A DNA stretch of 25,866 bases from a virus (Duplodnaviria > Heunggongvirae > Uroviricota > Caudoviricetes), in the IMG/VR virus record IMGVR_UViG_2724679538_000003. The stretch is one strand, 5' to 3'. This document shows positions 1 to 25,866 of the stretch, one piece after another. The position numbers and the translations under genes were made by a program. Numbering within the stretch: position 1 is the first letter of the stretch; each line of letters starts with the position of its first letter. The notes beneath the pieces were generated by a model. It had not been told where the DNA came from. It saw nothing but the letters and a program-made list of their open reading frames with translations, and made no database searches.

Positions 1-685
1 TTTGCGCTCCAGAAAAGAGTGACGCCCGCGAGTGTGCAGCTCCGGGCGCCGTGGCGTTTTGTGTCTGTGGAGAAACTAACGCATGAACAGTTTAACGGCA
101 AATAACCGTTTGTCGCAACAGCTGGTGATCAGCGTGGCTGAACACCTGTTGTTACGGCATGAATGCAGATTATCAAATCACCTGGCTGTAAGTAACCACA
201 GAGAACTTTACCTGACTGTGGGGGGCGAGTTGTGCAGGAACTTAACCGCTGGTTTCGTGACGGAAGAGGGCTTTATGTCCATGTTATTCGTTGGGAGCCA
301 GAAACACAGCGCGTTATCTATCTTCGCAAAGACTACCCGCATGAGTGCTTTAGTCCTTTGTGGAAATTCAGGCGTGATTTTGTTGAGTGCGAAGAAACAC
401 CAGCACATTGATTCTGTCATTCCGGGACGTTACACTGTTCAGGCACCTTATAAAGCGGGTGCCGGGATTGGCGTCCTGGAATTGCATACGGCGACAATTG
501 GCGCGTTAGCGTCTTTTTTGTTGCTACAACTCAGCTATACCCAAATTATGGTGGGCTGGGTGGGGGCACCGAAAGGTGCGCCGGTTTCCGTATGCGCCGG
601 TTACGCCAACCCTGCTCAGTTCACCACCAGCGAAATTGGCGTTTCCGGTGGTGGAAGTTATCCATTGCATACGGAGGCTGCCATC

Positions 686-1231
686 ATGGCTACTGTCCCA
701 GCCCTCACTCGTCCCGAAATTACCATTGCTAACGGTCAGGCCGTTACTTCCTCGTTGGCCATTGCTGACTACTTCTCCAAGCGTCACGATGATGTTCTGA
801 AAAGAGTACGTGCGCTGGAATGTTCACCGGAATTTAACGCCCGCAATTTTGCGGCGGTCGAATACGTTGATGCGAAAGGTGAGCTCCGTCCTGCTTACCA
901 AATCACCCGCGACGGCTTTGCGTTTCTTGCTATGGGTTTCACGGGTAAACGTGCTGCCCAGTTCAAAGAGGCATATATCAATGCCTTTAACCAGATGGAG
1001 AAACAGCTTTCAAAGCCCTCTGTACCGAGCGACGTTGCACATAACGCCAGCGTTCTCTGTTCCTACATTTCATCAATTCATCATGTCTGGCTGCAGCAGC
1101 TTTATCCTATGTTGGCAAAAGCCGAATCTCCGCTGGCTGTTAGCTTATATGACTATATTAATGATGCTTCGGCGCTGGCCTGCCTCATAAATTTGTCGCT
1201 GAACCCTTCAGAGGTAAGGGGGCGCAAATGA
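686..1231 (+). CDS. Phage regulatory protein Rha family (about 181 aa)
   Basis: ATG at 686 preceded by GGAGG (674-678); N-terminal region (TSSLAIADYFSKRHDDVLKRVRALE...FNARNFAAVEYVDAKGELRPAYQITRDGFAFL) has the character of the Rha domain as I recall it. The track ORF 83..1231 extends upstream in frame, but that extension has no SD and looks non-protein-like. Confidence 0.75.
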   Translation: MATVPALTRPEITIANGQAVTSSLAIADYFSKRHDDVLKRVRALECSPEFNARNFAAVEYVDAKGELRPAYQITRDGFAFLAMGFTGKRAAQFKEAYINAFNQMEKQLSKPSVPSDVAHNASVLCSYISSIHHVWLQQLYPMLAKAESPLAVSLYDYINDASALACLINLSLNPSEVRGRK

Positions 1232-1452
1232 TCCGGAATATTTTCAAACGGTTTACCAATCAGACTTTCCGTTGTCCTCGTCCGGGTCAGTGGTACACCA
1301 CGCCTGCAGGGCATGTTCTACGTGTTAGCCTGGTTGACCGTGAATGTCAGAAAGTGATTTGTGAACCGCTGGGCCGTAATTACCGCGTCAGTATGCCGCT
1401 TATAGCCTTTCGCTCTGGAAAAAACATGAAGCATCTCGGAGGTGCAGCATGA
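1228..1452 (+). CDS. Hypothetical small basic protein (74 aa), translationally coupled
   Basis: ATGA overlap with the Rha stop (1228-1231) and again with the start of the next gene (1449-1452); an operon-internal position typical of real small phage genes. No recognisable family. Confidence 0.5.
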   Translation: MIRNIFKRFTNQTFRCPRPGQWYTTPAGHVLRVSLVDRECQKVICEPLGRNYRVSMPLIAFRSGKNMKHLGGAA

Positions 1453-2279
1453 GTATGGAGCTGATGGTTAAAGCGATGAAAATTCGAGTGGGTAATCCAT
1501 TGCGAAAACTGGTTCTGATCAAGCTGGCTGATAACGCCAGCGATCAGGGTGAGTGCTGGCCCAGCTACCAGCATATTGCTGACCAGTGCGAGATTAGCAA
1601 ACGTTCTGTGATGAATCATATTGCGGCTCTTTGTGATTCCGGACTGGTAAAAAAAGTCATCCGGAAAGGTGAAAAAGGTAACTCAAGTAATATCTATCTC
1701 CTTCATCTTGATGGTGCAGGAGATTCACTAGGGGGTAGTGCAAATAATTCACTATCTGGTGCAGCAAATTCACCAGGTAGTGCAGGAGTTGCACCAGGGG
1801 GTGGTGCAGGAGATTCACCCAGAACCAGTCACTCTTTTGAACCAGTCAAAGAACCAGTCAAAGAACCAGTCAATGAACCAATAGCTGTTGGTGCATCTGC
1901 TGATGAGTCTGTGCGAGTTCGTTCAAACCGACCGGAATACTCTCCGGAGTTTGAGCTGGCATGGCTGGCATACCCCAAACGTGCTGGTGGCAATTCAAAA
2001 TCTGCAGCCTTCAAAGCCTGGAAAGCCCGTTTGAATGAGGGGGTAAAACCCGAAACTATGCTGGAAGGTGTGAAACGCTACGCGGGCTGGGTATCTGCGA
2101 TGGGTAACAGCGGCACACAATTTGTTAAACAGGCTGTCACGTTCTTTGGTCCGGATCGTCATTTCGAAGAATCCTGGGAAGTTCCTGCGGTATCGGCAGC
2201 CAGATGCGAAGACCCGTGCTTCAAAGCCAGTTACAACAATGTGGACTACAGCCAGATCCCGGCAGGGTTCAGGGGGTGA
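1449..2279 (+). CDS. Replication initiator, lambda O-like (N-terminal HTH domain, repeat-encoded linker, C-terminal domain)
   Basis: GGAGG at 1438-1442, ATG at 1449. N-terminus (RKLVLIKLADNASDQGECWPSYQHIADQCEISKRSVMNHIAALCDSGLV) is wHTH-like. The central low-complexity linker is encoded by iteron-like DNA repeats, the same layout as lambda O/ori. Confidence 0.75.
   Translation: MSMELMVKAMKIRVGNPLRKLVLIKLADNASDQGECWPSYQHIADQCEISKRSVMNHIAALCDSGLVKKVIRKGEKGNSSNIYLLHLDGAGDSLGGSANNSLSGAANSPGSAGVAPGGGAGDSPRTSHSFEPVKEPVKEPVNEPIAVGASADESVRVRSNRPEYSPEFELAWLAYPKRAGGNSKSAAFKAWKARLNEGVKPETMLEGVKRYAGWVSAMGNSGTQFVKQAVTFFGPDRHFEESWEVPAVSAARCEDPCFKASYNNVDYSQIPAGFRG
1713..1818. repeat. Putative replication origin iterons: five 16-bp imperfect palindromes (gGTGCAnnAnnTtCAC) at 21-24 bp spacing
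   Basis: Copies start at about 1713, 1737, 1758, 1779 and 1803; the first and last are identical (ggtgcaggagattcac). Each has internal dyad symmetry (GTGCA...TtCAC). They lie inside the initiator gene, as lambda ori lies inside O. Confidence 0.65.
1822..1880. repeat. 12-bp tandem repeat (gaaccagtcaaa, about 3.5 copies plus one degenerate copy) encoding an (EPVK)n linker
   Basis: Direct tandem copies at 1839-1850, 1851-1862 and 1863-1874, partial at 1875-1880, with a diverged copy at 1822-1833. They translate to EPVKEPVKEPVNEP in the initiator frame. Confidence 0.8.
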
Positions 2280-2281
2280 TC

Positions 2282-2761
2282 ATGAGCCTGATGAGTGAGA
2301 TTCAAAAATTCATTGAAAGCAATCCTGGATGTACGACCGGTGATATTGCGAATGCGTTTGCATACTTTCCACGTCCCCGTGTACTGAATACGACCAGTAA
2401 GTTACGCCAGTGCAGACGTGTCGCTTATCGCAGTGAAGGCAAAACACACAGGCATTTTTCTCGCAAGGCTGTGTTGCCACCTGAGCCGGTGCTGAAGCAT
2501 ATGAGTGTGGCCAGTAAAAGCTACGTCGGCACTAATGATCAGCGGGTGATTTTGCGCCTGATTCAGCAGGCAGAAGATCTGGAGTCCAGAGGTTTATTCC
2601 GTCGTGCTGCAACGGTGTGGATGGAGGCATTCCGTGAAAGCCACTCCCAGTCAGAACGAAACAATTTTCTGGCGCGTCGTGAGCAGTGTTTACGGAAAAG
2701 CAGCAAGCGCGCTGTATCGGGTGATGAGTGGTATCTGTCAGGGAATTACGTGGGGGGTTAA
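2282..2761 (+). CDS. PerC-like transcriptional regulator (159 aa; C-terminal PerC-like motif)
   Basis: AGGGGG SD at 2271-2276, ATG at 2282. Motif LESRGLFRRAATVWMEAF matches the PerC/Pch family signature (LE..G..RRAA..W) as I recall it. The longer track ORF 2204.. has no SD. Confidence 0.6.
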   Translation: MSLMSEIQKFIESNPGCTTGDIANAFAYFPRPRVLNTTSKLRQCRRVAYRSEGKTHRHFSRKAVLPPEPVLKHMSVASKSYVGTNDQRVILRLIQQAEDLESRGLFRRAATVWMEAFRESHSQSERNNFLARREQCLRKSSKRAVSGDEWYLSGNYVGG

Positions 2762-3087
2762 TGACGACGTTAACTCAATGCCAGCAGCAGGTGCTGGATA
2801 TGCTGATTTCTTATCAGAAAGAACGTGGTTTCCCGCCAACCAATCAGGAGGTGGCAGCCATGCTGGGATACCGTTCGGTGAATGCAGCGGTGGAGCATCT
2901 TCGCGCACTGGAGAAAAAAGGCGTCATCACGATAAAGCGTGGCGTGGCCCGGGGGATAACGCTTCATACCGTAGTGAAGGACGACGACAGCGAGGTGGTC
3001 GGGATTATCCGCGCACTGCTTGCCGGTGAGGAAAACGCCAGGCTGCGTGCAACTCACTGGTTACATGAGAGGGGCTTGAAAGTATGA
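2761..3087 (+). CDS. LexA-like N-terminal DNA-binding-domain protein lacking the S24 peptidase domain (108 aa)
   Basis: TAATG overlap with the upstream stop. Residues 1-69 (MTTLTQCQQQVLDMLISYQKERGFPPTNQEVAAMLGYRSVNAAVEHLRALEKKGVITIKRGVARGITL) align position by position with the E. coli LexA N-terminal wHTH as recalled; the C-terminal 40 aa show no protease motifs. Confidence 0.75.
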   Translation: MTTLTQCQQQVLDMLISYQKERGFPPTNQEVAAMLGYRSVNAAVEHLRALEKKGVITIKRGVARGITLHTVVKDDDSEVVGIIRALLAGEENARLRATHWLHERGLKV

Positions 3088-3473
3088 AGCTTATCCTGCC
3101 TTTCCCGCCCAGCGTGAACACGTACTGGCGACACCCTAACAAAGGGGCGTTTGCAGGTAAGAGCCTGATAAGCGCGGCGGGGCGAAAATTCCAGAGCGCG
3201 GCGTGCGCTGCAATAGTTGAGCAGTTACGACGTCTGCCGAAACCAACGTCGGCACCTGCTTCAGTGGAGATCGTGTTGTTTCCTCCTGATAACCGGATCC
3301 GCGATCTGGACAACTATAACAAGGCGCTGTTTGACGCCCTGACCCACGCGGGGGTGTGGAAAGACGACAGCCAGGTGAAAAGAATGCTGGTGGAGTGGGG
3401 ATCGGTTATCCCGGAAGGGAAGGTCGAGATCACTATCTGTAAGTACGAGAAAACGGCGGGTGCAGCTGCCTGA
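3084..3473 (+). CDS. rusA: Holliday junction resolvase RusA
   Basis: ATGA overlap with the upstream gene; 129 aa; sequence (MKLILPFPPSVNTYW...DLDNYNKALFDALTHAGVWKDDSQV) is typical of RusA. Confidence 0.85.
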   Translation: MKLILPFPPSVNTYWRHPNKGAFAGKSLISAAGRKFQSAACAAIVEQLRRLPKPTSAPASVEIVLFPPDNRIRDLDNYNKALFDALTHAGVWKDDSQVKRMLVEWGSVIPEGKVEITICKYEKTAGAAA

Positions 3474-3492
3474 TCAAGAGGAGAAACGAAGT

Positions 3493-4302
3493 ATGAATAA
3501 TCTGATGGTCATTGATGGTATTGAAGTTCGTCGTGATGCTTATGGGCGTTACAGCCTGAACGATCTGCATCGCGCAGCAGTAGCATCTGGTGCAAATGCC
3601 AGAACCAAGGAGCCAGGAAAGTTTCTTTCCAGCCAACAAACTGTTGAGCTTGTTCATGAATTAACCAACACCCAGAATTTGGGTGTTGACCCGGTGAGTG
3701 TGATTCATGGGGGAAATGAACGCGGAACGTATGTCTGTAAGGAACTGGTGTATGCCTATGCAATGTGGATCAGCCCGTCATTCCATCTGAAGGTGATCCG
3801 TACTTTCGACATGGTAACCAGCGCACCGGAAAAATTATCCGGACAGGCTGCTGACAAGATGCAGGCTGGTGTGATTCTGCTGGACTTTATGCGCCGGGAA
3901 TTAAACCTGTCTAACTCTTCAGTGCTTGGTGCCTGTCAGAAACTCCAGGAGGCTGTTGGCTTACCGAATCTGGCACCGCGCTATGCCATTGATGCTCCTG
4001 CTGACGCGCCTGATGGCTCAAGCCGCCCCACGCTGTCACTGAGTGCACTGCTGAAGCAGTATGGTATCCGCCTGACGGCTAATCAGGCATATCACCAGAT
4101 GGTGAAGCTGGGGATCGTTGAACAACGCGAACGATACAGCCGTACCGCGATTAACAACATCAAAAAATTCTGGTCGCTGACGGCGAAAGGCTGCATGTTC
4201 GGCAAGAACATCACCAGTCCTGCAAATCCGCGCGAGACGCAGCCGCATTTCTTCGAATCCCGATTCCCTGAGCTGTTAAAGCTGCTCGATACCGTTCATT
4301 GA
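3493..4302 (+). CDS. KilA-N domain protein (antirepressor-like)
   Basis: AAGAGGAG SD then ATG at 3493. N-terminus (MNNLMVIDGIEVRRDAYGRYSLNDLHRAA...ELVYAYAMWISPSFHLKV) is KilA-N-like; the C-terminal half is unassigned. Confidence 0.75.
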   Translation: MNNLMVIDGIEVRRDAYGRYSLNDLHRAAVASGANARTKEPGKFLSSQQTVELVHELTNTQNLGVDPVSVIHGGNERGTYVCKELVYAYAMWISPSFHLKVIRTFDMVTSAPEKLSGQAADKMQAGVILLDFMRRELNLSNSSVLGACQKLQEAVGLPNLAPRYAIDAPADAPDGSSRPTLSLSALLKQYGIRLTANQAYHQMVKLGIVEQRERYSRTAINNIKKFWSLTAKGCMFGKNITSPANPRETQPHFFESRFPELLKLLDTVH

Positions 4303-4303
4303 G

Positions 4304-5299
4304 GTGACCGTGAGAGCACTACTGACCCCTGAAATTGCCCCGCGTATGGGGATCGTATTGTTCAGGCCAGGTTCAGAGCTGATGCCCCTGTTTATGCAGG
4401 GGCGTGTCCTGCTGGAGCCTGAGCCGGAACGTTATTCATCTTTTGCCAGTGGTGCCGTTCCGGCGGCATCACAACCGCTGGCGGATGATCCTGCCGTTCG
4501 GGCCGTGTTCCGCAATGAGGCAGTGATCCGTCGTGCTGGTGGCGTGGAATGTCTTGAAAGCTGGTTACTTCGTGAAAAAGGATGCCAGTGGCCTCATTCC
4601 GACTGGCACAGCGAGAACATGACCACAATGCGCCACGCGCCTGGCGCAATCCGTCTGTGCTGGCACTGCGATAACCAGCTGCGCGATCAGTTCACGGAAC
4701 GGCTGGAATCAATGGCAACGGATAACTGTGCCCGCTGGGTGTTGTCTGTTGTGCGTCGGGATCTCGGTTTTGATGACAGTCACGTTGTGACAATGCCGGA
4801 ACTGTGCTGGTGGCTGGTTCGTAATGACCTGGCGGATGCCTTACCGGAAAGTGCAGCCCATAAGGCACTGAGATTACCGAAGCCTGTTGTGCCATCTGTC
4901 ACCCGGGAAAGTGACCTTGTGCCTTCGATTCCTGCCACCAGCATCATCCAGGATAAAGCGAAAAAGGTGCTGGCGCTGAAAGTGGATCCGGAGTCGCCGG
5001 AGTCTTTTATGTTACGCCCCAAACGTCGCCGCTGGGTTAATGAAAAGTACACGCGCTGGGTTAAGACGCAGCCGTGCGCATGTTGTGGAAAGGCAGCTGA
5101 TGATCCCCACCACCTGATAGGCCACGGTCAGGGGGGAATGGGTACAAAAGCGCATGATCTCTTTGTGTTGCCTTTGTGCAGAAAGCATCACGAAGAGCTG
5201 CATGCGGATACCGTGACATTTGAAGAGAAGTATGGCTCCCAGCTGGAGCTGATATTTCGTTTTATCGATCGTGCGCTGGCAATAGGCGTACTGGCGTAA
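4304..5299 (+). CDS. DUF968-type phage protein with C-terminal Cys/His zinc-binding (HNH-like) module
   Basis: C-terminus CACCGKAADDPHHLIGHGQGGMGTKAHDLFVLPLCRKHHEELH resembles Qin ydfU-type DUF968. The start is uncertain (GTG 4304 or 4310, ATG 4346 or 4382). Confidence 0.65.
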   Translation: MTVRALLTPEIAPRMGIVLFRPGSELMPLFMQGRVLLEPEPERYSSFASGAVPAASQPLADDPAVRAVFRNEAVIRRAGGVECLESWLLREKGCQWPHSDWHSENMTTMRHAPGAIRLCWHCDNQLRDQFTERLESMATDNCARWVLSVVRRDLGFDDSHVVTMPELCWWLVRNDLADALPESAAHKALRLPKPVVPSVTRESDLVPSIPATSIIQDKAKKVLALKVDPESPESFMLRPKRRRWVNEKYTRWVKTQPCACCGKAADDPHHLIGHGQGGMGTKAHDLFVLPLCRKHHEELHADTVTFEEKYGSQLELIFRFIDRALAIGVLA

Positions 5300-5312
5300 G
5301 TGGAGAACAAGC

Positions 5313-6065
5313 ATGAACCTTGAAGCCTTACCAAAATATTACTCCCCAAAATCTCCAAAATTGAGTGATGACGCACCGGCGACAGGCTCGGGTGGTTTAA
5401 CAATTACAGATGTGATGGCTGCGCAGGGGATGGTGCAGTCGAAAGCACCGCTTGGGTTTGCCTTATTCCTGGCAAAAGTTGGTGTTCAGGATCCTCAGTT
5501 TGCGATTGAAGGTCTGCTCAATTACGCGATGGCACTGGATAACCCGACATTGAACAAATTGAGTGAAGAAACCCGGCTACAGATCATTCCTTACCTTGTG
5601 AATTTTGCCTTTGCTGATTATTCCAGGTCTGCGGCAAGTAAGGCTCGCTGTGAGCATTGTGCTGGTACTGGATTTCATAATGTATTGCGCGAGGTGGTGA
5701 AACACTCCAGAAGCGGGGAATCTGTTATCAAGGAAGAGTGGGTGAAGGAACTATGTCAGCATTGTCATGGTAAGGGAGAAGTCAGCACAGCGTGCAGAGG
5801 GTGTAAGGGTAAAGGTATTGTCCTGGATGAAAAAAGGACCCGGCTTCATGGCGCGCCTGTTTATAAGATTTGTGGGCGTTGCAATGGAAACCGGTTTAGT
5901 CGTTTACCAACGACACTGGCGCGGTGTCATGTCCAGAAGCTGGTACCAGACCTGACTGATTATCAGTGGTACAAAGGATATGCAGATGTCATTGATAAAC
6001 TGGTTACAAAGTGCTGGCAGGAAGAAGCATATGCTGAGGTGCAATTAAGAAAAGTGACGAGATAA
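5313..6065 (+). CDS. Late-gene antiterminator Q-like protein
   Basis: GGAGA SD, 250 aa, Cys-rich zinc-binding region (CEHCAGTG...CQHCHGKG...CRGCKGKG). Lies immediately upstream of a strong promoter and terminator, as Q lies before pR'/tR'. Confidence 0.8.
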   Translation: MNLEALPKYYSPKSPKLSDDAPATGSGGLTITDVMAAQGMVQSKAPLGFALFLAKVGVQDPQFAIEGLLNYAMALDNPTLNKLSEETRLQIIPYLVNFAFADYSRSAASKARCEHCAGTGFHNVLREVVKHSRSGESVIKEEWVKELCQHCHGKGEVSTACRGCKGKGIVLDEKRTRLHGAPVYKICGRCNGNRFSRLPTTLARCHVQKLVPDLTDYQWYKGYADVIDKLVTKCWQEEAYAEVQLRKVTR

Positions 6066-6096
6066 ATGATTTTCGCCGAAGATGGCGACGTAATGC

Positions 6097-6125
6097 TTGC
6101 ATTTTTCAAAAAATATGGATAAAAT
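6097..6125 (+). promoter_or_regulatory. Putative Q-dependent late promoter (pR'-like): -35 TTGCAT, 17-bp spacer, -10 TAAAAT
   Basis: TTGCAT at 6097-6102 and TAAAAT at 6120-6125, about 30 bp after the Q stop. Confidence 0.6.
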
Positions 6126-6171
6126 TTTTTCAACGATGGGCTTTATATACCCGACGTTAAGAAAAAGTAGA

Positions 6172-6197
6172 AAACCCGCTGATGAGCGGGTTTTTGT
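6172..6197 (+). terminator. Rho-independent terminator (tR'-like)
   Basis: Hairpin cccgct-gatg-agcggg (6175-6190) flanked by an A-run and TTTTT (6191-6195), about 50-70 nt downstream of the putative late promoter. Confidence 0.7.
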
Positions 6198-6480
6198 GCT
6201 TTAAATAGGGTAATAGAGATGTTGAATCTCATTCCGGGATTCATGTTTGTTTACTTATTATTTATCGGGTGACTTTGCCTGATGTTTAAAATGTTTTCTT
6301 CCAGTACTATGTCCCTAGATACAATGAGTCTGCATATTACATTATTAGCAGAGCTATTACGGTCAAAGTACAGCATAAGCTTTAAAAGCCAATCAACCAG
6401 TCATCAAGACAGACGGGGTTATTCATGAAAACTCTCCATGTTTGATTCGATGGGGCCTGAAATTAAAGCTTTAATATAGC

Positions 6481-6693
6481 TCATGAAAGGTAAACATTGG
6501 CAGCTGAAGGGCCACGCAGACCATTTATCCGGCAAAATTCCACGCGTAATCCGGTGGTAATTTCTTCTGCATCGCGGAGATTGAGCGCTGAAACATGAAG
6601 CTGGACATCGATACGACCATCGGATGGGGTGATAAGACCCTTGCCGCTTTTGCCGTCAAAGGTTTTGACAATTCCTGTCATTTTACGGGACAA
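6481..6693 (-). CDS. cspF: Cold-shock protein family, CspF-like
   Basis: 70 aa, [26 protein letters not shown]...[13 protein letters not shown]; matches the Qin CspF pattern as recalled. Confidence 0.85.
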
Positions 6694-6995
6694 AAAAAAA
6701 TTCCTTAATACTGATAACTGGGCGCACTATACACACGTTCCTGAAGAAAGCTATAGTTTTTTGATGGGGTTGAAGATGGCTGGATGTCTAAAATAAACAT
6801 TGCTTCATATGTTCAACTATGCGTTAATGATTGCGTCGGTTTGAAGAACAGACGATATACGAAGTAGTTTACTAAAGCAGTTCTCATTTCAGGTGTTATT
6901 CACTTATTCCTTCTTTGAGTCTCTCCAATTAAGTACGAAGTCGTTTCTGTTATACAAGCCATTTATGCCGAAAGGCTCAAGTTAAGGAATGTAGA

Positions 6996-7211
6996 ATGTC
7001 AAATAAAATGACTGGTTTAGTAAAATGGTTTAACGCTGATAAAGGTTTTGGCTTTATTTCTCCTGTTGATGGTAGTAAAGATGTGTTTGTGCATTTTTCT
7101 GCGATTCAGAATGATAATTTTCGAACCTTATTTGAAGGTCAAAAGGTTACCTTCTCTGTAGAGAGTGGTGCTAAAGGTCCTGCAGCAGCAAATGTCATAA
7201 TTACTGATTAA
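6996..7211 (+). CDS. cspB: Cold-shock protein, CspB-like
   Basis: 71 aa, [38 protein letters not shown]...; canonical CspA-family RNP motifs; about 290-bp upstream leader typical of csp genes. Confidence 0.9.
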
Positions 7212-7492
7212 AATTCATAGTTTGTCTGTATACGATAACGAAGAAGGCTGATGCCTGAGTGGAGATACAGACAGAGTGGTGAATATTGGATCTCTTTAAT
7301 AAATAGTAAGGAGGTCCAATACATGAAACAATGGCCAGCATATTTGGCAATAACTTAATCAGGAAAAGTATGCTAACCATTGTGGTGAAGTGCAGGTTTG
7401 CTGCATGAATAGTTTTACAGCAGAAGCTAACTGCTGGCATAGCAAAACAAAGTGCGTAAGTGGATGACTCCCACAAAAAGTACCACAATATT

Positions 7493-7516
7493 AAACCCGC
7501 TCAGGCGGGTTTTTTA
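7493..7516. terminator. Bidirectional rho-independent terminator
   Basis: aaa-cccgc-tcag-gcggg-tttttt; an A-run upstream and a T-run downstream let it work on both strands. Sits downstream of cspB (+) and of the minus-strand zinc-ribbon gene. Confidence 0.7.
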
Positions 7517-7574
7517 TTATCTGCTTTAAATATGTTATTAAAATATAAAAAATACTTGTTACGAATAAAATCAA

Positions 7575-7745
7575 TCAAGCTACAGCTTTAAGATTTGTCT
7601 GGAATACTTTGTTGCAATGAGGGCAGATCAAAAGGGCACCTTTTTGTACTCTTGAAAAACTGTGTTCTGACTCTTGGGTGCAGTTTGGGCAGGAACATTT
7701 AACGAGATAATTACGGCGTGATTTTGAGTCTTTACGTTCTGACAT
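7575..7745 (-). CDS. Small zinc-ribbon protein (56 aa; CxxC-x17-CxxC)
   Basis: Minus-strand ATG at 7745 with an AGGAAAAG SD upstream; MSERKDSKSRRNYLVKCSCPNCTQESEHSFSRVQKGALLICPHCNKVF...; terminator directly downstream. The track ORF extends to 7796 but the internal start has the SD. Confidence 0.55.
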   Translation of the reverse strand: MSERKDSKSRRNYLVKCSCPNCTQESEHSFSRVQKGALLICPHCNKVFQTNLKAVA

Positions 7746-7963
7746 AGGCTTTTCCTGTATAAATGGCCGTATACAGTACACTAAATATGAAAACATATCT
7801 CGTATTATTATTTAATATATGATTTTCTTTTAAAATAATTACCCACATTTTTAATGTGTCTGTTTTTTAGCGCCGTTGAGAACAACGTTTGCTATAAAAA
7901 CTAACCCATAGACTCCGATCTTTTCAAACATATTGCACCATCTGTGTACATCGGGGTGAGGAT

Positions 7964-8179
7964 ATGAAATCAATGGATAAGTTAACAACAGGTATCGCCT
8001 ATGGCACATCGGCTGGTAATGCTGGTTTCTGGGCATTGCAGTTACTCGATAAAGTAACTCCGTCACAGTGGGCTGCAATCGGTGTGCTGGGTAGTCTGGT
8101 TTTTGGCCTGCTGACGTATCTGACAAACCTTTATTTCAAGATTAAAGAAGACAGGCGTAAGGTTGCGAGAAGAGAGTAA
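7964..8179 (+). CDS. Class II holin (phage 21 S-like pinholin) with dual-start motif
   Basis: GGGGTGAGG SD; starts MKSMDKL (Met1 and Met4 dual start as in S21); two TMDs ([19 protein letters not shown] and [23 protein letters not shown]); charged C-terminus. Confidence 0.85.
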
Positions 8180-8183
8180 TCCA

Positions 8184-8735
8184 ATGACACAAGACTATGA
8201 ACTGGTTGTGAAAGGAGTCCGCAATTTTGAGAATAAAGTGGCGGTAACTGTAGCCTTACGGGACAAAAAACGCTTTGACGGTGAAATTTTTGACCTGGAC
8301 ATCTCGCTGGACCGTGTTGAAGGTGCCGCGCTGGAGTTTTATGAGGCAGCAGCCAGAATGAGAATCAGACAGGTATTCCTGGATGTTGCTGCCGGGTTAT
8401 GTGTAGGGGATGAGCAGTCGCCGGAAAAGCGCCCCATAATTTTAGAGGCGCAGAATGTGTGGATAACCTACAAAGGAAAGCTACCGGGAAGAATTACTGG
8501 TTCTCTGAAGACGCCGCCGACGGCATTGCGGTCAGAAAAAGATGATATTGAATCGCCCATTGAAAAACTGGAGGGCAGCGTCGCTGATCTGAATAAAAAA
8601 TTGTCGGTGCTGATCCCTTCTGAAGATGAAAAAAAACGCCGCGATGAGCAGTTTGCGGCGTTTTACGATTATTGCATTGAAGTTACTCGCAGGAGTTTTG
8701 TGAAGATTTTTGAGGAGGGTAAATCTCTTCAGTAA
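8184..8735 (+). CDS. Hypothetical protein (183 aa) inserted between holin and endolysin; occupies the position ydfR has in Qin
   Basis: ATG at 8184 with a GAGAG SD 7 nt upstream, directly after the holin stop; soluble, charged, no TMD. Family not assignable from sequence. Confidence 0.7.
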   Translation: MTQDYELVVKGVRNFENKVAVTVALRDKKRFDGEIFDLDISLDRVEGAALEFYEAAARMRIRQVFLDVAAGLCVGDEQSPEKRPIILEAQNVWITYKGKLPGRITGSLKTPPTALRSEKDDIESPIEKLEGSVADLNKKLSVLIPSEDEKKRRDEQFAAFYDYCIEVTRRSFVKIFEEGKSLQ

Positions 8736-8943
8736 GCTTAATGGCGGACGCTGCAATTAATTCAGGAAGGTCCGCAAGGTCATCTGTCAGTGGATATGAT
8801 GAAAAATCGGCGGCAGTTCTGTTAAGAAGCGCTTTAACTAATTCCTTTTCCTTCTCCGGCAACAAGTTGATTAGAGCTACGACTGCTTGCCTGAGTGCGA
8901 TTAAATCAGCAAAAGTTTGTTTTGGTAGATTTGTGTAATCCAT
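8683..8943 (-). CDS. Hypothetical small acidic protein (86 aa), convergent with and overlapping the 3' end of the 8184-8735 gene
   Basis: Minus-strand ATG at 8943 with an AGAGG SD 5 nt upstream; MDYTNLPKQTFADLIALRQAVVALINLLPEKEKELVKALL...; 53-bp convergent overlap. Confidence 0.55.
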   Translation of the reverse strand: MDYTNLPKQTFADLIALRQAVVALINLLPEKEKELVKALLNRTAADFSSYPLTDDLADLPELIAASAIKLTEEIYPPQKSSQNSCE

Positions 8944-9056
8944 AGTCACCTCTGTGTTTATCAGATTGACATCCTCCTCCCGCCACTGCCCATCACTGGT
9001 GAGGTAAGATTTAACATATCCGGGGATTTGAAGCCGATAAATCCTGATAAATATCC

Positions 9057-10084
<1,028 letters not shown>

Positions 10085-10447
10085 ATTAATATTAAATCGG
10101 ATTATTTTTAGCGCTGAATGTGAAATTTAAATAAAAAGGACTCTTCCATGAGTCAAAATCCTTGAAATCTTAAGGGTAAGATAAAAGGTCATTAGACAGA
10201 ATGACACGTTTTATTAATAAATAAAGCTATTGTTTCATTCGTGTGTTTTTCTTTACAAAAGTAATCCTTGCTATGGTTGGTTAATCATGCGTTAATGGTG
10301 TTCTGGTTTGTTACAAAATTATCTGAAGCAGTCATTGTTATAATTTTATTATTTGTACCTCTTGAGATTTCCTTGTTGGTTTTTCTCTCTGATATTTTTT
10401 TTCGGACCATTCTGCCCAAGGGCTAACTTCTTCAAAAGGTAATAATG

Positions 10448-10660
10448 ATGTCTAACAAAATGACTGGTTTAGTGAAATGGTTTAACCCTGAAAAAGGTTT
10501 TGGTTTCATCACGCCGAAAGATGGTAGCAAAGATGTGTTTGTCCATTTCTCAGCTATTCAGAGCAACGATTTCAAAACGTTAACTGAGAATCAGGAAGTC
10601 GAATTTGGTATTGAGAACGGACCTAAAGGCCCCGCGGCTGTTCATGTAGTGGCACTTTGA
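10448..10660 (+). CDS. cspI: Cold-shock protein, CspI-like
   Basis: [45 protein letters not shown]...; about 350-bp AT-rich leader upstream. Confidence 0.9.
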
Positions 10661-10865
10661 GGTAGAAAATATTACAAACCATATTCACTTTAGATGCCCG
10701 TGTTGCCATGGTTCGCAGTATAGAACATCATCTTTTGATGTTTCTGACAGGAATCCTTTCGGGGCAAAATGTATCTTTTGTAAATCAATGATGATTACAT
10801 TTGATAATATTTCACAATACTTAAATGTTAGCCGTCTGTCGTTAGATTTAAGAAAGTGAAAATGA

Positions 10866-10888
10866 AGGCTCCTTCGGGAGCTTTTTTG
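10866..10888 (+). terminator. Rho-independent terminator
   Basis: ggctcc-ttcg-ggagc hairpin followed by TTTTTT (10882-10887). Confidence 0.75.
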
Positions 10889-10931
10889 CTTAGTGTCTAG
10901 TCGATGGATACTCACATATTACGGTAACATT

Positions 10932-11162
10932 ATGAAAAAAATAATAGTTTTTTTTAACTCTGAACCAGCAATGGTAGTGCCAGTGATGACCGGAGTTAAC
11001 ACCATCATGCGTGAATATCCAAATGGCGAAACAACACACCTCACTGTAATGGCTGCAGGGTTTCCATCTCTGACCGGAGATCATAAAGTCATTTATGTAG
11101 CAGCGGATCGACATGTAACTTCAGAAGAAATTCTGGAAGCAGCAATGAGACTCTTGAATTGA
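10932..11162 (+). CDS. Hypothetical protein (76 aa)
   Basis: ORF MKKIIVFFNSEPAMVVPVMTGVNTIMREYPNGETTHLTVMAAGFPSL...; weak SD, no family recognised. Sits where small accessory genes lie in Qin. Confidence 0.35.
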   Translation: MKKIIVFFNSEPAMVVPVMTGVNTIMREYPNGETTHLTVMAAGFPSLTGDHKVIYVAADRHVTSEEILEAAMRLLN

Positions 11163-11334
11163 TTTGATTCTAATGCATTGATAATAAATGATAATCATTT
11201 TTATCTGTTTGTGTGAAATTTAGACCATCGTATGTTGATTATTGCGATGTTTCATCTTATCTTTTATACGTTTGCTCCATATAATTGACACTACTGTGTA
11301 CCAGGAAAGTCATAACAGACTAAAAGAGGAAATG

Positions 11335-11508
11335 ATGAACATTGAAGAGTTAAAAACAAAAACAGAAGCAGATATTTCTGAATATATAACAAAAAAAATC
11401 ATTGAGCTTAAGAAAAAGACCGGGAAAGAAGTTACCAATATCCAGTTTACTGCACGGGAAAAAATGACTGGTCTTGAAAGCTATGATATCAAGATTGATT
11501 TAATCTAG
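11335..11508 (+). CDS. gnsB: GnsA/GnsB family protein
   Basis: AGAGGA SD; 57 aa, MNIEELKTKTEADISEYITKKIIELKKKTGKEVTNIQFTAREKMTGLESYDIKIDLI, matches the GnsB pattern as recalled. Confidence 0.8.
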   Translation: MNIEELKTKTEADISEYITKKIIELKKKTGKEVTNIQFTAREKMTGLESYDIKIDLI

Positions 11509-11803
11509 TATGTTTATAGTATTAGCATCAATTTCTCATCAGATGCTATTCAACAATACAAATTACCCATAAACCTCGTTTTTACGGGGTTTTGTTATAT
11601 TTAAACATTACCGAATAGATATAAATCTCGATTGTCGATGGTATTGGTTGTGTGACAATACCTAGTCTTTCCGGTATGCCTGAAGAGAATACAAACGACA
11701 GATTATGTAAGGGAAACGCGCTGAAACTTTCACTCTTTCATGCTGAGTGATTTGACGTTATATCTTTAGCCGCAAGTGAAGAGCAAACGCATGGAGCGAC
11801 AAA

Positions 11804-12010
11804 ATGCATAAAGATCAATACACTGATGCCCCCTCCCAGGAGCAGGTTCGTGTAAAAACTATGCTTAATAGCACCATTTCGATGGGTTACCCGGATGTTG
11901 TAATTGCATGTATAGAACATCAAGTATCTCTGGAAGCATTCAGGGCAATTGAGGCCGCGTTAGTAAAGCACGATAAGACTACGAAGGATTATTCCCTGGT
12001 GGTTGACTGA
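11804..12010 (+). CDS. Hypothetical protein (68 aa)
   Basis: GGAG SD 7 nt upstream of ATG; [53 protein letters not shown]...; family not assigned. Confidence 0.45.
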
Positions 12011-12364
12011 TCACCATAACTGCTAACCATTCTGACCATTTCACAAGTGACAGAGTCAATATCGTATTCTGTCACTGTCAGGCTAATACAGTACTGCAAT
12101 TCAACTACAGCAATGCCTCGTATTTAGGTGAATTTACAATATCGTCCAGTTCTGATGCCGGCTGCATTTCTAAAGATAAGGCATTTCGGTTCGCGTATTT
12201 TCCCCTCATGCTCGTCAGTCCTGTGCGTAGGAAGAAACAGGACACTCACACTAATTTGTGTGGGCATGCTGTGATGTCCTTCTGAATTATTCCTATGCCA
12301 TTATGTAAAGCGCTGTATCAGATGCTCGTCACGGCTGTCAGGCTGTCGGGTCCTCCCGGTGGGG

Positions 12365-12400
12365 GCCCCTGCCACGGGGCGGGAGCGTCGCGGAAAAAGG
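12365..12400. other. Putative cos site (cosN-like terminase nicking region)
   Basis: GGGCGGGAGCGTCGCGG (12377-12393) closely resembles lambda cosN GGGCGGCGACCTCGCGG as recalled; lies in a GC-rich quasi-symmetric segment about 170-200 bp upstream of the terminase small subunit start, as in lambda. Confidence 0.55.
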
Positions 12401-12562
12401 CTAGTTTTTGCATTTTTATCGGCCACCATCATCTTTGCATCTTATTGATTATTAATGGTTATTTGTTTTTTGTATGTCGAATTGAGTGTTTTTTGTTCGA
12501 CATCGAACGCGTTTTCTTAAAGTTGTTCGCACGATGCATGTTTAAAGCTCTCCGGAGGAAAT

Positions 12563-13054
12563 ATGGATCATGAGTTGAAAAAACTGGTGCTGAATATTAA
12601 TCAACTGGCGGCTTTATCTGGTCTGCACCGCCAGACTGTCGTGGCAAGACTGAAAAACATTCGTCCCGCTGGTGGACATGACAAACTCAAGCTATACCGG
12701 TTGACCGATATTCTGACTGAATTTATGGGGTTACCACCGCCGGTTGCTGAGGGCGAAATGGATCCACATGAACGCAAAGCCTGGTATCAGTCTGAACGTG
12801 AGCGTCTTAAGTTCGAACAGGAAACGGCACAACTCATTCCGGCCAGTGATGTCAGACGGGAGTTTGCCATCTGGGCAAAAGCGGTCGTGCAGGTGCTGGA
12901 GACATTACCGGATATTCTGGAACGTGACTGCGGCCTGCAGCCTGCCGCTGTGAGCCGTGTTCAGTCCATTATTGATGATCTGCGCGATCAGATAGCCCTG
13001 CGGGTGACCGAAGCAGGTGCGGATGATGAGGAGGAATTACAGCAGGAGGAGTAA
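12563..13054 (+). CDS. Terminase small subunit (Nu1-like)
   Basis: GGAGG SD; N-terminal HTH-like segment (LVLNINQLAALSGLHRQTVVARLKN), acidic C-terminus; immediately precedes the large subunit with ATGCTGA overlap. Confidence 0.8.
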   Translation: MDHELKKLVLNINQLAALSGLHRQTVVARLKNIRPAGGHDKLKLYRLTDILTEFMGLPPPVAEGEMDPHERKAWYQSERERLKFEQETAQLIPASDVRREFAIWAKAVVQVLETLPDILERDCGLQPAAVSRVQSIIDDLRDQIALRVTEAGADDEEELQQEE

Positions 13055-15156
13055 TGCTGAATCAGGAAACCGCAAAGGCAGCACGAACCGATTCAGGTTA
13101 TATCCTTCGCGCACCGAGACGAATGCTGGTTGCTGATGCCGTTGCTCAGTATATGCGGGTACCCATGGGGGCCGGGAATTCAGTCCCGTGGGATCCGCTG
13201 GTGGCACCGTATGTTATTGAGCCGATGAACTGCCTGGCCTCGCGTGAATACGACGCAGTGATATTTGTTGGCCCGGCACGAACTGGCAAGACTATCGGCC
13301 TGATTGACGGCTGGGTGATTTACAATGTGATTTGCGATCCTGCTGATATGCTGATCATTCAGATGACGGAGGAAAAAGCCCGCGAACACTCCAAAAAACG
13401 ACTTGCCAGAACGTTTCGCGTCAGCCCGGAAGTGGTCAGTCGCCTGAGTCCGAACAAAAATGACAACAACGTTTATGACAGAACATTCCTTGCTGGCAAC
13501 TACCTGAAAATCGGCTGGCCGTCAGTCAATATCATGTCCTCATCAGATTATAAATGCGTGGCGCTGACGGATTATGACCGTTTTCCGGAAGATATTGATG
13601 GCGAGGGGGATGCCTTCTCTCTTGCCTCAAAACGTACCACCACATTTATGTCCAGTGGTATGACGCTGGTGGAGAGTTCCCCCGGCAGGGATGTAAAGGA
13701 TGTGAAATGGCGACGGACTTCACCGCATGAGGCTCCACCAACCACGGGGATACTGTCGCTCTATAACCGTGGCGATCGCCGTCGCTGGTACTGGCCCTGT
13801 CCACACTGTGGTGAGTATTTTCAGCCCTGCGGCGATGTGGTTGCTGGTTTCCGTGATATTGCCGATCCCGTGCTGGCAAGTGAGGCGGCTTATATTCAGT
13901 GTCCTTCCTGTTCAGGACGGATTATGCCTGAACAAAAACGTGAGCTGAACGGACGTGGGGTCTGGTTGCGGGATGGTGAATCCATCAATGCGGATGGCAG
14001 TCGTTATGGTGATCCCCGACGCTCACGTATTGCGTCATTCTGGATGGAGGGTCCGGCAGCTGCTTACCAGACACTCTCGCAACTCGTTTACAAACTGCTT
14101 ACTGCAGAACAGGAATACGAGACAACCGGAAGTGAAGAAACACTCAAGACGGTTATCAATACCGACTGGGGATTACCTTATCTTCCCCGTGCCAGCATGG
14201 AGCAACGAAAAAGTGAACTGCTTGAGCAGCGGGCAGAGCCAGTTCCTTCCCGCAGTGTGCCGGATGGCGTTAATTTCCTGGTGGCGACAGTGGATGTGCA
14301 GGCGGGACGTCATCGCCGTTTTGTGGTTCAGGTAACGGGCTATGGCAGCCGTGGCGAACGCTGGATTATTGATCGTTACAACATCACGCAGTCATTGCGC
14401 GGTGACAGCGACGGGGAGAGCCAGCGAATTGATCCGGCCAGCTATCCGGAAGACTGGGATGTCCTGCTGACGGATGTTTTTCATAAAAGCTGGCCGCTGG
14501 CCTCCGATCCTTCTCAACAAATGCGACTGATGGCAATGGCGGTGGACTCCGGCGGTGAAGACGGGGTCACTGATAATGCCTATAAATTCTGGCGTCGTTG
14601 CCGTCGTGATGGCCTTGGTAAACGTATTTACCTGTTTAAGGGCGACAGCATCCGGCGCGCAAAACTGATCACCCGTACATTCCCTGATAACACCGGACGA
14701 ACGGGCCGACGGGCGCAGGCCGCAGGTGATGTGCCGCTCTGGCTTCTTCAGACGGATGCCCTGAAAGACCGGGTGAATAACGCGTTATGGCGTGACTCTC
14801 CAGGTCCCGGCTATGTGCATTTCCCTGACTGGCTGGGGAGCTGGTTTTACGACGAACTGACGTATGAAGAGCGGAGTAGTGACGGGAAATGGAGTAAGCC
14901 GGGTCGCGGTGCCAACGAAGCTTTTGACCTGATGGTGTATGCCGAGGCTCTGGTCATTCTGCATGGATACGAAAAGATCCGCTGGCCGGATGCACCGGAG
15001 TGGGCGAGCCTGGAAACCTGGCTGGAGTGTGTCCCGGACAGTACCGAACCGTCACCCTCACCGGAACCGGTATCCACGCCTGTTAAAAAACAAAAACGGA
15101 AGAAAACAGTAACTGACGATGTTAACCCCTGGCTGACTTCCGGAGGATGGTTATGA
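13054..15156 (+). CDS. Terminase large subunit (lambda gpA family)
   Basis: 700 aa; Walker A-like GPARTGKT, metal-binding CPHCGE motif, nuclease-like C-terminal region; AGGAGGA SD. Confidence 0.9.
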   Translation: MLNQETAKAARTDSGYILRAPRRMLVADAVAQYMRVPMGAGNSVPWDPLVAPYVIEPMNCLASREYDAVIFVGPARTGKTIGLIDGWVIYNVICDPADMLIIQMTEEKAREHSKKRLARTFRVSPEVVSRLSPNKNDNNVYDRTFLAGNYLKIGWPSVNIMSSSDYKCVALTDYDRFPEDIDGEGDAFSLASKRTTTFMSSGMTLVESSPGRDVKDVKWRRTSPHEAPPTTGILSLYNRGDRRRWYWPCPHCGEYFQPCGDVVAGFRDIADPVLASEAAYIQCPSCSGRIMPEQKRELNGRGVWLRDGESINADGSRYGDPRRSRIASFWMEGPAAAYQTLSQLVYKLLTAEQEYETTGSEETLKTVINTDWGLPYLPRASMEQRKSELLEQRAEPVPSRSVPDGVNFLVATVDVQAGRHRRFVVQVTGYGSRGERWIIDRYNITQSLRGDSDGESQRIDPASYPEDWDVLLTDVFHKSWPLASDPSQQMRLMAMAVDSGGEDGVTDNAYKFWRRCRRDGLGKRIYLFKGDSIRRAKLITRTFPDNTGRTGRRAQAAGDVPLWLLQTDALKDRVNNALWRDSPGPGYVHFPDWLGSWFYDELTYEERSSDGKWSKPGRGANEAFDLMVYAEALVILHGYEKIRWPDAPEWASLETWLECVPDSTEPSPSPEPVSTPVKKQKRKKTVTDDVNPWLTSGGWL

Positions 15157-15365
15157 ACCAGAATGATATCGAAGCCATGATTCAGCGTTATACGGAAGCT
15201 GAAATGGCGGTACTGGACGGAAAATCCGTCACCTTTAATGGTCAGCAGATGACCATGGAAAACTTATCTGAGATCCGGCAGGGACGGCAGGAGTGGGAGC
15301 GCCGCCTTGCGGCTCTGATTACACGACGACGGGGGCATCCTGGGTACCGGCTGGCGAGGTTCTGA
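15153..15365 (+). CDS. Head-tail joining protein gpW-like
   Basis: 70 aa ending ...RRRGHPGYRLARF, like the lambda W C-terminus (RRRGPAGFYV) as recalled. ATG 15153 has GGAGG 6 nt upstream; ATG 15147 abuts the SD. Confidence 0.8.
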   Translation: MNQNDIEAMIQRYTEAEMAVLDGKSVTFNGQQMTMENLSEIRQGRQEWERRLAALITRRRGHPGYRLARF

Positions 15366-16873
15366 TGGCAATTCTTGATGATGTGATTGGCGTTTTTTCA
15401 CCAGGATGGAAAGCGGCAAGGCTGCGTTCCCGTGCGGTGATCCAGGCTTATGAGGCCGTAAAAACGACACGGACACACAAAGCCCGGCGGGAAAACCGAA
15501 CTGCCGACCAGTTAAGCCAGTACGGGGCCGTGTCGTTACGTGAGCAGGCCCGTTACCTTGATAACAACCACGATCTGGTTATTGGTGTATTTGACAAGCT
15601 GGAAGAACGGGTGGTGGGGAAAAACGGGATTATTGTCGAGCCACATCCGGTATTACGCAATGGGGCCATTGCCCGTGATCTGGCAGCGGAGATACGCACC
15701 CGATGGAGTGAATGGTCTGTCAGTCCGGAAGTCACCGGGCAGTTTACCCGTCCGATGCTGGAACGTCTGATGCTGCGTACCTGGCTGCGCGATGGTGAGG
15801 TGTTTGCCCAGATGGTTTCCGGGCGCATAAACAGCCTGACGCCTTCTGCCGGTGTTCATTTCTGGCTGGAGGCGCTCGAGCCGGACTTTATTCCCATGAC
15901 CAGTGATGAGAGCAACAGGCTGAATCAGGGCGTGTTTGTTGATGACTGGGGGCGTCCCGAAAAATATCTGGTGTATAAAAGCCGTCCCGTATCCGGGCGG
16001 CAGATGGAAACCAAAGAAGTGGATGCAGAGCGAATGCTGCATCTTAAATTTGTTCGCCGTCTGCACCAGATGCGCGGGACGTCTTTGTTGTCCGGTGTGC
16101 TGATCCGCCTCAGTGCCCTGAAAGAGTATGAAGATTCTGAGCTGACTGCAGCAAGGATCGCCGCTGCTCTGGGGATGTACATCCGGAAAGGCGACGGGCA
16201 GAGCTATGAACCGGATGGTAATGGCAGCAAGGAGAATGAACGCGAGCTTACCATTCAGCCAGGCATTATTTACGACGATCTGAAACCCGGCGAAGAAATC
16301 GGAATGGTGAAGTCGGATCGTCCCAATCCTAACCTTGAAACTTTTCGTAATGGTCAGTTGCGTGCCGTGGCGGCGGGCAGTCGTCTGAGTTTTTCCAGTA
16401 CGGCACGCAACTATAACGGCACTTACAGCGCCCAGCGTCAGGAACTGGTTGAGTCTACTGATGGCTACCTGATCCTGCAGGACTGGTTTATTGGTGCCGT
16501 CACCCGCCCGATGTATCGTGCCTGGCTGAAACAGGCTGTGGCATCCGGTGTTATCAGGTTACCCCGCGATCTTGACCGTTCTTCACTGTATACCGCGGTG
16601 TATTCCGGACCAGTGATGCCGTGGATTGACCCTGTTAAGGAGGCTGAGGCCTGGAAAATCCAGATTCGTGGTGGAGCGGCGACAGAATCAGACTGGGTAC
16701 GTGCTGGTGGTCGTAATCCGGATGATGTCAAACGTCGGCGCAAGGCCGAAATTGATGAAAACCGCAAGCTGGATCTGGTATTTGATACCGATCCGGCCAG
16801 TGATAAAGGAGGCAGCAGTGCCGCAACGAAACGACAGGAGCCGCAGCACACCGACGACCAGTCCGAAGAATAA
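15365..16873 (+). CDS. Portal protein (lambda gpB family)
   Basis: ATGA overlap with the W stop; 502 aa; canonical position between W and the head protease. Confidence 0.8.
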   Translation: MAILDDVIGVFSPGWKAARLRSRAVIQAYEAVKTTRTHKARRENRTADQLSQYGAVSLREQARYLDNNHDLVIGVFDKLEERVVGKNGIIVEPHPVLRNGAIARDLAAEIRTRWSEWSVSPEVTGQFTRPMLERLMLRTWLRDGEVFAQMVSGRINSLTPSAGVHFWLEALEPDFIPMTSDESNRLNQGVFVDDWGRPEKYLVYKSRPVSGRQMETKEVDAERMLHLKFVRRLHQMRGTSLLSGVLIRLSALKEYEDSELTAARIAAALGMYIRKGDGQSYEPDGNGSKENERELTIQPGIIYDDLKPGEEIGMVKSDRPNPNLETFRNGQLRAVAAGSRLSFSSTARNYNGTYSAQRQELVESTDGYLILQDWFIGAVTRPMYRAWLKQAVASGVIRLPRDLDRSSLYTAVYSGPVMPWIDPVKEAEAWKIQIRGGAATESDWVRAGGRNPDDVKRRRKAEIDENRKLDLVFDTDPASDKGGSSAATKRQEPQHTDDQSEE

Positions 16874-18845
16874 TTCCTGGTTCAGGATGCAGGCTGGTCA
16901 CCAGAGTGACGCGGATATTTATATTTATGACGAGATTGGTTTCTGGGGTGTTACAGCGAAGCAGTTTATCAGTGATCTGAATGCACTGGGCGATATCACC
17001 CACATTAATCTCCATATTAATTCACCGGGTGGCGATGTCTTTGAAGGCATCGCCATTTTTAATGCGCTGAAAACACATGGTGCGTCCATTACCGTTTATG
17101 TCGACGGTGTGGCGGCGTCAATGGCGTCGGTCATTGCGATGGTGGGAAACCCGGTCATTATGCCGGAAAACACCTTCATGATGATTCATAAACCATTTGG
17201 CTTTACGGGCGGTGATGCGGAGGACATGCGCACCTATGCCGACCTGCTCGATAAGGTTGAGGCGGTTCTGTTACCCGCTTATGCACAGAAAACCGGGAAA
17301 ACCACCGATGAAATTGCTGCCATGCTGGCGGATGAGACCTGGATGTCCGGTGCCGAATGTCTGGCACATGGATTTGCTGATCAGGTAACGCCAGCCGTTA
17401 AGGCAATGGCATGTATTCAGTCAAAACGTACAGAGGAATTTAAAAAGATGCCGGAATCCATTCGAAACATGATTACTCCGCCACGCAACAGTGCTCCACG
17501 CGTACAGGATGATGAACCTGCAGCCTCTCGGACGCCAGTGCAGGCAGCAGCACCCGTGGTGGATGAAAACAGTATCCGTGCGCAGGTACTGGCAGAGCAA
17601 AAAGCGCGTGTAAACGGTATTAATGATCTGTTTGCCATGTTTGGCGGGCGTTATCAGACGCTGCAGGCTCAGTGTCTTGCCGATCCTGAATGTTCGCTGG
17701 AGCAGGCCCGCGAAAAGCTGTTGAACGAGATGGGGCGCGAGTCCACGCCATCCAATAAAAATACCCCGGCTCATATTTATGCCGGTAACGGTAATTTTGT
17801 GGGGGACGGGATCCGCCAGGCGCTGATGGCGCGTGCCGGATTTGAAAAAACCGAACGTGATAATGTCTACAACGGGATGACCCTGCGTGAATATGCCCGT
17901 ATGTCACTGACTGAACGGGGTATTGGGGTTTCCGGTTATAACCCGATGCAGATGGTCGGTGCGGCGTTCACACACAGTACGTCTGACTTCGGTAATATTC
18001 TGCTGGATGTTGCGAACAAAGCCATTCTGCAGGGCTGGGAAGATGCCCCTGAAACCTATGAACAGTGGACGCGGAAAGGTCAGTTGTCTGATTTTAAAAT
18101 TGCCCATCGTGTGGGTATGGGGGGCTTCAGTGCTCTGCGTCAGGTGCGTGAAGGGGCGGAATATAAATACGTCACCACCGGAGATAAACAGGCCACTATT
18201 GCACTGGCGACCTATGGCGAGCTGTTCAGTATCACCCGTCAGGCCATTATCAATGATGATCTGAATATGCTGACCGATGTCCCGATGAAACTGGGCCGTG
18301 CGGCGAAATCCACTATTGCCGATCTGGTTTATGCCATTCTGACGTCTAACCCGAAAATCTCCACAGATAATGTAAGTCTGTTCGATAAAGCGAAACATGC
18401 AAACGTACTGGAGAGCGCTGCAATGGACGTGGCATCGCTGGATAAAGCCCGCCAGTTGATGCGCGTTCAGAAAGAGGGGGAGCGTCATCTGAATATTCGT
18501 CCTGCGTTCGTACTGGTACCGACGGCGATGGAGTCTGTTGCTAACCAGGTCATTCGCTCCTCAAGTGTCAAGGGGGCTGACATTAACGCCGGTATTATTA
18601 ACCCGGTGAAAGATTTTGCGACCGTTATTGCAGAGCCTCGTCTTGATGATAACAGCCAGACCACTTTCTACCTGGCTGCGTCCAAAGGCTCCGATACGAT
18701 TGAAGTGGCTTATCTCAACGGTGTGGATACGCCATATATTGATCAGATGGAGGGCTTCAGTGTGGATGGCGTGACAACGAAAGTGCGTATTGACGCCGGT
18801 GTCGCGCCAGTTGATCACCGCGGTCTGGTGAAATGTACGGCGTAA
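16818..18845 (+). CDS. Fused prohead protease (ClpP/S14-S49-like) and HK97-fold major capsid protein (about 675 aa)
   Basis: N-terminal protease-like region (IYIYDEIGFWGV...INSPGGDVFEGIAIFNALKTH...AASMASVIAMVG...MMIHKP), then a linker, then a C-terminal capsid-like domain of about 330 aa. Start ambiguous: GTG 16818 with AAGGAGG SD (overlaps portal 3' end) or ATG 16887. Confidence 0.75.
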   Translation: MPQRNDRSRSTPTTSPKNNSWFRMQAGHQSDADIYIYDEIGFWGVTAKQFISDLNALGDITHINLHINSPGGDVFEGIAIFNALKTHGASITVYVDGVAASMASVIAMVGNPVIMPENTFMMIHKPFGFTGGDAEDMRTYADLLDKVEAVLLPAYAQKTGKTTDEIAAMLADETWMSGAECLAHGFADQVTPAVKAMACIQSKRTEEFKKMPESIRNMITPPRNSAPRVQDDEPAASRTPVQAAAPVVDENSIRAQVLAEQKARVNGINDLFAMFGGRYQTLQAQCLADPECSLEQAREKLLNEMGRESTPSNKNTPAHIYAGNGNFVGDGIRQALMARAGFEKTERDNVYNGMTLREYARMSLTERGIGVSGYNPMQMVGAAFTHSTSDFGNILLDVANKAILQGWEDAPETYEQWTRKGQLSDFKIAHRVGMGGFSALRQVREGAEYKYVTTGDKQATIALATYGELFSITRQAIINDDLNMLTDVPMKLGRAAKSTIADLVYAILTSNPKISTDNVSLFDKAKHANVLESAAMDVASLDKARQLMRVQKEGERHLNIRPAFVLVPTAMESVANQVIRSSSVKGADINAGIINPVKDFATVIAEPRLDDNSQTTFYLAASKGSDTIEVAYLNGVDTPYIDQMEGFSVDGVTTKVRIDAGVAPVDHRGLVKCTA

Positions 18846-18868
18846 ACGTCGCAGACAACAACTCTGAT

Positions 18869-18888
18869 GGCCCGTAAGGGCTTTTTTT
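18869..18888 (+). terminator. Weak or partial rho-independent terminator after the capsid gene
   Basis: ggccc-gtaa-gggc followed by 7 T; the short stem suggests an attenuator rather than a full stop. Confidence 0.4.
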
Positions 18889-18931
18889 GTACCTGAAATC
18901 AGCCCCTGAACGGGGCTGTGCGGAGACAGTT

Positions 18932-19255
18932 ATGGCAAAGAATTTTGTAGAAGAAGGAAAAACGGTGGCGATTGTTGCCAGTGCAGCCATCAGCAGCGGA
19001 GATCTGGTGCAGGTGGGCGATGTTTTTGCGGTGGCGCTGACCGATATTCCACAGGGTGAAACAGGCGACGGCATGACCGAAGGTGTGTTTATGCTGCCTA
19101 AGCTGAAAACGGATGACATGAAAACGGGTAAGAAGGTTTATCTGAAGTCCGGAAAAGTTCAGCTGACTAACAGCGGCTCTGATCCGCTGGTCGGGGTTGT
19201 CTGGGCAGATGCCGGAACCAGTGCAGAAGAAGTGCCGGTAAAACTCAATGTCTGA
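18932..19255 (+). CDS. Small capsid-associated protein (DUF2190-like; possible decoration protein)
   Basis: GGAGA SD; 107 aa; sits between the major capsid gene and FII; weak recollection of the DUF2190 family. Confidence 0.5.
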   Translation: MAKNFVEEGKTVAIVASAAISSGDLVQVGDVFAVALTDIPQGETGDGMTEGVFMLPKLKTDDMKTGKKVYLKSGKVQLTNSGSDPLVGVVWADAGTSAEEVPVKLNV

Positions 19256-19523
19256 TCCCTTTTCCCGGCTGGCAGCGCGTATGGATGCTATCACGGTCAG
19301 AAAGATGGGAAAGACAGCCTCGATTAATGATGTCGATATGACTGTGATCCCGGGAGAAACACTGGCAGAACTGAATGCTCTGTCCGGACCTGCGGTCTCT
19401 CTGGTGGTGTTTTCTTCGGGATACCGCCCACGGCGCGGGGATCGCGTTGTTTATGACGGACAACAATGGACGGTCACACGGCATGAACGCTTTAACGGTA
19501 AGCCAATGATCTTTATTGAGTAA
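19248..19523 (+). CDS. Tail attachment protein FII-like
   Basis: N-terminus MSDPFSRLAARMDAITVRKMG and the PRRGDRVVYDGQQWTVTRH segment parallel lambda FII (MADFDNLFDAAIARADETIRGYMG...LRRGDTLTIGEENFWVDRV) as recalled. Confidence 0.75.
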   Translation: MSDPFSRLAARMDAITVRKMGKTASINDVDMTVIPGETLAELNALSGPAVSLVVFSSGYRPRRGDRVVYDGQQWTVTRHERFNGKPMIFIE

Positions 19524-19534
19524 AGAGGTGTGGG

Positions 19535-20113
19535 ATGAAGGGGCTTGAGAATGCCATCCGTAATCTGAACAGCCTTGATACCCGTATGGTGCCACAGGCC
19601 AGCGCATGGGCGATAAACCGTGTGGCACAGAAAGCGGTCTCGGTTGCCACCCGGCAGGTTGCCGGGAATACCGTTGCGGGAGATAACCAGGTGAAAGGGA
19701 TCCCCCTGAAACTGGTACGTCAGCGTGTCCGGGTGTTTAAAGCCAGTCCGTCAGGAAAAATGACGGCCAGGATCCGCGTTAACCGGGGCAATCTGCCCGC
19801 CATTAAGCTGGGGACAGCCCGGGTCAGACTGGCCCGGCGTGGTGGAAAACTGCAGTACCGTGGCAGTGTGCTGAAGGTGGGTAAATATCTTTTCCGGGAT
19901 GCGTTTATTCAGCAACTGGCGAATGGTCGCTGGCATGTGATGCGGCGTATTGATGGCAAAAATCGTTACCCCATTGATGTGGTGAAAATCCCGCTTTCCG
20001 GACCGCTGACACAGGCATTTGAAGATGCCCGCGACCGCATCATTGCTGCGGAAATGCCGAAACAGCTGGGGTATGCACTGAAACAACAACTGAGGTTATG
20101 GCTGACCCGATGA
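19535..20113 (+). CDS. Z: Minor tail protein Z
   Basis: 192 aa; strong similarity to lambda gpZ as recalled (KGLE...AINRVA...VNRGNLPAIKLG...FIQQLANGRWHVMRRIDGKNRYPIDVVKIP...LGYALKQQLR). Confidence 0.9.
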   Translation: MKGLENAIRNLNSLDTRMVPQASAWAINRVAQKAVSVATRQVAGNTVAGDNQVKGIPLKLVRQRVRVFKASPSGKMTARIRVNRGNLPAIKLGTARVRLARRGGKLQYRGSVLKVGKYLFRDAFIQQLANGRWHVMRRIDGKNRYPIDVVKIPLSGPLTQAFEDARDRIIAAEMPKQLGYALKQQLRLWLTR

Positions 20114-20511
20114 ACCGACATACACAAATCCGCCAGGCCGTACTGGCACGCCTTCGGGAACAGTGTGGAGACAGCGCCACGTTTATTGACGGGCTTCCGG
20201 CATTTATTGATGCGCAGGAACTGCCTGCCGTGGCGGTGTGGCTGAGTGATGCTCAGTACACCGGAAAAATGACGGATGAAGATGACTGGCAGGCTGTTCT
20301 GCATATTGCTGTCTTCATCCGGGCACAGGCACCGGATTCAGAGCTGGATATGTGGATGGAGAGCACCATTTTCCCGGCCCTGAATGATATACCGGCACTT
20401 TCCGGACTCATCGACACCCTGATCCCTCTCGGTTTTAACTATCAACGTGATAATGAGATGGCCACCTGGGCGATGGCGGAAATCACGTACCAGATCACGT
20501 ACACGAATTAA
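20110..20511 (+). CDS. U: Tail terminator protein U
   Basis: ATGA overlap with the Z stop; similarity to lambda gpU as recalled (FIDGLPAFIDAQELPAVAVWLSDAQYTG...DSELDMWMES...IPALSGLIDT...ITYQITY). Confidence 0.9.
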   Translation: MNRHTQIRQAVLARLREQCGDSATFIDGLPAFIDAQELPAVAVWLSDAQYTGKMTDEDDWQAVLHIAVFIRAQAPDSELDMWMESTIFPALNDIPALSGLIDTLIPLGFNYQRDNEMATWAMAEITYQITYTN

Positions 20512-20522
20512 AGGAGGTGGCA

Positions 20523-21266
20523 ATGACCACACCAAATCCACTGGCAAAAACGAAAGGTGCGGGAACGACGTTCTGGATGTACACCGGCAAGGGCGATGCG
20601 TTTGCGAACCCTTTATCGGACACTGACTGGCTGCGTCTTGCGATGGTGAAGGATCTGCAACCTGGCGAAATGACCGCTGATGCAGAAGATGACACTTATC
20701 TCGATGATGAAGATGCAGACTGGAAAACGACAACCCAGGGGCAGAAATCCGTCGGTGATACTTCGGCGACGCTGGCCTGGCGTCCGGGTGACAGCGGGCA
20801 GAAAAAACTGGTTCAGTTGTTCGACTCCGGTGAAGTCTGCGCGTTTCGTATCAAATATCCCAACGGCACTGTTGATGTTTTCCGTGGCTGGCTGAGCTCA
20901 CTGGGTAAAACCATTGCCTCAAAAGACGTGATGACCCGCACAGTGAAAATCAGCGGTGTGGGGCGTCCGTATCTGGCAGAGGAAGGCACTGAAACAGTGA
21001 GCGTTACCGGGCTGACGGTGGCACCGGCATCTGCCAGTGTAAAAGTGGGAGCAACCACCACGCTGACCTTTACAGTAAAACCTGACGGAGCCAGTGACAA
21101 AGCGATCAGTGTGCATTCGACAGATCCACAGACTGCCACGGTGACCCTGAACGGGCTTGTGGCCACGGTGAAAGGCGTGAAGCAGGGCAGTGTCAGCATT
21201 GTGGGCATGACTTCTGACGGCGATTTTGTGGCAGTGGCTGCGGTGGCTGTCAGCGCCGCAGGTTAA
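20523..21266 (+). CDS. V: Major tail protein V with C-terminal Ig-like (Big_2) domain
   Basis: AAGGAGG SD; strong similarity to lambda gpV as recalled (NPLAKTKGAGTTFWMY...ANPLSD.DW.RLA.VKDL.PGE.TA...YLDDEDADW...GQKS.GDTS.TLAW.PG...NGTVDVFRGW). Confidence 0.9.
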   Translation: MTTPNPLAKTKGAGTTFWMYTGKGDAFANPLSDTDWLRLAMVKDLQPGEMTADAEDDTYLDDEDADWKTTTQGQKSVGDTSATLAWRPGDSGQKKLVQLFDSGEVCAFRIKYPNGTVDVFRGWLSSLGKTIASKDVMTRTVKISGVGRPYLAEEGTETVSVTGLTVAPASASVKVGATTTLTFTVKPDGASDKAISVHSTDPQTATVTLNGLVATVKGVKQGSVSIVGMTSDGDFVAVAAVAVSAAG

Positions 21267-21286
21267 CAGGACGATACTCATCATTT

Positions 21287-21310
21287 GCCCCGGTTATCCG
21301 GGGCTTTTTT
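21287..21310 (+). terminator. Rho-independent terminator between V and G
   Basis: gccccgg-ttat-ccggggc (7-bp GC stem) followed by TTTTTT. Confidence 0.8.
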
Positions 21311-21326
21311 GCAGGTGGAGAACATG

Positions 21327-21713
21327 ATGTTTCTGAAACAGGGCACGTTTAATTATGAAAAGCAGTCCGTGGTGCTCAGTGAGCTGTCCGGGCTGCAGAG
21401 AATTGAATATCTGGCGTTTGTTCAGCAGCGAACGGCAAAGTTTGATGCCGAAGAGGGAGAACTGCCGGAGGCTGAACGACAGATTGCTTTTCTGCGTATG
21501 GGGATGGATATCAATGCCTGGCTGGTTTCCCGCTCACTGTGGAATGCGGAACAGTCTCAGGATGTTGAGACGCTTTGCGCATCCGTTATTACAACATGGT
21601 CGTATGATGCCCTGGGAGCGGGGGCGGAGATGGTTCTGTCGCTGAGCGGTATGGGAGCCATTGAGAATGCCGGGGATTTGGAGCATGAGGTGCTGACGCC
21701 GGAAAAGTCCTGA
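21327..21713 (+). CDS. G: Tail assembly chaperone G
   Basis: GGTGGAG SD; MFLKQGTFNYEKQSVVLSELSGLQRIEYLA... parallels lambda gpG (MFLKTESFEHNGVTVTLSELSALQRIEHLA) as recalled. Confidence 0.85.
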   Translation: MFLKQGTFNYEKQSVVLSELSGLQRIEYLAFVQQRTAKFDAEEGELPEAERQIAFLRMGMDINAWLVSRSLWNAEQSQDVETLCASVITTWSYDALGAGAEMVLSLSGMGAIENAGDLEHEVLTPEKS

Positions 21714-22051
21714 CGCGGGAAATGCAGTTTGTCATGCGGCTTGCCCGGGAGTTCCGGCGGGCAGACTGGCGGCGGATGCTGTCGGAAATGTCGGCCACTG
21801 AGCTTGGTGAGTGGGGCGATTATTTCCGGATGCAGAGCTTCAGTGATGTGTGGATGGATGCGCAGTTTGCCTCGCTGAAGGCATTGATCGTGAGAATGGT
21901 GTCCGGCAGCAGTGATGCTGCGGTGGCTGATTTCAGCCTTTTACCGGAAGAGAACGGGATACCGGAGCGAACGGACGAAGAACTGATGCATCTTGGAGAA
22001 GGTATTTCCGGAGGTGTGCGTTATGGACCAGATAGCCAACCTGGTCATTGA
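21689..22051 (+). CDS. T: Tail assembly chaperone T region, expected to be made only as a G-T fusion by programmed -1 frameshift
   Basis: The -1 frame relative to G opens at 21689 and runs to 22051, overlapping the last 8 codons of G. Conserved G/GT architecture of lambda-like tails; candidate slip site CCGGAAAAG at 21699-21707. Confidence 0.65.
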   Translation, partial: GADAGKVLTREMQFVMRLAREFRRADWRRMLSEMSATELGEWGDYFRMQSFSDVWMDAQFASLKALIVRMVSGSSDAAVADFSLLPEENGIPERTDEELMHLGEGISGGVRYGPDSQPGH

Positions 22052-25000
22052 TTTGGGGATTGATGCGGCAGAGTTTAAAAATGAAATTCCCCGTATCAAA
22101 AACCTTCTGAATGGTGCAGCCAGCGATGCAGAACGGTCTTCTGCCCGTATGCAGCGTTTTATGGAGCGTCAGACTCAGGCCGCCCGGCAGACAACGCAGG
22201 CGGCTTCTTCGGCTGCAACAGCCGCCTCCGTCCATGCGCAGACGGTGGAGAAGAACGCACAGGCTCATGAACGCATGGCCCGCGAGGTGGAGAAAACCCG
22301 CCAGCGCATGGAGGCGCTGAGCCAGAAAATGCGCGATGAACAGGCGCAGGCCATGGCTCTGGCGGAGGCTCAGGATAAAGCGGCTGCTGCGTTTTATCGT
22401 CAGATTGACAGTGTGAAACAGGCCAGTGCGGGGCTGCAGGAATTACAGCGTATTCAGCAGCAGATCCGACAGGCCAGAAACAGTGGCGGGATTGGTCAGC
22501 AGGATTATCTGGCGCTGATTTCTGAGGTTACGGCGAAAACCCGTGTTCTTACACAGGCTGAGGAAGAGGCTACCCGACAGAAAGTGGCGTTTATCCGTCA
22601 GCTTAAAGAGCAGGCAACCCGCCAGAATCTTTCTTCTTCTGAGTTGCTTCGTGCTAAGGCTGCCCAGCTGGGGGTAAGCAGTGCTGCAGAAGTGTATATC
22701 CGCAAAATGGAGCAGGCAGGAAAAGCCACGCATTCGCTGGGTCTGAAAAGTGCAGCGGCCCGCCAGGAGATAGGCGTTCTGATAGGTGAACTGGCTCGCG
22801 GCAATTTAGGTGCGCTGAGGGGATCCGGGATAACGCTGGCTAACCGTGCCGGATGGATAGACACACTGATGTCACCGAAAGGCATGATGCTGGGCGGGGT
22901 TATTGGCGGTATTGCCGCGGCCGTCTATGGTCTGGGTAAAGCCTGGTATGATGGTCAGAAGGAGGGGGAAGAATTTAACCGCCAGTTGTCGCTGACGGGG
23001 CATTATGCCGGAGTCACTGCCGGGCAGCTGTGGACGCTCAGTCGTGCTATTTCCGGGAATGGTATTACGCAACATGCTGCAGCCGGTGCGCTGGCTCAGG
23101 TGGTGGGGAGTGGTGCATTTCGTGGAAACGATATCGGTATGGTGGCGAGAGCTGCCGCACAGATGGAGCGATCGGTTGGCCAGTCGGTCAGCGATACCAT
23201 AAATCAGTTTAAGCGGCTGAAGGATGATCCTGTAAATGCCGCGAAGGCTCTGGACAATGAGCTGCATTTTCTTACTGCCACTCAGCTTGAGCAGATACGC
23301 GTCCTTGGGGAACAGGGGCGGTCCAGTGATGCGGCACGGATAGCCATGTCTGCACTGGCAGAGGAAACCGGTCGGCGTACTGCGGATATTGATAATAACC
23401 TCAATGCGCTGGGCAGTACGCTGAAGTATCTGTCTGATTTATGGAGTCGTTTCTGGGATGCGGCCATGAATATTGGTCGTGAAGACTCGCTGGATGAACA
23501 GATTTCCGCTTTACAGGAGAAAGTGTCGCGGGCGAAAAGACTCCCCTGGACGGCATCATCTTCTCAGGTTGAGTACGATCAGCAGCGTCTTAACGAGCTT
23601 CAGGAGAAAAAACGCCAGAAGGATTTGCAGGATGCAAAAGAGCAGGCAGAGCGGAATTATCAGGAGCAACAGAAACGCCGTAATGCTGAAAATGCTGCAC
23701 TGAACCGGATGAATGAAACGGAAGCAGCACGACATCAGCGTGAAATTGCGCGTATTAATGCCATGCAGTACGCCGATCAGGCTGTCAGGGATGCGGCGAT
23801 ACAACGTGAAAATGAACGTTACGAGAAAGCCCTGGCATCCGGTAAGAAAAAAACACGCGAACCCCGTAATGATGAGGCCACCCGGTTATTGCTGCAGTAC
23901 AGTCAGCAACAGGCACAGGTGGAAGGACAGATTGCTGCTGCCAGACAGTCAGCAGGCATTGCCACGGAAAGGATGACAGAAGCGCATAAACAGCTTCTGG
24001 CTCTGCAGCAGCGCATCAGCGACCTGGACGGGAAAAAACTGACGGCAGATGAAAAGAGTGTGCTGGCCCGTAAAGATGAACTGATTCAGGCACTGACGCT
24101 GCTGGATGTAAAACAGCAGGAGCTTCAGAAACAGACGGCACTCAACGAGCTGAAGAAAAAAACAATTCAGCTGACCAGTCAACTGGCTGAAGAAGAGCGC
24201 GCTCAGCGTCAGCAACATGACCTGGATATCGCCACGGTGGGTATGGGTGATCAGCAGCGGCAGCGATATCAGGTACAACTGAGTCTTCGCCAGAAATACC
24301 AGCAACAGCTGGAACAGTTGAGGCGGGATAGTGAGCAGAAAGGAACATATAACACGGATGACTACAGAAAGGCCGAGCAGGCGCTGACGGAGAGCCTGAA
24401 CCGACAACTGAATGAGAATCGCCGTTACTGGCAACAGCTTGAAGTTGTGCAGGGTAACTGGAAAAACGGAGTCCTGCGTGCATTTCAGGATTTTACCGTG
24501 GATGCAGATAATACGGCAGGAACAGCAGAACAGGTGTTCTCGTCAGCCTTCAGCAACATGGGAAATGGCCTGGCAACTTTTGTCACTACCGGCAAACTCA
24601 ATTTCAAATCCTTCACCTCTTCTGTGCTGTCAGATATGGCGAAAATCCTGGCGCAGGCAACCATGATGAAATCGATAAAAGGGATTGGCAGTGTACTGGG
24701 ATTTGATCTCAGCAGCCTTTCCCTGAATGCCAATGGGGGGATTTATCAGTCTGCTGATTTGAGTCGTTACAGTGGCACGGTGGTTAACCGTCCGACGTTT
24801 TTTGCTTTTGCAAAAGGCGCGGGTGTGATGGGGGAAGCGGGACCTGAAGCCATTCTGCCACTGCGTCGTGGTGCTGACGGTAAGCTGGGGGTTGTGGCGG
24901 ATATTGGTGGTTCAGGTATGGCGATGTTTGCCCCGCAGTACAACATCGAGATCAATAACGATGGCACGAACGGGCAGATAGGTCCGGCTGCCCTGAAGGT

Positions 25001-25088
25001 GGTTTATGACCTTGGGAAAAAAGCGGCAGCGGACTTTATGCAACAGCAGGCCCGTGATGGTGGTCGGTTAAGTGGAGCATATCGGTAA
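22023..25088 (+). CDS. H: Tail tape measure protein (gpH-like)
   Basis: GGAGG SD 8 nt upstream of ATG 22023; 1021 aa; long coiled-coil, Q/A/R-rich, Gly-rich hydrophobic segment in the middle; position after G-T. Confidence 0.9.
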   Translation: MDQIANLVIDLGIDAAEFKNEIPRIKNLLNGAASDAERSSARMQRFMERQTQAARQTTQAASSAATAASVHAQTVEKNAQAHERMAREVEKTRQRMEALSQKMRDEQAQAMALAEAQDKAAAAFYRQIDSVKQASAGLQELQRIQQQIRQARNSGGIGQQDYLALISEVTAKTRVLTQAEEEATRQKVAFIRQLKEQATRQNLSSSELLRAKAAQLGVSSAAEVYIRKMEQAGKATHSLGLKSAAARQEIGVLIGELARGNLGALRGSGITLANRAGWIDTLMSPKGMMLGGVIGGIAAAVYGLGKAWYDGQKEGEEFNRQLSLTGHYAGVTAGQLWTLSRAISGNGITQHAAAGALAQVVGSGAFRGNDIGMVARAAAQMERSVGQSVSDTINQFKRLKDDPVNAAKALDNELHFLTATQLEQIRVLGEQGRSSDAARIAMSALAEETGRRTADIDNNLNALGSTLKYLSDLWSRFWDAAMNIGREDSLDEQISALQEKVSRAKRLPWTASSSQVEYDQQRLNELQEKKRQKDLQDAKEQAERNYQEQQKRRNAENAALNRMNETEAARHQREIARINAMQYADQAVRDAAIQRENERYEKALASGKKKTREPRNDEATRLLLQYSQQQAQVEGQIAAARQSAGIATERMTEAHKQLLALQQRISDLDGKKLTADEKSVLARKDELIQALTLLDVKQQELQKQTALNELKKKTIQLTSQLAEEERAQRQQHDLDIATVGMGDQQRQRYQVQLSLRQKYQQQLEQLRRDSEQKGTYNTDDYRKAEQALTESLNRQLNENRRYWQQLEVVQGNWKNGVLRAFQDFTVDADNTAGTAEQVFSSAFSNMGNGLATFVTTGKLNFKSFTSSVLSDMAKILAQATMMKSIKGIGSVLGFDLSSLSLNANGGIYQSADLSRYSGTVVNRPTFFAFAKGAGVMGEAGPEAILPLRRGADGKLGVVADIGGSGMAMFAPQYNIEINNDGTNGQIGPAALKVVYDLGKKAAADFMQQQARDGGRLSGAYR

Positions 25089-25417
25089 TGGAGACGTTTC
25101 ACTGGAAAGTGCGCCCGGATATGAATGTGGTATCAGAGCCGAAAGTGGTGACAGTGAAGCTGGGCGATGGTTATGAACAGCGTCGTGCGGCGGGACTGAA
25201 TAACCAGTTGTCGACTTACAGCGTGACGATACGTGTTCGTAAATGTGAACACCCATCTTTAAAAGCCTTTCTGGAACGGCACGGTGGCGTCCGTGCATTT
25301 CAGTGGACGCCACCTTATGACTGGAAACCGATTAGGGTGGTTTGTCGTAAATGGTCGGCAAGCGTGGGGGCGCTGTGGGTAACCATAACGGCAGATTTTG
25401 AACAGGTCGTGGCATAG
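25088..25417 (+). CDS. M: Minor tail protein M
   Basis: 109 aa; matches the lambda gpM pattern as recalled (METFHWKVRPDMNV...KVVTVKLGDGYEQR...FQWTPPYD). Confidence 0.85.
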   Translation: METFHWKVRPDMNVVSEPKVVTVKLGDGYEQRRAAGLNNQLSTYSVTIRVRKCEHPSLKAFLERHGGVRAFQWTPPYDWKPIRVVCRKWSASVGALWVTITADFEQVVA

Positions 25418-25426
25418 GAGGCTCTG

Positions 25427-25866
25427 ATGCAGGATATTCCACAGGAAACACATCATGAGACGACACGCCTCACTCAGTCAGCCCAGGTGGTGCTCTGGGA
25501 AATCGATCTGACAGAGGTCGGTGGTGAACGTTATTTTTTCTGTAATGAGCAGAACGAAAAAGGTGAGCCGGTTACCTGGCAGGGGCGGCAGTATCAGGCA
25601 TACCCCATTCAGGGGACGGGATTTGAACTGAATGGCAAGGGCAGTGCTGCCCGTCCTACACTGACGGTTTCTAACCTGCACGGCATGGTCACCGGGATGG
25701 CGGAAGACCTGCAGAGTCTGGTCGGCGGAACGGTGGTCAGGCGTAAGGTTTACGCCCGTTTTCTGGATGCGGTGAACTTCGTCAACGGAAACAGCGACGC
25801 CGATCCGGAGCAGGAGGTGATCAGCCGCTGGCGCATCGAGCAGTGCAGCGAACTGAGTGCGGTCAG
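25427..25866 (+). CDS. L: Minor tail protein L (3' end truncated by the window)
   Basis: AGGAGG SD; MQDIPQETHHETTRLTQSAQVVLWEIDLTEVGGERYFFCNEQNEKGEPVTWQGRQYQAYPIQG... is nearly identical to the lambda gpL N-terminus as recalled. No stop before the window ends. Confidence 0.9.
   Translation, partial: MQDIPQETHHETTRLTQSAQVVLWEIDLTEVGGERYFFCNEQNEKGEPVTWQGRQYQAYPIQGTGFELNGKGSAARPTLTVSNLHGMVTGMAEDLQSLVGGTVVRRKVYARFLDAVNFVNGNSDADPEQEVISRWRIEQCSELSAV

Follow-up and report, generated by a model that had tools for sequence, protein, structure and literature searches.

A stop-free stretch ahead of a prophage Rha-family gene is very probably a row of known parts that includes an isrK/C4 RNA cassette

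Why does the reading frame of a phage regulatory gene stay free of stop codons for some 600 nucleotides upstream of its own ribosome-binding site? The window analysed here, a 25,866-nucleotide stretch of caudoviricete DNA (IMG/VR record IMGVR_UViG_2724679538_000003), poses this question at its 5' end, where the frame of a Rha-family gene is open from position 83 to 685; in shuffled sequence the probability of meeting no stop is about 5e-5. The original prediction, which had described this stop-free frame correctly, offered a decayed gene, a dual-coding region, a structured leader RNA and an operator/promoter region as possible explanations. We find it highly probable that positions 1-685 are a row of known prophage parts, i.e. 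the 3' end of ymfL, a 145-nt spacer, a DUF4222 gene and an isrK/C4 cassette governing Rha; the features of the supposedly unexplained leader are present, and the region is made of familiar components. The switch that precedes Rha is an already known kind of phage immunity system, and the odd stop-free stretch comes down to a known RNA-based immunity/antirepressor switch plus a small gene. This answer is carried by matches to known families, by covariation both within the RNA structure and, three ways, among the a and b sequences, by a segment-by-segment assessment of coding status, and by homology to the cassettes of Gifsy-1, VT2-Sakai and P4.

Many E. coli prophages carry this segment at 84-94% identity, as do phages SfV, mEp460, cdtI and several Stx phages. 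It belongs to the early-right operon, the prophage being a lambdoid one of the SfV/mEp460/cdtI type. The gene order in the relatives is a cI-like repressor on the opposite strand, a cro-like gene, ymfL, the region under study, Rha, a small ORF and a replication protein. An upstream gene had been suspected to end at the window edge, and this gene is ymfL: its 3' end occupies positions 1-86 of the + strand, is read from position 3, and closes with ...CAPEKSDARECAAPGAVAFCVCGETNA* on a TGA at 84-86, a stop that had been found but placed at 85-87. In RefSeq and phage records of 92-94% identity the annotated ymfL ends exactly at position 86, preceded by a cro-like gene and a divergent cI-like gene; a Pfam match to ymfL was not possible with the 28 codons that lie inside the window. 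The other frame open at the edge, which stops at TAA 103-105, is present as described.

The ymfL stop overlaps ATG83 as ATGA, and this ATG, preceded by GGAG at 69-72, opens the long + strand frame 83-1231, which has no stop before 1229. Genome annotation commonly merges the cassette into this frame as a 382-aa 'Rha family regulator / peptidase', and an identical 382-aa protein is present in NCBI. Annotations differ, with a Rha protein of 382-383 aa (sometimes called 'peptidase') in some genomes, DUF4222 (232-411) plus a 296-aa Rha starting at ATG341 in others, and an 'immunity region' in SfV; 'C4 antisense RNA' and a'/b' features are already annotated in some phage records.

A comparison of codon positions across homologs, which the original prediction had proposed, detects coding in 686-1231 and in the DUF4222 gene and no coding signal in 413-685. 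The Rha-family (Bro-network) regulator gene of 181 aa extends from 686 to 1231 on the + strand, and its variants fall 82/75/205 on the three codon positions with a pN/pS of 0.30. Phage_pRha (Pfam PF09669) matches residues 222-307 of the 382-aa ORF (E 1e-28, 100 bits against a cutoff of 29.9). The start at 686 is led by a Shine-Dalgarno (SD) sequence as had been claimed, GGAGG at 673-677, and both the SD and ATG686 are kept across genera; distant Rha relatives align from residue 202 onward only. Given this conservation and the point at which distant relatives begin to align, we take 686 to be the regulated start.

The second protein-coding segment lies in another frame. This frame is open from 196 to 411 after a TAA at 193-195, and in it the DUF4222 gene (232-411, + strand, 59 aa) starts with GTG behind a G-rich SD at 220-229, in which the G run noticed earlier consists of six G (220-225). 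The product matches DUF4222 (Pfam PF13973) with E 9.4e-14 and 51.2 bits against a cutoff of 27, and PGAP annotates the gene in some genomes. Its variants are distributed 13/7/28 over the codon positions, 26 of the 28 at third positions being synonymous, and within 233-340 pN/pS is 0.09 in the DUF4222 frame versus 3.6 in the Rha frame. Even at 77% nucleotide identity, in phage Stx1_14040, the protein remains conserved, and there it starts with ATG. Positions 232-411 are thus a real DUF4222 gene with protein-like evolution, and the idea of a dual-coding region holds in an unforeseen sense: this second frame is a gene, and the Rha-phase frame across it and across the RNAs is kept open and yet not conserved as a protein. 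For both families, PF13973 and PF09669, the members in the window score above the cutoffs, evolve like proteins and show nothing unusual. A 74-aa ORF at 1228-1452, DUF4222-like by eye, was without a Pfam match.

Between ymfL and DUF4222 lies the spacer (87-231), in which there is neither a clear coding signal nor a significant RNA fold. Variants in 83-231 fall 22/27/31 on the codon positions of the Rha frame, with a pN/pS of 0.42 in this frame and 0.92 in the other forward frames. The most diverged lineages vary here chiefly at codon position 2 of the Rha frame; the changes in the spacer number 6/13/8 by codon position relative to a Citrobacter locus (L005) and 7/13/11 relative to an IMG/VR locus (L207). 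A search for structured RNA in 87-240 gave a fold z-score of -1.29 and no Rfam matches even at E up to 1. The spacer comprises conserved blocks at 86-120 and 153-186 and a variable patch at 121-152. Phage Stx1_14040 is without it, DUF4222 there following directly after another gene, and 87-231 is therefore dispensable in that phage.

The G run in front of DUF4222 allows a further reading of the spacer, namely that a programmed -1 frameshift at G GGG GGC (220-226) fuses a 47-codon leader starting at ATG83 to DUF4222. The heptamer of the window does fit X XXY YYZ in the Rha frame, and a -1 slip there enters the DUF4222 frame. However, the same position reads GGGGGAT in the Citrobacter and IMG/VR loci just named, DUF4222 owns a start codon, which in Stx1_14040 is an ATG with no spacer upstream, and the would-be leader in 83-231 is without coding signal. 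We rejected this candidate because the slippery heptamer is not conserved, and we give such a fusion practically no chance of being correct.

The 274 nt from 412 to 685 on the + strand form an RNA regulatory cassette with two full-length Rfam matches above threshold, and it is here, for positions 443-631 (isrK plus C4), that the option of a structured leader RNA applies. The first match is an isrK-type RNA (Rfam RF01394) at 443-519 on the + strand, full length and with 61.2 bits against a gathering threshold of 50. It is an a1/b1 leader: a1, TTGGCGT at 468-474, lies in a hairpin loop, b1, GCATACGG, lies at 484-491, and a terminator scan places an intrinsic terminator at its end (stem 500-513, T6 514-519, + strand). 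The c4-a1b1 model RF03163 reaches 21.4 bits in the window against a gathering threshold of 46.7 and passes in Gifsy-1, VT2-Sakai and Brenneria. A promoter-like site on the + strand at 408-436 consists of TTGATT as -35 (408-413), a 17-nt spacer and TACACT as -10 (431-436), with a predicted start near 443. It aligns column for column with the TTGACA/TATATT of Gifsy-1 upstream of the isrK 5' end, which is the transcription start implied by the numbering in the Gifsy-1 paper (first orf45 AUG at +107; PMC4825925). A consensus promoter scan of positions 1-1300 returned no site at threshold, the site at 408-436 matching at 8 of 12 positions, and so the promoter call depends solely on the alignment to Gifsy-1. 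With this site and the terminator at 500-519, the option of an operator/promoter region is partly right.

The second match is the C4 antisense RNA (Rfam RF01695) at 544-631 on the + strand, with 80.7 bits against a gathering threshold of 45 (E 1e-14) over model positions 1-87 of 87. A closing stem encloses two hairpins, and the 3' end reads ...CACCACCA. The GC-rich segment with a GAAA hairpin that had been singled out is hairpin 1 of this RNA (gcacc-gaaa-ggtgc, 566-579), and the repeated gcgccggtt, at 577-585 and 593-601, supplies the arms of hairpin 2 (580-601). The loop of hairpin 2 holds b' (CCGUAUGC, 588-595), and the single-stranded segment that follows holds a' (ACGCCAA, 603-609). Among 17 sequences from several genera, 13 of the 26 pairs in the consensus fold carry compensatory changes, which bears out the covariance check for conserved structure. 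Downstream of C4 lie its targets, a2 (TTGGCGT, 636-642, + strand), which is the complement of a', and b2 (GCATACGGA, 667-675, + strand), which overlaps the Rha SD and pairs with b' over 667-674.

The relationship among these short sequences is three-way: a' and b' have exact complements both upstream, in a1/b1, and downstream, in a2/b2, in 13 of the 14 loci tested, and in those loci b2 adjoins or overlaps the SD. In an 18-sequence alignment a'/b' and a2/b2 are 86.9% paired, versus 60.8% when shuffled and 36-42% when slid, with 71 double-change cells where 25 are expected; for a1:a' together with b1:b' the corresponding values are 92.7%, 63.4% and 30-48%. Among them b' occurs in at least eight different versions and a' in five, and the pairings covary across at least eight specificity classes in several genera. 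In E. coli-type relatives, 413-685 falls into seven classes that are 62-90% identical, in which invariant blocks alternate with wholly different blocks, and all seven carry the isrK and C4 pair. Directly before a start codon, the pair recurs in phages of E. coli, in Citrobacter, Brenneria, Dickeya, Buttiauxella, Endozoicomonas and Marinomonas, and in Gifsy-1, VT2-Sakai and P4. Since a and b differ in concert from phage to phage, the hypervariable segment is explained without a protein, and the covarying sequences are immunity-like specificity classes. From the many such classes among E. coli, Shigella and Stx phages it can be predicted which prophages are able to cross-control each other's antirepressors, and this cross-control bears on prophage induction, toxin phages included.

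The closest parallel is with Gifsy-1. In Gifsy-1 and VT2-Sakai the cassette is an unannotated spacer of 272-274 nt before ORF6N-family antirepressor-type genes. The Gifsy-1 locus aligns end to end with positions 400-700 of the window, including the promoter position, isrK with its terminator, the a/b complementarities, the SD and the start of the antirepressor-type gene; the spacers measure 272 and 274 nt, and both loci match isrK and C4 in Rfam. In Gifsy-1 the isrK promoter gives rise to the short IsrK RNA and to a read-through isrK-orf45-anrP mRNA (Hershko-Shalev et al. 2016, PMC4825925), IsrK supplied in trans lifts anrP translation about 140-fold (PMC4825925), and orf45 is translated and coupled to anrP, its nucleotide sequence being conserved and its peptide not (PMC4825925). 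Hfq binding and trans-activation of the downstream gene are known only for the Gifsy-1 isrK (PMC4825925). The paper is without mention of c4 (PMC4825925), and by coordinates orf45 is the C4 region. An AUG some 106 nt from the transcript start, at the 5' end of the C4 region, is shared too: the first AUG of Gifsy-1 orf45 is that of the conserved AUUAUGGUGGG, whose counterpart by alignment is the AUG at 548-550 inside the 5' end of C4 on the + strand of the window, in frame with Rha here. The two loci differ in three respects: (i) the downstream gene is of the ORF6N family in Gifsy-1 and of the Rha family in the window, (ii) orf45 runs in a different phase and has its stop on the anrP start (AUGA), whereas the frame in the window is fused to Rha and open far upstream, and (iii) in Gifsy-1 the cassette lies behind antQ, within the late-regulation region, whereas that of the window lies between ymfL/DUF4222 and the replication genes.

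A second parallel is immI of P1/P7, where c4 RNA controls ant and antirepressor synthesis is blocked by pairing around the ribosome-binding site (PMC12197685, PMC8201110). The window shares with immI the match to the C4 family, two antisense segments with target copies on both sides of the RNA gene, a downstream target that extends over a ribosome-binding site in front of an antirepressor-type gene, and specificity that comes from covarying a and b sequences. It differs in that no icd-like gene separates the targets from the regulated gene, b2 lying over the Rha SD itself, in that the regulated protein is of the Rha family rather than Ant, and in that the element is a lambdoid prophage and not a P1-type plasmid prophage. 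RNase P processing and Rho-dependent polarity are known from P1 (reported by Citron & Schuster 1990, Biere et al. 1992 and Hartmann et al. 1995).

Combining the anatomy of the cassette with the published homologous systems, we suggest that the switch most likely works as follows. The promoter at 408-436 would start transcription near 443, and part of this transcription would end at 519 to give a short RNA bearing a1/b1. From read-through transcripts C4 would be excised by processing, its a' and b' would pair with a2 and b2 and occlude the Rha SD, and the antirepressor-type Rha protein would not be made. The short isrK RNA, which carries the same a1/b1 sequences, could then compete for C4 or for the structured mRNA and turn Rha translation on. 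That a processed, stable C4 represses antirepressor synthesis we infer from P1/P7, P4 and Gifsy-1; how the promoter is used, how the RNAs are processed, in which direction regulation runs and what Rha does are likewise presumed for the window.

How, then, is the open frame itself to be read? The database annotation takes Rha as a two-domain protein of 382 aa (or 296 aa) with an N-terminal Ash as a folded domain. Phage_ASH (Pfam PF10554) indeed matches full length and above cutoff (E 9e-18, 65.1 bits against 26) over residues 117-212, i.e. nucleotides 431-718; proteins of 382-383 aa stand in PGAP and phage records, and the frame is open in relatives, in 60 homologs and in 104 sequences collected by a DNA anchor. 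This match at first spoke in favour of a protein, but codon positions, pN/pS and frame-broken relatives spoke against it. In 413-685 pN/pS is 0.7-1.3 in all six frames, variants fall 75/72/75 on the codon positions of the Rha frame and nucleotide diversity is 0.17-0.30, which supports the earlier impression that the 200 encoded residues look non-protein-like; within 233-340 the Rha frame shows the excess of nonsynonymous change given above. The matched stretch coincides with isrK and C4 and is devoid of codon periodicity, its seemingly conserved residues being RNA-conserved blocks and its variable residues covarying RNA sites. Elsewhere, in other genera, this stretch of nucleotides has a broken frame or is read in a different one, and it is followed by unrelated genes starting 'MAT...', a pattern that pointed to RNA; the P4 member of PF10554 is an ORF that covers the gene for CI RNA. 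A protein domain should show purifying selection on its peptide and one reading frame throughout its relatives; both were sought for Phage_ASH, and neither was found. Homologs annotated with a 382-aa Rha, which the original prediction had named as evidence against itself, do formally exist in databases, but what is conserved in the N-terminal extension is RNA and an open frame, not an amino-acid sequence, and we consider the two-domain protein improbable. Rather, the sequence comparisons indicate that the Pfam 'Ash domain' is likely to be the translation of isrK/C4 RNA genes and not a conserved protein domain.

The non-protein-like composition and the pN/pS near 1 in 83-231 and 413-685 would equally suit a decayed gene or pseudogene remnant that is still open by accident. 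A neutral remnant, however, would gain stops and frameshifts at identities of 62-85%, and there are none in 104 unique sequences; moreover, two strongly covarying RNA families lie in the segment and, in DUF4222, an intact gene under selection. On these grounds the decayed-gene option is not supported, and we regard it as very improbable.

With the switch explained by RNA, the points left over are modest, namely the likely RNA origin of the Ash profile and a frame that is kept open. All 60 unique homologs in the alignment keep the long frame open, and all indels within 83-1231 are multiples of three. The first set of homologs had been chosen by tblastn with the 382-aa query, which might favour open frames, and the test was therefore repeated on loci fetched by an exact 29-nt DNA anchor, independent of protein similarity: the Rha-phase frame is open across the cassette in 104 of 104 unique sequences in 10 classes. 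Shuffling of the variable columns alone gives a probability of an open frame of 0.10-0.19 in each of the 10 classes, both halves of the cassette contributing and the +1 frame behaving as the null predicts; the allele classes are related, so that combining these probabilities overstates them. An ATG lies 6-12 codons before a conserved '...IDSAIPGRY' in each of five unrelated upstream contexts, and in Stx1_14040 the in-phase ORF begins 2 nt after the preceding gene and is open across the DUF4222 gene of 77% identity. It thus seems that this lineage maintains the open frame to a degree beyond chance, with a peptide that is not conserved.

The open frame and the repeatedly supplied ATGs suggest that translation matters and that a purely non-coding description is incomplete. 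As an extension of the main explanation, ribosomes could begin at ATG83 through coupling to the ymfL stop, or at some other start upstream, and continue as far as Rha, crossing on the way DUF4222 (which is in a different frame), the isrK terminator, C4 and a2/b2; the act of translation and not the peptide would be what matters. Such passage might prevent termination or Rho polarity in an operon with replication genes, or it might free Rha from C4 in lytic growth. It would fit a frame held open beyond chance, indels confined to multiples of three, ATG starts arising in five independent contexts and in Stx1_14040, and an ATG83 equipped with GGAG and with the ATGA overlap with ymfL. There is precedent in Gifsy-1, where orf45 over the C4 region is translated and is required for the coupled translation of anrP (PMC4825925), and in P4 the end of the ORF that covers the CI RNA overlaps the epsilon gene. 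Against it, the allele classes are not independent, and three to five in-phase stops interrupt the segment in Gifsy-1, VT2-Sakai, P4-like islands and Endozoicomonas, where the cassette works without an open frame; in addition, the conserved SD and ATG686 favour normal initiation at 686, and a transcript that starts at 443 could not encode the upstream part. We hold pass-through translation to be plausible at somewhat less than even chances. The stronger version, that the open frame is maintained on purpose and read by ribosomes from the ymfL stop across a nested gene, a promoter, an sRNA terminator and an antisense RNA into Rha, with a peptide that is free to vary, we regard as possible but rather doubtful. 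If it were true, translation would be a device that moves ribosomes over a terminator and an antisense-blocked site and protects 600 nt of the early operon against polarity, and the widely used Pfam 'Ash domain' would be the protein shadow of RNA genes.

The P4 immunity region, with seqA, CI RNA and seqC upstream of epsilon, also resembles the window. It has isrK and C4 matches in the same order and on the same strand, in line with a report that the C4 and isrK Rfam profiles pick up relatives of P4 CI and seqA (PMC10111431), and the families of the downstream genes differ. The P4 immunity RNA works via premature transcription termination (PMC10111431), unlike the translational block that is suggested for the window by the position of b2 over an SD. 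An ORF annotated over the CI RNA matches Phage_ASH like the ORF of the window and runs into the antirepressor gene epsilon. In annotation the 'Ash domain' counts as a protein domain whose function is unknown, and one published pipeline takes it as a marker for P4 epsilon; the Pfam profile here tracks isrK/C4 RNA genes instead, and in P4 the C4 match sits inside the old 'cI' CDS, the Phage_ASH match being that CDS and not epsilon.

What the Pfam family PF10554 ('Phage_ASH') describes seems to be translated isrK/C4 RNA genes (seqA/CI in phage P4) and not a conserved protein domain. PF10554 matches window positions 431-718 and, in phage P4 (L234), positions 8168-8584 on the minus strand, where the P4 member of the family is the old 'cI' CDS overlying the CI RNA. 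The P4 epsilon protein, in contrast, matches a different family, PF25738; PF10554 serves as the epsilon marker in one published satellite-detection pipeline (PMC8628076).

Some prophages (L033, L137, L145, L172, L198 and L161) carry a second tandem copy of the entire RNA cassette together with Rha, and the two copies differ in a/b specificity. In L033 this is seen at 2646-3527, and the exact 29-nt anchor used to fetch homologous loci matches twice each in L137, L145, L172 and L198. The ORF of the second copy takes its first 11 codons (MIRNIFKLFTN) from the 74-aa gene downstream of Rha, with the junction at ...HQHIDSAIPGRY, and in L161 a single ORF of ~600 aa spans two cassettes. Three database proteins (P0002, P0003 and P0004) are far longer, at 478-598 aa, with unchanged Ash and Rha Pfam content, and are probably read-through ORFs over tandem cassettes or adjoining genes. 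Positions 2321-2742 of a Buttiauxella MAG (L029) hold a tandem run of C4 matches, three in number, together with a single isrK match, suggesting arrays of antisense RNAs with differing specificities.

Among ~83 unique sequences sharing this context, a single one is broken, the IMG/VR contig L177. A 1-nt deletion right after its DUF4222 start codon, near the equivalent of window positions 232-240, shifts the frames; the contig is a mutant, or the deletion is a sequencing error.

The 74-aa ORF (1228-1452, plus strand), whose ATG overlaps the Rha stop codon (ATGA), had no match in a Pfam search; it is kept adjoining Rha in relatives, with a length of 77 aa in Stx1_14040. Further downstream, the ORF at 1449-2279, a replication-protein homolog, contains iteron-like direct repeats at 1714-1880: three copies of a GTGCAGGAGATTCAC-type repeat (1714-1818) and a 12-nt unit, GAACCAGTCAAA, reiterated over 1821-1880. 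These repeats may constitute a replication origin within the initiator gene, the arrangement known from lambda O.

Finally, two full-length matches to the Rfam cspA thermoregulator on the plus strand, at 6835-7274 (156 bits) and 10290-10706 (112 bits), imply that the prophage holds two cold-shock-protein genes with long 5' leaders.

Follow-up and report, generated by a model that had tools for sequence, protein, structure and literature searches.

The stretch of DNA analysed here, 25,866 nucleotides of a Caudoviricetes record (IMGVR_UViG_2724679538_000003) that we refer to as the window, carries a replication initiator gene, rep, whose features are collected in Table 1. Upstream of rep lie Ash and Rha genes (83-1231) and a small orf38-like gene; downstream follow a PerC-like gene (2282-2761), a gene with a LexA DNA-binding domain (2761-3087), and genes for RusA, KilA-N, DUF968 and Q. 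The rep product matched Pfam HTH_36 (E = 2.8e-11) and PHROG 270, 'replication initiation protein' (E = 8e-85), and the gene is 92% identical at the DNA level to its counterparts in SfV, mEp460 and Stx2a_WGPS2. The original prediction had called this gene O-like, which holds for its organisation, an N-terminal winged-helix domain followed by a disordered linker and a helical C-domain, but not for its Pfam family, which is HTH_36 and not Phage_rep_O. The N-terminal domain also gave a weak match to DnaD_N (24 bits, under the cut-off), and its recognition helix and wing are presumed to be the readers of the repeats described below. AlphaFold2 predicted the linker (residues 91-162) to be disordered, with a pLDDT below 50. 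For the C-domain it reached a pLDDT of ~60 with a 15-sequence alignment, and the model made with a 94-sequence alignment was used instead. The helical domain obtained resembles phage 'DnaD' and 'replisome organizer' models in a BFVD search, and matched no Pfam or NCBIfam family; it defines a large family of its own, with ~4,000 clusters at 50% identity, outside the models of both databases. With hhalign, homology of the C-domain to the C-terminus of lambda O or to the C-terminal core of DnaT was not detected (probabilities of 0.7% and 1.5%, respectively).

Table 1. Features of the initiator gene and its immediate surroundings, in window positions
Feature	Position	Strand	Remarks
orf38-like gene (74 aa)	1228..1452	+	PHROG 1153, unknown function; stop overlaps rep start (ATGA)
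Replication initiator gene, rep (276 aa)	1449..2279	+	SfV orf39 / mEp460 gp43 / 'Eru6' HTH protein type
Winged-helix domain, N-terminal (aa 1-88)	1449..1712	+	AlphaFold2 pLDDT 74-92, fold H-H-H-H-E-E; HTH_36 match
Least stable 40-bp duplex of first 6 kb	1673..1712		nearest-neighbour dG -45.1 vs mean -56.1 (sd 3.5)
Iteron 1, GTGCAGGAGATTCAC	1714..1728		exact consensus match
Iteron 2, GTGCAAATAATTCAC	1738..1752		exact consensus match
Iteron 3, GTGCAGCAAATTCAC	1759..1773		exact consensus match
Iteron 4, GTGCAGGAGTTGCAC	1780..1794		exact consensus match; dyad arms perfect
Iteron 5, GTGCAGGAGATTCAC	1804..1818		exact consensus match
GAACCAGTCA core array	1822..1880		exact cores at 1822, 1839, 1851, 1863; top strand A+C-rich
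Helical C-domain (aa 164-244)	1938..2180	+	consensus FExAW..YPKRxGGNxK..A.KAW.AR...G.....ML.GV.RYA......G..GT.FVKQA.TFFGP..HF.E.W.
Chi site inside rep, GCTGGTGG	1983..1990	+	one of 11 in window
C-terminal tail, VDYSQIPAGFRG-COOH	2241..2276	+	last nine residues match E. coli DnaT C-terminus at 8/9

Five iteron-like palindromes had been proposed within rep, and we found all five (1714-1818) to be exact matches to the dyad-symmetric consensus GTGCA-N5-TKCAC, with start-to-start spacings of 24, 21, 21 and 24 bp; the 25.9-kb window contains no further exact match. When one mismatch was allowed, the pattern occurred 14 times in the window against 4.5 expected, a count reached in none of 100 shuffles. 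To the right of the iterons lie four exact copies of GAACCAGTCA, the only ones in the window, and at up to one mismatch this core was found 10 times against 1.4 expected. The repeats proposed as a 12-bp tandem array are real, but since the exact copy at 1822 stands apart from the run at 1839-1880, to which Tandem Repeats Finder assigned a period of 12 bp and 3.5 copies, they comprise one separated copy plus a tandem run rather than one continuous tandem. The array is 57% A+T, with an AT skew of +0.41 and a GC skew of -0.31. As predicted, all of these repeats lie inside the rep reading frame and encode part of the flexible linker (residues ~89-144), which AlphaFold2 leaves disordered. Four or more direct repeats with dyad symmetry, spaced by about two turns of the helix and placed inside the reading frame of the initiator, characterise an iteron-type theta origin, and the window has them.

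Two segments are candidates for the place where such an origin would open. On the right side, the 12-mer array may serve as an unwinding or single-stranded DNA (ssDNA)-binding element. On the left side, the weakest duplex abuts iteron 1, with the iterons separating it from the array, and is likewise a candidate unwinding element; its sequence is not conserved among orthologues. The origin region contains no strongly A+T-rich unwinding element, no IHF site was found near it, and a consensus scan of positions 1-3500 gave no internal sigma-70 promoter. DnaA-dependent loading as in pSC101 or RK2 was rejected because the ~1.4 kb around the iterons is free of DnaA boxes, the window-wide count of such boxes being that expected by chance.

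We then compared the window with its Klebsiella, Kosakonia and Phytobacter orthologues, four lineages that are ~70% identical. Invariant columns made up 48 of 50 in the iteron arms and 27 of 30 in the 12-mer cores, against 44-46% of the flanking coding DNA. The difference was sharper at third-codon positions, where 19 of 19 in the arms and 10 of 11 in the cores were invariant, compared with 16 of 88 in the N-domain and 13 of 84 in the C-domain (15-18%); taken together, 29/30 in arms and cores stand against 29/172 in the folded domains (Fisher p = 8e-18). Because the arms and cores, unlike the folded domains, show next to no change at synonymous sites, this comparison supports the view that the repeats behave as cis-acting DNA rather than as linker coding sequence. 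The iteron sequence also co-varies with the recognition helix and wing of the initiator, in three specificity types that each comprise at least three loci: helix and wing SKRSVMNH/KGNSSN, as in the window, go with GTGCA-N5-TKCAC, SKSAVRxH/GKGNxSN with CTRTGCC..GCAYA, and xRSTVKSH/GELNQSN with GGGGCAGGAGCTGMCC. Where N-domain and iterons have been swapped between loci, the 12-mer array stays with the C-terminal module. In a Paraburkholderia relative (L103), a Phage_rep_O N-domain is fused to the same C-domain, and lambda-like palindromic iterons occupy the corresponding place in a Paraburkholderia relative with a lambda-O-type N-domain. The repeats therefore appear both to be constrained as DNA and to be matched to the specificity of their initiator, and the three types provide natural iteron/winged-helix specificity pairs.

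These observations disfavour a reading in which the repeats are no more than linker coding sequence, low in complexity and prone to slippage, with the origin in another place, or the element is a replication-defective prophage that depends on a helper. The encoded peptide is indeed rich in Gly, Ser, Ala and Pro, and homologous proteins of 242-302 aa differ in copy number, the smallest count of iteron-encoded units being about one and the largest about nine. However, a coding linker accounts neither for synonymous sites that are frozen while the amino acids vary, nor for dyad symmetry at helical-turn spacing, nor for co-variation with the DNA-binding domain. A defective prophage, for its part, sits poorly with the fact that the module is the only replication gene in SfV and mEp460 and in three phages with E. 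coli K12 or E. coli C as recorded host, Ayreon, LLS and PhiR55_1. We regard this reading as very improbable.

The original prediction also held that no P/DnaC-like or DnaB-like gene follows the initiator, the PerC-like and LexA-domain genes standing there instead, and this was borne out: when DnaC-like, DnaB-like and lambda P sequences were used as tblastn queries, none had a match in the window. Among 84 related loci (C-domain at least 94% identical), none had a helicase or loader gene beside the initiator and none had a lambda P homologue. Helicase, loader and primase annotations are likewise absent from the complete SfV and Ayreon genomes and from the S88 prophage, which is 97.6% identical to the window. 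Ayreon and the S88 prophage contain large ORFs without annotation, which were considered as hidden helicases and rejected, one being a CHAT domain protein and the other having no Pfam match. A loader encoded upstream, beyond the end of the window, had been envisaged as well; none was found, the upstream stretch being occupied by cI, cro, CII-like (Phage_CP76) and Ash/Rha genes in SfV, mEp460 and the S88 prophage.

A different arrangement was seen in 15 orthologous loci from other Enterobacterales genera (Klebsiella, Citrobacter, Kosakonia, Erwinia and others), where DnaC-like and DnaB-like genes, 32% and 36% identical to E. coli DnaC and DnaB, respectively, lie directly downstream of the initiator. 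Since these orthologues kept their loader and helicase genes, the solo state of SfV, mEp460, Eru6 and the window lineage looks like the outcome of a loss of both. That the C-terminal tail of the solo initiators is what is left of a lost DnaC or DnaB gene was considered and rejected, as the tail has no such similarity; its weak in-frame alignment is to the tail of a loader- and helicase-bearing Erwinia orthologue. The initiator-only arrangement itself is already published. Fagerlund et al. (2022, PMC8951638) described for Eru6 a region in which cI/cro are followed by an Rha gene and then an HTH_36 protein, and Zheng et al. (2025, PMC12315714) counted 34 of 314 lambdoid phages with an O homologue alone. 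The window, with Ash and Rha followed by an HTH_36 gene, belongs to Eru6 by this description, and the Eru6 reference Stx2a_WGPS2 (AP012537.1) covers 95% of positions 1-4300 at 92% identity. The new lead is the DnaT-type tail described below.

If the phage lacks a recognisable loader, it may encode a non-homologous loader or adaptor of its own nearby, as documented for viruses of Vibrionaceae (PMC11087808). The foremost candidate is orf38, with Ash/Rha, KilA-N and DUF968-HNH as further ones. The overlap of its stop codon with the rep start couples orf38 translationally to rep, the gene is without family annotation, and it accompanies every window-type solo locus, that of Salmonella included, while being missing from the orthologues that carry loader and helicase. 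Nevertheless, orf38 is missing from solo locus L003, which shares the C-domain and tail, other solo clusters (L121, L176, L186 and LLS) have unrelated neighbours, and reading the 74 residues by eye brought no ATPase motif to notice. The PerC, Dam and LexA-domain genes are each missing from some loci. A phage-encoded loader thus strikes us as improbable, and orf38 may possibly encode an accessory factor. Homology of orf38 to the small ORF upstream of rep in Klebsiella orthologues was rejected, as the two have no similarity.

The C-terminal tail of the initiator points instead to the host. The window protein ends in ...NNVDYSQIPAGFRG (SQIPAGFRG) and E. coli DnaT in ...VNTVSEPDSQIPPGFRG (SQIPPGFRG); immediately upstream of the motif the window tail has three substitutions relative to the consensus, and with VDYSQ where DnaT has PDSQ it is one residue longer. 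The tail alone is common to the two proteins, and the solo initiator of phage LLS, an unrelated protein, ends in ...VDTKIPEGFRG. When IMG/VR was searched with a DNA pattern for PDxxIPxGFRG followed by a stop, all 120 matches were in-frame initiator C-termini, which span at least five C-domain types. This sample was selected by the tail pattern itself and consists mostly of related enterobacterial prophages; among the 104 matches with sufficient flank, a DnaC paralogue follows the initiator at +3 or +7 in 68 and no loader is found in 36, and none of the 104 is followed by a DnaB-like, Toprim-helicase or lambda P gene. The one downstream paralogue tested was 49% identical to host DnaC. Clustered at 70% identity, the tail-bearing initiators formed 19 clusters: 12 with DnaC, 3 solo, 3 mixed and 1 undetermined. 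Conversely, the tail was absent from all 15 orthologous loci that carry their own DnaB-like helicase (0/15) and from initiators paired with a Toprim helicase (0/3). The C-terminal peptide of DnaT therefore appears, among the initiators sampled, to be restricted to those that would rely on host DnaB, which makes it a candidate for the peptide that recruits host DnaB-DnaC. This distribution fits a contact with DnaB and a contact with DnaC alike. A literature text search for the PGFRG motif returned no replication paper.

The same tail could be a DNA-handling element, acting in ssDNA binding or filament capping while the helicase is recruited elsewhere, for instance by the core of the C-domain. 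NMR work on DnaT has reportedly implicated its flexible C-terminus in ssDNA binding, and the conserved array of 12-nt period beside the iterons could provide an ssDNA-binding track. The C-terminal domain of DnaT is also known to form ssDNA filaments (PMC5778457, PMC13377028). However, such a role predicts neither the strict absence of the tail beside phage DnaB-like and Toprim helicases nor its occurrence on five or more unrelated C-domain types, and the motif is not basic or aromatic-rich like typical ssDNA-binding tails. We consider this role doubtful, if slightly less so than a phage-encoded loader.

A somewhat stronger competitor, which we nonetheless judge unlikely, is indirect loading, in which the host PriA-PriB-DnaT restart primosome would place DnaB on the DNA and the initiator would merely melt or mark the origin, or recombination intermediates would be used. 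A bubble, an R-loop or a D-loop would then be the loading site, with the tail docking on PriA or PriB, and the presence of the same tail on the initiator and on a primosome component speaks for this possibility. The window holds 11 Chi sites against 1.25 expected, RusA is encoded nearby, and no recombination genes are annotated in the early-left operon of its relatives. In Chi count and in the gene content of its relatives it matches the class termed 'no Rec module, high Chi' (PMC12315714); LLS, a phage of that class, likewise encodes a solo initiator, and its growth improves with RecBCD. Zheng et al. ascribed that RecBCD effect, however, to concatemers for packaging and not to initiation (PMC12315714), and iterons that are conserved and change together with the DNA-binding domain point to a dedicated origin. 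Moreover, since a DnaC paralogue lies 3-7 bp downstream of 68 of the 104 tail-bearing initiators, the functional partner of the tail would be the loader-helicase complex, and the DnaT-PriA contact described in the preprimosome involves the folded DnaT C-terminal domain.

We therefore favour, with some confidence, a lambda-style origin inside the initiator's own gene, at which the initiator would recruit host DnaB-DnaC through its DnaT-like tail. Specifically, the N-terminal winged-helix domains would bind the five iterons, about two helical turns apart, and assemble a nucleoprotein complex; the adjoining segment, either the conserved GAACCAGTCA array or the weak duplex, would then open. The disordered linker would hold the helical C-domain and the C-terminal tail above the opened DNA, and host DnaB together with host DnaC would be taken up through the ...SQIPAGFRG-COOH tail, so that the initiator would act as an origin-tethered mimic of DnaT. 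With the phage's loader and helicase genes apparently lost, host DnaB and host DnaC must serve. Iteron binding, the site of unwinding, the contact of the tail with DnaB-DnaC and the subunit contacted are steps that we infer. Direct use of host DnaB/DnaC had been suggested in the original prediction, and is supported comparatively by the loader- and helicase-bearing orthologues, the DnaT tail and the distribution of that tail. Points that weigh against our reading are the lack of a strongly A+T-rich unwinding element, a C-domain core in which hhalign sees no similarity to DnaT, and the three substitutions next to the window's motif.

The delivery of DnaB-DnaC to the primosome is generally attributed to DnaT, and a further step would be to regard PDxxIPxGFRG-COOH as the missing handle that joins DnaT to DnaB-DnaC, a handle that a whole class of phage initiators, with five or more different C-domains, would use as well. 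We put this forward tentatively, as somewhat less probable than not; the recent preprimosome paper favours the N-terminal domain of DnaT for the recruitment of DnaB-DnaC (2026, PMC13377028). If it is true, the dnaT-dnaC operon would be a domesticated phage module of initiator and loader, the initiator having lost its origin-binding domain, and the solo phages would be origin-tethered DnaT mimics that can dispense with a phage loader, since host DnaC would fit this handle too.

Initiator-only phages make up about a tenth of enterobacterial lambdoid phages, Shiga-toxin and serotype-converting ones included, and in Stx phages replication drives the dosage of the toxin gene. Solo-initiator replication was called "not yet understood" in 2025 (PMC12315714), and that of Eru6 was described with "no knowledge" in 2022 (PMC8951638). 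How DnaT recruits DnaB-DnaC is a question left over from the 1980s, and a 2026 paper again called the mechanism unknown (PMC13377028). By comparative pattern, a single peptide of 9-12 residues is nominated for both the phage and the DnaT problem: it is common to DnaT and every sampled initiator class relying on host DnaB, and is absent where initiators bring a helicase.

Among known systems, the closest in layout is lambda O with ori-lambda. In both, the origin lies inside the initiator gene, with 4-5 dyad iterons at ~20-24 bp spacing that encode the flexible linker between an N-terminal winged helix and a C-terminal recruitment domain; in both, a distinct element follows just downstream of the iterons (A+T-rich in lambda, the 12-mer array here) and N-domain plus iterons can be swapped as a specificity cassette. 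Unlike lambda O, the window initiator has an HTH_36 N-domain without a match to Phage_rep_O (PF04492), and so falls outside the lambda O family; its C-domain is unrelated by hhalign, a P gene and a strongly A+T-rich segment are lacking, and its tail is DnaT-like where lambda O ends in ...DWIYGVDL. Where relatives combine a lambda-O-like C-domain with a GFRG tail, the gene that comes next is a DnaC paralogue and not P. The B. subtilis phage SPP1 also has its oriL within an initiator gene, gene 38. Modules of initiator, loader and helicase such as SPP1 G38P-G39P-G40P (Weigel and Seitz 2006, as cited in PMC9144972) resemble the orthologues in which DnaC-like and DnaB-like genes follow, unlike the window and its 84 close relatives, and the C-domain fold of the window protein resembles models of 'replisome organizer' and DnaD-like phage proteins. 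LLS gp44 (PMC12315714) and Eru6 (PMC8951638) share with the window a single O-analogue and no helicase or loader, and they are partly the same phages: Stx2a_WGPS2 is an Eru6 phage, and mEp460 relatives are among the closest matches. The window also has the many Chi sites of the LLS class, and a Rec module is missing from its relatives; gp44 is 25% identical to the window initiator and has another C-domain with the same IPxGFRG end. The searchable text of both papers is without internal iterons, loader/helicase orthologues or a DnaT-type tail.

DnaT (primosomal protein i; PDB 2ru8, 4ou6) differs in having an N-terminal trimerisation and PriB-binding domain where the window initiator has its winged helix, in being targeted by PriA-PriB without iterons, and in a core to which the window C-domain is not detectably similar. 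It shares with the window the extreme C-terminus SQIP[P/A]GFRG-COOH, and in some phage initiators (L149, L239) a genuine DnaT C-terminal domain precedes the tail and the next gene is a DnaC paralogue, as in the dnaT-dnaC operon. Finally, the gene for DopC (Brezellec et al. 2017, PMC5509034) has been domesticated on the chromosome; it is paired with the lambda-P-like DopE and yielded no iterons, whereas the window has iterons and no partner gene. Like the window initiator, DopC fuses an HTH_36 N-domain to the DnaT C-terminal motif, and it descends from an O-like gene of a phage.

The window comprises the early-right and late regions of an E. coli lambdoid prophage; prophages of S88 and other strains match it at 97-98% identity across 25 kb. 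The same module is carried by the named phages SfV, mEp460, cdtI and Ayreon, by several Stx2 phages and by the PhiR phages. The SfV counterpart of rep, the putative initiator gene, is orf39, annotated as "replication protein", and Stx2a_WGPS2, the "Eru6" replication-region reference (Fagerlund et al. 2022, PMC8951638), gives a 92% match to the window. The orf38-like ORF preceding rep is present with every window-type solo initiator (one lacking an adjacent loader or helicase gene) in E. coli, Shigella and Salmonella, and is missing from orthologues having their own loader and helicase genes. As in the Qin prophage, the cold-shock genes occupy the interval from Q to the lysis genes; annotation of the S88 relative adds cspI, ymcF, ynfN and gnsB.

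Features of the window discussed in the text, with start positions for repeats and Chi sites
Feature	Position	Remark
CII-like gene, end	1-82	
Ash/Rha regulator	83-1231	
orf38-like ORF	1228-1452	74 aa; PHROG 1153, no known function; stop overlaps rep start
rep	1449-2279	276 aa
Weakest duplex of first 6 kb	1673-1712	directly left of iteron 1
Iterons, five exact copies	1714, 1738, 1759, 1780, 1804	GTGCA-N5-TKCAC; spacing 24/21/21/24 bp
12-mer cores, four exact copies	1822, 1839, 1851, 1863	GAACCAGTCA
C-domain of Rep	1938-2180	aa 164-244
Stretch ahead of tail motif	2196-2240	aa 250-264
PerC-like	2282-2761	
LexA DNA-binding domain	2761-3087	
RusA	3084-3473	
KilA-N, DUF968/HNH, Q	downstream of RusA	
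Cold-shock genes (CspF/CspH-like, CspB/CspG-like)	6481-6693 (-), 6996-7211 (+), further downstream	
Chi sites, + strand	1983, 3386, 4535, 4806, 9475, 12668, 13197, 13665, 16703	GCTGGTGG
Chi sites, - strand	624, 4935	

Rep begins with a confidently assigned winged helix (aa 1-88; Pfam HTH_36), continues through a disordered segment encoded by the repeats (aa 91-162) and ends in a helical C-domain. Pattern scans found no further exact copy of the iteron or the 12-mer core elsewhere in the window, and Tandem Repeats Finder reported the last three and a half cores as a 12-bp tandem array. The scans and the predicted disorder bear out the original prediction that five iteron-like repeats and a 12-bp array lie within the initiator gene and encode its flexible linker. 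Candidate unwinding sites flank the iterons on both sides: the sequence of the weak duplex on their left is not conserved; the 12-mer array on their right is conserved, with an A+T content of just 57%. Close homologues (P0001-P0043 in alignment A1) are 242-302 aa long, their length being set solely by the number of iteron-encoded units, which is about one in P0043, two in P0030 (at least 64 contigs) and about nine in P0001. They carry two to five 12-mer copies each, and the window has one extra copy relative to the consensus.

A rival explanation is that the repeats merely encode a linker. When the window was aligned with Klebsiella/Raoultella, Kosakonia and Phytobacter orthologues (67-74% protein identity), 48 of 50 columns were invariant in the iteron arms and 27 of 30 in the 12-mer cores; the proportion was 52% in the iteron centres, 56% in the inter-iteron spacers and 44-46% in flanking coding DNA. 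Third-codon positions were invariant at 19/19 sites in the arms, 10/11 in the cores, 13/15 in centres and spacers pooled, 16/88 in the N-domain and 13/84 in the C-domain (arms plus cores versus both folded domains, Fisher p = 8e-18). Since repeat-encoded residues vary (P/S, K/I/N) while the underlying DNA stays fixed, the constraint acts on DNA. The element formed by the iterons and the 12-mer array is very probably a replication origin.

Three specificity types were found among relatives, with residues 1-48 nearly identical between types; the recognition helix and wing vary by type and the iterons vary alongside. Type A (the window, SfV and the compared loci L005, L093 and L094) combines helix S[KR]RSV[MI][NS]H and wing KGNSSN with iteron GTGCA-N5-TKCAC; type B (L003, L097, L098) combines SKSAVR[AE]H and GKGNxSN with CTRTGCC..GCAYA; and type C (L004, L096, L101) combines [SG]RSTVKSH and GELNQSN with GGGGCAGGAGCTGMCC. 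In L003 and L004 the N-domain and iterons are swapped and the GAACCAGTCA array is retained with the C-terminal module, which places a recombination joint between this array and the iterons. Lambda shows the same pattern, an exchangeable specificity cassette of N-domain plus iterons. At the equivalent position, the iterons of a Paraburkholderia relative with a lambda-O-type N-domain are palindromic and lambda-like, TGTCCCAAAACGGGACA.

The gene order upheld the expectation that no P/DnaC-like or DnaB-like gene follows the initiator and that PerC-like and LexA-domain genes come next. A DnaC-like, DnaB-like or lambda-P-like gene was found downstream in none of 84 loci with C-domains at least 94% identical (80 IMG/VR contigs, SfV, mEp460 and two metagenome contigs), and the Salmonella orthologue likewise has no loader or helicase gene downstream. 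No helicase, loader or primase is annotated in the complete records of SfV (37 kb), Ayreon (44.7 kb; recorded host E. coli K12) or the S88 prophage, and the unannotated ORFs checked encode CII-like, DUF2303, DUF551 and CHAT proteins. A P gene upstream, outside the window, had also been considered; related complete records hold nothing P-like there. At 15 orthologous loci from Klebsiella, Raoultella, Citrobacter, Kosakonia, Phytobacter, Superficieibacter, Enterobacter, Pantoea and Erwinia, genes for an IstB/DnaC-type ATPase and a DnaB-type helicase come immediately after rep; their products share 32% and 36% identity with E. coli DnaC and DnaB, respectively. By this comparison, the solo state looks derived. 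In Duganella the partner of this C-domain is a lone DnaC-like gene, and in Paraburkholderia (L102, L104) a C-domain family member with a tail that is again different precedes a 595-aa Toprim plus AAA_25 primase-helicase.

The C-domain family comprises 4262 clusters at 50% identity (E below 1e-3; 2,060 at E below 1e-10), nearly always C-terminal in proteins of 250-330 aa; the N-domains joined to it include HTH_36, DUF1376 and Phage_rep_O. The family is matched by no Pfam or NCBIfam model and has no solved structure, and DnaT likeness of the window's C-domain core was not demonstrable. The most diverged stretch between solo and helicase-carrying orthologues is the last ~30 residues (15% invariant positions). 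Solo proteins terminate in ...EDPYFKASYDNVDYSQIPAGFRG and helicase-carrying orthologues in ...SGFSEQDYGxxDCNW or similar; E. coli DnaT ends in ...VNTVSEPDSQIPPGFRG, and gp44 of phage LLS (solo, only 25% identical, with a different C-domain) in ...VDTKIPEGFRG. Just ahead of the tail motif, the window Rep reads ARCEDPCFKASYNN versus ARREDPYFKASYDN in the consensus of about 80 relatives, with three substitutions (R to C, Y to C and D to N); further differences, outside this stretch, are FELAW in place of FEQAW and GVKPE in place of GVNPE. These changes may represent drift in a resident prophage.

We scanned IMG/VR with a DNA pattern for PDxxIPxGFRG plus stop, obtaining at least 120 loci, a sample ascertained by the tail pattern itself and rich in related enterobacterial prophages. 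Each of the matches listed forms, in frame, the C-terminal end of a putative initiator (260-400 aa where no contig end cuts it), and among them the tail follows at least five C-domain types: the window's, the true DnaT C-terminal domain (L149, L176, L239), a lambda-O-like domain (L137, L144), that of proteins with DUF1376-like N-termini as judged by sequence reading rather than Pfam (L123, L177), and the LLS type (L186). Among the listed matches with at least 2.5 kb downstream, 68/104 have a DnaC paralogue 3 or 7 bp past the stop (the one in L117 shares 49% identity with E. coli DnaC over its full length), 36/104 have no recognisable loader next, and none of the 104 has a DnaB-like, Toprim-helicase or lambda-P gene next. 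Clustering of the listed matches at 70% identity gave 19 clusters, 12 always with DnaC, three always solo, three mixed and one left unassigned; the mixed clusters indicate that phages can do without the DnaC paralogue, and repeatedly so. The combination of N-domain and C-domain family seen in the window occurs in three forms: its tail is non-GFRG where loader and helicase genes accompany it, and GFRG both where a DnaC paralogue alone does so (L142) and where the initiator is solo. From this next-gene distribution and these three states, the tail tracks dependence on host DnaB, with the DnaC-type loader supplied by phage or host. In L137 and L144 the lambda-O-like domain ends in ...PDTEIPPGFRG and a DnaC paralogue follows, whereas in lambda itself (L009) O terminates in ...DWIYGVDL and P comes next. 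Terminal peptide and loader type appear to be swapped together.

Gene content and tail distribution support the earlier suggestion that host DnaC/DnaB is used directly, and the solo initiator probably does use host DnaB and DnaC. We propose that winged helices would bind the iterons, that an adjoining element would open, and that the tail, on its long disordered tether, would capture host DnaB-DnaC in a DnaT-like manner. The chances that the tail is the contact to DnaB-DnaC are about even, and its distribution fits DnaB or DnaC as partner alike. A DNA-handling role for the tail is improbable, and a hidden adaptor, for example orf38, is more improbable still. Helicase loading might instead be indirect, via the PriA primosome or recombination intermediates; this is unlikely, although the window holds 11 Chi sites (nine on the + strand) versus 1.25 expected from shuffles, a count reached in 0/100 of them. 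No recombination genes are annotated in the early-left operon of relatives; together with the high Chi count, this matches the prophage to the 'no Rec module, high Chi' class (Zheng et al. 2025, PMC12315714).

The solo arrangement itself is not new, since the LLS replication module has been described as "only one gene" (Zheng, Casjens, Davidson, Amundsen, Smith, Genome Res 2025, PMC12315714) and "no knowledge" was reported of Eru phage replication proteins (Fagerlund et al. 2022, PMC8951638). In the limited literature searchable we found no description of the internal iterons of the Rep family, the loader/helicase-carrying orthologues, or the tail and how it pairs with loader type. A link at domain level between DnaT and phage initiators is already known from DopC, a domesticated protein with the DnaT C-terminal motif fused to HTH_36 (Brezellec et al. 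2017, PMC5509034). DnaT is thought to deliver DnaB-DnaC to the PriA-PriB-DnaT preprimosome, and dnaT lies directly upstream of dnaC, DnaT-DnaC contact being undocumented (PMC5778457); the 2026 preprimosome paper still describes the mechanism of recruitment as unknown and raises the DnaT N-terminal domain as a speculation (PMC13377028). Full-length DnaT (179 aa) and a DnaT chain of 154 aa are present in PDB entries 9zbt and 9zbu, and the order and contacts of residues 155-179 are of direct relevance to the tail hypothesis. The DnaT-type terminal peptide offers a concrete and cheap-to-test lead, bearing both on solo-phage replication and on helicase recruitment by DnaT. Among initiators with a bona fide DnaT C-terminal domain and the tail, L149 and relatives are directly followed by a DnaC paralogue and mirror the host dnaT-dnaC operon (L108), which suggests that this operon is a domesticated initiator-plus-loader module. 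The arrangement in the window represents a variant of the lambda-type internal origin that is already known, though unexplained.

Follow-up and report, generated by a model that had tools for sequence, protein, structure and literature searches.

A LexA-type DNA-binding head with a predicted helical hairpin in place of the protease domain, encoded in the nin region of a lambdoid phage

Results

Gene organization of the locus

The stretch of phage DNA analysed here, from a lambda-like E. coli prophage (25.9 kb at its full length, referred to below as the window), carries two overlapping genes on the plus strand, one for a PerC-family protein and one for a LexA-like protein, and both open reading frames were present as the initial annotation had described them (Table 1). 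The ATG starts at 2282 and 2761 are favoured by the family alignments over longer mechanical open reading frames, giving a PerC-like protein that begins with MSLMSEIQ and a LexA-like protein that begins with MTTLTQ and ends with ERGLKV. The replication initiation gene, whose stop lies 2 nt before 2282, forms the upstream boundary of the cassette. At the junction of the two genes, the TAA stop of the first and the ATG of the second have one base in common (GGTTAATGACG, ~2756–2766), with a G-rich Shine–Dalgarno-like run on the 5′ side, and at 3084–3087 the stop of the LexA-like gene overlaps the start of rusA as ATGA. The gap between rusA and the KilA-N domain gene is only 19 nt and holds no operator.

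Table 1. Features of the locus, with positions in the window and the evidence for each
Feature	Position	Strand	Evidence
Replication initiation gene, HTH_36 and DnaD/O-like C-terminus	1449..2279	+	PF13730 2.8e-11, phrog_270 7.7e-85
YfdN-type PerC-family gene, 159 aa	2282..2761	+	Pfam PerC, phrog_1324
PerC-like protein, N-terminal winged helix, residues 3–60	2288–2461	+	AF2, fold superposition
PerC-like protein, three-helix PerC domain, residues 87–142	2540–2707	+	AF2
Stop/start overlap TAATG, PerC-like to LexA-like gene	2758..2763	+	Read directly from the sequence
LexA-like gene, 108 aa, DBD and C-terminal helical hairpin, without S24 peptidase	2761..3087	+	Pfam, phrog, AF2
LexA-like protein, winged-helix DBD, residues 1–68	2761..2964	+	AF2, Foldseek, LexA alignment
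LexA-like protein, recognition helix, residues 40–52	2878–2916	+	AF2
LexA-like protein, C-terminal helical hairpin, residues 74–103 (H74–87, H93–103)	2980..3069	+	AF2, pLDDT ~87–88
rusA (Holliday-junction resolvase)	3084..3473	+	Pfam RusA 2.4e-15
KilA-N domain gene	3493..4302	+	Pfam KilA-N 2.4e-22

The neighbouring genes fit the nin-region position that had been assigned to the locus, and the LexA-like gene lies inside the nin region of the lambdoid early rightward (pR) operon, downstream of the replication gene and ahead of Q, the antiterminator encoded by the window phage. A promoter scan found no sigma-70-like promoter upstream of either the PerC-like or the LexA-like gene; moron-like lysogenic expression of the gene pair from its own promoter was rejected for this reason. 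Given the lack of an own promoter and the place in the pR operon, expression is expected only after prophage derepression or on infection. A search of a defence-system library gave sub-threshold matches only.

The upstream PerC-family protein and the conserved rusA neighbour

The PerC-like character proposed for the upstream protein was borne out by Pfam PerC (PF06069), which matched residues 96–148 with 38.5 bits against a cut-off of 22.6 (1.4e-9), and the protein also matched phrog_1324 over its full length (6e-65). The AF2 model, built with homologues from databases as input, reached a pLDDT of 78, with 86–91 in the winged helix-turn-helix (wHTH) blocks, and has a disordered linker between the N-terminal winged helix and the PerC domain. 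The N-domain superposes on the wHTH proteins DsrD, SmtB and MecI/BlaI at 1.5–2.8 Å over ~60 residues, with weak E-values. The window allele is a minority variant, 68–71% identical to the common 164-aa YfdN, and its counterpart in the relative L001 is annotated yfdN.

We compared the gene order across relatives, the distant ones being gathered with single distant proteins as queries against viral contigs. Among the close relatives the PerC gene directly adjoins the LexA-like gene in 32/79, and a Dam methylase gene lies between them in 47/79. Counted by subfamily (three), a PerC-domain gene occurs within 3.5 kb upstream in 72/74, 62/72 and 43/49 loci, while direct adjacency is seen in 30/74, 1/72 and 0/49; in the distant subfamilies PerC lies 0.9–2.9 kb upstream or is absent, and the relative L082 has the cassette without a PerC gene. 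These counts bear on the suggestion that the two proteins are a hijack pair, a coupled unit acting on host virulence and SOS regulators, which is consistent with the TAATG overlap in the window and with the frequent presence of a PerC-domain gene upstream. The overlap stands, but obligate coupling does not, given the scarcity of direct adjacency, the intervening methylase gene and the cassette of L082. The further statement that PerC/Pch proteins activate virulence regulators is not transferable to this protein, which is of the two-domain YfdN type: the ler data come from the homologues PchD, which does not activate ler, and PchE, which does so less than 2-fold, in a study where yfdN had been deleted from the reporter strain (PMC5931665). 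Both genes also lie in a lytic early operon without a promoter for lysogenic expression, and on balance we regard the paired action on host regulators as improbable.

The constant downstream neighbour is rusA, which adjoins the LexA-like gene in all evaluable loci of three subfamilies (79/79, 2/2 and 77/77); in a fourth subfamily it is adjacent in 37/55 loci and one gene further in 17/55. As rusA is the sole invariant neighbour across subfamilies that are 44–53% identical, usually with overlapping stop and start, the LexA-like protein could be an accessory of RusA-linked recombination or replication, for example one targeting or modulating junction resolution, and not a transcription factor. 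Nin regions are tightly packed, however, which makes adjacency alone weak evidence, and the fold and residues described below are those of a sequence-specific repressor head. We know of no RusA partner of the LexA-DBD kind, and consider such a role very improbable.

The LexA-like gene is common and already annotated, being found in 2233 of 5426 complete E. coli genomes (41%) and in the phages SfII/IV/V, mEp460, cdtI and Stx2a/2c. Our literature search found no functional or experimental study of the protein.

A LexA-type DNA-binding head

Residues 1–65 of the LexA-like protein aligned to the whole of the Pfam LexA_DNA_bind model (PF01726, 1–65/65) with 68.9 bits against a cut-off of 23.7 (3.3e-19), and the protein matched phrog_362 at 2.9e-58. 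In a phmmer search of the PDB, the E. coli LexA entries 1lea, 1jhh and 3jso were the top matches (~1e-15), and an ungapped alignment to residues 1–70 of E. coli LexA gave 50% identity. The AF2 model (mean pLDDT 83) places the elements H6–22, H28–35, H40–52, E56–58 and E66–68 in the DBD, and Foldseek superposed it on LexA structures with an rmsd of 1.1–1.4 Å over 67–70 residues at ~50% identity. With the best Pfam, PDB and fold matches all to LexA, the test for a non-LexA wHTH family came out negative, and the DBD is confirmed as a genuine winged helix of the LexA type, as first proposed.

The base contacts listed for LexA are S39, N41, A42, E44 and E45 (PMC3091678), and the window protein retains four of these five residues (S39, N41, A42 and E45), with Val in place of E44. 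Across subfamilies 40–53% identical, the commonest residue at positions 39, 41, 42 and 45 accounts for 100%, 91%, 73% and 64%, respectively, compared with a mean of 65% over residues 1–70; in the wing, R64, G65 and I66 do not vary. In isolation, the N-terminal domain of LexA shows some SOS-box binding and repression, and SOS activation requires that ClpXP remove it (PMC10584840). SOS-box binding by the LexA-like protein is thus plausible, judged by its residues.

Position 44 is never Glu in the LexA-like family, and positions 42 and 45 vary, suggesting that the operator specificity may have shifted. The variation at these positions would suit a dedicated regulator in the manner of GIL01 gp6, with a diverged head that reads a phage-specific non-SOS operator, activates or represses a promoter of the phage and leaves the host SOS regulon untouched, but the family hardly varies at S39 and N41, and the window protein still has A42 and E45.

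A conserved tail in place of the protease domain

The initial annotation held that the S24 peptidase and dimerization domain is missing, and our results agree: the profile search gave no match to Peptidase_S24 in the LexA-like protein, and there is no space for the domain, as rusA begins at the stop codon that follows residue 108. The NCBIfam lexA model (TIGR00498) scored 69.8 bits against a cut-off of 110.95, with only model positions 1–91 of 203 aligned. The protein was therefore rejected as a LexA repressor proper (the TIGR00498 equivalog), the match being partial and below the cut-off and the S24 domain with its Ser119/Lys156 dyad being absent.

A disordered linker (residues 71–74) precedes the C-terminal hairpin, whose motif IIRALLAGEENAR..A..WL.ER is nearly invariant among close relatives and still recognizable in subfamilies at 40–53% identity. 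This conserved hairpin of ~35 aa takes the place of the protease and dimerization domain, and is proposed to be a dimerization module. The hairpin had not been part of the earlier description of the locus.

A vestige of the LexA linker and cleavage site can still be aligned (VGIIRALLAGEE against VGRVAAGEP): the vestigial LLA-GEE (A88–G89) falls near VAA-GEP of LexA, which contains the Ala84–Gly85 scissile bond. In the LexA-like protein this stretch is in a predicted helix, and the region is not conserved in the distant subfamilies. The vestige might suggest that the gene is what is left of a captured lexA, decaying and without function, but the dN/dS of 0.09–0.16 over 56 alleles indicates purifying selection, the tail is conserved and the gene is widespread among E. 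coli genomes. The length is also uniform across the family (~106–108 aa), which shows that the gene is not a frameshifted lexA. The pseudogene reading is effectively refuted by the dN/dS and the conservation, and decay of a captured gene is hardly credible.

SOS boxes in the window and in related phages

The window was searched for exact and one-mismatch CTGT-N8-ACAG, with a 20-bp position weight matrix (PWM) made from 19 E. coli boxes, and for CTGT/ACAG pairs at spacings of 0–14. In the 25.9 kb, no PWM match of at least 10 bits and no enrichment of CTGT/ACAG at any spacing was found; a single exact CTGT-N8-ACAG at 186–201 scored below 10 bits and was non-significant. Nor did any recurrent or promoter-associated CTGT palindrome stand out in the window, the region downstream of Q included.

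The close relatives gave a different picture: 51/80 loci together contain 73 SOS boxes scoring 17 bits or more, compared with 2 in shuffles. Counted among close relatives, the enrichment may reflect shared ancestry. Three boxes of 21–27 bits recur, one inside a cI-family gene, one ahead of the KilA-N gene and one spanning the start of a late-region methylase gene, with the sequences TACTGTTTTTACATACAGTA, TACTGTATTTATGAACAGTG and TACTGTAAAAATAAACAGTG. Of these, TACTGTATTTATGAACAGTG lies at +764 in the intergenic region before the KilA-N gene in 17–18/80 close relatives, a box that the window does not have. In diverged cI alleles the CTGT/ACAG arms of the cI-internal box are preserved, and the LexA-like gene is present in 18/19 evaluable loci with this box. 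At the cI-internal box of L001 the scan found no promoter, and hand inspection showed weak hexamers only. In two distant subfamilies, a strong box occurs within ±8 kb in only 8/80 and 8/56 loci (~10–14%), so that phage-borne boxes are not obligate partners of the LexA-like gene.

The recurrence and strength of the three boxes, the preserved arms inside cI and the association of that box with the LexA-like gene could mean that the protein acts as a phage-internal feedback repressor only, which would replace cleaved LexA at phage-borne operators as an off-switch or timer after induction. None of the three boxes is found in the window, however, where the short rusA/KilA-N gap leaves the KilA-N position empty, strong boxes are scarce in the distant subfamilies, and a linkage across ~4 kb among phages that are nearly identical carries no independent weight. 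We consider a purely phage-internal repressor distinctly unlikely. The same scarcity of boxes, with most distant-subfamily loci having none, speaks for a gp6-like regulator of a non-SOS operator, and so does the precedent of gp6 itself, which recognizes a palindrome of its own and switches on the late promoter P3. Against this, the window has no recurrent palindrome or promoter-linked CTGT repeat that could serve as such an operator, and late transcription is served by the Q antiterminator, which leaves no vacancy for a late activator; a dedicated regulator of this kind is unlikely, though less so than the purely phage-internal repressor.

Discussion

The SOS response leads to prophage induction, Shiga-toxin release, mutagenesis and colicin production. 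By its sequence, the LexA-like protein is a phage-borne paralogue of LexA, the host SOS repressor, that keeps the head and most of the base-reading residues. The reading that we tentatively prefer, with a probability of roughly 40%, is that it serves as an early-lytic, RecA-insensitive occupant of LexA operators. The hairpin would dimerize the protein, and the dimer would bind CTGT-type LexA operators, both the host SOS boxes and the strong boxes of many phages that carry the gene. As RecA* could not inactivate it, repression would be re-imposed or timed while the host LexA is cleaved. The YfdN-type protein would be another early regulator, passed on with the cassette, and not an obligate partner. 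Resistance to RecA and ClpXP, and effects on SOS and phage genes, would be expected on this reading. In its favour are the LexA identity with most base contacts kept, the conserved tail under purifying selection, the binding and repression by the isolated LexA N-terminal domain, the many SOS boxes of close relatives, the 18/19 association with the cI-internal box, and gp6 as a precedent for a phage LexA homologue that regulates with a DBD alone.

The absence of a box in the window and the few boxes in the distant subfamilies count against an occupant of LexA operators, as do the variation at positions 42, 44 and 45 and the case of gp6, a protein of this sort that has taken a different target and works as an activator. 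A bolder version, in which lambdoid phages of E. coli, the Stx2a/2c-converting ones included, make a RecA-proof LexA surrogate that re-closes LexA operators in lytic growth once host LexA is gone, the phage thereby ending the signal that induced it, is doubtful. If true, such a surrogate would silence the host SOS regulon together with LexA-controlled rivals, for instance colicins and antirepressor-induced prophages, and set the timing of the phage's SOS-boxed genes.

A phage occupant of LexA operators that is blind to RecA* would be a viral handle on the SOS switch. With the gene in 41% of complete E. coli genomes, and with Stx2a/2c, cdtI and Shigella serotype-converting phages among its carriers, a shift in SOS timing, in the cross-induction of prophages sharing the host or in toxin production would be broadly relevant. 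If the LexA-like protein regulates only a phage promoter, it would be a routine addition to nin-region biology.

Comparison with known systems

The upstream protein differs from PerC and PchABC of EPEC/EHEC, which are single-domain proteins of ~90–100 aa, in its two-domain architecture of 159 aa, and is best described as a prophage-encoded member of the K-12 YfdN group with a PF06069 domain. For the LexA-like protein, BlaI and MecI are comparable in architecture only, as they join a winged-helix head to a small helical module at the C-terminus that serves their dimerization, and the BlaI-like Rv1846c and BlaI were among the weak Foldseek matches of the model. There is no sequence kinship, and BlaI/MecI are inactivated by proteolysis in the dimerization region, of which the window protein shows no sign.

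E. coli LexA itself (1LEA, 1JHH, 3JSO) shares the DBD fold, half of the residues over 1–70 and the RGI wing, whereas the window protein is without the Ser119/Lys156 S24 domain, has Val at position 44 and a hairpin of its own, and is encoded in a phage lytic operon. It resembles the LexA N-terminal fragment (1–84) as a DBD-only species, and the fragment retains a degree of binding and repression at SOS boxes (PMC10584840). Cleavage exposes signals by which ClpXP and Lon clear the natural fragment (PMC3159453), whereas the window protein, ending in ERGLKV after a folded hairpin, would lack a cleavage-exposed C-terminus.

The closest precedent, compared here by description, is GIL01 gp6, the truncated LexA homologue of a Bacillus thuringiensis tectivirus (Fornelos et al. 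2018, PMC6182141), likewise a phage-encoded LexA winged-helix DBD without the catalytic domain. Gp6 is an early-operon product made after derepression, a DNA-binding regulator that works alongside the host LexA, consists essentially of the DBD alone (44% identity to the host LexA DBD), and activates from a palindrome at −43.5 of the late promoter, overlapping its −35, in a Firmicute tectivirus. The window protein differs in its conserved hairpin, its lambdoid nin-region setting, its rusA neighbour and the presence of a Q antiterminator. The truncated phage LexA, so far with gp6 as its one studied case, would thereby extend from Bacillus tectiviruses to enterobacterial lambdoid phages, in a different architecture.

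Domain architecture of the two proteins

The LexA-like protein has the DNA-binding head of LexA. Its top sequence matches among solved structures are all LexA (1lea, 1jhh, 3jso; E about 1e-15), with a gap-free alignment to LexA residues 2–70, and it is 50% identical to E. coli LexA over residues 1–70. The AlphaFold model (mean pLDDT 83) comprises three segments (Table), and the head fits LexA crystal and NMR structures to within 1.1–1.4 Å over 67–70 residues; the closest structures are thus LexA and not another wHTH family, which, with the Pfam match, bears out the LexA-type domain proposed in the initial annotation. The loss of the autoprotease domain proposed there was also confirmed: S24 peptidase is absent from the protein, the NCBIfam lexA equivalog is matched over its first 91 positions only (69.8 against a cut-off of 110.95), and the adjoining rusA start leaves no space for further protein sequence.

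The tail motif IIRALLAGEENAR..A..WL.ER is nearly invariant among close relatives, and is still recognisable in proteins of 103–135 aa at 40–53% identity (P0123, P0126–P0128, P0141, P0176, P0179, P0210 and P0235 of the representative search). Because both HMMER and the lexA model carry the homology across the LexA linker and cleavage region (VGIIRALLAGEE versus VGRVAAGEP), we read the segment LLAGEE (residues 86–91, window 3016–3033; LexA VAA^GEP) as a remnant of the cleavage loop that lies inside a predicted helix; its Ala-Gly is kept in close relatives only and is not conserved in distant subfamilies. Pairwise dN/dS between the window allele and 55 other alleles is 0.09–0.16, which contradicts the idea of a dead remnant of lexA, and we give that idea almost no credence. 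The LexA-like protein is a selected two-module protein, not a broken lexA. Three proteins from a metagenomic library (P0131, P0132, P0137) carry two tandem LexA DNA-binding domains per chain without S24, and each would amount to a LexA-head 'dimer' in a single chain.

The upstream PerC-like protein is of the YfdN type, and its PerC domain, in line with the PerC-like call of the initial annotation, scores above the Pfam cut-off. In its AlphaFold model (pLDDT 78), the N-terminal domain compares with generic wHTH proteins at 1.5–2.8 Å with weak E-values. The window allele is a minority variant, 68–71% identical to the common 164-aa YfdN. The initial annotation pointed to PerC/Pch homologues as activators of virulence regulators. 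In an experimental study that takes yfdN as the PerC homologue of K-12, PchA, PchB and PchC give 4-fold or stronger ler activation, PchE gives under 2-fold and PchD gives none (PMC5931665). As the Pch homologues differ in this way, the activator function of PerC/PchABC cannot simply be assumed for the window protein. The PerC domain (window 2555–2698, residues 92–139) also matches NCBIfam ANR (AraC negative regulator) below threshold (22.2 bits, cut-off 32), which hints that the two helical domains are related.

Table. Features of the window, of the two proteins and of related loci
Feature	Location	Score or sequence	Remarks
PerC-like gene	2282–2761 (+)	Pfam PerC 38.5 bits (cut-off 22.6), residues 96–148; phrog_1324 6e-65	159 aa
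LexA-like gene	2761–3087 (+)	Pfam LexA_DNA_bind 68.9 bits (cut-off 23.7), all 65 model positions; phrog_362 2.9e-58	108 aa
PerC-like, N-terminal winged helix	residues 3–60	pLDDT 86–91	AlphaFold model
PerC-like, disordered linker	residues 64–79		AlphaFold model
PerC-like, three helices bearing PerC match	residues 87–142		AlphaFold model
LexA-like, LexA winged helix	H6–22, H28–35, H40–52		plus two strands; AlphaFold model
LexA-like, disordered stretch	residues 71–74		AlphaFold model
LexA-like, C-terminal helices	residues 74–87, 93–103		AlphaFold model
cI-internal box	about 230 nt from start of cI-family repressor gene	TACTGTTTTTACATACAGTA; 25.8 bits	
cI-internal box in L001	10950–10975	extended arms TAATACTGT-N8-ACAGTATTA	25.8–27.2 bits across loci
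rusA/KilA-N box	L039:10765–10784	TACTGTATTTATGAACAGTG; 21.6 bits	~160-bp intergenic region; 17–18/80 close relatives
Methylase box	L053:13921–13940; also L084–L088, L187, L206, L228	22–25 bits	codons 3–9 of 350-aa DNA methyltransferase, downstream of Q
Annotated Rha ORF	83–1231		382 aa in relatives
59-aa ORF	232–411 (+)	MQELNRWFRDGRGLYVHVIRWEPETQRVIYLRKDY...; phrog_1343 1.8e-36	end-to-end match
isrK Hfq-binding sRNA	443–519 (+)	61 bits	Rfam gathering-level
C4 antisense RNA	544–631 (+)	81 bits	Rfam gathering-level
cspA-type 5′ leaders (RF01766)	6835–7274 (+); 10290–10706 (+)	156 bits; 112 bits	

Gene order and transcription

The window belongs to a lambda-like E. coli prophage, of which it spans the early-right, lysis and morphogenesis regions, and many E. 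coli chromosomes hold prophages 97–98% identical to it over its length. In the annotated relative L001 (NZ_CP073589), the integrase is followed by a cI-type XRE repressor, a cro-like HTH gene and ymfL, then Rha, a small ORF, the replication protein, yfdN (PerC family), a 'LexA family transcriptional regulator', rusA, KilA-N, DUF968, the Q antiterminator, lysis genes and terminase through tail. In the window, 2 nt separate the replication gene stop from the PerC-like start, and the PerC-like/LexA-like and LexA-like/rusA overlaps are TAATG and ATGA. Because of these tight stop/start overlaps, and because no sigma-70-like site was detected upstream of either gene, both look like ordinary members of a long early transcript, and would be made solely after derepression or on infection.

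The two genes had been proposed to form a coupled pair. In the close set (80 IMG/VR loci with LexA-like proteins 96–97% related to that of the window), the cassette comprises Rep, PerC, optional Dam, LexA-like, RusA, KilA-N, DUF968 and Q; PerC adjoins the LexA-like gene in 32/79 loci, and a Dam methylase intervenes in the remaining 47/79. When synteny was extended to loci of three distant subfamilies, rusA was directly 3′ of the LexA-like gene in 79/79, 2/2 and 77/77 evaluable loci (window family and two distant subfamilies), and in the fourth subfamily it was adjacent in 37/55 and one gene beyond in 17/55. A PerC-domain gene lies within 3.5 kb upstream in 72/74, 62/72 and 43/49 loci but is adjacent in 30/74, 1/72 and 0/49; in L174 its product is PerC-only, at 78 aa, and L082 lacks such a gene. 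As rusA is the one constant and PerC is seldom adjacent, the two genes belong to one conserved nin-region cassette, and the TAATG coupling characterises this allele arrangement, not the family. The shared cassette and the overlap therefore stand, while coupling as a general property does not, and a PerC/LexA unit that hijacks host regulation appears improbable. A role as an accessory to RusA, the constant neighbour, is less probable still.

The intervening Dam-type N6-adenine methylase (228 aa, L002–L081 set) is absent from the window. PerC–RusA or Dam–LexA-DBD fusions in databases (P0308, P0025, P0092) point to frameshifts or to variant cassettes, loci lacking the LexA-like gene among them. 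Upstream in the window, the isrK and C4 matches fall within the long ORF annotated in relatives as a 'Rha family' protein, in which the Rha Pfam domain is confined to the part encoded by 707–1228. This region looks like an RNA-controlled antirepressor module of the P1 immI / Gifsy-1 isrK type, and roughly the first 200 codons of that ORF are probably noncoding. The 59-aa ORF overlaps it in a different frame, is conserved at the protein level in distant loci (L093, L125, L216, L227), and is likely a real small gene, usually left unannotated. The two cspA-type thermoregulator leaders sit in the Q-to-lysis and post-lysis regions and match cold-shock-like genes (cspB/cspI type) annotated there in relatives.

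SOS boxes as candidate targets

No SOS-like operator was found in the window: a PWM built from 19 E. coli SOS boxes gave no match of at least 10 bits, CTGT/ACAG pairs showed no enrichment at any spacing, and the one exact CTGT-N8-ACAG (186–201) is not significant, with 30/100 shuffles doing as well. In the close set, 51 of the 80 loci carry strong boxes: 73 reach 17 bits or more, compared with 2 in shuffled sequence, and they fall at three recurrent sites. The cI-internal box, a near-perfect SOS box located just upstream of the window start, occurs in L001 (whose repressor carries an S24 domain), L002–L081, L105, L121, L174 and others; its CTGT/ACAG arms, with a variable spacer between them, persist across diverged cI alleles, including those of other subfamilies, and 18/19 evaluable loci with this box also have the LexA-like gene. 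No promoter was detected at the box, which might act as a LexA roadblock or as an internal or antisense promoter. The rusA/KilA-N box points to a promoter under LexA control, from which KilA-N, DUF968 and Q could be transcribed without dependence on cI; the window, with 19 nt between rusA and KilA-N, lacks this box. The methylase box, conserved across diverged alleles, could reflect a LexA-regulated methylase or be conserved merely as coding sequence.

Because distant subfamilies have a strong box within ±8 kb in just 8/80 and 8/56 loci, and because the box and the gene are linked in close relatives over ~4 kb shared by nearly identical phages, all gene-bearing, phage-borne SOS boxes are plausible but non-obligate targets of the LexA-like protein. 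A role in phage-internal feedback alone, acting at such sites, is unlikely. Should the LexA-like protein recognise SOS boxes, the common denominator would be the host SOS regulon.

A possible early-lytic substitute for LexA

We favour, at a probability of roughly 40%, an early-lytic LexA surrogate that is proof against RecA*. The protein would be made in the early lytic phase, dimerise through its helical hairpin and occupy CTGT-type LexA operators; RecA* would be unable to inactivate it, and the operators would be held while host LexA is cleaved. LexA dimerisation runs through the domain that is absent here, and the protein is thus not expected to pair with host LexA as a heterodimer. The mechanism would be workable because the LexA N-terminal domain alone retains some SOS-box binding and repression (PMC10584840), and SOS activation needs its removal by ClpXP (PMC10584840; PMC3159453). 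Any effect on the host is hypothetical; the hypothesis can be tested at low cost and bears on both SOS and Stx-phage biology.

The gene is found in 2233/5426 complete E. coli genomes, in phages SfII, SfIV, SfV (orf42, 'unknown') and mEp460 ('LexA DNA binding domain protein'), and in cdtI, Ayreon and Stx2a/Stx2c-converting phages, with relatives 40–46% identical in mEp390 and Klebsiella phages. It is thus widespread and annotated already, and the LexA domain call itself is not new; full-text searches yielded no functional study of it, and the usual K-12 literature does not include it.

E. coli LexA contacts bases through S39, N41, A42, E44 and E45 (PMC3091678). The window protein retains S39, N41, A42 and E45 and has Val at position 44. 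Across subfamilies at 40–53% identity, the former are the commonest residues (S39 100%, N41 91%, A42 73%, E45 64%), Glu never occurs at position 44, and the wing RGI is invariant. This systematic loss of Glu44 leaves room for altered specificity, and hence for the main rival to a LexA surrogate, namely that the protein reads a palindrome of its own and regulates a phage promoter; we regard this as unlikely. The analogy is with GIL01 gp6, the sole studied precedent, a truncated LexA homologue that recognises its own palindrome and activates a late promoter (PMC6182141). The LexA-like protein differs from gp6 in joining the DNA-binding domain to a hairpin, and belongs to another phage type and another host phylum.

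Follow-up and report, generated by a model that had tools for sequence, protein, structure and literature searches.

The mRNAs of cold-shock (csp) genes are known to be regulated through RNA structure and stability. The Rfam family RF01766 (cspA thermoregulator) belongs to the same gene family as the cspB gene considered here, whose mRNA matches it over the 5' UTR and the coding region (156.5 bits in the Rfam scan, where the gathering score is 78; model positions 1-428). Short frames directly 3' of a cspA-family gene are represented by YnfQ and YnfR (after cspI) and YmcF (after cspG), which are annotated and validated. The Ogr/Delta and TraR/DksA regulators are small four-cysteine proteins carried by phages or plasmids, with the cysteine pattern CxxC-x22-CxxxxC in Ogr and CxxC-x17-CxxC in DksA and TraR. 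The closest described counterpart of the locus is that of ynfU in Escherichia coli K-12 (b4776) and CFT073, where a Qin-type prophage has the gene at the same genomic place, flanked by cspB and essQ. Translation of the K-12 YnfU, an orthologue 96% identical to the protein studied here, was demonstrated by ribosome profiling and SPA tagging (10.1101/511675) and again by PIRT-seq (PMC12350097); the tagged protein was the most abundant among the newly found small proteins (10.1101/511675), and YnfU counts among the best-expressed orphan small proteins in K-12.

The window, i.e. the whole stretch of DNA that was analysed, is the 25,866-nt Caudoviricetes record IMGVR_UViG_2724679538_000003, of which the interval 7212-7963 is described here. 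The interval is 100% identical to CFT073, S88 and APEC O1, and RefSeq annotates ynfU in all three; cspB is annotated by RefSeq in the CFT073 locus, also with 100% identity. Window position x corresponds to 1641339-(x-7211) on the minus strand of K-12, so that 7323 and 7370 lie at 1641227 and 1641180, and 7329-7495 at 1641055-1641221. The prophage is of the Qin-like lambdoid type, with a lambda-type Q and without P2-type late promoters, and essQ is the first late lysis gene downstream of the interval. The genes and transcription signals of the locus are the following:

6835-7274, plus strand: cspB mRNA from its leader through the coding region into the 3' UTR (match to Rfam RF01766)
6996-7211, plus strand: cspB, 71-aa cold-shock domain protein (PF00313, E = 8.4e-32)
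7493-7518, plus strand: intrinsic terminator of cspB, hairpin at 7493-7512 (terminator scan)
7575-7745, minus strand: ynfU, 56-aa zinc-ribbon protein (RefSeq WP_001405948.1; PF23499; NF038384)
7753-7757, minus strand: CAGGA, ribosome-binding site of ynfU, 8-12 nt before the ATG
7773-7781, minus strand: GTGTA(c/t)(t/g)GT, a conserved block ~28 nt before the start codon of ynfU
7964-8179, plus strand: essQ, class II (S21-type) holin (PF04971, E = 7.3e-34; RefSeq annotation)

We consider it quite probable that the interval as a whole is explained by a mobile cspF-cspB-ynfU block with a structured cspB 3' UTR and with YnfU as a passenger of host type. The interval would then be the distal half of a 'cold-shock block', cspF(-)/cspB(+)/ynfU(-), whose members would be passenger genes of a Qin-type lambdoid prophage, lodged between the Q antiterminator and the holin.

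The sequence-only reading had proposed that the minus strand at 7575-7745 encodes a 56-aa zinc-ribbon protein (CPNC...CPHC) with its own SD, and such an ORF is indeed present there. It is ynfU, a gene already named, annotated and experimentally detected, with its own Pfam and NCBIfam models and known translation, and hence not a new one. The window protein matches PF23499 with 107.7 bits (cut-off 27, E = 2.5e-31) and NF038384 with 79.8 bits (cut-off 36, E = 7.9e-23), K-12 RefSeq annotates b4776 at the same position, and comparison with the K-12 and CFT073 proteins reveals 96-100% identity, equal length and the same two CPxC knuckles, i.e. the window protein is a member of the YnfU family without any difference. 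The conserved core of the family reads RRNYLVKCxCPxCxxxSEHSFSRVQKGxxLxCPxC, and the window protein exhibits the two CPxC knuckles and the SEHSF(S/T)RVQKG loop within the ~53-60 aa typical of the family. The predicted zinc ligands C19, C22, C41 and C44, spaced as CxxC-x18-CxxC, are invariant or nearly so, distant relatives included (alignments A2 and A7); the conservation of C17 is lost in distant relatives. The predicted structural model contains two beta-hairpins with one CxxC knuckle each, which agrees with the proposed zinc ribbon. The start codon and CAGGA(A/G) were found at the same position in 79 of 80 loci from 80 species (in the remaining one, L093, the match began at residue 8 and the start of ynfU was not read), and the dN/dS of 0.04-0.13 indicates strong purifying selection. 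Because of the conserved start and ribosome-binding site, this dN/dS and the RefSeq annotation, the ORF is far beyond chance. The GTGTA(c/t)(t/g)GT block is the sole one kept across genera in the alignment upstream of ynfU and probably corresponds to the -10 region of the gene's own promoter. Since ynfU, convergent to cspB, has a conserved ribosome-binding site of its own and probably also a separate promoter, it would be made in the lysogen independently of Q. Expression without prophage induction, as had been anticipated, is borne out in K-12, which makes YnfU although its Qin prophage is cryptic (10.1101/511675).

The YnfU family is tiny (44 matches when 1.84 billion representatives were searched exhaustively with the HMM) and restricted to Enterobacteriaceae, with the gene chromosomal rather than phage-borne in most genera. 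In related prophages it is conserved, as the sequence-only reading required: ynfU is convergent and lies downstream of the RNA element described below in 75 of 79 IMG/VR contigs. Among the 80 species-representative loci, a gene of the cspA family (CSD) is found within 700 nt of ynfU in 56, which are not 56 independent events, as the linkage is partly inherited synteny; 37 of these are convergent, as in the window, and the remaining 19 belong to three other classes of orientation. The other 24 loci, as well as the most distant YnfU-like proteins, are without a csp neighbour. Holin, lysozyme or Q markers occur within 5 kb of ynfU in only 10 of the 80 loci. Analysis of called-gene contexts revealed csp neighbours of ynfU in Klebsiella, Salmonella and Lelliottia, and a chromosomal context without a csp gene in Enterobacter. 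Neither the distribution of the YnfU family nor its csp linkage was found described in the literature searched. Beyond the identity of YnfU and its conservation, synteny and fold class, which these comparisons establish, the genomic neighborhood suggests a role in cold shock: because YnfU is repeatedly linked to cspA-family genes, it may act in the same stress or RNA-handling context. Its presence beside such genes in many genera makes cold or RNA stress a concrete context in which YnfU can be tested. YnfU would be a passenger of the mobile cspF-cspB-ynfU block, and we speculate that it could serve as a small zinc-ribbon module, with a basic N-terminal tail, for binding to a larger protein or RNA.

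The plus strand between cspB and the terminator comprises the following predicted elements, including two short frames that had been taken for SD-led micro-ORFs:

7221-7275, plus strand: hairpin H1 (MFE fold; arms at 7224-7231 and 7265-7272), immediately following the stop codon of cspB
7284-7321, plus strand: hairpin H2, 15-bp stem (MFE fold), with TAAGGAGGT in its 3' arm 7307-7321
7323-7358, plus strand: micro-ORF1, MKQWPAYLAIT, with TAAGGAGGT at 7307-7315, overlapping the 5' arm of P0
7329-7495, plus strand: five-helix RNA element P0-P4 (RNAalifold, covariation, CM R1)
7333-7342 and 7369-7378, plus strand: arms of helix P0
7370-7408, plus strand: micro-ORF2, MLTIVVKCRFAA, spanning the 3' arm of P0, the 5' arm of P1, and P2
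7380-7387 and 7481-7488, plus strand: arms of helix P1
7390-7395 and 7401-7406, plus strand: arms of helix P2
7418-7423 and 7431-7436, plus strand: arms of helix P3
7449-7460, plus strand: nearly invariant single-stranded AAAGTGCGTAAG, between P3 and P4 (alignments A3 and A4)
7460-7463 and 7471-7474, plus strand: arms of helix P4

The ~300-nt cspB 3' UTR folds at -104.7 kcal/mol (z = -6.4), and the same five helices are predicted by RNAalifold. The arms of H1 covary in Superficieibacter and C. amalonaticus, with the loop ACGATAACGAAGAAGGCT..CCTGAGTAG conserved, and Citrobacter keeps a hairpin at the place of H2 with a different sequence (GGGTCAGT/ACTGACCC). In A4, a MAFFT alignment of 13 sequences made independently of the model, 88.6% of the cells are paired, compared with 26-53% in slid controls, and both partners change in 13 pairs; in A5, which was fitted to the model and in which the pair counts are accordingly inflated, this is the case for 25 of 35 pairs. 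For both alignments the observed value was reached by none of 500 shuffles. The comparative analysis thus demonstrates covariation of the predicted helices in the cspB 3' UTR. The nearly invariant AAAGTGCGTAAG could be a binding site or a seed.

The covariance model R1 scores 153 bits in the window and gave 31 further matches, through which the element was identified in 30 other loci; one of these matches is weak and not near a csp gene. Copies whose context was read lie downstream of a cspB/cspG-like gene, and the carriers include chromosomes, phage-plasmids, IncF plasmids and phages. A match of 79.6% in plasmid 'dnaE' annotations was considered as a csp-independent copy and rejected, as RefSeq shows cspG just upstream, a gene missing from the annotation of the phage record. 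The element is situated in the 3' UTR beyond 7274, where the RF01766 model ends, and no Rfam family covers it: a search of 7275-7520 against Rfam 15 returned no match at the gathering score, and at E <= 10 only weak matches driven by the terminator. No copy was found behind cspI, which the window also contains, and literature searches on the element sequence, or on cspB in connection with RIL-seq, returned nothing relevant. The cloverleaf-like arrangement of P1-P4 was also considered as a tRNA and rejected, as ARAGORN found none.

The terminator hairpin, AAACCCGC-TCAG-GCGGGTTT followed by TTTTATTATCT, has an 8-bp stem with 5 G-C pairs and a 4-nt loop. It had been described as bidirectional, of which the plus-strand part was confirmed by the terminator scan, whereas on the minus strand, where the hairpin also forms in the RNA and is followed by the poor T tract TTTAATATTG, a terminator is plausible, weaker and not called; the hairpin probably also ends ynfU transcripts, less efficiently. 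The terminator is conserved in Escherichia, Citrobacter, Superficieibacter and phage-plasmids; in Enterobacter, Kluyvera and Kosakonia the GC-rich terminator after P1 is missing. A scan of the plus strand at 7212-7492 found no promoter-like site. We infer that the cspB mRNA would run ~300 nt past its stop codon via H1, H2 and P0-P4 to end at the terminator hairpin 7493-7512, and that the five-helix element, with its invariant single-stranded AAAGUGCGUAAG, is a part of this mRNA rather than a separate sRNA. The function we favour for it is to control how stable the cspB mRNA is or how its 3' end is processed. Q-modified polymerase passing the terminator toward the holin would transcribe ynfU antisense.

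Several alternative explanations deserve consideration, two of which concern ynfU. The sequence-only reading had likened its product to the Ogr/Delta or TraR/DksA-like regulators, for which we obtained no signal either by sequence or by fold. A phage zinc-finger transcription regulator of one of these types would be expressed from the prophage and would tune induction or the late genes; a small four-cysteine prophage protein, encoded opposite the late operon and expressed in the lysogen, would suit such a role, and the CxxC-x18-CxxC spacing of YnfU is close to that of DksA and TraR. However, neither Ogr_Delta (PF04606) nor zf-dskA_traR (PF01258) is among the Pfam matches listed for the window protein (E <= 0.29) or among the 25 Pfam families most matched by 30 members of the YnfU family (each matched by at least 6 of the 30). 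Unlike members of both regulator families, YnfU exhibits no HMM match to them, no structural match, and no N-terminal helix or coiled coil (its model lacks the long N-terminal helix of TraR and DksA); moreover, its knuckle pattern differs and its distribution is non-phage, with phage lysis or Q genes absent within 5 kb at 70 of the 80 species loci. YnfU has no PHROG family (the best match in PHROGs, E = 0.0026, is to a family of unknown function), and the prophage relies on antitermination by its lambda-type Q, without P2-type late promoters. We therefore regard a phage regulator of this kind as highly improbable; YnfU is a host-type Enterobacteriaceae gene. Another explanation is that ynfU and cspB regulate each other by convergent transcription and that the protein itself matters little; with a weak or absent terminator, ynfU transcripts would run antisense over the cspB 3' UTR element. 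The poor T tract in the minus direction is consistent with this, as is the convergent arrangement in 37 of the 80 loci, with stop codons 70-400 nt apart and, in many of them, without the GC-rich hairpin. Yet the YnfU protein is under strong purifying selection, the gene is also kept in tandem or divergent arrangements and without a csp neighbour, and the element occurs on phage-plasmids without ynfU, all of which makes such mutual regulation very unlikely as the main explanation.

The remaining alternatives concern the 3' UTR. The two micro-ORF strings are present where the sequence-only reading had placed them, but gene-like behaviour was not seen, and both are better explained as parts of the conserved RNA structure: the 'SD' of micro-ORF1 would be the 3' arm of H2 and its frame would cover the 5' arm of P0, while micro-ORF2 would run over the 3' arm of P0, P1 and P2. 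Alternatively, micro-ORF2, and in E. coli also micro-ORF1, could be translated, with ribosomes melting P0/P1/P2 and switching the 3' UTR in the manner of a leader peptide; the conserved frame in question comprises 12-14 codons with the consensus M(S)(V)LTDVMKCRxAA. The frame and stop of micro-ORF2 are retained identically in 17 of 25 distinct copies carrying the full element, almost every copy has ATG, GTG or TTG at position 0 or -6, and micro-ORF1 has a perfect TAAGGAGGT followed, after 7 nt, by ATG, a strong initiation signal if H2 opens; YnfQ and YnfR, encoded downstream of the paralogue cspI, offer validated precedents. On the other hand, the codon-position entropy of micro-ORF2 (0.75/0.45/0.63) reveals no excess at the third position, which is not more variable than the first, compensatory changes that preserve the P2/P1 pairing alter amino acids on one side, its SD is not conserved, its start codon is buried within a 10-13 bp helix, and its start or stop is lost in four loci (L023, L024, L044 and L088). 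Micro-ORF1 is confined to E. coli Qin-type loci (the ORF, SD and ATG are missing in Citrobacter, and other genera are without it), its TAAGGAGGT is paired within the 15-bp H2, an 82-nt deletion removes it in one Escherichia lineage (Escherichia sp. E1V33, locus L018), and its changes among E. coli prophages are of five kinds, all non-synonymous or nonsense, including one premature stop; searches of the literature for its peptide returned nothing relevant. K-12 RefSeq lists neither frame, though it lists ynfU, ynfS, ynfR and ynfQ, and no gene in the same direction follows that such a switch could control. Unlike YnfQ, YnfR and YmcF, both frames are unannotated, give no sign of selection for coding and overlap covarying helices. 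On this comparison micro-ORF1 is most likely not a gene, and a translated switch appears unlikely. Somewhat less doubtful, though still improbable, is the release or transcription of the element as a trans-acting sRNA, with AAAGUGCGUAAG as the seed and the U tail of the terminator as the Hfq-binding end. The anatomy is that of 3'-UTR-derived sRNAs, i.e. a conserved single-stranded stretch with flanking hairpins and then an intrinsic terminator, and the element is kept across genera and on phage-plasmids. However, no conserved promoter precedes it, the GC-rich terminator behind P1 is missing in Enterobacter, Kluyvera and Kosakonia, neither an Rfam family nor a paper containing the element sequence was found, and a search of the window (e.g. 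the cspB 5' UTR) for the complement of the invariant 12-mer returned only the site itself.

The reading of the element as a structured part of the cspB mRNA leaves the 3' UTR as a covarying, mobile RNA structure absent from Rfam. The csp mRNAs are very unstable and, since to our knowledge their regulation has been studied almost entirely via the 5' UTRs, a conserved 3' element would offer a new handle on their control. The locus also illustrates how a perfect SD and ATG may arise as a by-product of a hairpin arm. As a tentative extension, which we rate as speculative, the ~165-nt element could represent an undescribed RNA family that controls the fate of cold-shock mRNA or acts in trans via AAAGUGCGUAAG, with YnfU as a partner in the same cold/stress RNA-handling module. 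Such an RNA family would have been spread across Enterobacteriaceae by prophages, phage-plasmids and IncF plasmids; YnfU is syntenic with the element in most genera and could, for instance, bind the element RNA or a Csp protein.

With respect to other zinc-ribbon families, a profile search of PDB sequences gave weak leads to Tim15/DNL (E = 0.013), L44e (E = 0.03) and the PhnA-like PA0128 (E = 0.5), and the scores of YnfU for the N-terminal ribbon of PhnA/YjdM (PF08274, PDB 2AKL), LysW, DNL/Tim15 and eL42/L44e are all below the family cut-offs. Assignment to DNL was rejected, since YnfU members do not conserve the DNL motif that follows the second knuckle; two features set YnfU apart from generic zinc ribbons, the loop SEHSF(S/T)RVQKG and a basic N-terminal tail. 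A Pfam match to the lambda gpA terminase ATPase domain, seen in 24 of 30 members and below the cut-off, was rejected as evidence of origin, as comparison with the terminase encoded in the window reduced it to a CPHC knuckle of 18 residues (hhalign probability 42%). PADLOC returned no defence-system match for YnfU. A paper on evolution under silver nanoparticles mentions a low-frequency mutation in the ynfU/cspB intergenic region, which is uninformative on function. In Lelliottia, ynfU also adjoins the cold-inducible YnaE family, and in phage PHB10 the same cspF-cspB-ynfU block adjoins an integrase.

The window is a lambdoid, Qin-type prophage, with the RefSeq gene order ydfT/quuQ (antiterminator), cspF (-), cspB (+), ynfU (-), essQ (holin), ydfR, rrrQ, rzpQ and cspI, and the order is identical in the cryptic prophage Qin of K-12 MG1655, where ynfU is b4776. 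Over 6900-8200 the window shows 100% identity with E. coli CFT073, S88 and APEC O1, and the cspB-essQ intergenic DNA is 96% identical to that of K-12. Of 5426 complete E. coli genomes, 1623 contain this intergenic region at the DNA level, as do a few phage isolates (e.g. 2H10, Tritos, HannyBb and PhiR63_1); in E. coli WCHEC4533 (NZ_CP028589.2, 2440897-2442361) it is split by an IS200C transposase gene. All the strings named in the sequence-only reading are present where it placed them.

The 56-aa ORF on the minus strand (7575-7745) is the already known gene ynfU (Pfam PF23499, E = 2.5e-31, 107.7 bits against a cut-off of 27; NCBIfam NF038384, E = 7.9e-23). The ATG of the 56-aa form is preceded at constant spacing by CAGGA(A/G) in 79 of 80 loci, one genome having been taken per species (in the remaining one, L093, the YnfU match starts at residue 8 and the start codon was not read), which bears out the view that the ORF has an SD of its own. 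A 73-aa form from an upstream ATG was rejected, because the 56-aa start and CAGGA(A/G) are conserved and the DNA further upstream is variable. In comparisons with Citrobacter, Raoultella, Klebsiella, Kluyvera and Atlantibacter the dN/dS of ynfU is 0.04-0.13. The gene is under selection, is translated and has a ribosome-binding site of its own. Ribosome profiling with stalled initiation complexes revealed YnfU and a chromosomal tag confirmed it, the protein's level being the highest among the newly found small proteins (Weaver et al., 10.1101/511675), and it was later re-detected by a transposon-reporter screen (PMC12350097). Since Qin is cryptic in K-12, this published expression is independent of prophage induction and of Q, as had been proposed from the orientation of the gene. 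The papers found to mention ynfU assign it no function.

Relatives of YnfU form 49 clusters in a word-indexed search, all from Enterobacteriaceae or contaminated assemblies, and an HMM search run exhaustively over 1.84 billion representatives returned only 44 proteins at E <= 0.001. The core RRNYLVKCxCPxCxxxSEHSFSRVQKGxxLxCPxC is almost invariant in the family alignment. The most distant relatives (30-42% identity) retain C19, C22, C41, C44, the SEHS loop and LICPxC but not C17, hence the four CPxC cysteines are the likely zinc ligands. Two metagenomic gene calls of 167 and 186 aa (P0050, P0058) embed YnfU in long read-through frames on the opposite strand over the cspB 3' UTR and are probably gene-calling artefacts from contigs with sequencing errors.

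The structure prediction agrees with a zinc ribbon: the AlphaFold model, with distant homologues in the alignment, comprises four short strands and one short helix (pLDDT 74.9 overall, 79-87 for residues 11-50). Small proteins of this kind in phages are often transcription regulators, and YnfU had been likened to Ogr/Delta or TraR/DksA. For the window protein, the listed Pfam matches (E <= 0.29) include many zinc-ribbon families below their own cut-offs, and neither Ogr_Delta nor zf-dskA_traR is among them or among the 25 families with the largest numbers of matching members out of 30 YnfU proteins (at least 6 each). DksA, TraR and Ogr structures were all absent from the fold-search results, the N-terminus is predicted to be a disordered basic tail and not a helix, no PHROG family or PADLOC model corresponds to the protein, and the phylogenetic distribution of ynfU is that of a host gene. 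Membership in Ogr/Delta or TraR/DksA is therefore rejected. The profile, fold and distribution analyses yielded no positive evidence that YnfU acts like these proteins, and the phage-regulator reading is not supported; for a zinc ribbon of 56 aa, some other protein-binding role is still the most natural one.

Analysis of called-gene contexts revealed that outside Escherichia ynfU is usually not prophage-borne:

Klebsiella: ynfU upstream of a cold-shock-domain (CSD) gene, in tandem
Salmonella: ynfU and a CSD gene divergent
Lelliottia (L011-L013, 4507-4740, plus strand): YnaE-family gene immediately upstream of ynfU, convergent CSD (csp) gene downstream
Kosakonia: ynfU convergent with an HSP20 gene, which replaces the csp gene
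Enterobacter and Franconibacter: ynfU chromosomal, without a csp neighbour

The prophage paralogues ynaE and ydfK of E. coli are cold-inducible. A CSD gene lies within 700 nt of ynfU in 56 of the 80 species loci, and these 56 are not independent events; 37 of them have the convergent arrangement of the window, usually with a divergent cspF-like gene on the far side, and 19 belong to three further orientation classes. E. coli genomes contain about nine csp paralogues, from which we estimate that a random gene would have a csp neighbour by chance in ~0.3% of cases. A holin, lysozyme or Q homologue was found within 5 kb of ynfU in only 10/80 loci. The csp-ynfU linkage has outlived several rearrangements, and in phage PHB10 the cspF/csp/ynfU-like block adjoins the integrase instead of lying in the late region, which indicates that the block is mobile as a whole. 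YnfU-like genes that are more distantly related showed no csp neighbour; they have ordinary chromosomal surroundings (DinI, Usp, ABM or YdhR genes or an MFS transporter).

The RNA downstream of cspB is conserved and structured and ends in a good plus-strand terminator. BLAST matches to 7377-7519 at 79% identity occur in phage PHB10 and on ~110-kb phage-plasmids from E. coli and Klebsiella; upstream of each match, at a distance of 120-160 nt, is the end of a same-strand cspG/cspB-like gene. Inspection and RNAalifold alike identified five helices (P0-P4) in a MAFFT alignment of 13 diverse copies, in which 88.6% of cells are paired, against 26-53% with slid partners (0/500 shuffles reach the observed values), and 13 pairs change on both sides. 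The covariance model built from this alignment detected the element in 30 further sources out of 95 compared. In the alignment fitted to that model both partners vary in 25 of 35 pairs, a count that leans towards structure by virtue of the fitting. The element, with covariation and an invariant AAAGTGCGTAAG, is found at:

7329-7495, plus strand: window
2464-2629: comparison locus L097
2468-2619: comparison locus L098
2474-2629: comparison locus L096
5252-5409, minus strand: comparison locus L091

It is located 80-160 nt past cspB/cspG-like genes, and all matches with checked context lie downstream of such a gene; one further weak match, away from any csp gene (L015:9102-9268), is probably false. 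Among 80 IMG/VR contigs collected by sequence pattern, csp is upstream in 70 of the 72 with enough flank and ynfU is convergent downstream in 75/79, so that the gene is indeed conserved in related prophages. Carriers include chromosomes, Qin-type prophages, ~110-kb phage-plasmids, IncF plasmids and phage PHB10. No Rfam family matches the element and its sequence was not found in the literature searched; it is apparently undescribed, which, like the conserved csp-ynfU linkage, raises the locus slightly above the ordinary. The Citrobacter amalonaticus copy (L094, 5252-5473, minus strand) has a 64-nt insertion between P2 and P3; an inverted repeat inside this insertion (TTGCAG...CTGCAA) points to a REP-like insert or a small mobile hairpin. 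In the window the covariance model did not find the element after cspI, which gives the second match to the cspA thermoregulator (10290-10706, plus strand, 112 bits) and is followed by the small genes ynfQ and ynfR (RefSeq).

Both SD-led micro-ORFs reported on the plus strand are best read as features of this RNA structure. Micro-ORF1 (7323-7358) is not conserved: three codons differ between the window and K-12, all non-synonymously, and the IMG/VR prophage contigs carry MKQWLAYLAKS, MKQWPAYLAIT, MKQWPAYLAKS, MKQWPAYLVIT, MKQWPAYLAKP and a truncated MKQ*, with no synonymous change among them and a variable SD (TAAGGAGAT, TAAGGCGGT). Its SD and ATG are both absent from Citrobacter, and an 82-nt deletion removes it entirely in Escherichia sp. 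E1V33. Between the cspB stop codon and the terminator (7209-7522) the RNA has a folding energy of -104.7 kcal/mol against a shuffle mean of -71.1 (z = -6.4; 0/100 shuffles as stable), and in that fold TAAGGAGGT forms the 3' arm of a 15-bp hairpin, H2 (7284-7298 paired with 7307-7321); Citrobacter has a hairpin at the same position with different arms (GGGTCAGT/ACTGACCC), thus the seemingly good SD is a by-product of a covarying stem. That micro-ORF2 (7370-7408) is a translated, leader-like ORF could be argued from its 12-codon frame (consensus x-L-T-(D/I/V)-V-(M/V/A)-K-C-(R/G/S)-x-(A/T)-A), the stop of which is kept in 17 of 25 distinct full-element copies, and from the ATG, GTG or TTG usually present at position 0 or -6. 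We regard this as quite improbable. Its helical nature accounts for the absence of indels from the region, the 'start' begins with a paired base that may be A, G or U, and compensatory changes preserving P1/P2 alter the amino acid on one side. Codon-position entropies are 0.75, 0.45 and 0.63, the third position not being the most variable, the SD is not conserved, and start or stop is lost in several lineages. Micro-ORF2, lying within the covarying element, is probably not a gene.

The terminator past the element had been described as bidirectional:

7493-7512, plus strand: intrinsic terminator (hairpin and T tract), called by the terminator scan

The plus-strand part stands; the scan called no minus-strand terminator there, where the hairpin is followed by TTTAATATTG, though the hairpin also forms in the 3' RNA of ynfU, the transcripts of which may end at or near it. 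The cspA thermoregulator model matches the 5' UTR and coding region of cspB, and no plus-strand promoter-like site was found within 7212-7492. The cspB mRNA would be ~680 nt long, with a long 3' UTR that may modulate its stability or the processing of its 3' end; at 37 C csp mRNAs are extremely unstable, and PNPase targets them after cold acclimation. The putative ynfU promoter would correspond to the sole conserved block, GTGTA(c/t)(t/g)GT, ~28 nt before the ATG. Upon induction, Q-modified polymerase from upstream of cspF would pass the terminator, cross ynfU antisense and reach essQ. We speculate, with considerable doubt, that YnfU binds a partner in the cold/stress RNA-handling context suggested by its neighbours.

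Several other features of the prophage were observed. Past the holin, the ydfR-like ORF (8184-8735, plus strand) encodes 183 aa against 103 aa in K-12, with DUF1327 in residues 1-112; the CFT073 copy is an incomplete pseudogene according to RefSeq. Rfam models match at gathering score for the Hfq-binding IsrK RNA (443-519, plus strand, 61 bits) and the C4 antisense RNA (544-631, plus strand, 81 bits), within or beside the first long ORF (83-1231); the pair resembles an immunity module of the P1/P7-type c4-ant or IsrK-anti-Q kind, here carried by a lambdoid prophage. About 100 nt past the Q gene (5313-6065) there is a symmetric hairpin AAAACCCGCTCATCAGCGGGTTTT (6171-6194, both strands; also 6223-6243, plus strand), a candidate for tR', the late-promoter-proximal terminator overridden by Q, and its stem resembles that of the 7493-7512 hairpin (AAACCCGC...GCGGGTTT).

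Follow-up and report, generated by a model that had tools for sequence, protein, structure and literature searches.

A small gene opposing the 3' end of a ydfR-family gene between holin and endolysin in an Escherichia coli prophage and its relatives

Organization of the locus

The window analyzed here, that is, the whole 25,866-nucleotide stretch of IMG/VR record IMGVR_UViG_2724679538_000003, belongs to an E. coli prophage in which the ORF list places two ORFs, of 183 and 86 amino acids, between the holin and endolysin genes (Table 1). The layout given in the original prediction is confirmed by that list. The 183-aa ORF begins with an ATG at 8184, 5 nt past the holin stop codon, and the 86-aa ORF, here termed Y, faces it on the minus strand. 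The convergent 3' ends share 53 nt, which comprise the last 17 codons and the stop codon both of Y and of the C-terminal module of the 183-aa protein, here termed X. Both ORFs have been annotated by RefSeq in CFT073 and other strains, and for CFT073 RefSeq calls a partial YdfR pseudogene, which is at odds with the uninterrupted 183-aa frame seen here. The G+C content of Y is 0.42, that of the endolysin gene 0.51 and that of the window 0.50. The holin gene, essQ, is the first gene of the late lysis cassette; the published work on the Pas sRNA deals with the region upstream of the holin, not with the holin-endolysin slot.

Table 1. Features of the lysis cassette in the window, with the evidence for each
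Feature	Position	Strand	Evidence
Holin essQ, class II (P21-type)	7964..8179	+	Pfam Phage_holin_2_1 E=7.3e-34; RefSeq annotation in CFT073
183-aa YdfR-family ORF (DUF1327 N-terminal domain, linker, C-terminal helical module X)	8184..8735	+	Pfam, PHROG, AlphaFold2
YdfR core, aa 1-73	8184..8402	+	Common to K-12 Qin ydfR
Module X, aa 113-183, two predicted helices	8520..8735	+	PHROG matches, hhalign
Hairpin and U8 run, candidate intrinsic terminator of Y	8629..8664	-	RNAfold
Gene Y, 86 aa	8683..8943	-	phrog_2572, dN/dS, homologues
Convergent X/Y 3'-end overlap, 53 nt	8683..8735	both	ORF list
Shine-Dalgarno of Y, AGAGGTG	8947..8953	-	Read from sequence
Conserved block upstream of Y, candidate promoter	9013..9054	-	Conserved hexamers and spacing
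Endolysin rrrQ, start without Shine-Dalgarno	9057..9590	+	Pfam Phage_lysozyme E=6.9e-24; RefSeq annotation
Rz	9587..10084	+	ORF list
Rz1, embedded in Rz	about 9738-10034	+	ORF list

As originally noted, no recognizable Shine-Dalgarno motif precedes the endolysin ATG, the sequence at that point being GATAAATCCTGATAAATATCC-ATG. The Qin prophage of K-12 has the same A/T-rich endolysin leader, and its ydfR stop codon overlaps the rrrQ start. Judging from this comparison, the Shine-Dalgarno-less start is ancestral to this type of cassette and was not produced by an insertion; what has been lost is only the translational coupling to ydfR.

The 183-aa protein carries a YdfR core

The original prediction found no family to name for the 183-aa protein, and it regarded clear homology to ydfR/DUF1327 combined with the lack of a phenotype as evidence against its own reading; the homology half of that combination is what we find. 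The protein matches Pfam DUF1327 (PF07041) with 140.8 bits (E=1.6e-41; gathering cut-off 25 bits), residues 1-112 aligning to model positions 1-92 of 93; phrog_2091 aligns over its full length, and relatives carry the NCBI label YdfR family protein. Residues 1-73 share 82% amino acid identity with residues 1-73 of K-12 YdfR, and the DNA of the window is 93.5% identical to Qin essQ-ydfR until position 8389, where similarity ends. Moreover, the gene directly follows a class II holin gene and precedes the endolysin gene of a Qin/P21-type cassette. Sequence and position thus place the 183-aa protein in the YdfR/DUF1327 family. In the AlphaFold2 model, residues 1-73 form three strands and a helix (block-mean pLDDT about 70-88) and the remainder, with helices at 123-141 and 147-181, is of low confidence. 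The protein shows no convincing membrane helix, its maximum hydropathy being 0.96.

For K-12 YdfR, and for that protein only, a recent report describes binding of residues 1-72 to the catalytic (N-terminal) domain of RNase E and co-purification of RNA with the same fragment (PMC13232886). The YdfR core of the 183-aa protein probably acts on RNase E or RNA.

A resident gene with an altered 3' part

Comparison with related prophages modifies the original view that two genes had been inserted between holin and endolysin. K-12 Qin lacks positions 8390-9046, similarity ending at 8389 and resuming at 9047. Stx2_95, which encodes a 329-aa YdfR and no Y, resembles the window up to 8675 and again from 9051, and in phages that bear other minus-strand cargo the likeness resumes from 8979-8981. 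These comparisons indicate that the locus is a resident ydfR gene whose 3' part has been replaced or extended by the helical module X together with the opposed gene Y. Sharp break points (8675/8676 and 8979-9051) surround Y, which is present in some close relatives and absent from others, and phages that match only at 75-87% in the flanks share 95% identity across the Y cassette, which indicates its recent exchange between phages. A second, opposed gene at this slot was described from the outset as unexpected, and most relatives, K-12 Qin and Stx2_95 included, are indeed without one.

Module X has relatives of its own. Both phrog_36381 and phrog_15975 match the X part alone of the 183-aa protein, and a free-standing form exists in Salmonella prophages as a 73-aa late protein, the start of which overlaps the Rz stop codon. 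An hhalign comparison of the tails from the window's lineage with these Salmonella proteins yields E=2.4e-5 over 36 columns, both alignments reaching the C-termini or ending within two residues of them, and the homology stretches past the codons overlapped by Y. A tail match to phrog_34145 adds further homology across lineages. By these profile comparisons X is homologous to the free-standing Salmonella protein and also to the tails with which other YdfR fusions end. The E. coli form is joined to the C-terminal end of the YdfR/DUF1327 domain, giving the 183-aa protein. Over the first 35 codons of the free-standing gene, pN/pS is 0.3-0.5 between two divergent subtypes, and between lineages the selection ratios of X are weak or noisy, ranging from 0.2 to 1.0 and above. 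On these ratios, X is selected as a protein more weakly than Y.

Gene Y encodes a conserved protein

Y matches phrog_2572 (E=1.2e-53) and is present in RefSeq as WP_001306174.1, annotated as hypothetical protein. Its ATG is preceded at 3 nt by a Shine-Dalgarno motif, and an alternative GTG start lies at 8949. Remote homologues (P0140 and P0141), with 41-57% identity, retain frame, length, helix pattern and ribosome-binding site, the latter being TAAGGA at an equivalent distance from the start in both diverged lineages (B and C, defined below). Outside the overlap, dN/dS between diverged lineages is 0.22-0.30, a value read where synonymous change is saturated (dS>1). Within the window's own lineage, variants differ at 4 synonymous and 8 non-synonymous codons, a scale at which constraint is not clear. 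All length variants (84, 86 and 88 aa) are in frame, and the remaining frames across the region are all closed. On this coding evidence, Y is a real protein-coding gene under purifying selection.

The product is acidic (pI 4.6), and AlphaFold2 (mean pLDDT 72) predicts helices at residues 8-27, 30-48 and 56-74, which suggests a soluble three-helix bundle with a disordered C-terminal tail (residues 75-86) that corresponds to the overlapped end of the gene. Hydropathy peaks at 1.62, in a helix where Asp, Arg and Gln are conserved, and no convincing membrane helix is found. Fold searches returned generic helical bundles and nothing else. Searches against Pfam and NCBIfam gave no match above threshold, ABATE (E=0.078) and DUF1823 (E=0.11) lying below it; the DUF1823 (PF08853) label borne by Y in PhiR phage records is hence rejected, at 13.2 bits against a cut-off of 25. 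A match to AcrIIC4 in PDB sequence profiles is not significant (E about 0.2), gains no backing from the fold search and is likewise rejected, and eight matches to a 975-aa TPR/CHAT protein look like a similarity of composition or of helical repeats rather than homology. No similarity was found between Y and the C-terminal domain that takes its place in long YdfR proteins. Of 5426 complete E. coli genomes, 314 (about 6%) carry Y; genome-wide and metagenome scans yielded little past near-identical E. coli copies, and a literature search with the accessions and PHROG identifier of this ORF found no paper.

Candidate promoter and terminator of Y

Upstream of Y lies a conserved block, ATATTTATCAGGATTTATC, with a -35-like TTTATC (9041-9036), a 17-nt spacer and a -10-like TATGTT (9018-9013), the distal end of which abuts the endolysin start codon. 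The pattern TTTATC-N17-TAT(G/T)(T/G)T, hexamers and spacing alike, is kept in all three lineages that carry Y (A, B and C), and merely 7 of 17 spacer positions are identical between A and C. The block occurs once in the window (0.01 copies expected) and is not found in K-12 Qin; in Stx2 phage 86 and Stx1_699 it also precedes minus-strand ORFs that are unrelated, and lineage C has it although there the endolysin gene is not its neighbor. Of the 12 promoter consensus positions only 7 are matched, and consensus scans do not report the block. This pattern of conservation makes it a candidate promoter for minus-strand cargo.

Downstream, 19 nt past the Y stop codon, the minus strand can form a hairpin with a 10-bp G+C-rich stem (8633-8642/8655-8664) and a 12-nt loop, followed by U8, which we consider a candidate intrinsic terminator of Y. 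RNAfold predicts a hairpin downstream of the Y stop codon in all three lineages, with weaker U-tracts in B and C. The stem is retained in 83.6% of cells, as against 38-70% for slid registers. The hairpin lies within the X codons for E-K-K-R-R-D-E-Q-F-A-A-F-Y and is also present in long YdfR genes without Y, and because it sits in coding sequence its conservation could partly be due to selection on the protein. Lineage B shows a compensatory GC-to-AU double change, together with an altered X motif (RRDEQFAAF to RHHENGVAF); covariation is limited to two compensatory cells and does not exceed that of shuffles. Consensus promoter and terminator scans reported nothing relevant near Y, a simple terminator scanner having missed the hairpin because of its loop limit of 8 nt, and an Rfam search of 7800-9700 gave only a sub-threshold match to a Bacillus sRNA.

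Conservation of the pair across lineages

The original prediction treated the two genes as a unit, and co-occurrence across genomes bears this out. In the window's own E. coli lineage (A), the pair is present in 78 of 81 closely related loci, with an overlap of exactly 53 nt in 74. Lineage B, also from E. coli, has it between holin and endolysin, the YdfR fusions there being 174 or 243 aa long. In lineage C, from Salmonella prophages, Y stands after the spanin gene Rz and faces the 73-aa form of X. In all B and C loci Y converges with an X-type ORF through a 59-nt overlap in the same relative frame as in lineage A, and a convergent overlap was seen in every diverged relative examined. Overlap, relative frame and X motif thus last across Y identities of 41-57%, two genera and two cassette positions, the latter accompanied by different holins and endolysins, a persistence from which we judge that the arrangement exceeds chance. 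The pair also occurs in the plaque-forming phages 2H10, PhiR63_1, PhiR12_x and PhiR5_1 and is therefore compatible with normal lysis.

Discussion

The explanation that we favor, with slightly better than even confidence, is that Y is a backward-facing moron traveling with a late-strand partner that overlaps it, on in the lysogen and shut down late, and that X and Y are a conserved accessory unit of two genes, mobile among lambdoid lysis cassettes, and not the sign of a disrupted cassette. With its own ribosome-binding site, a promoter-like block and a 3' hairpin followed by a U-run, Y would have the anatomy of a moron, reversed within the late operon. In the repressed prophage, it would be transcribed from its own weak putative promoter into an RNA of roughly 380 nt ending at the hairpin. 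Once Q-antiterminated late transcription crosses the locus, occlusion of the promoter, collision of polymerases and pairing of antisense RNA along the common 3' ends would turn Y off, at a time when YdfR-X and the endolysin would be made. The net result would be reciprocal expression: Y is probably made in the lysogen and shut down as late transcription arrives, and X would be a late product. The coupling through antisense or transcriptional interference that was originally proposed can reasonably be postulated, because the convergent overlap is conserved between lineages at 41-57% protein identity. The product of Y may serve as a factor of the lysogenic phase, or it may be a partner of X or its inhibitor.

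Several known systems resemble parts of this arrangement. The bor gene of lambda, which encodes a lipoprotein, is a moron that adjoins Rz, runs counter to the late operon and is active in lysogens. Like bor-type morons, Y is small, sporadic and oriented against late transcription, with a putative promoter, a terminator-like hairpin and a lower G+C content, and in Salmonella it lies just after Rz, before cos and the terminase genes. Unlike Bor, it lacks a signal peptide or lipobox, its expression in lysogens is predicted, it always overlaps a conserved late-strand ORF that holds its putative terminator, and in E. coli it separates the holin gene from the endolysin gene. The K-12 Qin ydfR gene (DUF1327, 103 aa, between essQ and rrrQ) occupies the same slot, with the same 5-nt distance from the holin stop codon and the same core, but ends at residue 103 with its stop codon overlapping the endolysin start and has no X, hairpin, Y or upstream block. 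Two further minus-strand ORFs, the 104-aa gp06 of Stx2 phage 86 (phrog_1853) and an unannotated 233-aa ORF of the Stx1a phage Stx1_699, share slot and orientation with Y, downstream of a long YdfR gene, as well as the block by the endolysin start (window 8979-9056). However, gp06 has no sequence similarity to Y and lies clear of the YdfR gene. The 233-aa ORF, which has no Pfam or PHROG match, shares about 250 nt with that gene. Within the cassette itself, Rz/Rz1 offers a precedent for overlapping genes that are kept together, but those genes share a strand, use different frames and are known to act jointly, whereas X and Y lie on opposite strands and overlap by their 3' ends only.

The most serious alternative, which we nevertheless consider somewhat unlikely, is an accident of mosaic recombination, in which Y is an independent moron that landed against a ydfR-type 3' end, the overlap and the 183-aa tail are by-products that imply no link in regulation or at the level of the proteins, and X and Y remain joined only since recombination cannot part overlapping ends. 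The sharp identity break points that flank the cassette, its recent exchange between phages, the predicted disorder of the overlapped Y tail, the filling of the same slot by unrelated minus-strand ORFs in other phages and the weak constraint on X are all congruent with it, and the co-occurrence of X and Y could be plain hitch-hiking of physically overlapping ends. Against it, overlap, frame and X motif persist between the diverged lineages, in two genera and at two cassette positions, the free-standing X gene is translationally coupled to Rz and shows the low pN/pS between subtypes reported above, and the homology of X extends outside the overlapped codons. The overlap as a pure by-product of recombination, with the tail simply reading through into the cassette, is also less likely given that remote homologues share it.

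A bolder version of a two-gene module, which we rate as quite unlikely, would make the pair a lysogeny/lysis switch, in which Y, produced solely in the silent prophage, binds or neutralizes the X helix and, by way of it, the RNase E-binding YdfR domain that bears X in E. coli, and convergent late transcription erases Y upon induction, freeing YdfR-X to reprogram RNA decay or lysis timing; alternatively, the pair would be an unrecognized exclusion or abortive-infection module housed in lysis cassettes.

The original prediction leaned towards a toxin/antitoxin or abortive-infection pair timed to lysis, in which one product is toxic or defensive, the other neutralizes it and the overlap couples them. 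We now see this as very unlikely. The strict co-occurrence of two small genes, the plausible reciprocal expression and the small, acidic and helical nature of Y, as in many antitoxins or inhibitor proteins, agree with it. So does the convergent 3' overlap, which resembles that of some type I toxin-antitoxin loci such as txpA/RatA and bsrG/SR4 of B. subtilis, where, as here, convergent units have overlapping 3' ends and RNA pairing could couple expression. In the present pair, however, both strands encode conserved soluble proteins, in contrast to the RNA antitoxin of type I systems, and there is no small hydrophobic toxin, neither protein having a convincing membrane helix. The genes are also convergent, as opposed to the co-directional operons of type II systems. 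Support at the family level is lacking too: no toxin or antitoxin family is matched in Pfam or NCBIfam, fold searches yield generic helical bundles only, and PADLOC-DB 2.0 gave no match for the 183-aa protein, Y, gp06 or the 233-aa ORF, a long YdfR yielding only a chance-level PbeC (E=0.018). In addition, the available text on overproduction of K-12 YdfR, a protein without X, describes few changed transcripts and does not note toxicity (PMC13232886).

That Y is no gene but a frame left open by chance on the strand opposite the late transcript is scarcely credible: no Pfam model covers its narrow family, its closest variants show no clear constraint and the scan found no consensus promoter, but homologues at 41-57% identity keep frame, length, helices and ribosome-binding site, dN/dS is low with synonymous change saturated, and the length variants stay in the only open frame.

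The holin-endolysin-spanin cassette is among the best-understood of gene sets, and yet an uncharacterized two-gene module lies inside it or at its end in about 6% of the complete E. coli genomes and in some prophages of Salmonella. If Y is indeed on in the silent prophage and off during late transcription, the pair would be a compact natural case of reciprocal control, in which one gene's codons also spell out the terminator of its opposite. The module further links YdfR, recently reported to bind RNase E (PMC13232886), with a second element and may thereby offer a handle on the role of the YdfR family in phage development.

Genomic setting of the lysis cassette

The window belongs to an E. 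coli lambdoid prophage of the Qin/P21 type, and its 7900-9650 stretch shares 99.8-99.9% identity with prophages of O145:H28, CFT073, S88 and APEC O1. In CFT073, the RefSeq gene order is ydfT (antiterminator), cspF, cspB, ynfU, essQ (holin), a YdfR family protein gene labelled partial, a minus-strand gene labelled 'hypothetical protein' (WP_001306174.1), rrrQ (lysozyme), rzpQ and cspI. The coordinates originally given for the genes between holin and endolysin agree exactly with the ORF list. Here, Y denotes the 86-aa minus-strand gene and X the C-terminal helical module (residues 113-183) of the 183-aa plus-strand product (YdfR-X); the 3' ends of the two genes overlap by 53 nt.

Features of the holin-endolysin region of the window
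Feature	Position	Strand	Basis or remark
Holin	7964-8179	+	ORF list
183-aa ORF (YdfR-X)	8184-8735	+	ORF list
Terminator-like hairpin	stem 8633-8642 / 8655-8664	-	19 nt past the Y stop, then a U8 run
86-aa ORF (Y)	8683-8943	-	ORF list
Endolysin	9057-9590	+	ORF list

The cassette is bracketed by cspF-, cspB- and cspI-like cold-shock genes [6481-6693 (-), 6996-7211 (+) and 10445-10660 (+), respectively], and a ynfU-like zinc-ribbon ORF lies at 7575-7796 (-), arranged as in K-12 Qin, so that small accessory genes are packed into both strands of the late region. The endolysin had been described as devoid of a recognizable Shine-Dalgarno (SD) sequence, and no such motif was found upstream of its start (9057) in the window. 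This absence is ancestral, since the same A/T-rich leader precedes rrrQ in K-12 Qin. In Qin the start codon of rrrQ overlaps with the stop of ydfR, and only this coupling of the endolysin to ydfR has been lost in the window.

The YdfR-X protein

The 183-aa protein, previously thought to match no nameable family, is an ordinary YdfR/DUF1327 member (Pfam E=1.6e-41) that phrog_2091 matches over its full length and whose relatives NCBI names 'YdfR family protein'. Over residues 1-73 it shares 82% identity with K-12 YdfR, and DNA similarity between the window and K-12 Qin ends at 8389 to restart at 9047. In the AlphaFold2 model, residues 1-73 form an N-domain of three strands and a helix (block-mean pLDDT about 70-88), which a linker of low confidence joins to two C-terminal helices (123-141 and 147-181). 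Members of this modular family fall into length classes of 103, 114-116, 169-183, 211, 268, 296 and 329 aa. RefSeq annotates CFT073 6285-6620 (window 8184-8519) as a YdfR pseudogene of only 112 codons, 'missing C-terminus'; the near-identical (99.8%) window region holds an intact 183-codon ORF and full-length relatives elsewhere are named 'YdfR family protein', so the call looks like an annotation artefact of the modular lengths of the family.

Conservation of the X-Y pair

The convergent, 3'-overlapping pair is real and conserved, which confirms the original observation and supports part of its interpretation: it is found in 78 of 81 close relatives, 74 of these 78 with the 53-nt overlap, and in two further lineages besides that of the window (lineage A). 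A reading of the overlap as a by-product of recombination is made less likely by the loci of remote Y homologues (P0140 and P0141; 89-93 aa, 41-57% identity, from an exhaustive HMMER search), which show the same overlap. In lineage B (E. coli, seven complete genomes), Y has a YdfR fusion (174 or 243 aa) on one side and the endolysin on the other. Lineage C comprises Salmonella enterica prophages with a different cassette (two other holins, a GH19 lysin and the spanin gene Rz), in which a free-standing 73-aa X gene lies directly 3' of Rz, its ATG overlapping the Rz stop (TAATG), and Y is convergent to it just ahead of cos and the terminase genes. In lineages B and C the overlap is 59 nt at every locus and keeps the relative frame of the 53-nt overlap in the window, with the sole exception of one copy truncated at a deletion edge.

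The C-terminal region of the partner is homologous across lineages, with the pattern E-x-[KQ]-R-[RH]-[DH]-E ... [FL]-x-x-x-K-x-x-Q; hhalign aligns the tails at E=2.4e-5 over 36 columns, ending at most two residues from both C-termini, and a phrog_34145 tail match additionally links X across lineages. Free-standing X occurs as two divergent subtypes, and a comparison of the two yields pN/pS values of 0.3-0.5. For Y, dN/dS outside the overlap is 0.22-0.30 between the three lineages, with dS>1, indicating a real protein-coding gene.

The Y protein and its variants

Y matches phrog_2572 and no family in Pfam, NCBIfam or PADLOC. It is acidic (pI 4.6), its gene is lower in G+C than the endolysin gene (0.42 versus 0.51), and its AlphaFold2 model (mean pLDDT 72) shows a bundle of three helices followed by a disordered tail. 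Fold and PDB searches for Y returned nothing specific. Y is present in 314 of 5426 complete E. coli genomes and in the plaque-forming phages 2H10, PhiR63_1, PhiR12_x and PhiR5_1; except for one partial Salmonella match, all its close relatives are from E. coli.

The length of Y varies in frame (84, 86 or 88 aa; variants P0001 and P0004) within a Glu-Lys (EKEKE) repeat (window 8844-8858, codons 29-34), the 88-aa form occurring in 7 of 81 close loci. Between the window and PhiR5_1, the Y cassette is 95% identical and its flanks only 75-87%; of the 13 differences between the two Y variants (8695-8935), 10 are grouped as five doublets of neighbouring bases (8706/7, 8794/5, 8829/30, 8853/4 and 8934/5). 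At four of the loci L013-L093, a frameshift variant (P0016, P0095) extends Y to about 137 aa and the overlap to 174 nt, the YdfR-X tail becoming ...DYCIEVTLAGIL; these copies are probably decaying. The Y-like P0142 (95 aa), which came from the representative search, has many residues changed to Phe, Leu or Val; instead of a natural variant, it seems to reflect DNA with extensive C-to-T changes, as in reads that were damaged or chemically converted. The late strand carries a 65-aa ATG-initiated ORF (8741-8938, +) within Y and exactly antisense to it, which would be the sole open frame of the late mRNA in the 321 nt that precede the SD-less start of the endolysin; this ORF and a 115-aa mirror ORF in locus L009 are probably shadow ORFs.

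Signals flanking Y and other cargo in the slot

Upstream of Y, all lineages present the block ATATTTATCAGG(A/C)TTTATC, 17 nt and TAT(G/T)(T/G)T, with hexamers and spacing conserved and a spacer in which lineages A and C agree at only 7/17 positions. Its match to the sigma-70 consensus is weak (7/12), and promoter scans yielded no stronger candidate. The block is present in Salmonella too, without an adjoining endolysin gene, and is absent from K-12. The hairpin 3' of Y, which sits within the X codons EKKRRDEQFAAFY, is likewise seen in all three lineages; in lineage B a double change from GC to AU preserves the stem and at the same time modifies the peptide motif of X. The compensatory evidence amounts to two cells and is not above shuffles. 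The hairpin is also found in long YdfR genes without Y.

The same upstream block, adjoining the endolysin start, precedes unrelated minus-strand ORFs in two Stx phages: gp06 of Stx2 phage 86 [2817-3131 (-), 104 aa, phrog_1853] and, in the Stx1a phage Stx1_699, an unannotated 233-aa ORF [2541-3242 (-)] that matches nothing in Pfam or PHROG and shares about 250 nt with the 3' end of a 263-aa YdfR gene. The holin-endolysin slot hence resembles a site at which backward-facing cargo lands repeatedly.

Proposed role of the module

Judging from sequence, Y appears to have the anatomy of a backward-facing moron (an autonomous accessory gene unit), with a promoter-like block, a ribosome-binding site, an ORF and a terminator-like hairpin. 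It is nested against its partner gene on the late strand, with which it is inherited and moves between cassette positions and genera. Reciprocal expression of Y and YdfR-X would be the most economical mechanism: in the silent prophage Y would be transcribed up to the hairpin, while late transcription dependent on the antiterminator Q would cross the locus, occluding the Y promoter, pairing with the Y RNA and yielding YdfR-X and the endolysin. That the pair constitutes a switch between lysogeny and lysis, with YdfR and RNase E or else exclusion as its target, seems unlikely. The toxin-antitoxin or abortive-infection pair of the original prediction is an unlikely way for X-Y to work: tests for its defining features came back negative, with neither family-level support nor toxin or defence evidence. 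Moron-type elements are themselves known; the X-Y module is a previously undescribed form of such a phage accessory element.

Follow-up and report, generated by a model that had tools for sequence, protein, structure and literature searches.

The DNA between the last lysis gene and the packaging genes of this element is very probably an accessory region, assembled from two modules of different ancestry, at the right end of a Qin-like lambdoid prophage. The whole stretch that was analyzed (the window) is 25,866 nucleotides long, and all coordinates refer to it. Module 1 (approximately 10268–11602) is a cold-shock 'moron' cassette that contains cspI, ynfQ, a terminator (T1), ynfN, gnsB, and a second terminator (T2); module 2 (11638–12376) is a lambda-type right end that contains ybcW, a downstream hairpin, and cos-proximal DNA. 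All of the genes in this island are encoded by the late-gene strand.

The modules meet at a mosaic joint (11638–11645), where BLAST breakpoints and alignments place both the end of Qin-type cassette homology and the start of lambda-type right-end homology. In BLAST comparisons, window positions 10000–11645 share 91% nucleotide identity with both K-12 Qin and phage Tritos, and positions 11638–12155 share 81% identity with lambda 47579–48090; the segment 12156–12340 is unrelated to lambda. The ybcV/ydfO gene (DUF1398) that is present at the joint position in Tritos, DLP12, and Qin is missing from this element. At the E. coli locus that matches best (99.4% identity), the genes are annotated as cspI, ynfQ, ynfN, gnsB, and hypothetical protein. 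The left boundary of the island is the final lysis gene, rzpQ (9587–10084, + strand; Rz-like, DUF2514), identified by Pfam (DUF2514, E = 1.9e-38) and by the RefSeq annotation of the same 99.4% identical locus; the right boundary is the first packaging gene, which encodes a DUF1441 protein in the small-terminase-subunit position (12563–13054, + strand; Pfam DUF1441, E = 4.6e-44) and is followed by the gene for the terminase large subunit.

The original prediction described this region as AT-rich, horizontally acquired cargo between Rz and cos, and both parts of that description hold. The GC content is 0.341 for positions 10085–11645 and 0.37 for the whole island, whereas the lysis genes have 0.471 and the packaging and head genes 0.534; the cassette, whose composition sets it apart as a mosaic module, is present in some lambdoid relatives and absent from others. 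It holds together as a unit: Citrobacter prophages with another holin and terminase keep its four genes in this order, and csp, ymcF, and ynfN are neighbors in one locus where the identity of YnfN is only 59%. The criteria for a moron, reportedly due to Hendrix and Juhala, are insertion between otherwise adjacent genes, an own promoter and terminator, and deviant composition. Here, comparison with Qin and other lambdoid prophages shows that the space between Rz and ybcW/cos is variable, with the csp cassette in this element and bor plus p78 (lambda) or borD plus ybcV (DLP12) in its place; the cassette has its own terminators (T1 and T2), and its GC content (0.341) deviates from that of the surroundings (0.47–0.53). 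Its promoters are candidates read by eye, and expression is known from the sibling elements Tritos and K-12 Qin (vide infra). A definition of morons is quoted in PMC9928086.

The cspI-like and gnsB-like genes that had been recognized in the sequence are confirmed. The first, cspI (10448–10660, + strand), encodes a 70-residue cold-shock protein (Pfam CSD, E = 1.7e-31) whose translation is identical to K-12 CspI and that has the RNP1 and RNP2 motifs KGFGFI and VFVHF; its dN/dS relative to Citrobacter is 0.025. Its 5′UTR (10290–10447, + strand) is a cspA-type RNA thermometer by Rfam (RF01766), with a match at 10290–10706 that scores 112.4 bits (gathering score 78; E = 2.4e-28). Wang and colleagues are said to have given, in 1999, a figure of 145 nt for the cspI UTR, and they reportedly found that cspI is induced on temperature downshift. 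The 5′UTR of K-12 cspI is experimentally a thermometer, and cold induction is known from the literature on the identical K-12 CspI, encoded by a 91% identical locus (PMC13271884). A candidate cspI promoter (TTGCTA, 17 nt, GTTAAT; 10268–10296, + strand) can be read by eye; it includes a TG at 10288–10289 (extended −10) and is located directly upstream of the start of the Rfam cspA model at 10290. A candidate gnsB promoter (TTATCT, 17 nt, TATAAT; 11257–11285, + strand) was read in the same manner. A strict consensus scan reported neither candidate, nor any other + strand promoter within the island, and promoter-like matches in the consensus scan are not commoner than in shuffled sequences.

The interval downstream of cspI (10660–10866) had been described as about 200 nt of untranslated transcript; instead, it contains a 62-codon gene, ynfQ (10671–10859, + strand; RefSeq ynfQ/ymcF), that encodes a small, Cys-rich, YmcF-like protein. 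Residues 1–61 of the 62 match Pfam PF23641 with E = 6.3e-33 and 113.2 bits (cutoff 27). The gene is absent from ORF lists that are built on ATG, GTG, and TTG because its start codon is ATT; this codon is 10 nt beyond the TGA stop of cspI and is preceded by a Shine-Dalgarno sequence (GAGG) that overlaps that stop, and the frame has a TAG at 10647 and no ATG, GTG, or TTG ahead of the ATT. The ATT start and the arrangement of two Cys pairs (CPCC...CIFC) are both shared with K-12 ynfQ, K-12 ymcF, Citrobacter, and a distant locus (L092). The dN/dS for ynfQ is 0.13, versus values >1 in shifted frames.

Two terminators had also been predicted, and both are convincing. T1 (10865–10887, + strand; AAGGCTCC-TTCG-GGAGCTTT followed by a T-run; −13 kcal/mol on folding) has an 8-bp stem, a UUCG loop, and U6. 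T2 (11571–11592 or, in the longer delimitation, 11571–11602; + strand) was detected by a terminator scan and has a T-rich tail after a 9-bp stem that includes G-U pairs (−11 kcal/mol on folding); it closes the cold-shock cassette. Both are unchanged across E. coli alleles. Citrobacter has a different stem at the T1 position (AGGCCCC-TTAT-GGGGCCT plus T6) and a different, stronger hairpin at the T2 position; a terminator was not found at the T1 position of the distant locus L092. T1 is probably leaky, that is, an attenuator between ynfQ and ynfN. Because T1, with U6 after a GC stem and a UUCG loop, resembles an efficient terminator, we infer read-through into ynfN in this element only from co-expression in relatives. 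A 12-codon remnant of ynfR (10862–10900, + strand), recognized by comparison with K-12 ynfR, overlaps T1; a TAT-to-TAG change cuts short the 21-residue small protein of K-12, and RefSeq calls the remnant a 'too short' pseudogene. YnfR spans T1, and the K-12 YnfR-SPA protein is cold-induced (PMC6001520).

Of the two small ORFs that had been listed as unassigned, both exist and neither is unassigned: profile searches place them in named, conserved families. The ORF at 10932–11162 (+ strand) is a full-length, 76-residue ynfN (RefSeq WP_000720960; phrog_3425, E = 1e-55) with dN/dS 0.11; its N-terminus, MKKVIVFFNS, is kept by Citrobacter and by remoter YnfN homologues in the alignment. The 51-residue YnfN of K-12 is to be corrected to a frameshift derivative of this 76-residue protein, caused by the loss of one nucleotide (T8 to T7; window 10948–10955). 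AF2 models YnfN with pLDDT 88, and the fold searches with this model gave no match and no informative function. The next gene, gnsB (11335–11508, + strand), encodes a 57-residue member of the GnsA/GnsB family (Pfam PF08178, E = 4.4e-33) that matches GnsA in the PDB (4xo2, E = 8.8e-20); its dN/dS is 0.06.

The second ORF, at 11804–12010 (+ strand), encodes a 68-residue member of the YbcW/lambda p79 family (phrog_657, E = 5.9e-47) that shares 78% amino-acid identity with both lambda p79 and DLP12 YbcW and that is located upstream of cos in lambda, DLP12, and Tritos as well; the preceding segment (11646–11803) is the conserved ybcW upstream region that is common to lambda. Its dN/dS is 0.39–0.44, versus >1 in shifted frames. 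AF2 predicts a three-helix protein (pLDDT 80) for which the fold search gave generic matches only. A homologue search returned 118 matches among 1.84 billion representatives; among the ten divergent matches that were retrieved, eight appear to be lambda p79 copies full of errors and two are truly diverged, and a scan of genome contigs found mostly lambda-type copies in assemblies of unrelated taxa. We rejected control of ybcW by PdhR: the PdhR-type box of DLP12 and Tritos is located in a segment that is absent here, and matches to TGGTNNNACC (PdhR-type) in the window are rarer than in shuffles.

A hairpin with arms AGTGACAGA (12046–12054) and TCTGTCACT (12068–12076; + strand) was located by repeat search and folding 36 nt past the ybcW stop; it has no U-tract. 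The original prediction called this repeat and a 7-bp inverted repeat (GTCCTGT/ACAGGAC; 12218–12224 and 12237–12243) strong; both are present, and neither is strong by count. When the region is shuffled with its dinucleotides preserved, 22% of the shuffles contain a perfect inverted repeat of 9 bp with a loop of ≤20 nt, and 7-bp inverted repeats occur at a mean of 4.06 per shuffle, that is, at chance level. In these shuffle tests nothing distinguishes the 7-bp and 8-bp repeats, and the 9-bp repeat is unexceptional by count, so the inverted repeats were rejected as special elements. Additional support is restricted to the 12046 hairpin, which has a fold z-score of −3.9 and arms that are constant, with a varying loop, in lambda, DLP12, Tritos, and locus L083; this conservation test samples only about two independent lineages, because the remote ybcW matches are mostly lambda-type copies. 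The 7-bp repeat has a fold z-score of −1.1, and its right arm is lost in L083. The 12046 hairpin could be either an mRNA 3′-end stabilizer or a DNA site.

As had been proposed, cos is directly downstream of the island (12348–12388, + strand), as judged from the Tritos end, the lambda alignment, and the positions of the motifs. The cosQ-like GGGTCCT (12348–12354) is approximately 29–30 nt upstream of the nick, for which cleavage is predicted after 12376, the window position at which the linear Tritos record ends; a G-rich, 12-nt cohesive end, GGGCGGGAGCGT, would then occupy 12377–12388. We likened GGGTCCT and the end at 12377 to what we take to be the lambda cosQ and cosN sequences; cosN here differs from the presumed lambda cosN at 3 of 12 positions.

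Three other explanations of the region were weighed against a two-module accessory region. It is extremely unlikely that 10660–10890 and 11510–11800 are non-coding transcript with possible sRNAs and that the two small ORFs are new cargo genes. The ORF list has no + strand ATG, GTG, or TTG ORF in 10660–10866, no ORF under selection was found in 11510–11800, and T1 and T2 could be the 3′-ends of sRNAs; however, 10671–10859 is a Pfam YmcF-like gene under purifying selection that is annotated in K-12 and by PGAP, both small ORFs belong to named families, and the second interval consists of the 3′-end of gnsB with T2 (11510–11645) followed by the ybcW upstream region (11646–11803). With the gathering score, Rfam found only the cspA element in the whole window and no sRNA family in either interval; at E ≤ 1 on 10000–12600 it added one sub-threshold match to a eukaryotic lncRNA, taken as chance. 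The sRNA reading was rejected for both intervals, and for 10660–10890 it is largely refuted because this stretch is the coding sequence of ynfQ. That the region is the decaying, functionless filler of a cryptic prophage, with its ORFs and hairpins as relics, is scarcely credible. The nonsense codon in ynfR, the frameshifts of ynfN in K-12 and CP61, and the IS elements that adjoin the cassette in some genomes are the signs of decay; since this element has a truncated ynfR and K-12 a frameshifted ynfN, not every part of the cassette is indispensable. Against decay, purifying selection is seen in E. coli and Citrobacter for each of the five genes (dN/dS 0.025 to 0.13 in the cassette and 0.39 in ybcW, versus 0.7 to 4 in shifted frames), and at both terminator positions one stem has been replaced by another. 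Sequenced phages that have the cassette include Tritos, mEp460, HannyBb, and 2H10, and it is present in 2094 of 5426 complete E. coli genomes (~39%; ≥80% of the query covered); in relatives it is associated with at least three different packaging modules. It is also expressed in lysogens, and deletion of cspI causes a competition defect (PMC7406224, PMC9928086).

A toxin-antitoxin or defense module, in which GnsB would be an 'addiction module toxin', YnfN would be the antitoxin in a YmcE-like position, and the pair would serve to abort infections or to maintain the prophage, is very unlikely. Both Pfam and RefSeq call the GnsA/GnsB family a toxin, ymcE-gnsA is among the listed type II pairs of E. 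coli (PMC8484670), and YnfN occupies the place of YmcE (each 76 residues). However, YnfN and YmcE do not align at E ≤ 100, and the region contains no YmcE homologue; ynfN and gnsB are separated by 172 nt, whereas ymcE and gnsA overlap; and, in recent work, overexpression of gnsA or gnsB rescues growth instead of killing. A distant relative has ynfN after csp-ymcF with its own terminator and no gns gene, so the conserved partner of ynfN is csp/ymcF rather than gns. PADLOC matched only the generic CSD and had no match for YnfQ, YnfN, GnsB, or YbcW. On the PADLOC result and the lack of similarity between YnfN and YmcE, the defense/toxin-antitoxin reading was rejected.

Expression of the moron cassette has been demonstrated for sibling elements, as described in the literature. 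Expression from Tritos in LF82 exceeds the local prophage background 93-fold for cspI and 27-fold for ynfN (PMC9928086); AZT co-induces cspI, ynfQ, and ynfN (6.5-, 5.9-, and 5.8-fold; PMC11228462); and the profiles of cspI and ynfN run parallel in long-term stationary phase (PMC7406224). The cassette of this element would be expressed independently from a repressed prophage. Transcription of cspI would start at its own promoter, and translation would depend on the cspA-type 5′UTR thermometer opening in the cold; ynfQ would be translated from the AUU 10 nt past the cspI stop, probably by coupling or re-initiation. T1 would halt most transcripts, with a read-through fraction that carries ynfN; gnsB would follow, probably from its own promoter, and T2 would terminate the cassette. 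In the literature, gnsA and gnsB raise unsaturated fatty acids, gnsB when it is overproduced. In lytic growth, Q-antiterminated transcription would pass T1, T2, and cos into the terminase genes; we infer both this late read-through and the AUU coupling.

A more elaborate version of this scheme is possible, although we hold it only tentatively: T1 may be a conditional attenuator, with the RNA-melting, antiterminating activity of CspI or a paralogue allowing read-through in the cold or upon accumulation of Csp proteins. The product of cspI would then turn on ynfN (and an intact ynfR), that is, the phage would carry a feed-forward cold circuit. The AUU start and the Shine-Dalgarno sequence that overlaps the csp stop would form a second level of control, in which the synthesis of YnfQ depends on the translation of cspI, and the AUU start would also link this synthesis to discrimination by initiation factors; YnfN, with its confident AF2 model and no structural relative, would be the uncharacterized output of the circuit.

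The region has already been described: every gene is annotated in K-12, RefSeq, or lambda. Little changes for the biology, as earlier work has dissected the cspI thermometer and has quantified cspI and ynfN as morons of a sibling prophage; the lesson for reading a sequence by itself is that an apparent 200-nt untranslated gap may conceal a conserved gene with an ATT start.

The K-12 Qin prophage (rzpQ-cspI-ynfQ-ynfR-ynfN-gnsB; b1553-b1550, b4724, b4749) has the same genes in the same order and on the same strand relative to Rz, with identical CspI, identical T1 and T2, and an ATT start in ynfQ. It differs in ynfN (T7 frameshift, 51 residues; intact with 76 residues here), in ynfR (21 residues; cut to 12 codons here), and by a 35-nt indel past gnsB; downstream, Qin has ydfO and ynfO on the opposite strand and a degraded nohA, whereas in this element ybcW is followed by a cos that appears intact and by full packaging genes. 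Phage Tritos (a prophage of AIEC LF82; OV696610), whose morons, cspI and ynfN among them, were defined by transcriptomics of the lysogen, shares the layout of lysis genes, cassette, ybcW, and cos, with 91% identity in the cassette and 87% in the ybcW module; it differs by a minus-strand ybcV (DUF1398) between gnsB and ybcW, located in a 589-nt segment with a PdhR-type box that is absent here.

The chromosomal cspG-ymcF-ymcE-gnsA locus of K-12 has the paralogous order of csp, an ATT-start ymcF 10 nt past the csp stop, and gns (74% nucleotide identity between cspI-ynfQ and cspG-ymcF and 73% between gnsB and gnsA); however, its middle gene, ymcE, is unrelated to ynfN and overlaps both neighbors, and the locus has no phage context. 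The right ends of lambda (bor, p78, p79, cosQ, cosN) and DLP12 (borD, ybcV, ybcW, ylcI, nohD) share ybcW/p79, its upstream region, and the downstream hairpin (81% identical in lambda), as well as the cosQ-like GGGTCCT and a similar cohesive-end sequence; both have opposite-strand bor and p78/ybcV where this element has the cold-shock cassette. Citrobacter prophages (L088–L091), which differ in their holin, in their lambda-type Nu1/GpA terminase, and in having no ybcW and a cos within about 90 nt of the gns terminator, have the same CSD-YmcF-YnfN-Gns order between a DUF2514 Rz and the terminase (Nu1), with terminators after ymcF and gns, an ATT start in ymcF, and ~72–74% amino-acid identity in YnfN.

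The window corresponds to the late region of an E. coli Qin-like lambdoid prophage; over positions 3700-23391, it matches a prophage of E. coli O145:H28 RM12761 at 98.5-99% identity. In that prophage the Q antiterminator is followed by cspF/cspB, the holin gene essQ, ydfR, the lysozyme gene rrrQ, and rzpQ, then by cspI, ynfQ, ynfN, gnsB, and a gene for a hypothetical protein, and then by genes for a DUF1441 protein, the terminase large subunit, the portal, and head and tail proteins. The island (10085-12340) is the interval from rzpQ (9587-10084; DUF2514), its left neighbor, to the packaging genes; the genes of its cassette (cspI, 10448-10660; ynfQ; ynfN; gnsB, 11335-11508) lie on the same strand as the late genes. 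The original prediction of AT-rich cargo is broadly right; the island is an accessory region that was known before. The GC content is 0.341 across 10085-11645 and 0.454 across 11646-12376, compared with 0.471 for the lysis genes and 0.534 for the packaging/head genes.

A second cold-shock cluster (6481-7274), with cspF (6481-6693, minus strand) and cspB (6996-7211), is located between Q (5313-6065) and the holin gene (7964-8179); this interval is likewise AT-rich (GC 0.374), and its match to the cspA thermoregulator (6835-7274; 156 bits) is stronger than that of cspI (112 bits). The first 3.7 kb, where the window diverges from its closest E. coli relative, includes side-by-side Rfam matches to isrK (443-519; 61 bits) and C4 antisense RNA (544-631; 81 bits) within an ORF at 83-1231; this pair (443-631) resembles a P1/P7-type c4/ant immunity module within a lambdoid prophage.

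The approximately 200 nt that follow cspI had been read as untranslated transcript; however, they are the gene ynfQ. Translation of 10671-10859 yields 62 residues that match the Pfam YmcF-like family over their full length (E=6.3e-33; 113 bits, cutoff 27), and RefSeq names the product ynfQ or ‘cold shock small protein YmcF’ (K-12 ynfQ is b4724). The dN/dS relative to the Citrobacter prophages that carry the cassette is 0.13 in the coding frame and >1 in the other two frames. The start codon is ATT, 10 nt past the cspI TGA, with a GAGG Shine-Dalgarno sequence that overlaps the cspI stop; no ATG, GTG, or TTG occurs in frame upstream, back to the TAG at 10647, so the gene is missing from ORF lists and from the original prediction. 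The same arrangement is found in K-12 ynfQ, its chromosomal paralogue ymcF (after cspG), the Citrobacter prophages, and a distant locus near icd (L092). The ATT start, the Shine-Dalgarno sequence over the csp stop, and a spacing of 10-11 nt are kept in five diverged loci (window 10658-10673, L003, L005, L089, and L092); this pattern points to termination-reinitiation coupling or to initiation-factor-sensitive translation.

Two small ORFs (10932-11162 and 11804-12010) are present as predicted, but both are named genes, ynfN and ybcW/lambda p79 (phrog_3425 and phrog_657), rather than unassigned. The first is YnfN in RefSeq and matches phrog_3425 across all 76 residues. The annotated K-12 YnfN has 51 residues; the T8 run at 10948-10955 (codons 6-8) is T7 in K-12, so the first 25 codons are broken there. 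The T7 form is found in K-12 and strain CP61_Sichuan, with the frameshift flagged by PGAP, whereas other K-12-like alleles keep T8 and are 231 nt long; thus, the 51-residue K-12 protein is a truncated derivative. Homologues of YnfN are few (52 clusters, from E. coli, Citrobacter, and some unnamed metagenomic sequences), and the N-terminus MKKVIVFFNS is retained in those down to 51-59% identity. For ynfN as a whole, dN/dS is 0.11; its first 25 codons show saturation of synonymous changes and a dN of 0.17. The reading frame ynfR (10862-10900), which extends through the terminator hairpin that precedes ynfN and beyond, is cut to 12 codons here by a TAT-to-TAG change (21 residues in K-12), and no ynfR-like ORF is present in Citrobacter, so ynfR seems to be lineage-specific; the tagged K-12 YnfR protein is cold-induced (PMC6001520).

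The second ORF matches phrog_657 (E=6e-47) and shares 78% identity with p79 of lambda (47738-47944) and with YbcW of DLP12; judged by its sequence, it is a member of the YbcW/lambda p79 family. Residues 17-68 are nearly invariant and the first 16 variable; dN/dS is 0.39-0.44 (>1 in shifted frames). Structure prediction yields a three-helix protein, and its structural matches are generic only. In DLP12, the ybcV and ybcW mRNAs drop approximately tenfold without PdhR (PMC7660256); a PdhR-type box is located within the spacer, in its ybcV-proximal part, and that part is missing here. The family is narrow (118 matches among 1.84 billion representatives), and eight of the 10 divergent matches retrieved resemble error-laden copies of lambda p79. 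Lambda-type p79 also occurs in assemblies labeled Pseudomonas, Kitasatospora, Cohnella, Shewanella, and others, often on contigs of ∼3.5 kb (L098-L131), and protein collections also hold error-laden variants (P0056, P0112, P0180-P0282); these look like control-DNA contamination and noisy reads, not real diversity.

Both predicted terminators were located. T1, between ynfQ and ynfN (10865-10887; predicted at 10866-10888), is AAGGCTCC-TTCG-GGAGCTTT followed by a T-run (−13 kcal/mol); T2, after gnsB (11571-11592; predicted as a weaker G-U-containing hairpin near 11565-11592), has a 9-bp stem that includes G-U pairs and a T-rich tail. Their fold z-scores are modest (about −1.5 to −1.6); better evidence that they are functional comes from the Citrobacter prophages, in which hairpins with different sequences occupy the matching positions, one after ymcF (AGGCCCC-TTAT-GGGGCCT plus T6) and another after gns. 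T1 and T2 receive terminator scores on the minus strand as well, and a minus-strand terminator-like hairpin (10139-10154; GACTC-ATGGAA-GAGTC then CTTTTTATTT) is located just past rzpQ; these signals may insulate the cassette in both directions. The stretch from the gnsB stop to T2 includes a 35-nt segment (11509-11545), with a 7-bp inverted repeat (TAGCATC/GATGCTA) starting at 11523, that this element shares with strain A23 and that is absent in K-12 and in Tritos, a prophage of AIEC LF82 (OV696610).

The cspI 5′UTR in the window is of the cspA type (Rfam, 112 bits). Published data describe the expression of these genes in sibling elements. There, the cspI 5′UTR changes structure in the cold, exposing the ribosome-binding site (PMC13271884). 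In the repressed Tritos prophage, cspI and ynfN are transcribed 93-fold and 27-fold over local background (PMC9928086). The responses of cspI, ynfQ, and ynfN to AZT and to loss of SspA are near-identical (PMC11228462); in long-term stationary phase cspI and ynfN respond almost alike, and a cspI deletion is outcompeted (PMC7406224). Overexpression of gnsA or gnsB increases unsaturated fatty acids and rescues cold-sensitive growth. We infer that cspI is transcribed from a promoter at about 10268-10296, that ynfQ would be translated from its AUU in a manner coupled to cspI, and that ynfN mRNA would arise by partial read-through of T1; the 44-nt gap that separates T1 from the start of ynfN has no room for a promoter. 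Likewise, gnsB would have its own promoter, with a perfect TATAAT at 11280. In lambda late transcription, Q-modified polymerase reads through terminators; during lytic growth it would similarly pass T1 and T2. The one mildly novel reading, in which T1 would be an attenuator that responds to Csp and feeds ynfN, with the AUU start tying ynfQ to cspI, is a tentative proposal that we consider rather doubtful.

Other interpretations fare less well. The original prediction proposed sRNAs in non-coding transcript at 10660-10890 and 11510-11800; this fails for the first interval, which encodes ynfQ, and lacks support for the second, which has no Rfam match and, given an alignment boundary at 11638-11645, is the 3′ end of gnsB with T2 followed by the conserved ybcW upstream region. 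A toxin-antitoxin system, with GnsB as toxin and YnfN as antitoxin, is not supported: a YmcE-like partner is absent, the ynfN-gnsB gap is 172 nt, ynfN travels with csp/ymcF instead of gns, and PADLOC gives no match for YnfQ, YnfN, GnsB, or YbcW. The idea that the island is relic DNA is contradicted by purifying selection on its genes, by their carriage in sequenced phage genomes, and by their expression in a sibling prophage (PMC9928086).

At the right end, the two inverted repeats described as strong are present, a 9-bp repeat at 12046/12068 and a 7-bp repeat at 12218/12237, but they are unremarkable by count: a perfect 9-bp repeat with a loop of ≤20 nt occurs in 22% of dinucleotide-preserving shuffles, and 7-bp repeats average four per shuffle. 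The 12046 hairpin is located 36 nt past the ybcW stop, lacks a U-tract, and has a fold z-score of −3.9; its 8-9-bp arms are identical in lambda, DLP12, Tritos, and one IMG/VR relative (L083), while the loop varies (several substitutions, one indel). This conservation is suggestive at best because it involves only about two independent lineages; the hairpin could be either an mRNA 3′-end stabilizer or a DNA site. The repeat at 12218 is unsupported (z-score −1.1; right arm lost in L083). The placement of the island between Rz and cos is correct: the end of the Tritos record maps to 12376, GGGTCCT, the cosQ heptamer of lambda, is at 12348-12354, and the post-nick sequence at 12377, the presumed 12-nt cohesive end GGGCGGGAGCGT, differs at three positions from lambda GGGCGGCGACCT. 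Beyond the nick, an inverted repeat (ATGTCGAA/TTCGACAT; 12474-12503) and more TCGAAC copies ahead of the DUF1441 gene may be a cosB or small-terminase binding site. Among the IMG/VR relatives (L007-L086), the island is 94-100% identical, whereas the DNA after cos (compared with 12377-13600) falls into at least three classes (DUF1441 gene 100%; DUF1441 gene 89%; no match, with the terminase gene 71%); cos is thus a recombination boundary between the lysis/moron and packaging modules.

The cassette is a conserved unit. At least 80% of it is found in 2094 of 5426 complete E. coli genomes, it is carried by the sequenced phages Tritos, mEp460_ev081, HannyBb, and 2H10, and among 80 IMG/VR relatives it adjoins at least three different packaging modules, with identity falling at cos. 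Window 10000-11645 is 91% identical to K-12 Qin and to Tritos; past the joint at 11638-11645, the identity is 87% to Tritos (11638-12376) and 81% to lambda 47579-48090 (11638-12155). The joint is occupied by a DUF1398 gene (ybcV/ydfO) on the opposite strand in Tritos, Qin, and DLP12 and by p78 in lambda; in this element it is empty. The Citrobacter prophages keep this gene order (cold-shock protein, YmcF-like protein, YnfN, Gns) between a DUF2514 Rz and the terminase, but with another holin and a lambda-type Nu1/GpA terminase. In L092, whose YnfN is 59% identical, csp is followed by ymcF with an ATT start and then by ynfN, after which comes a terminator; this locus has neither a terminator before ynfN nor a gns gene, which argues that csp-ymcF-ynfN is the oldest linkage. 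The chromosomal cspG-ymcF-ymcE-gnsA locus is a paralogue of the cassette (74% and 73% nucleotide identity), although its middle gene is unrelated.
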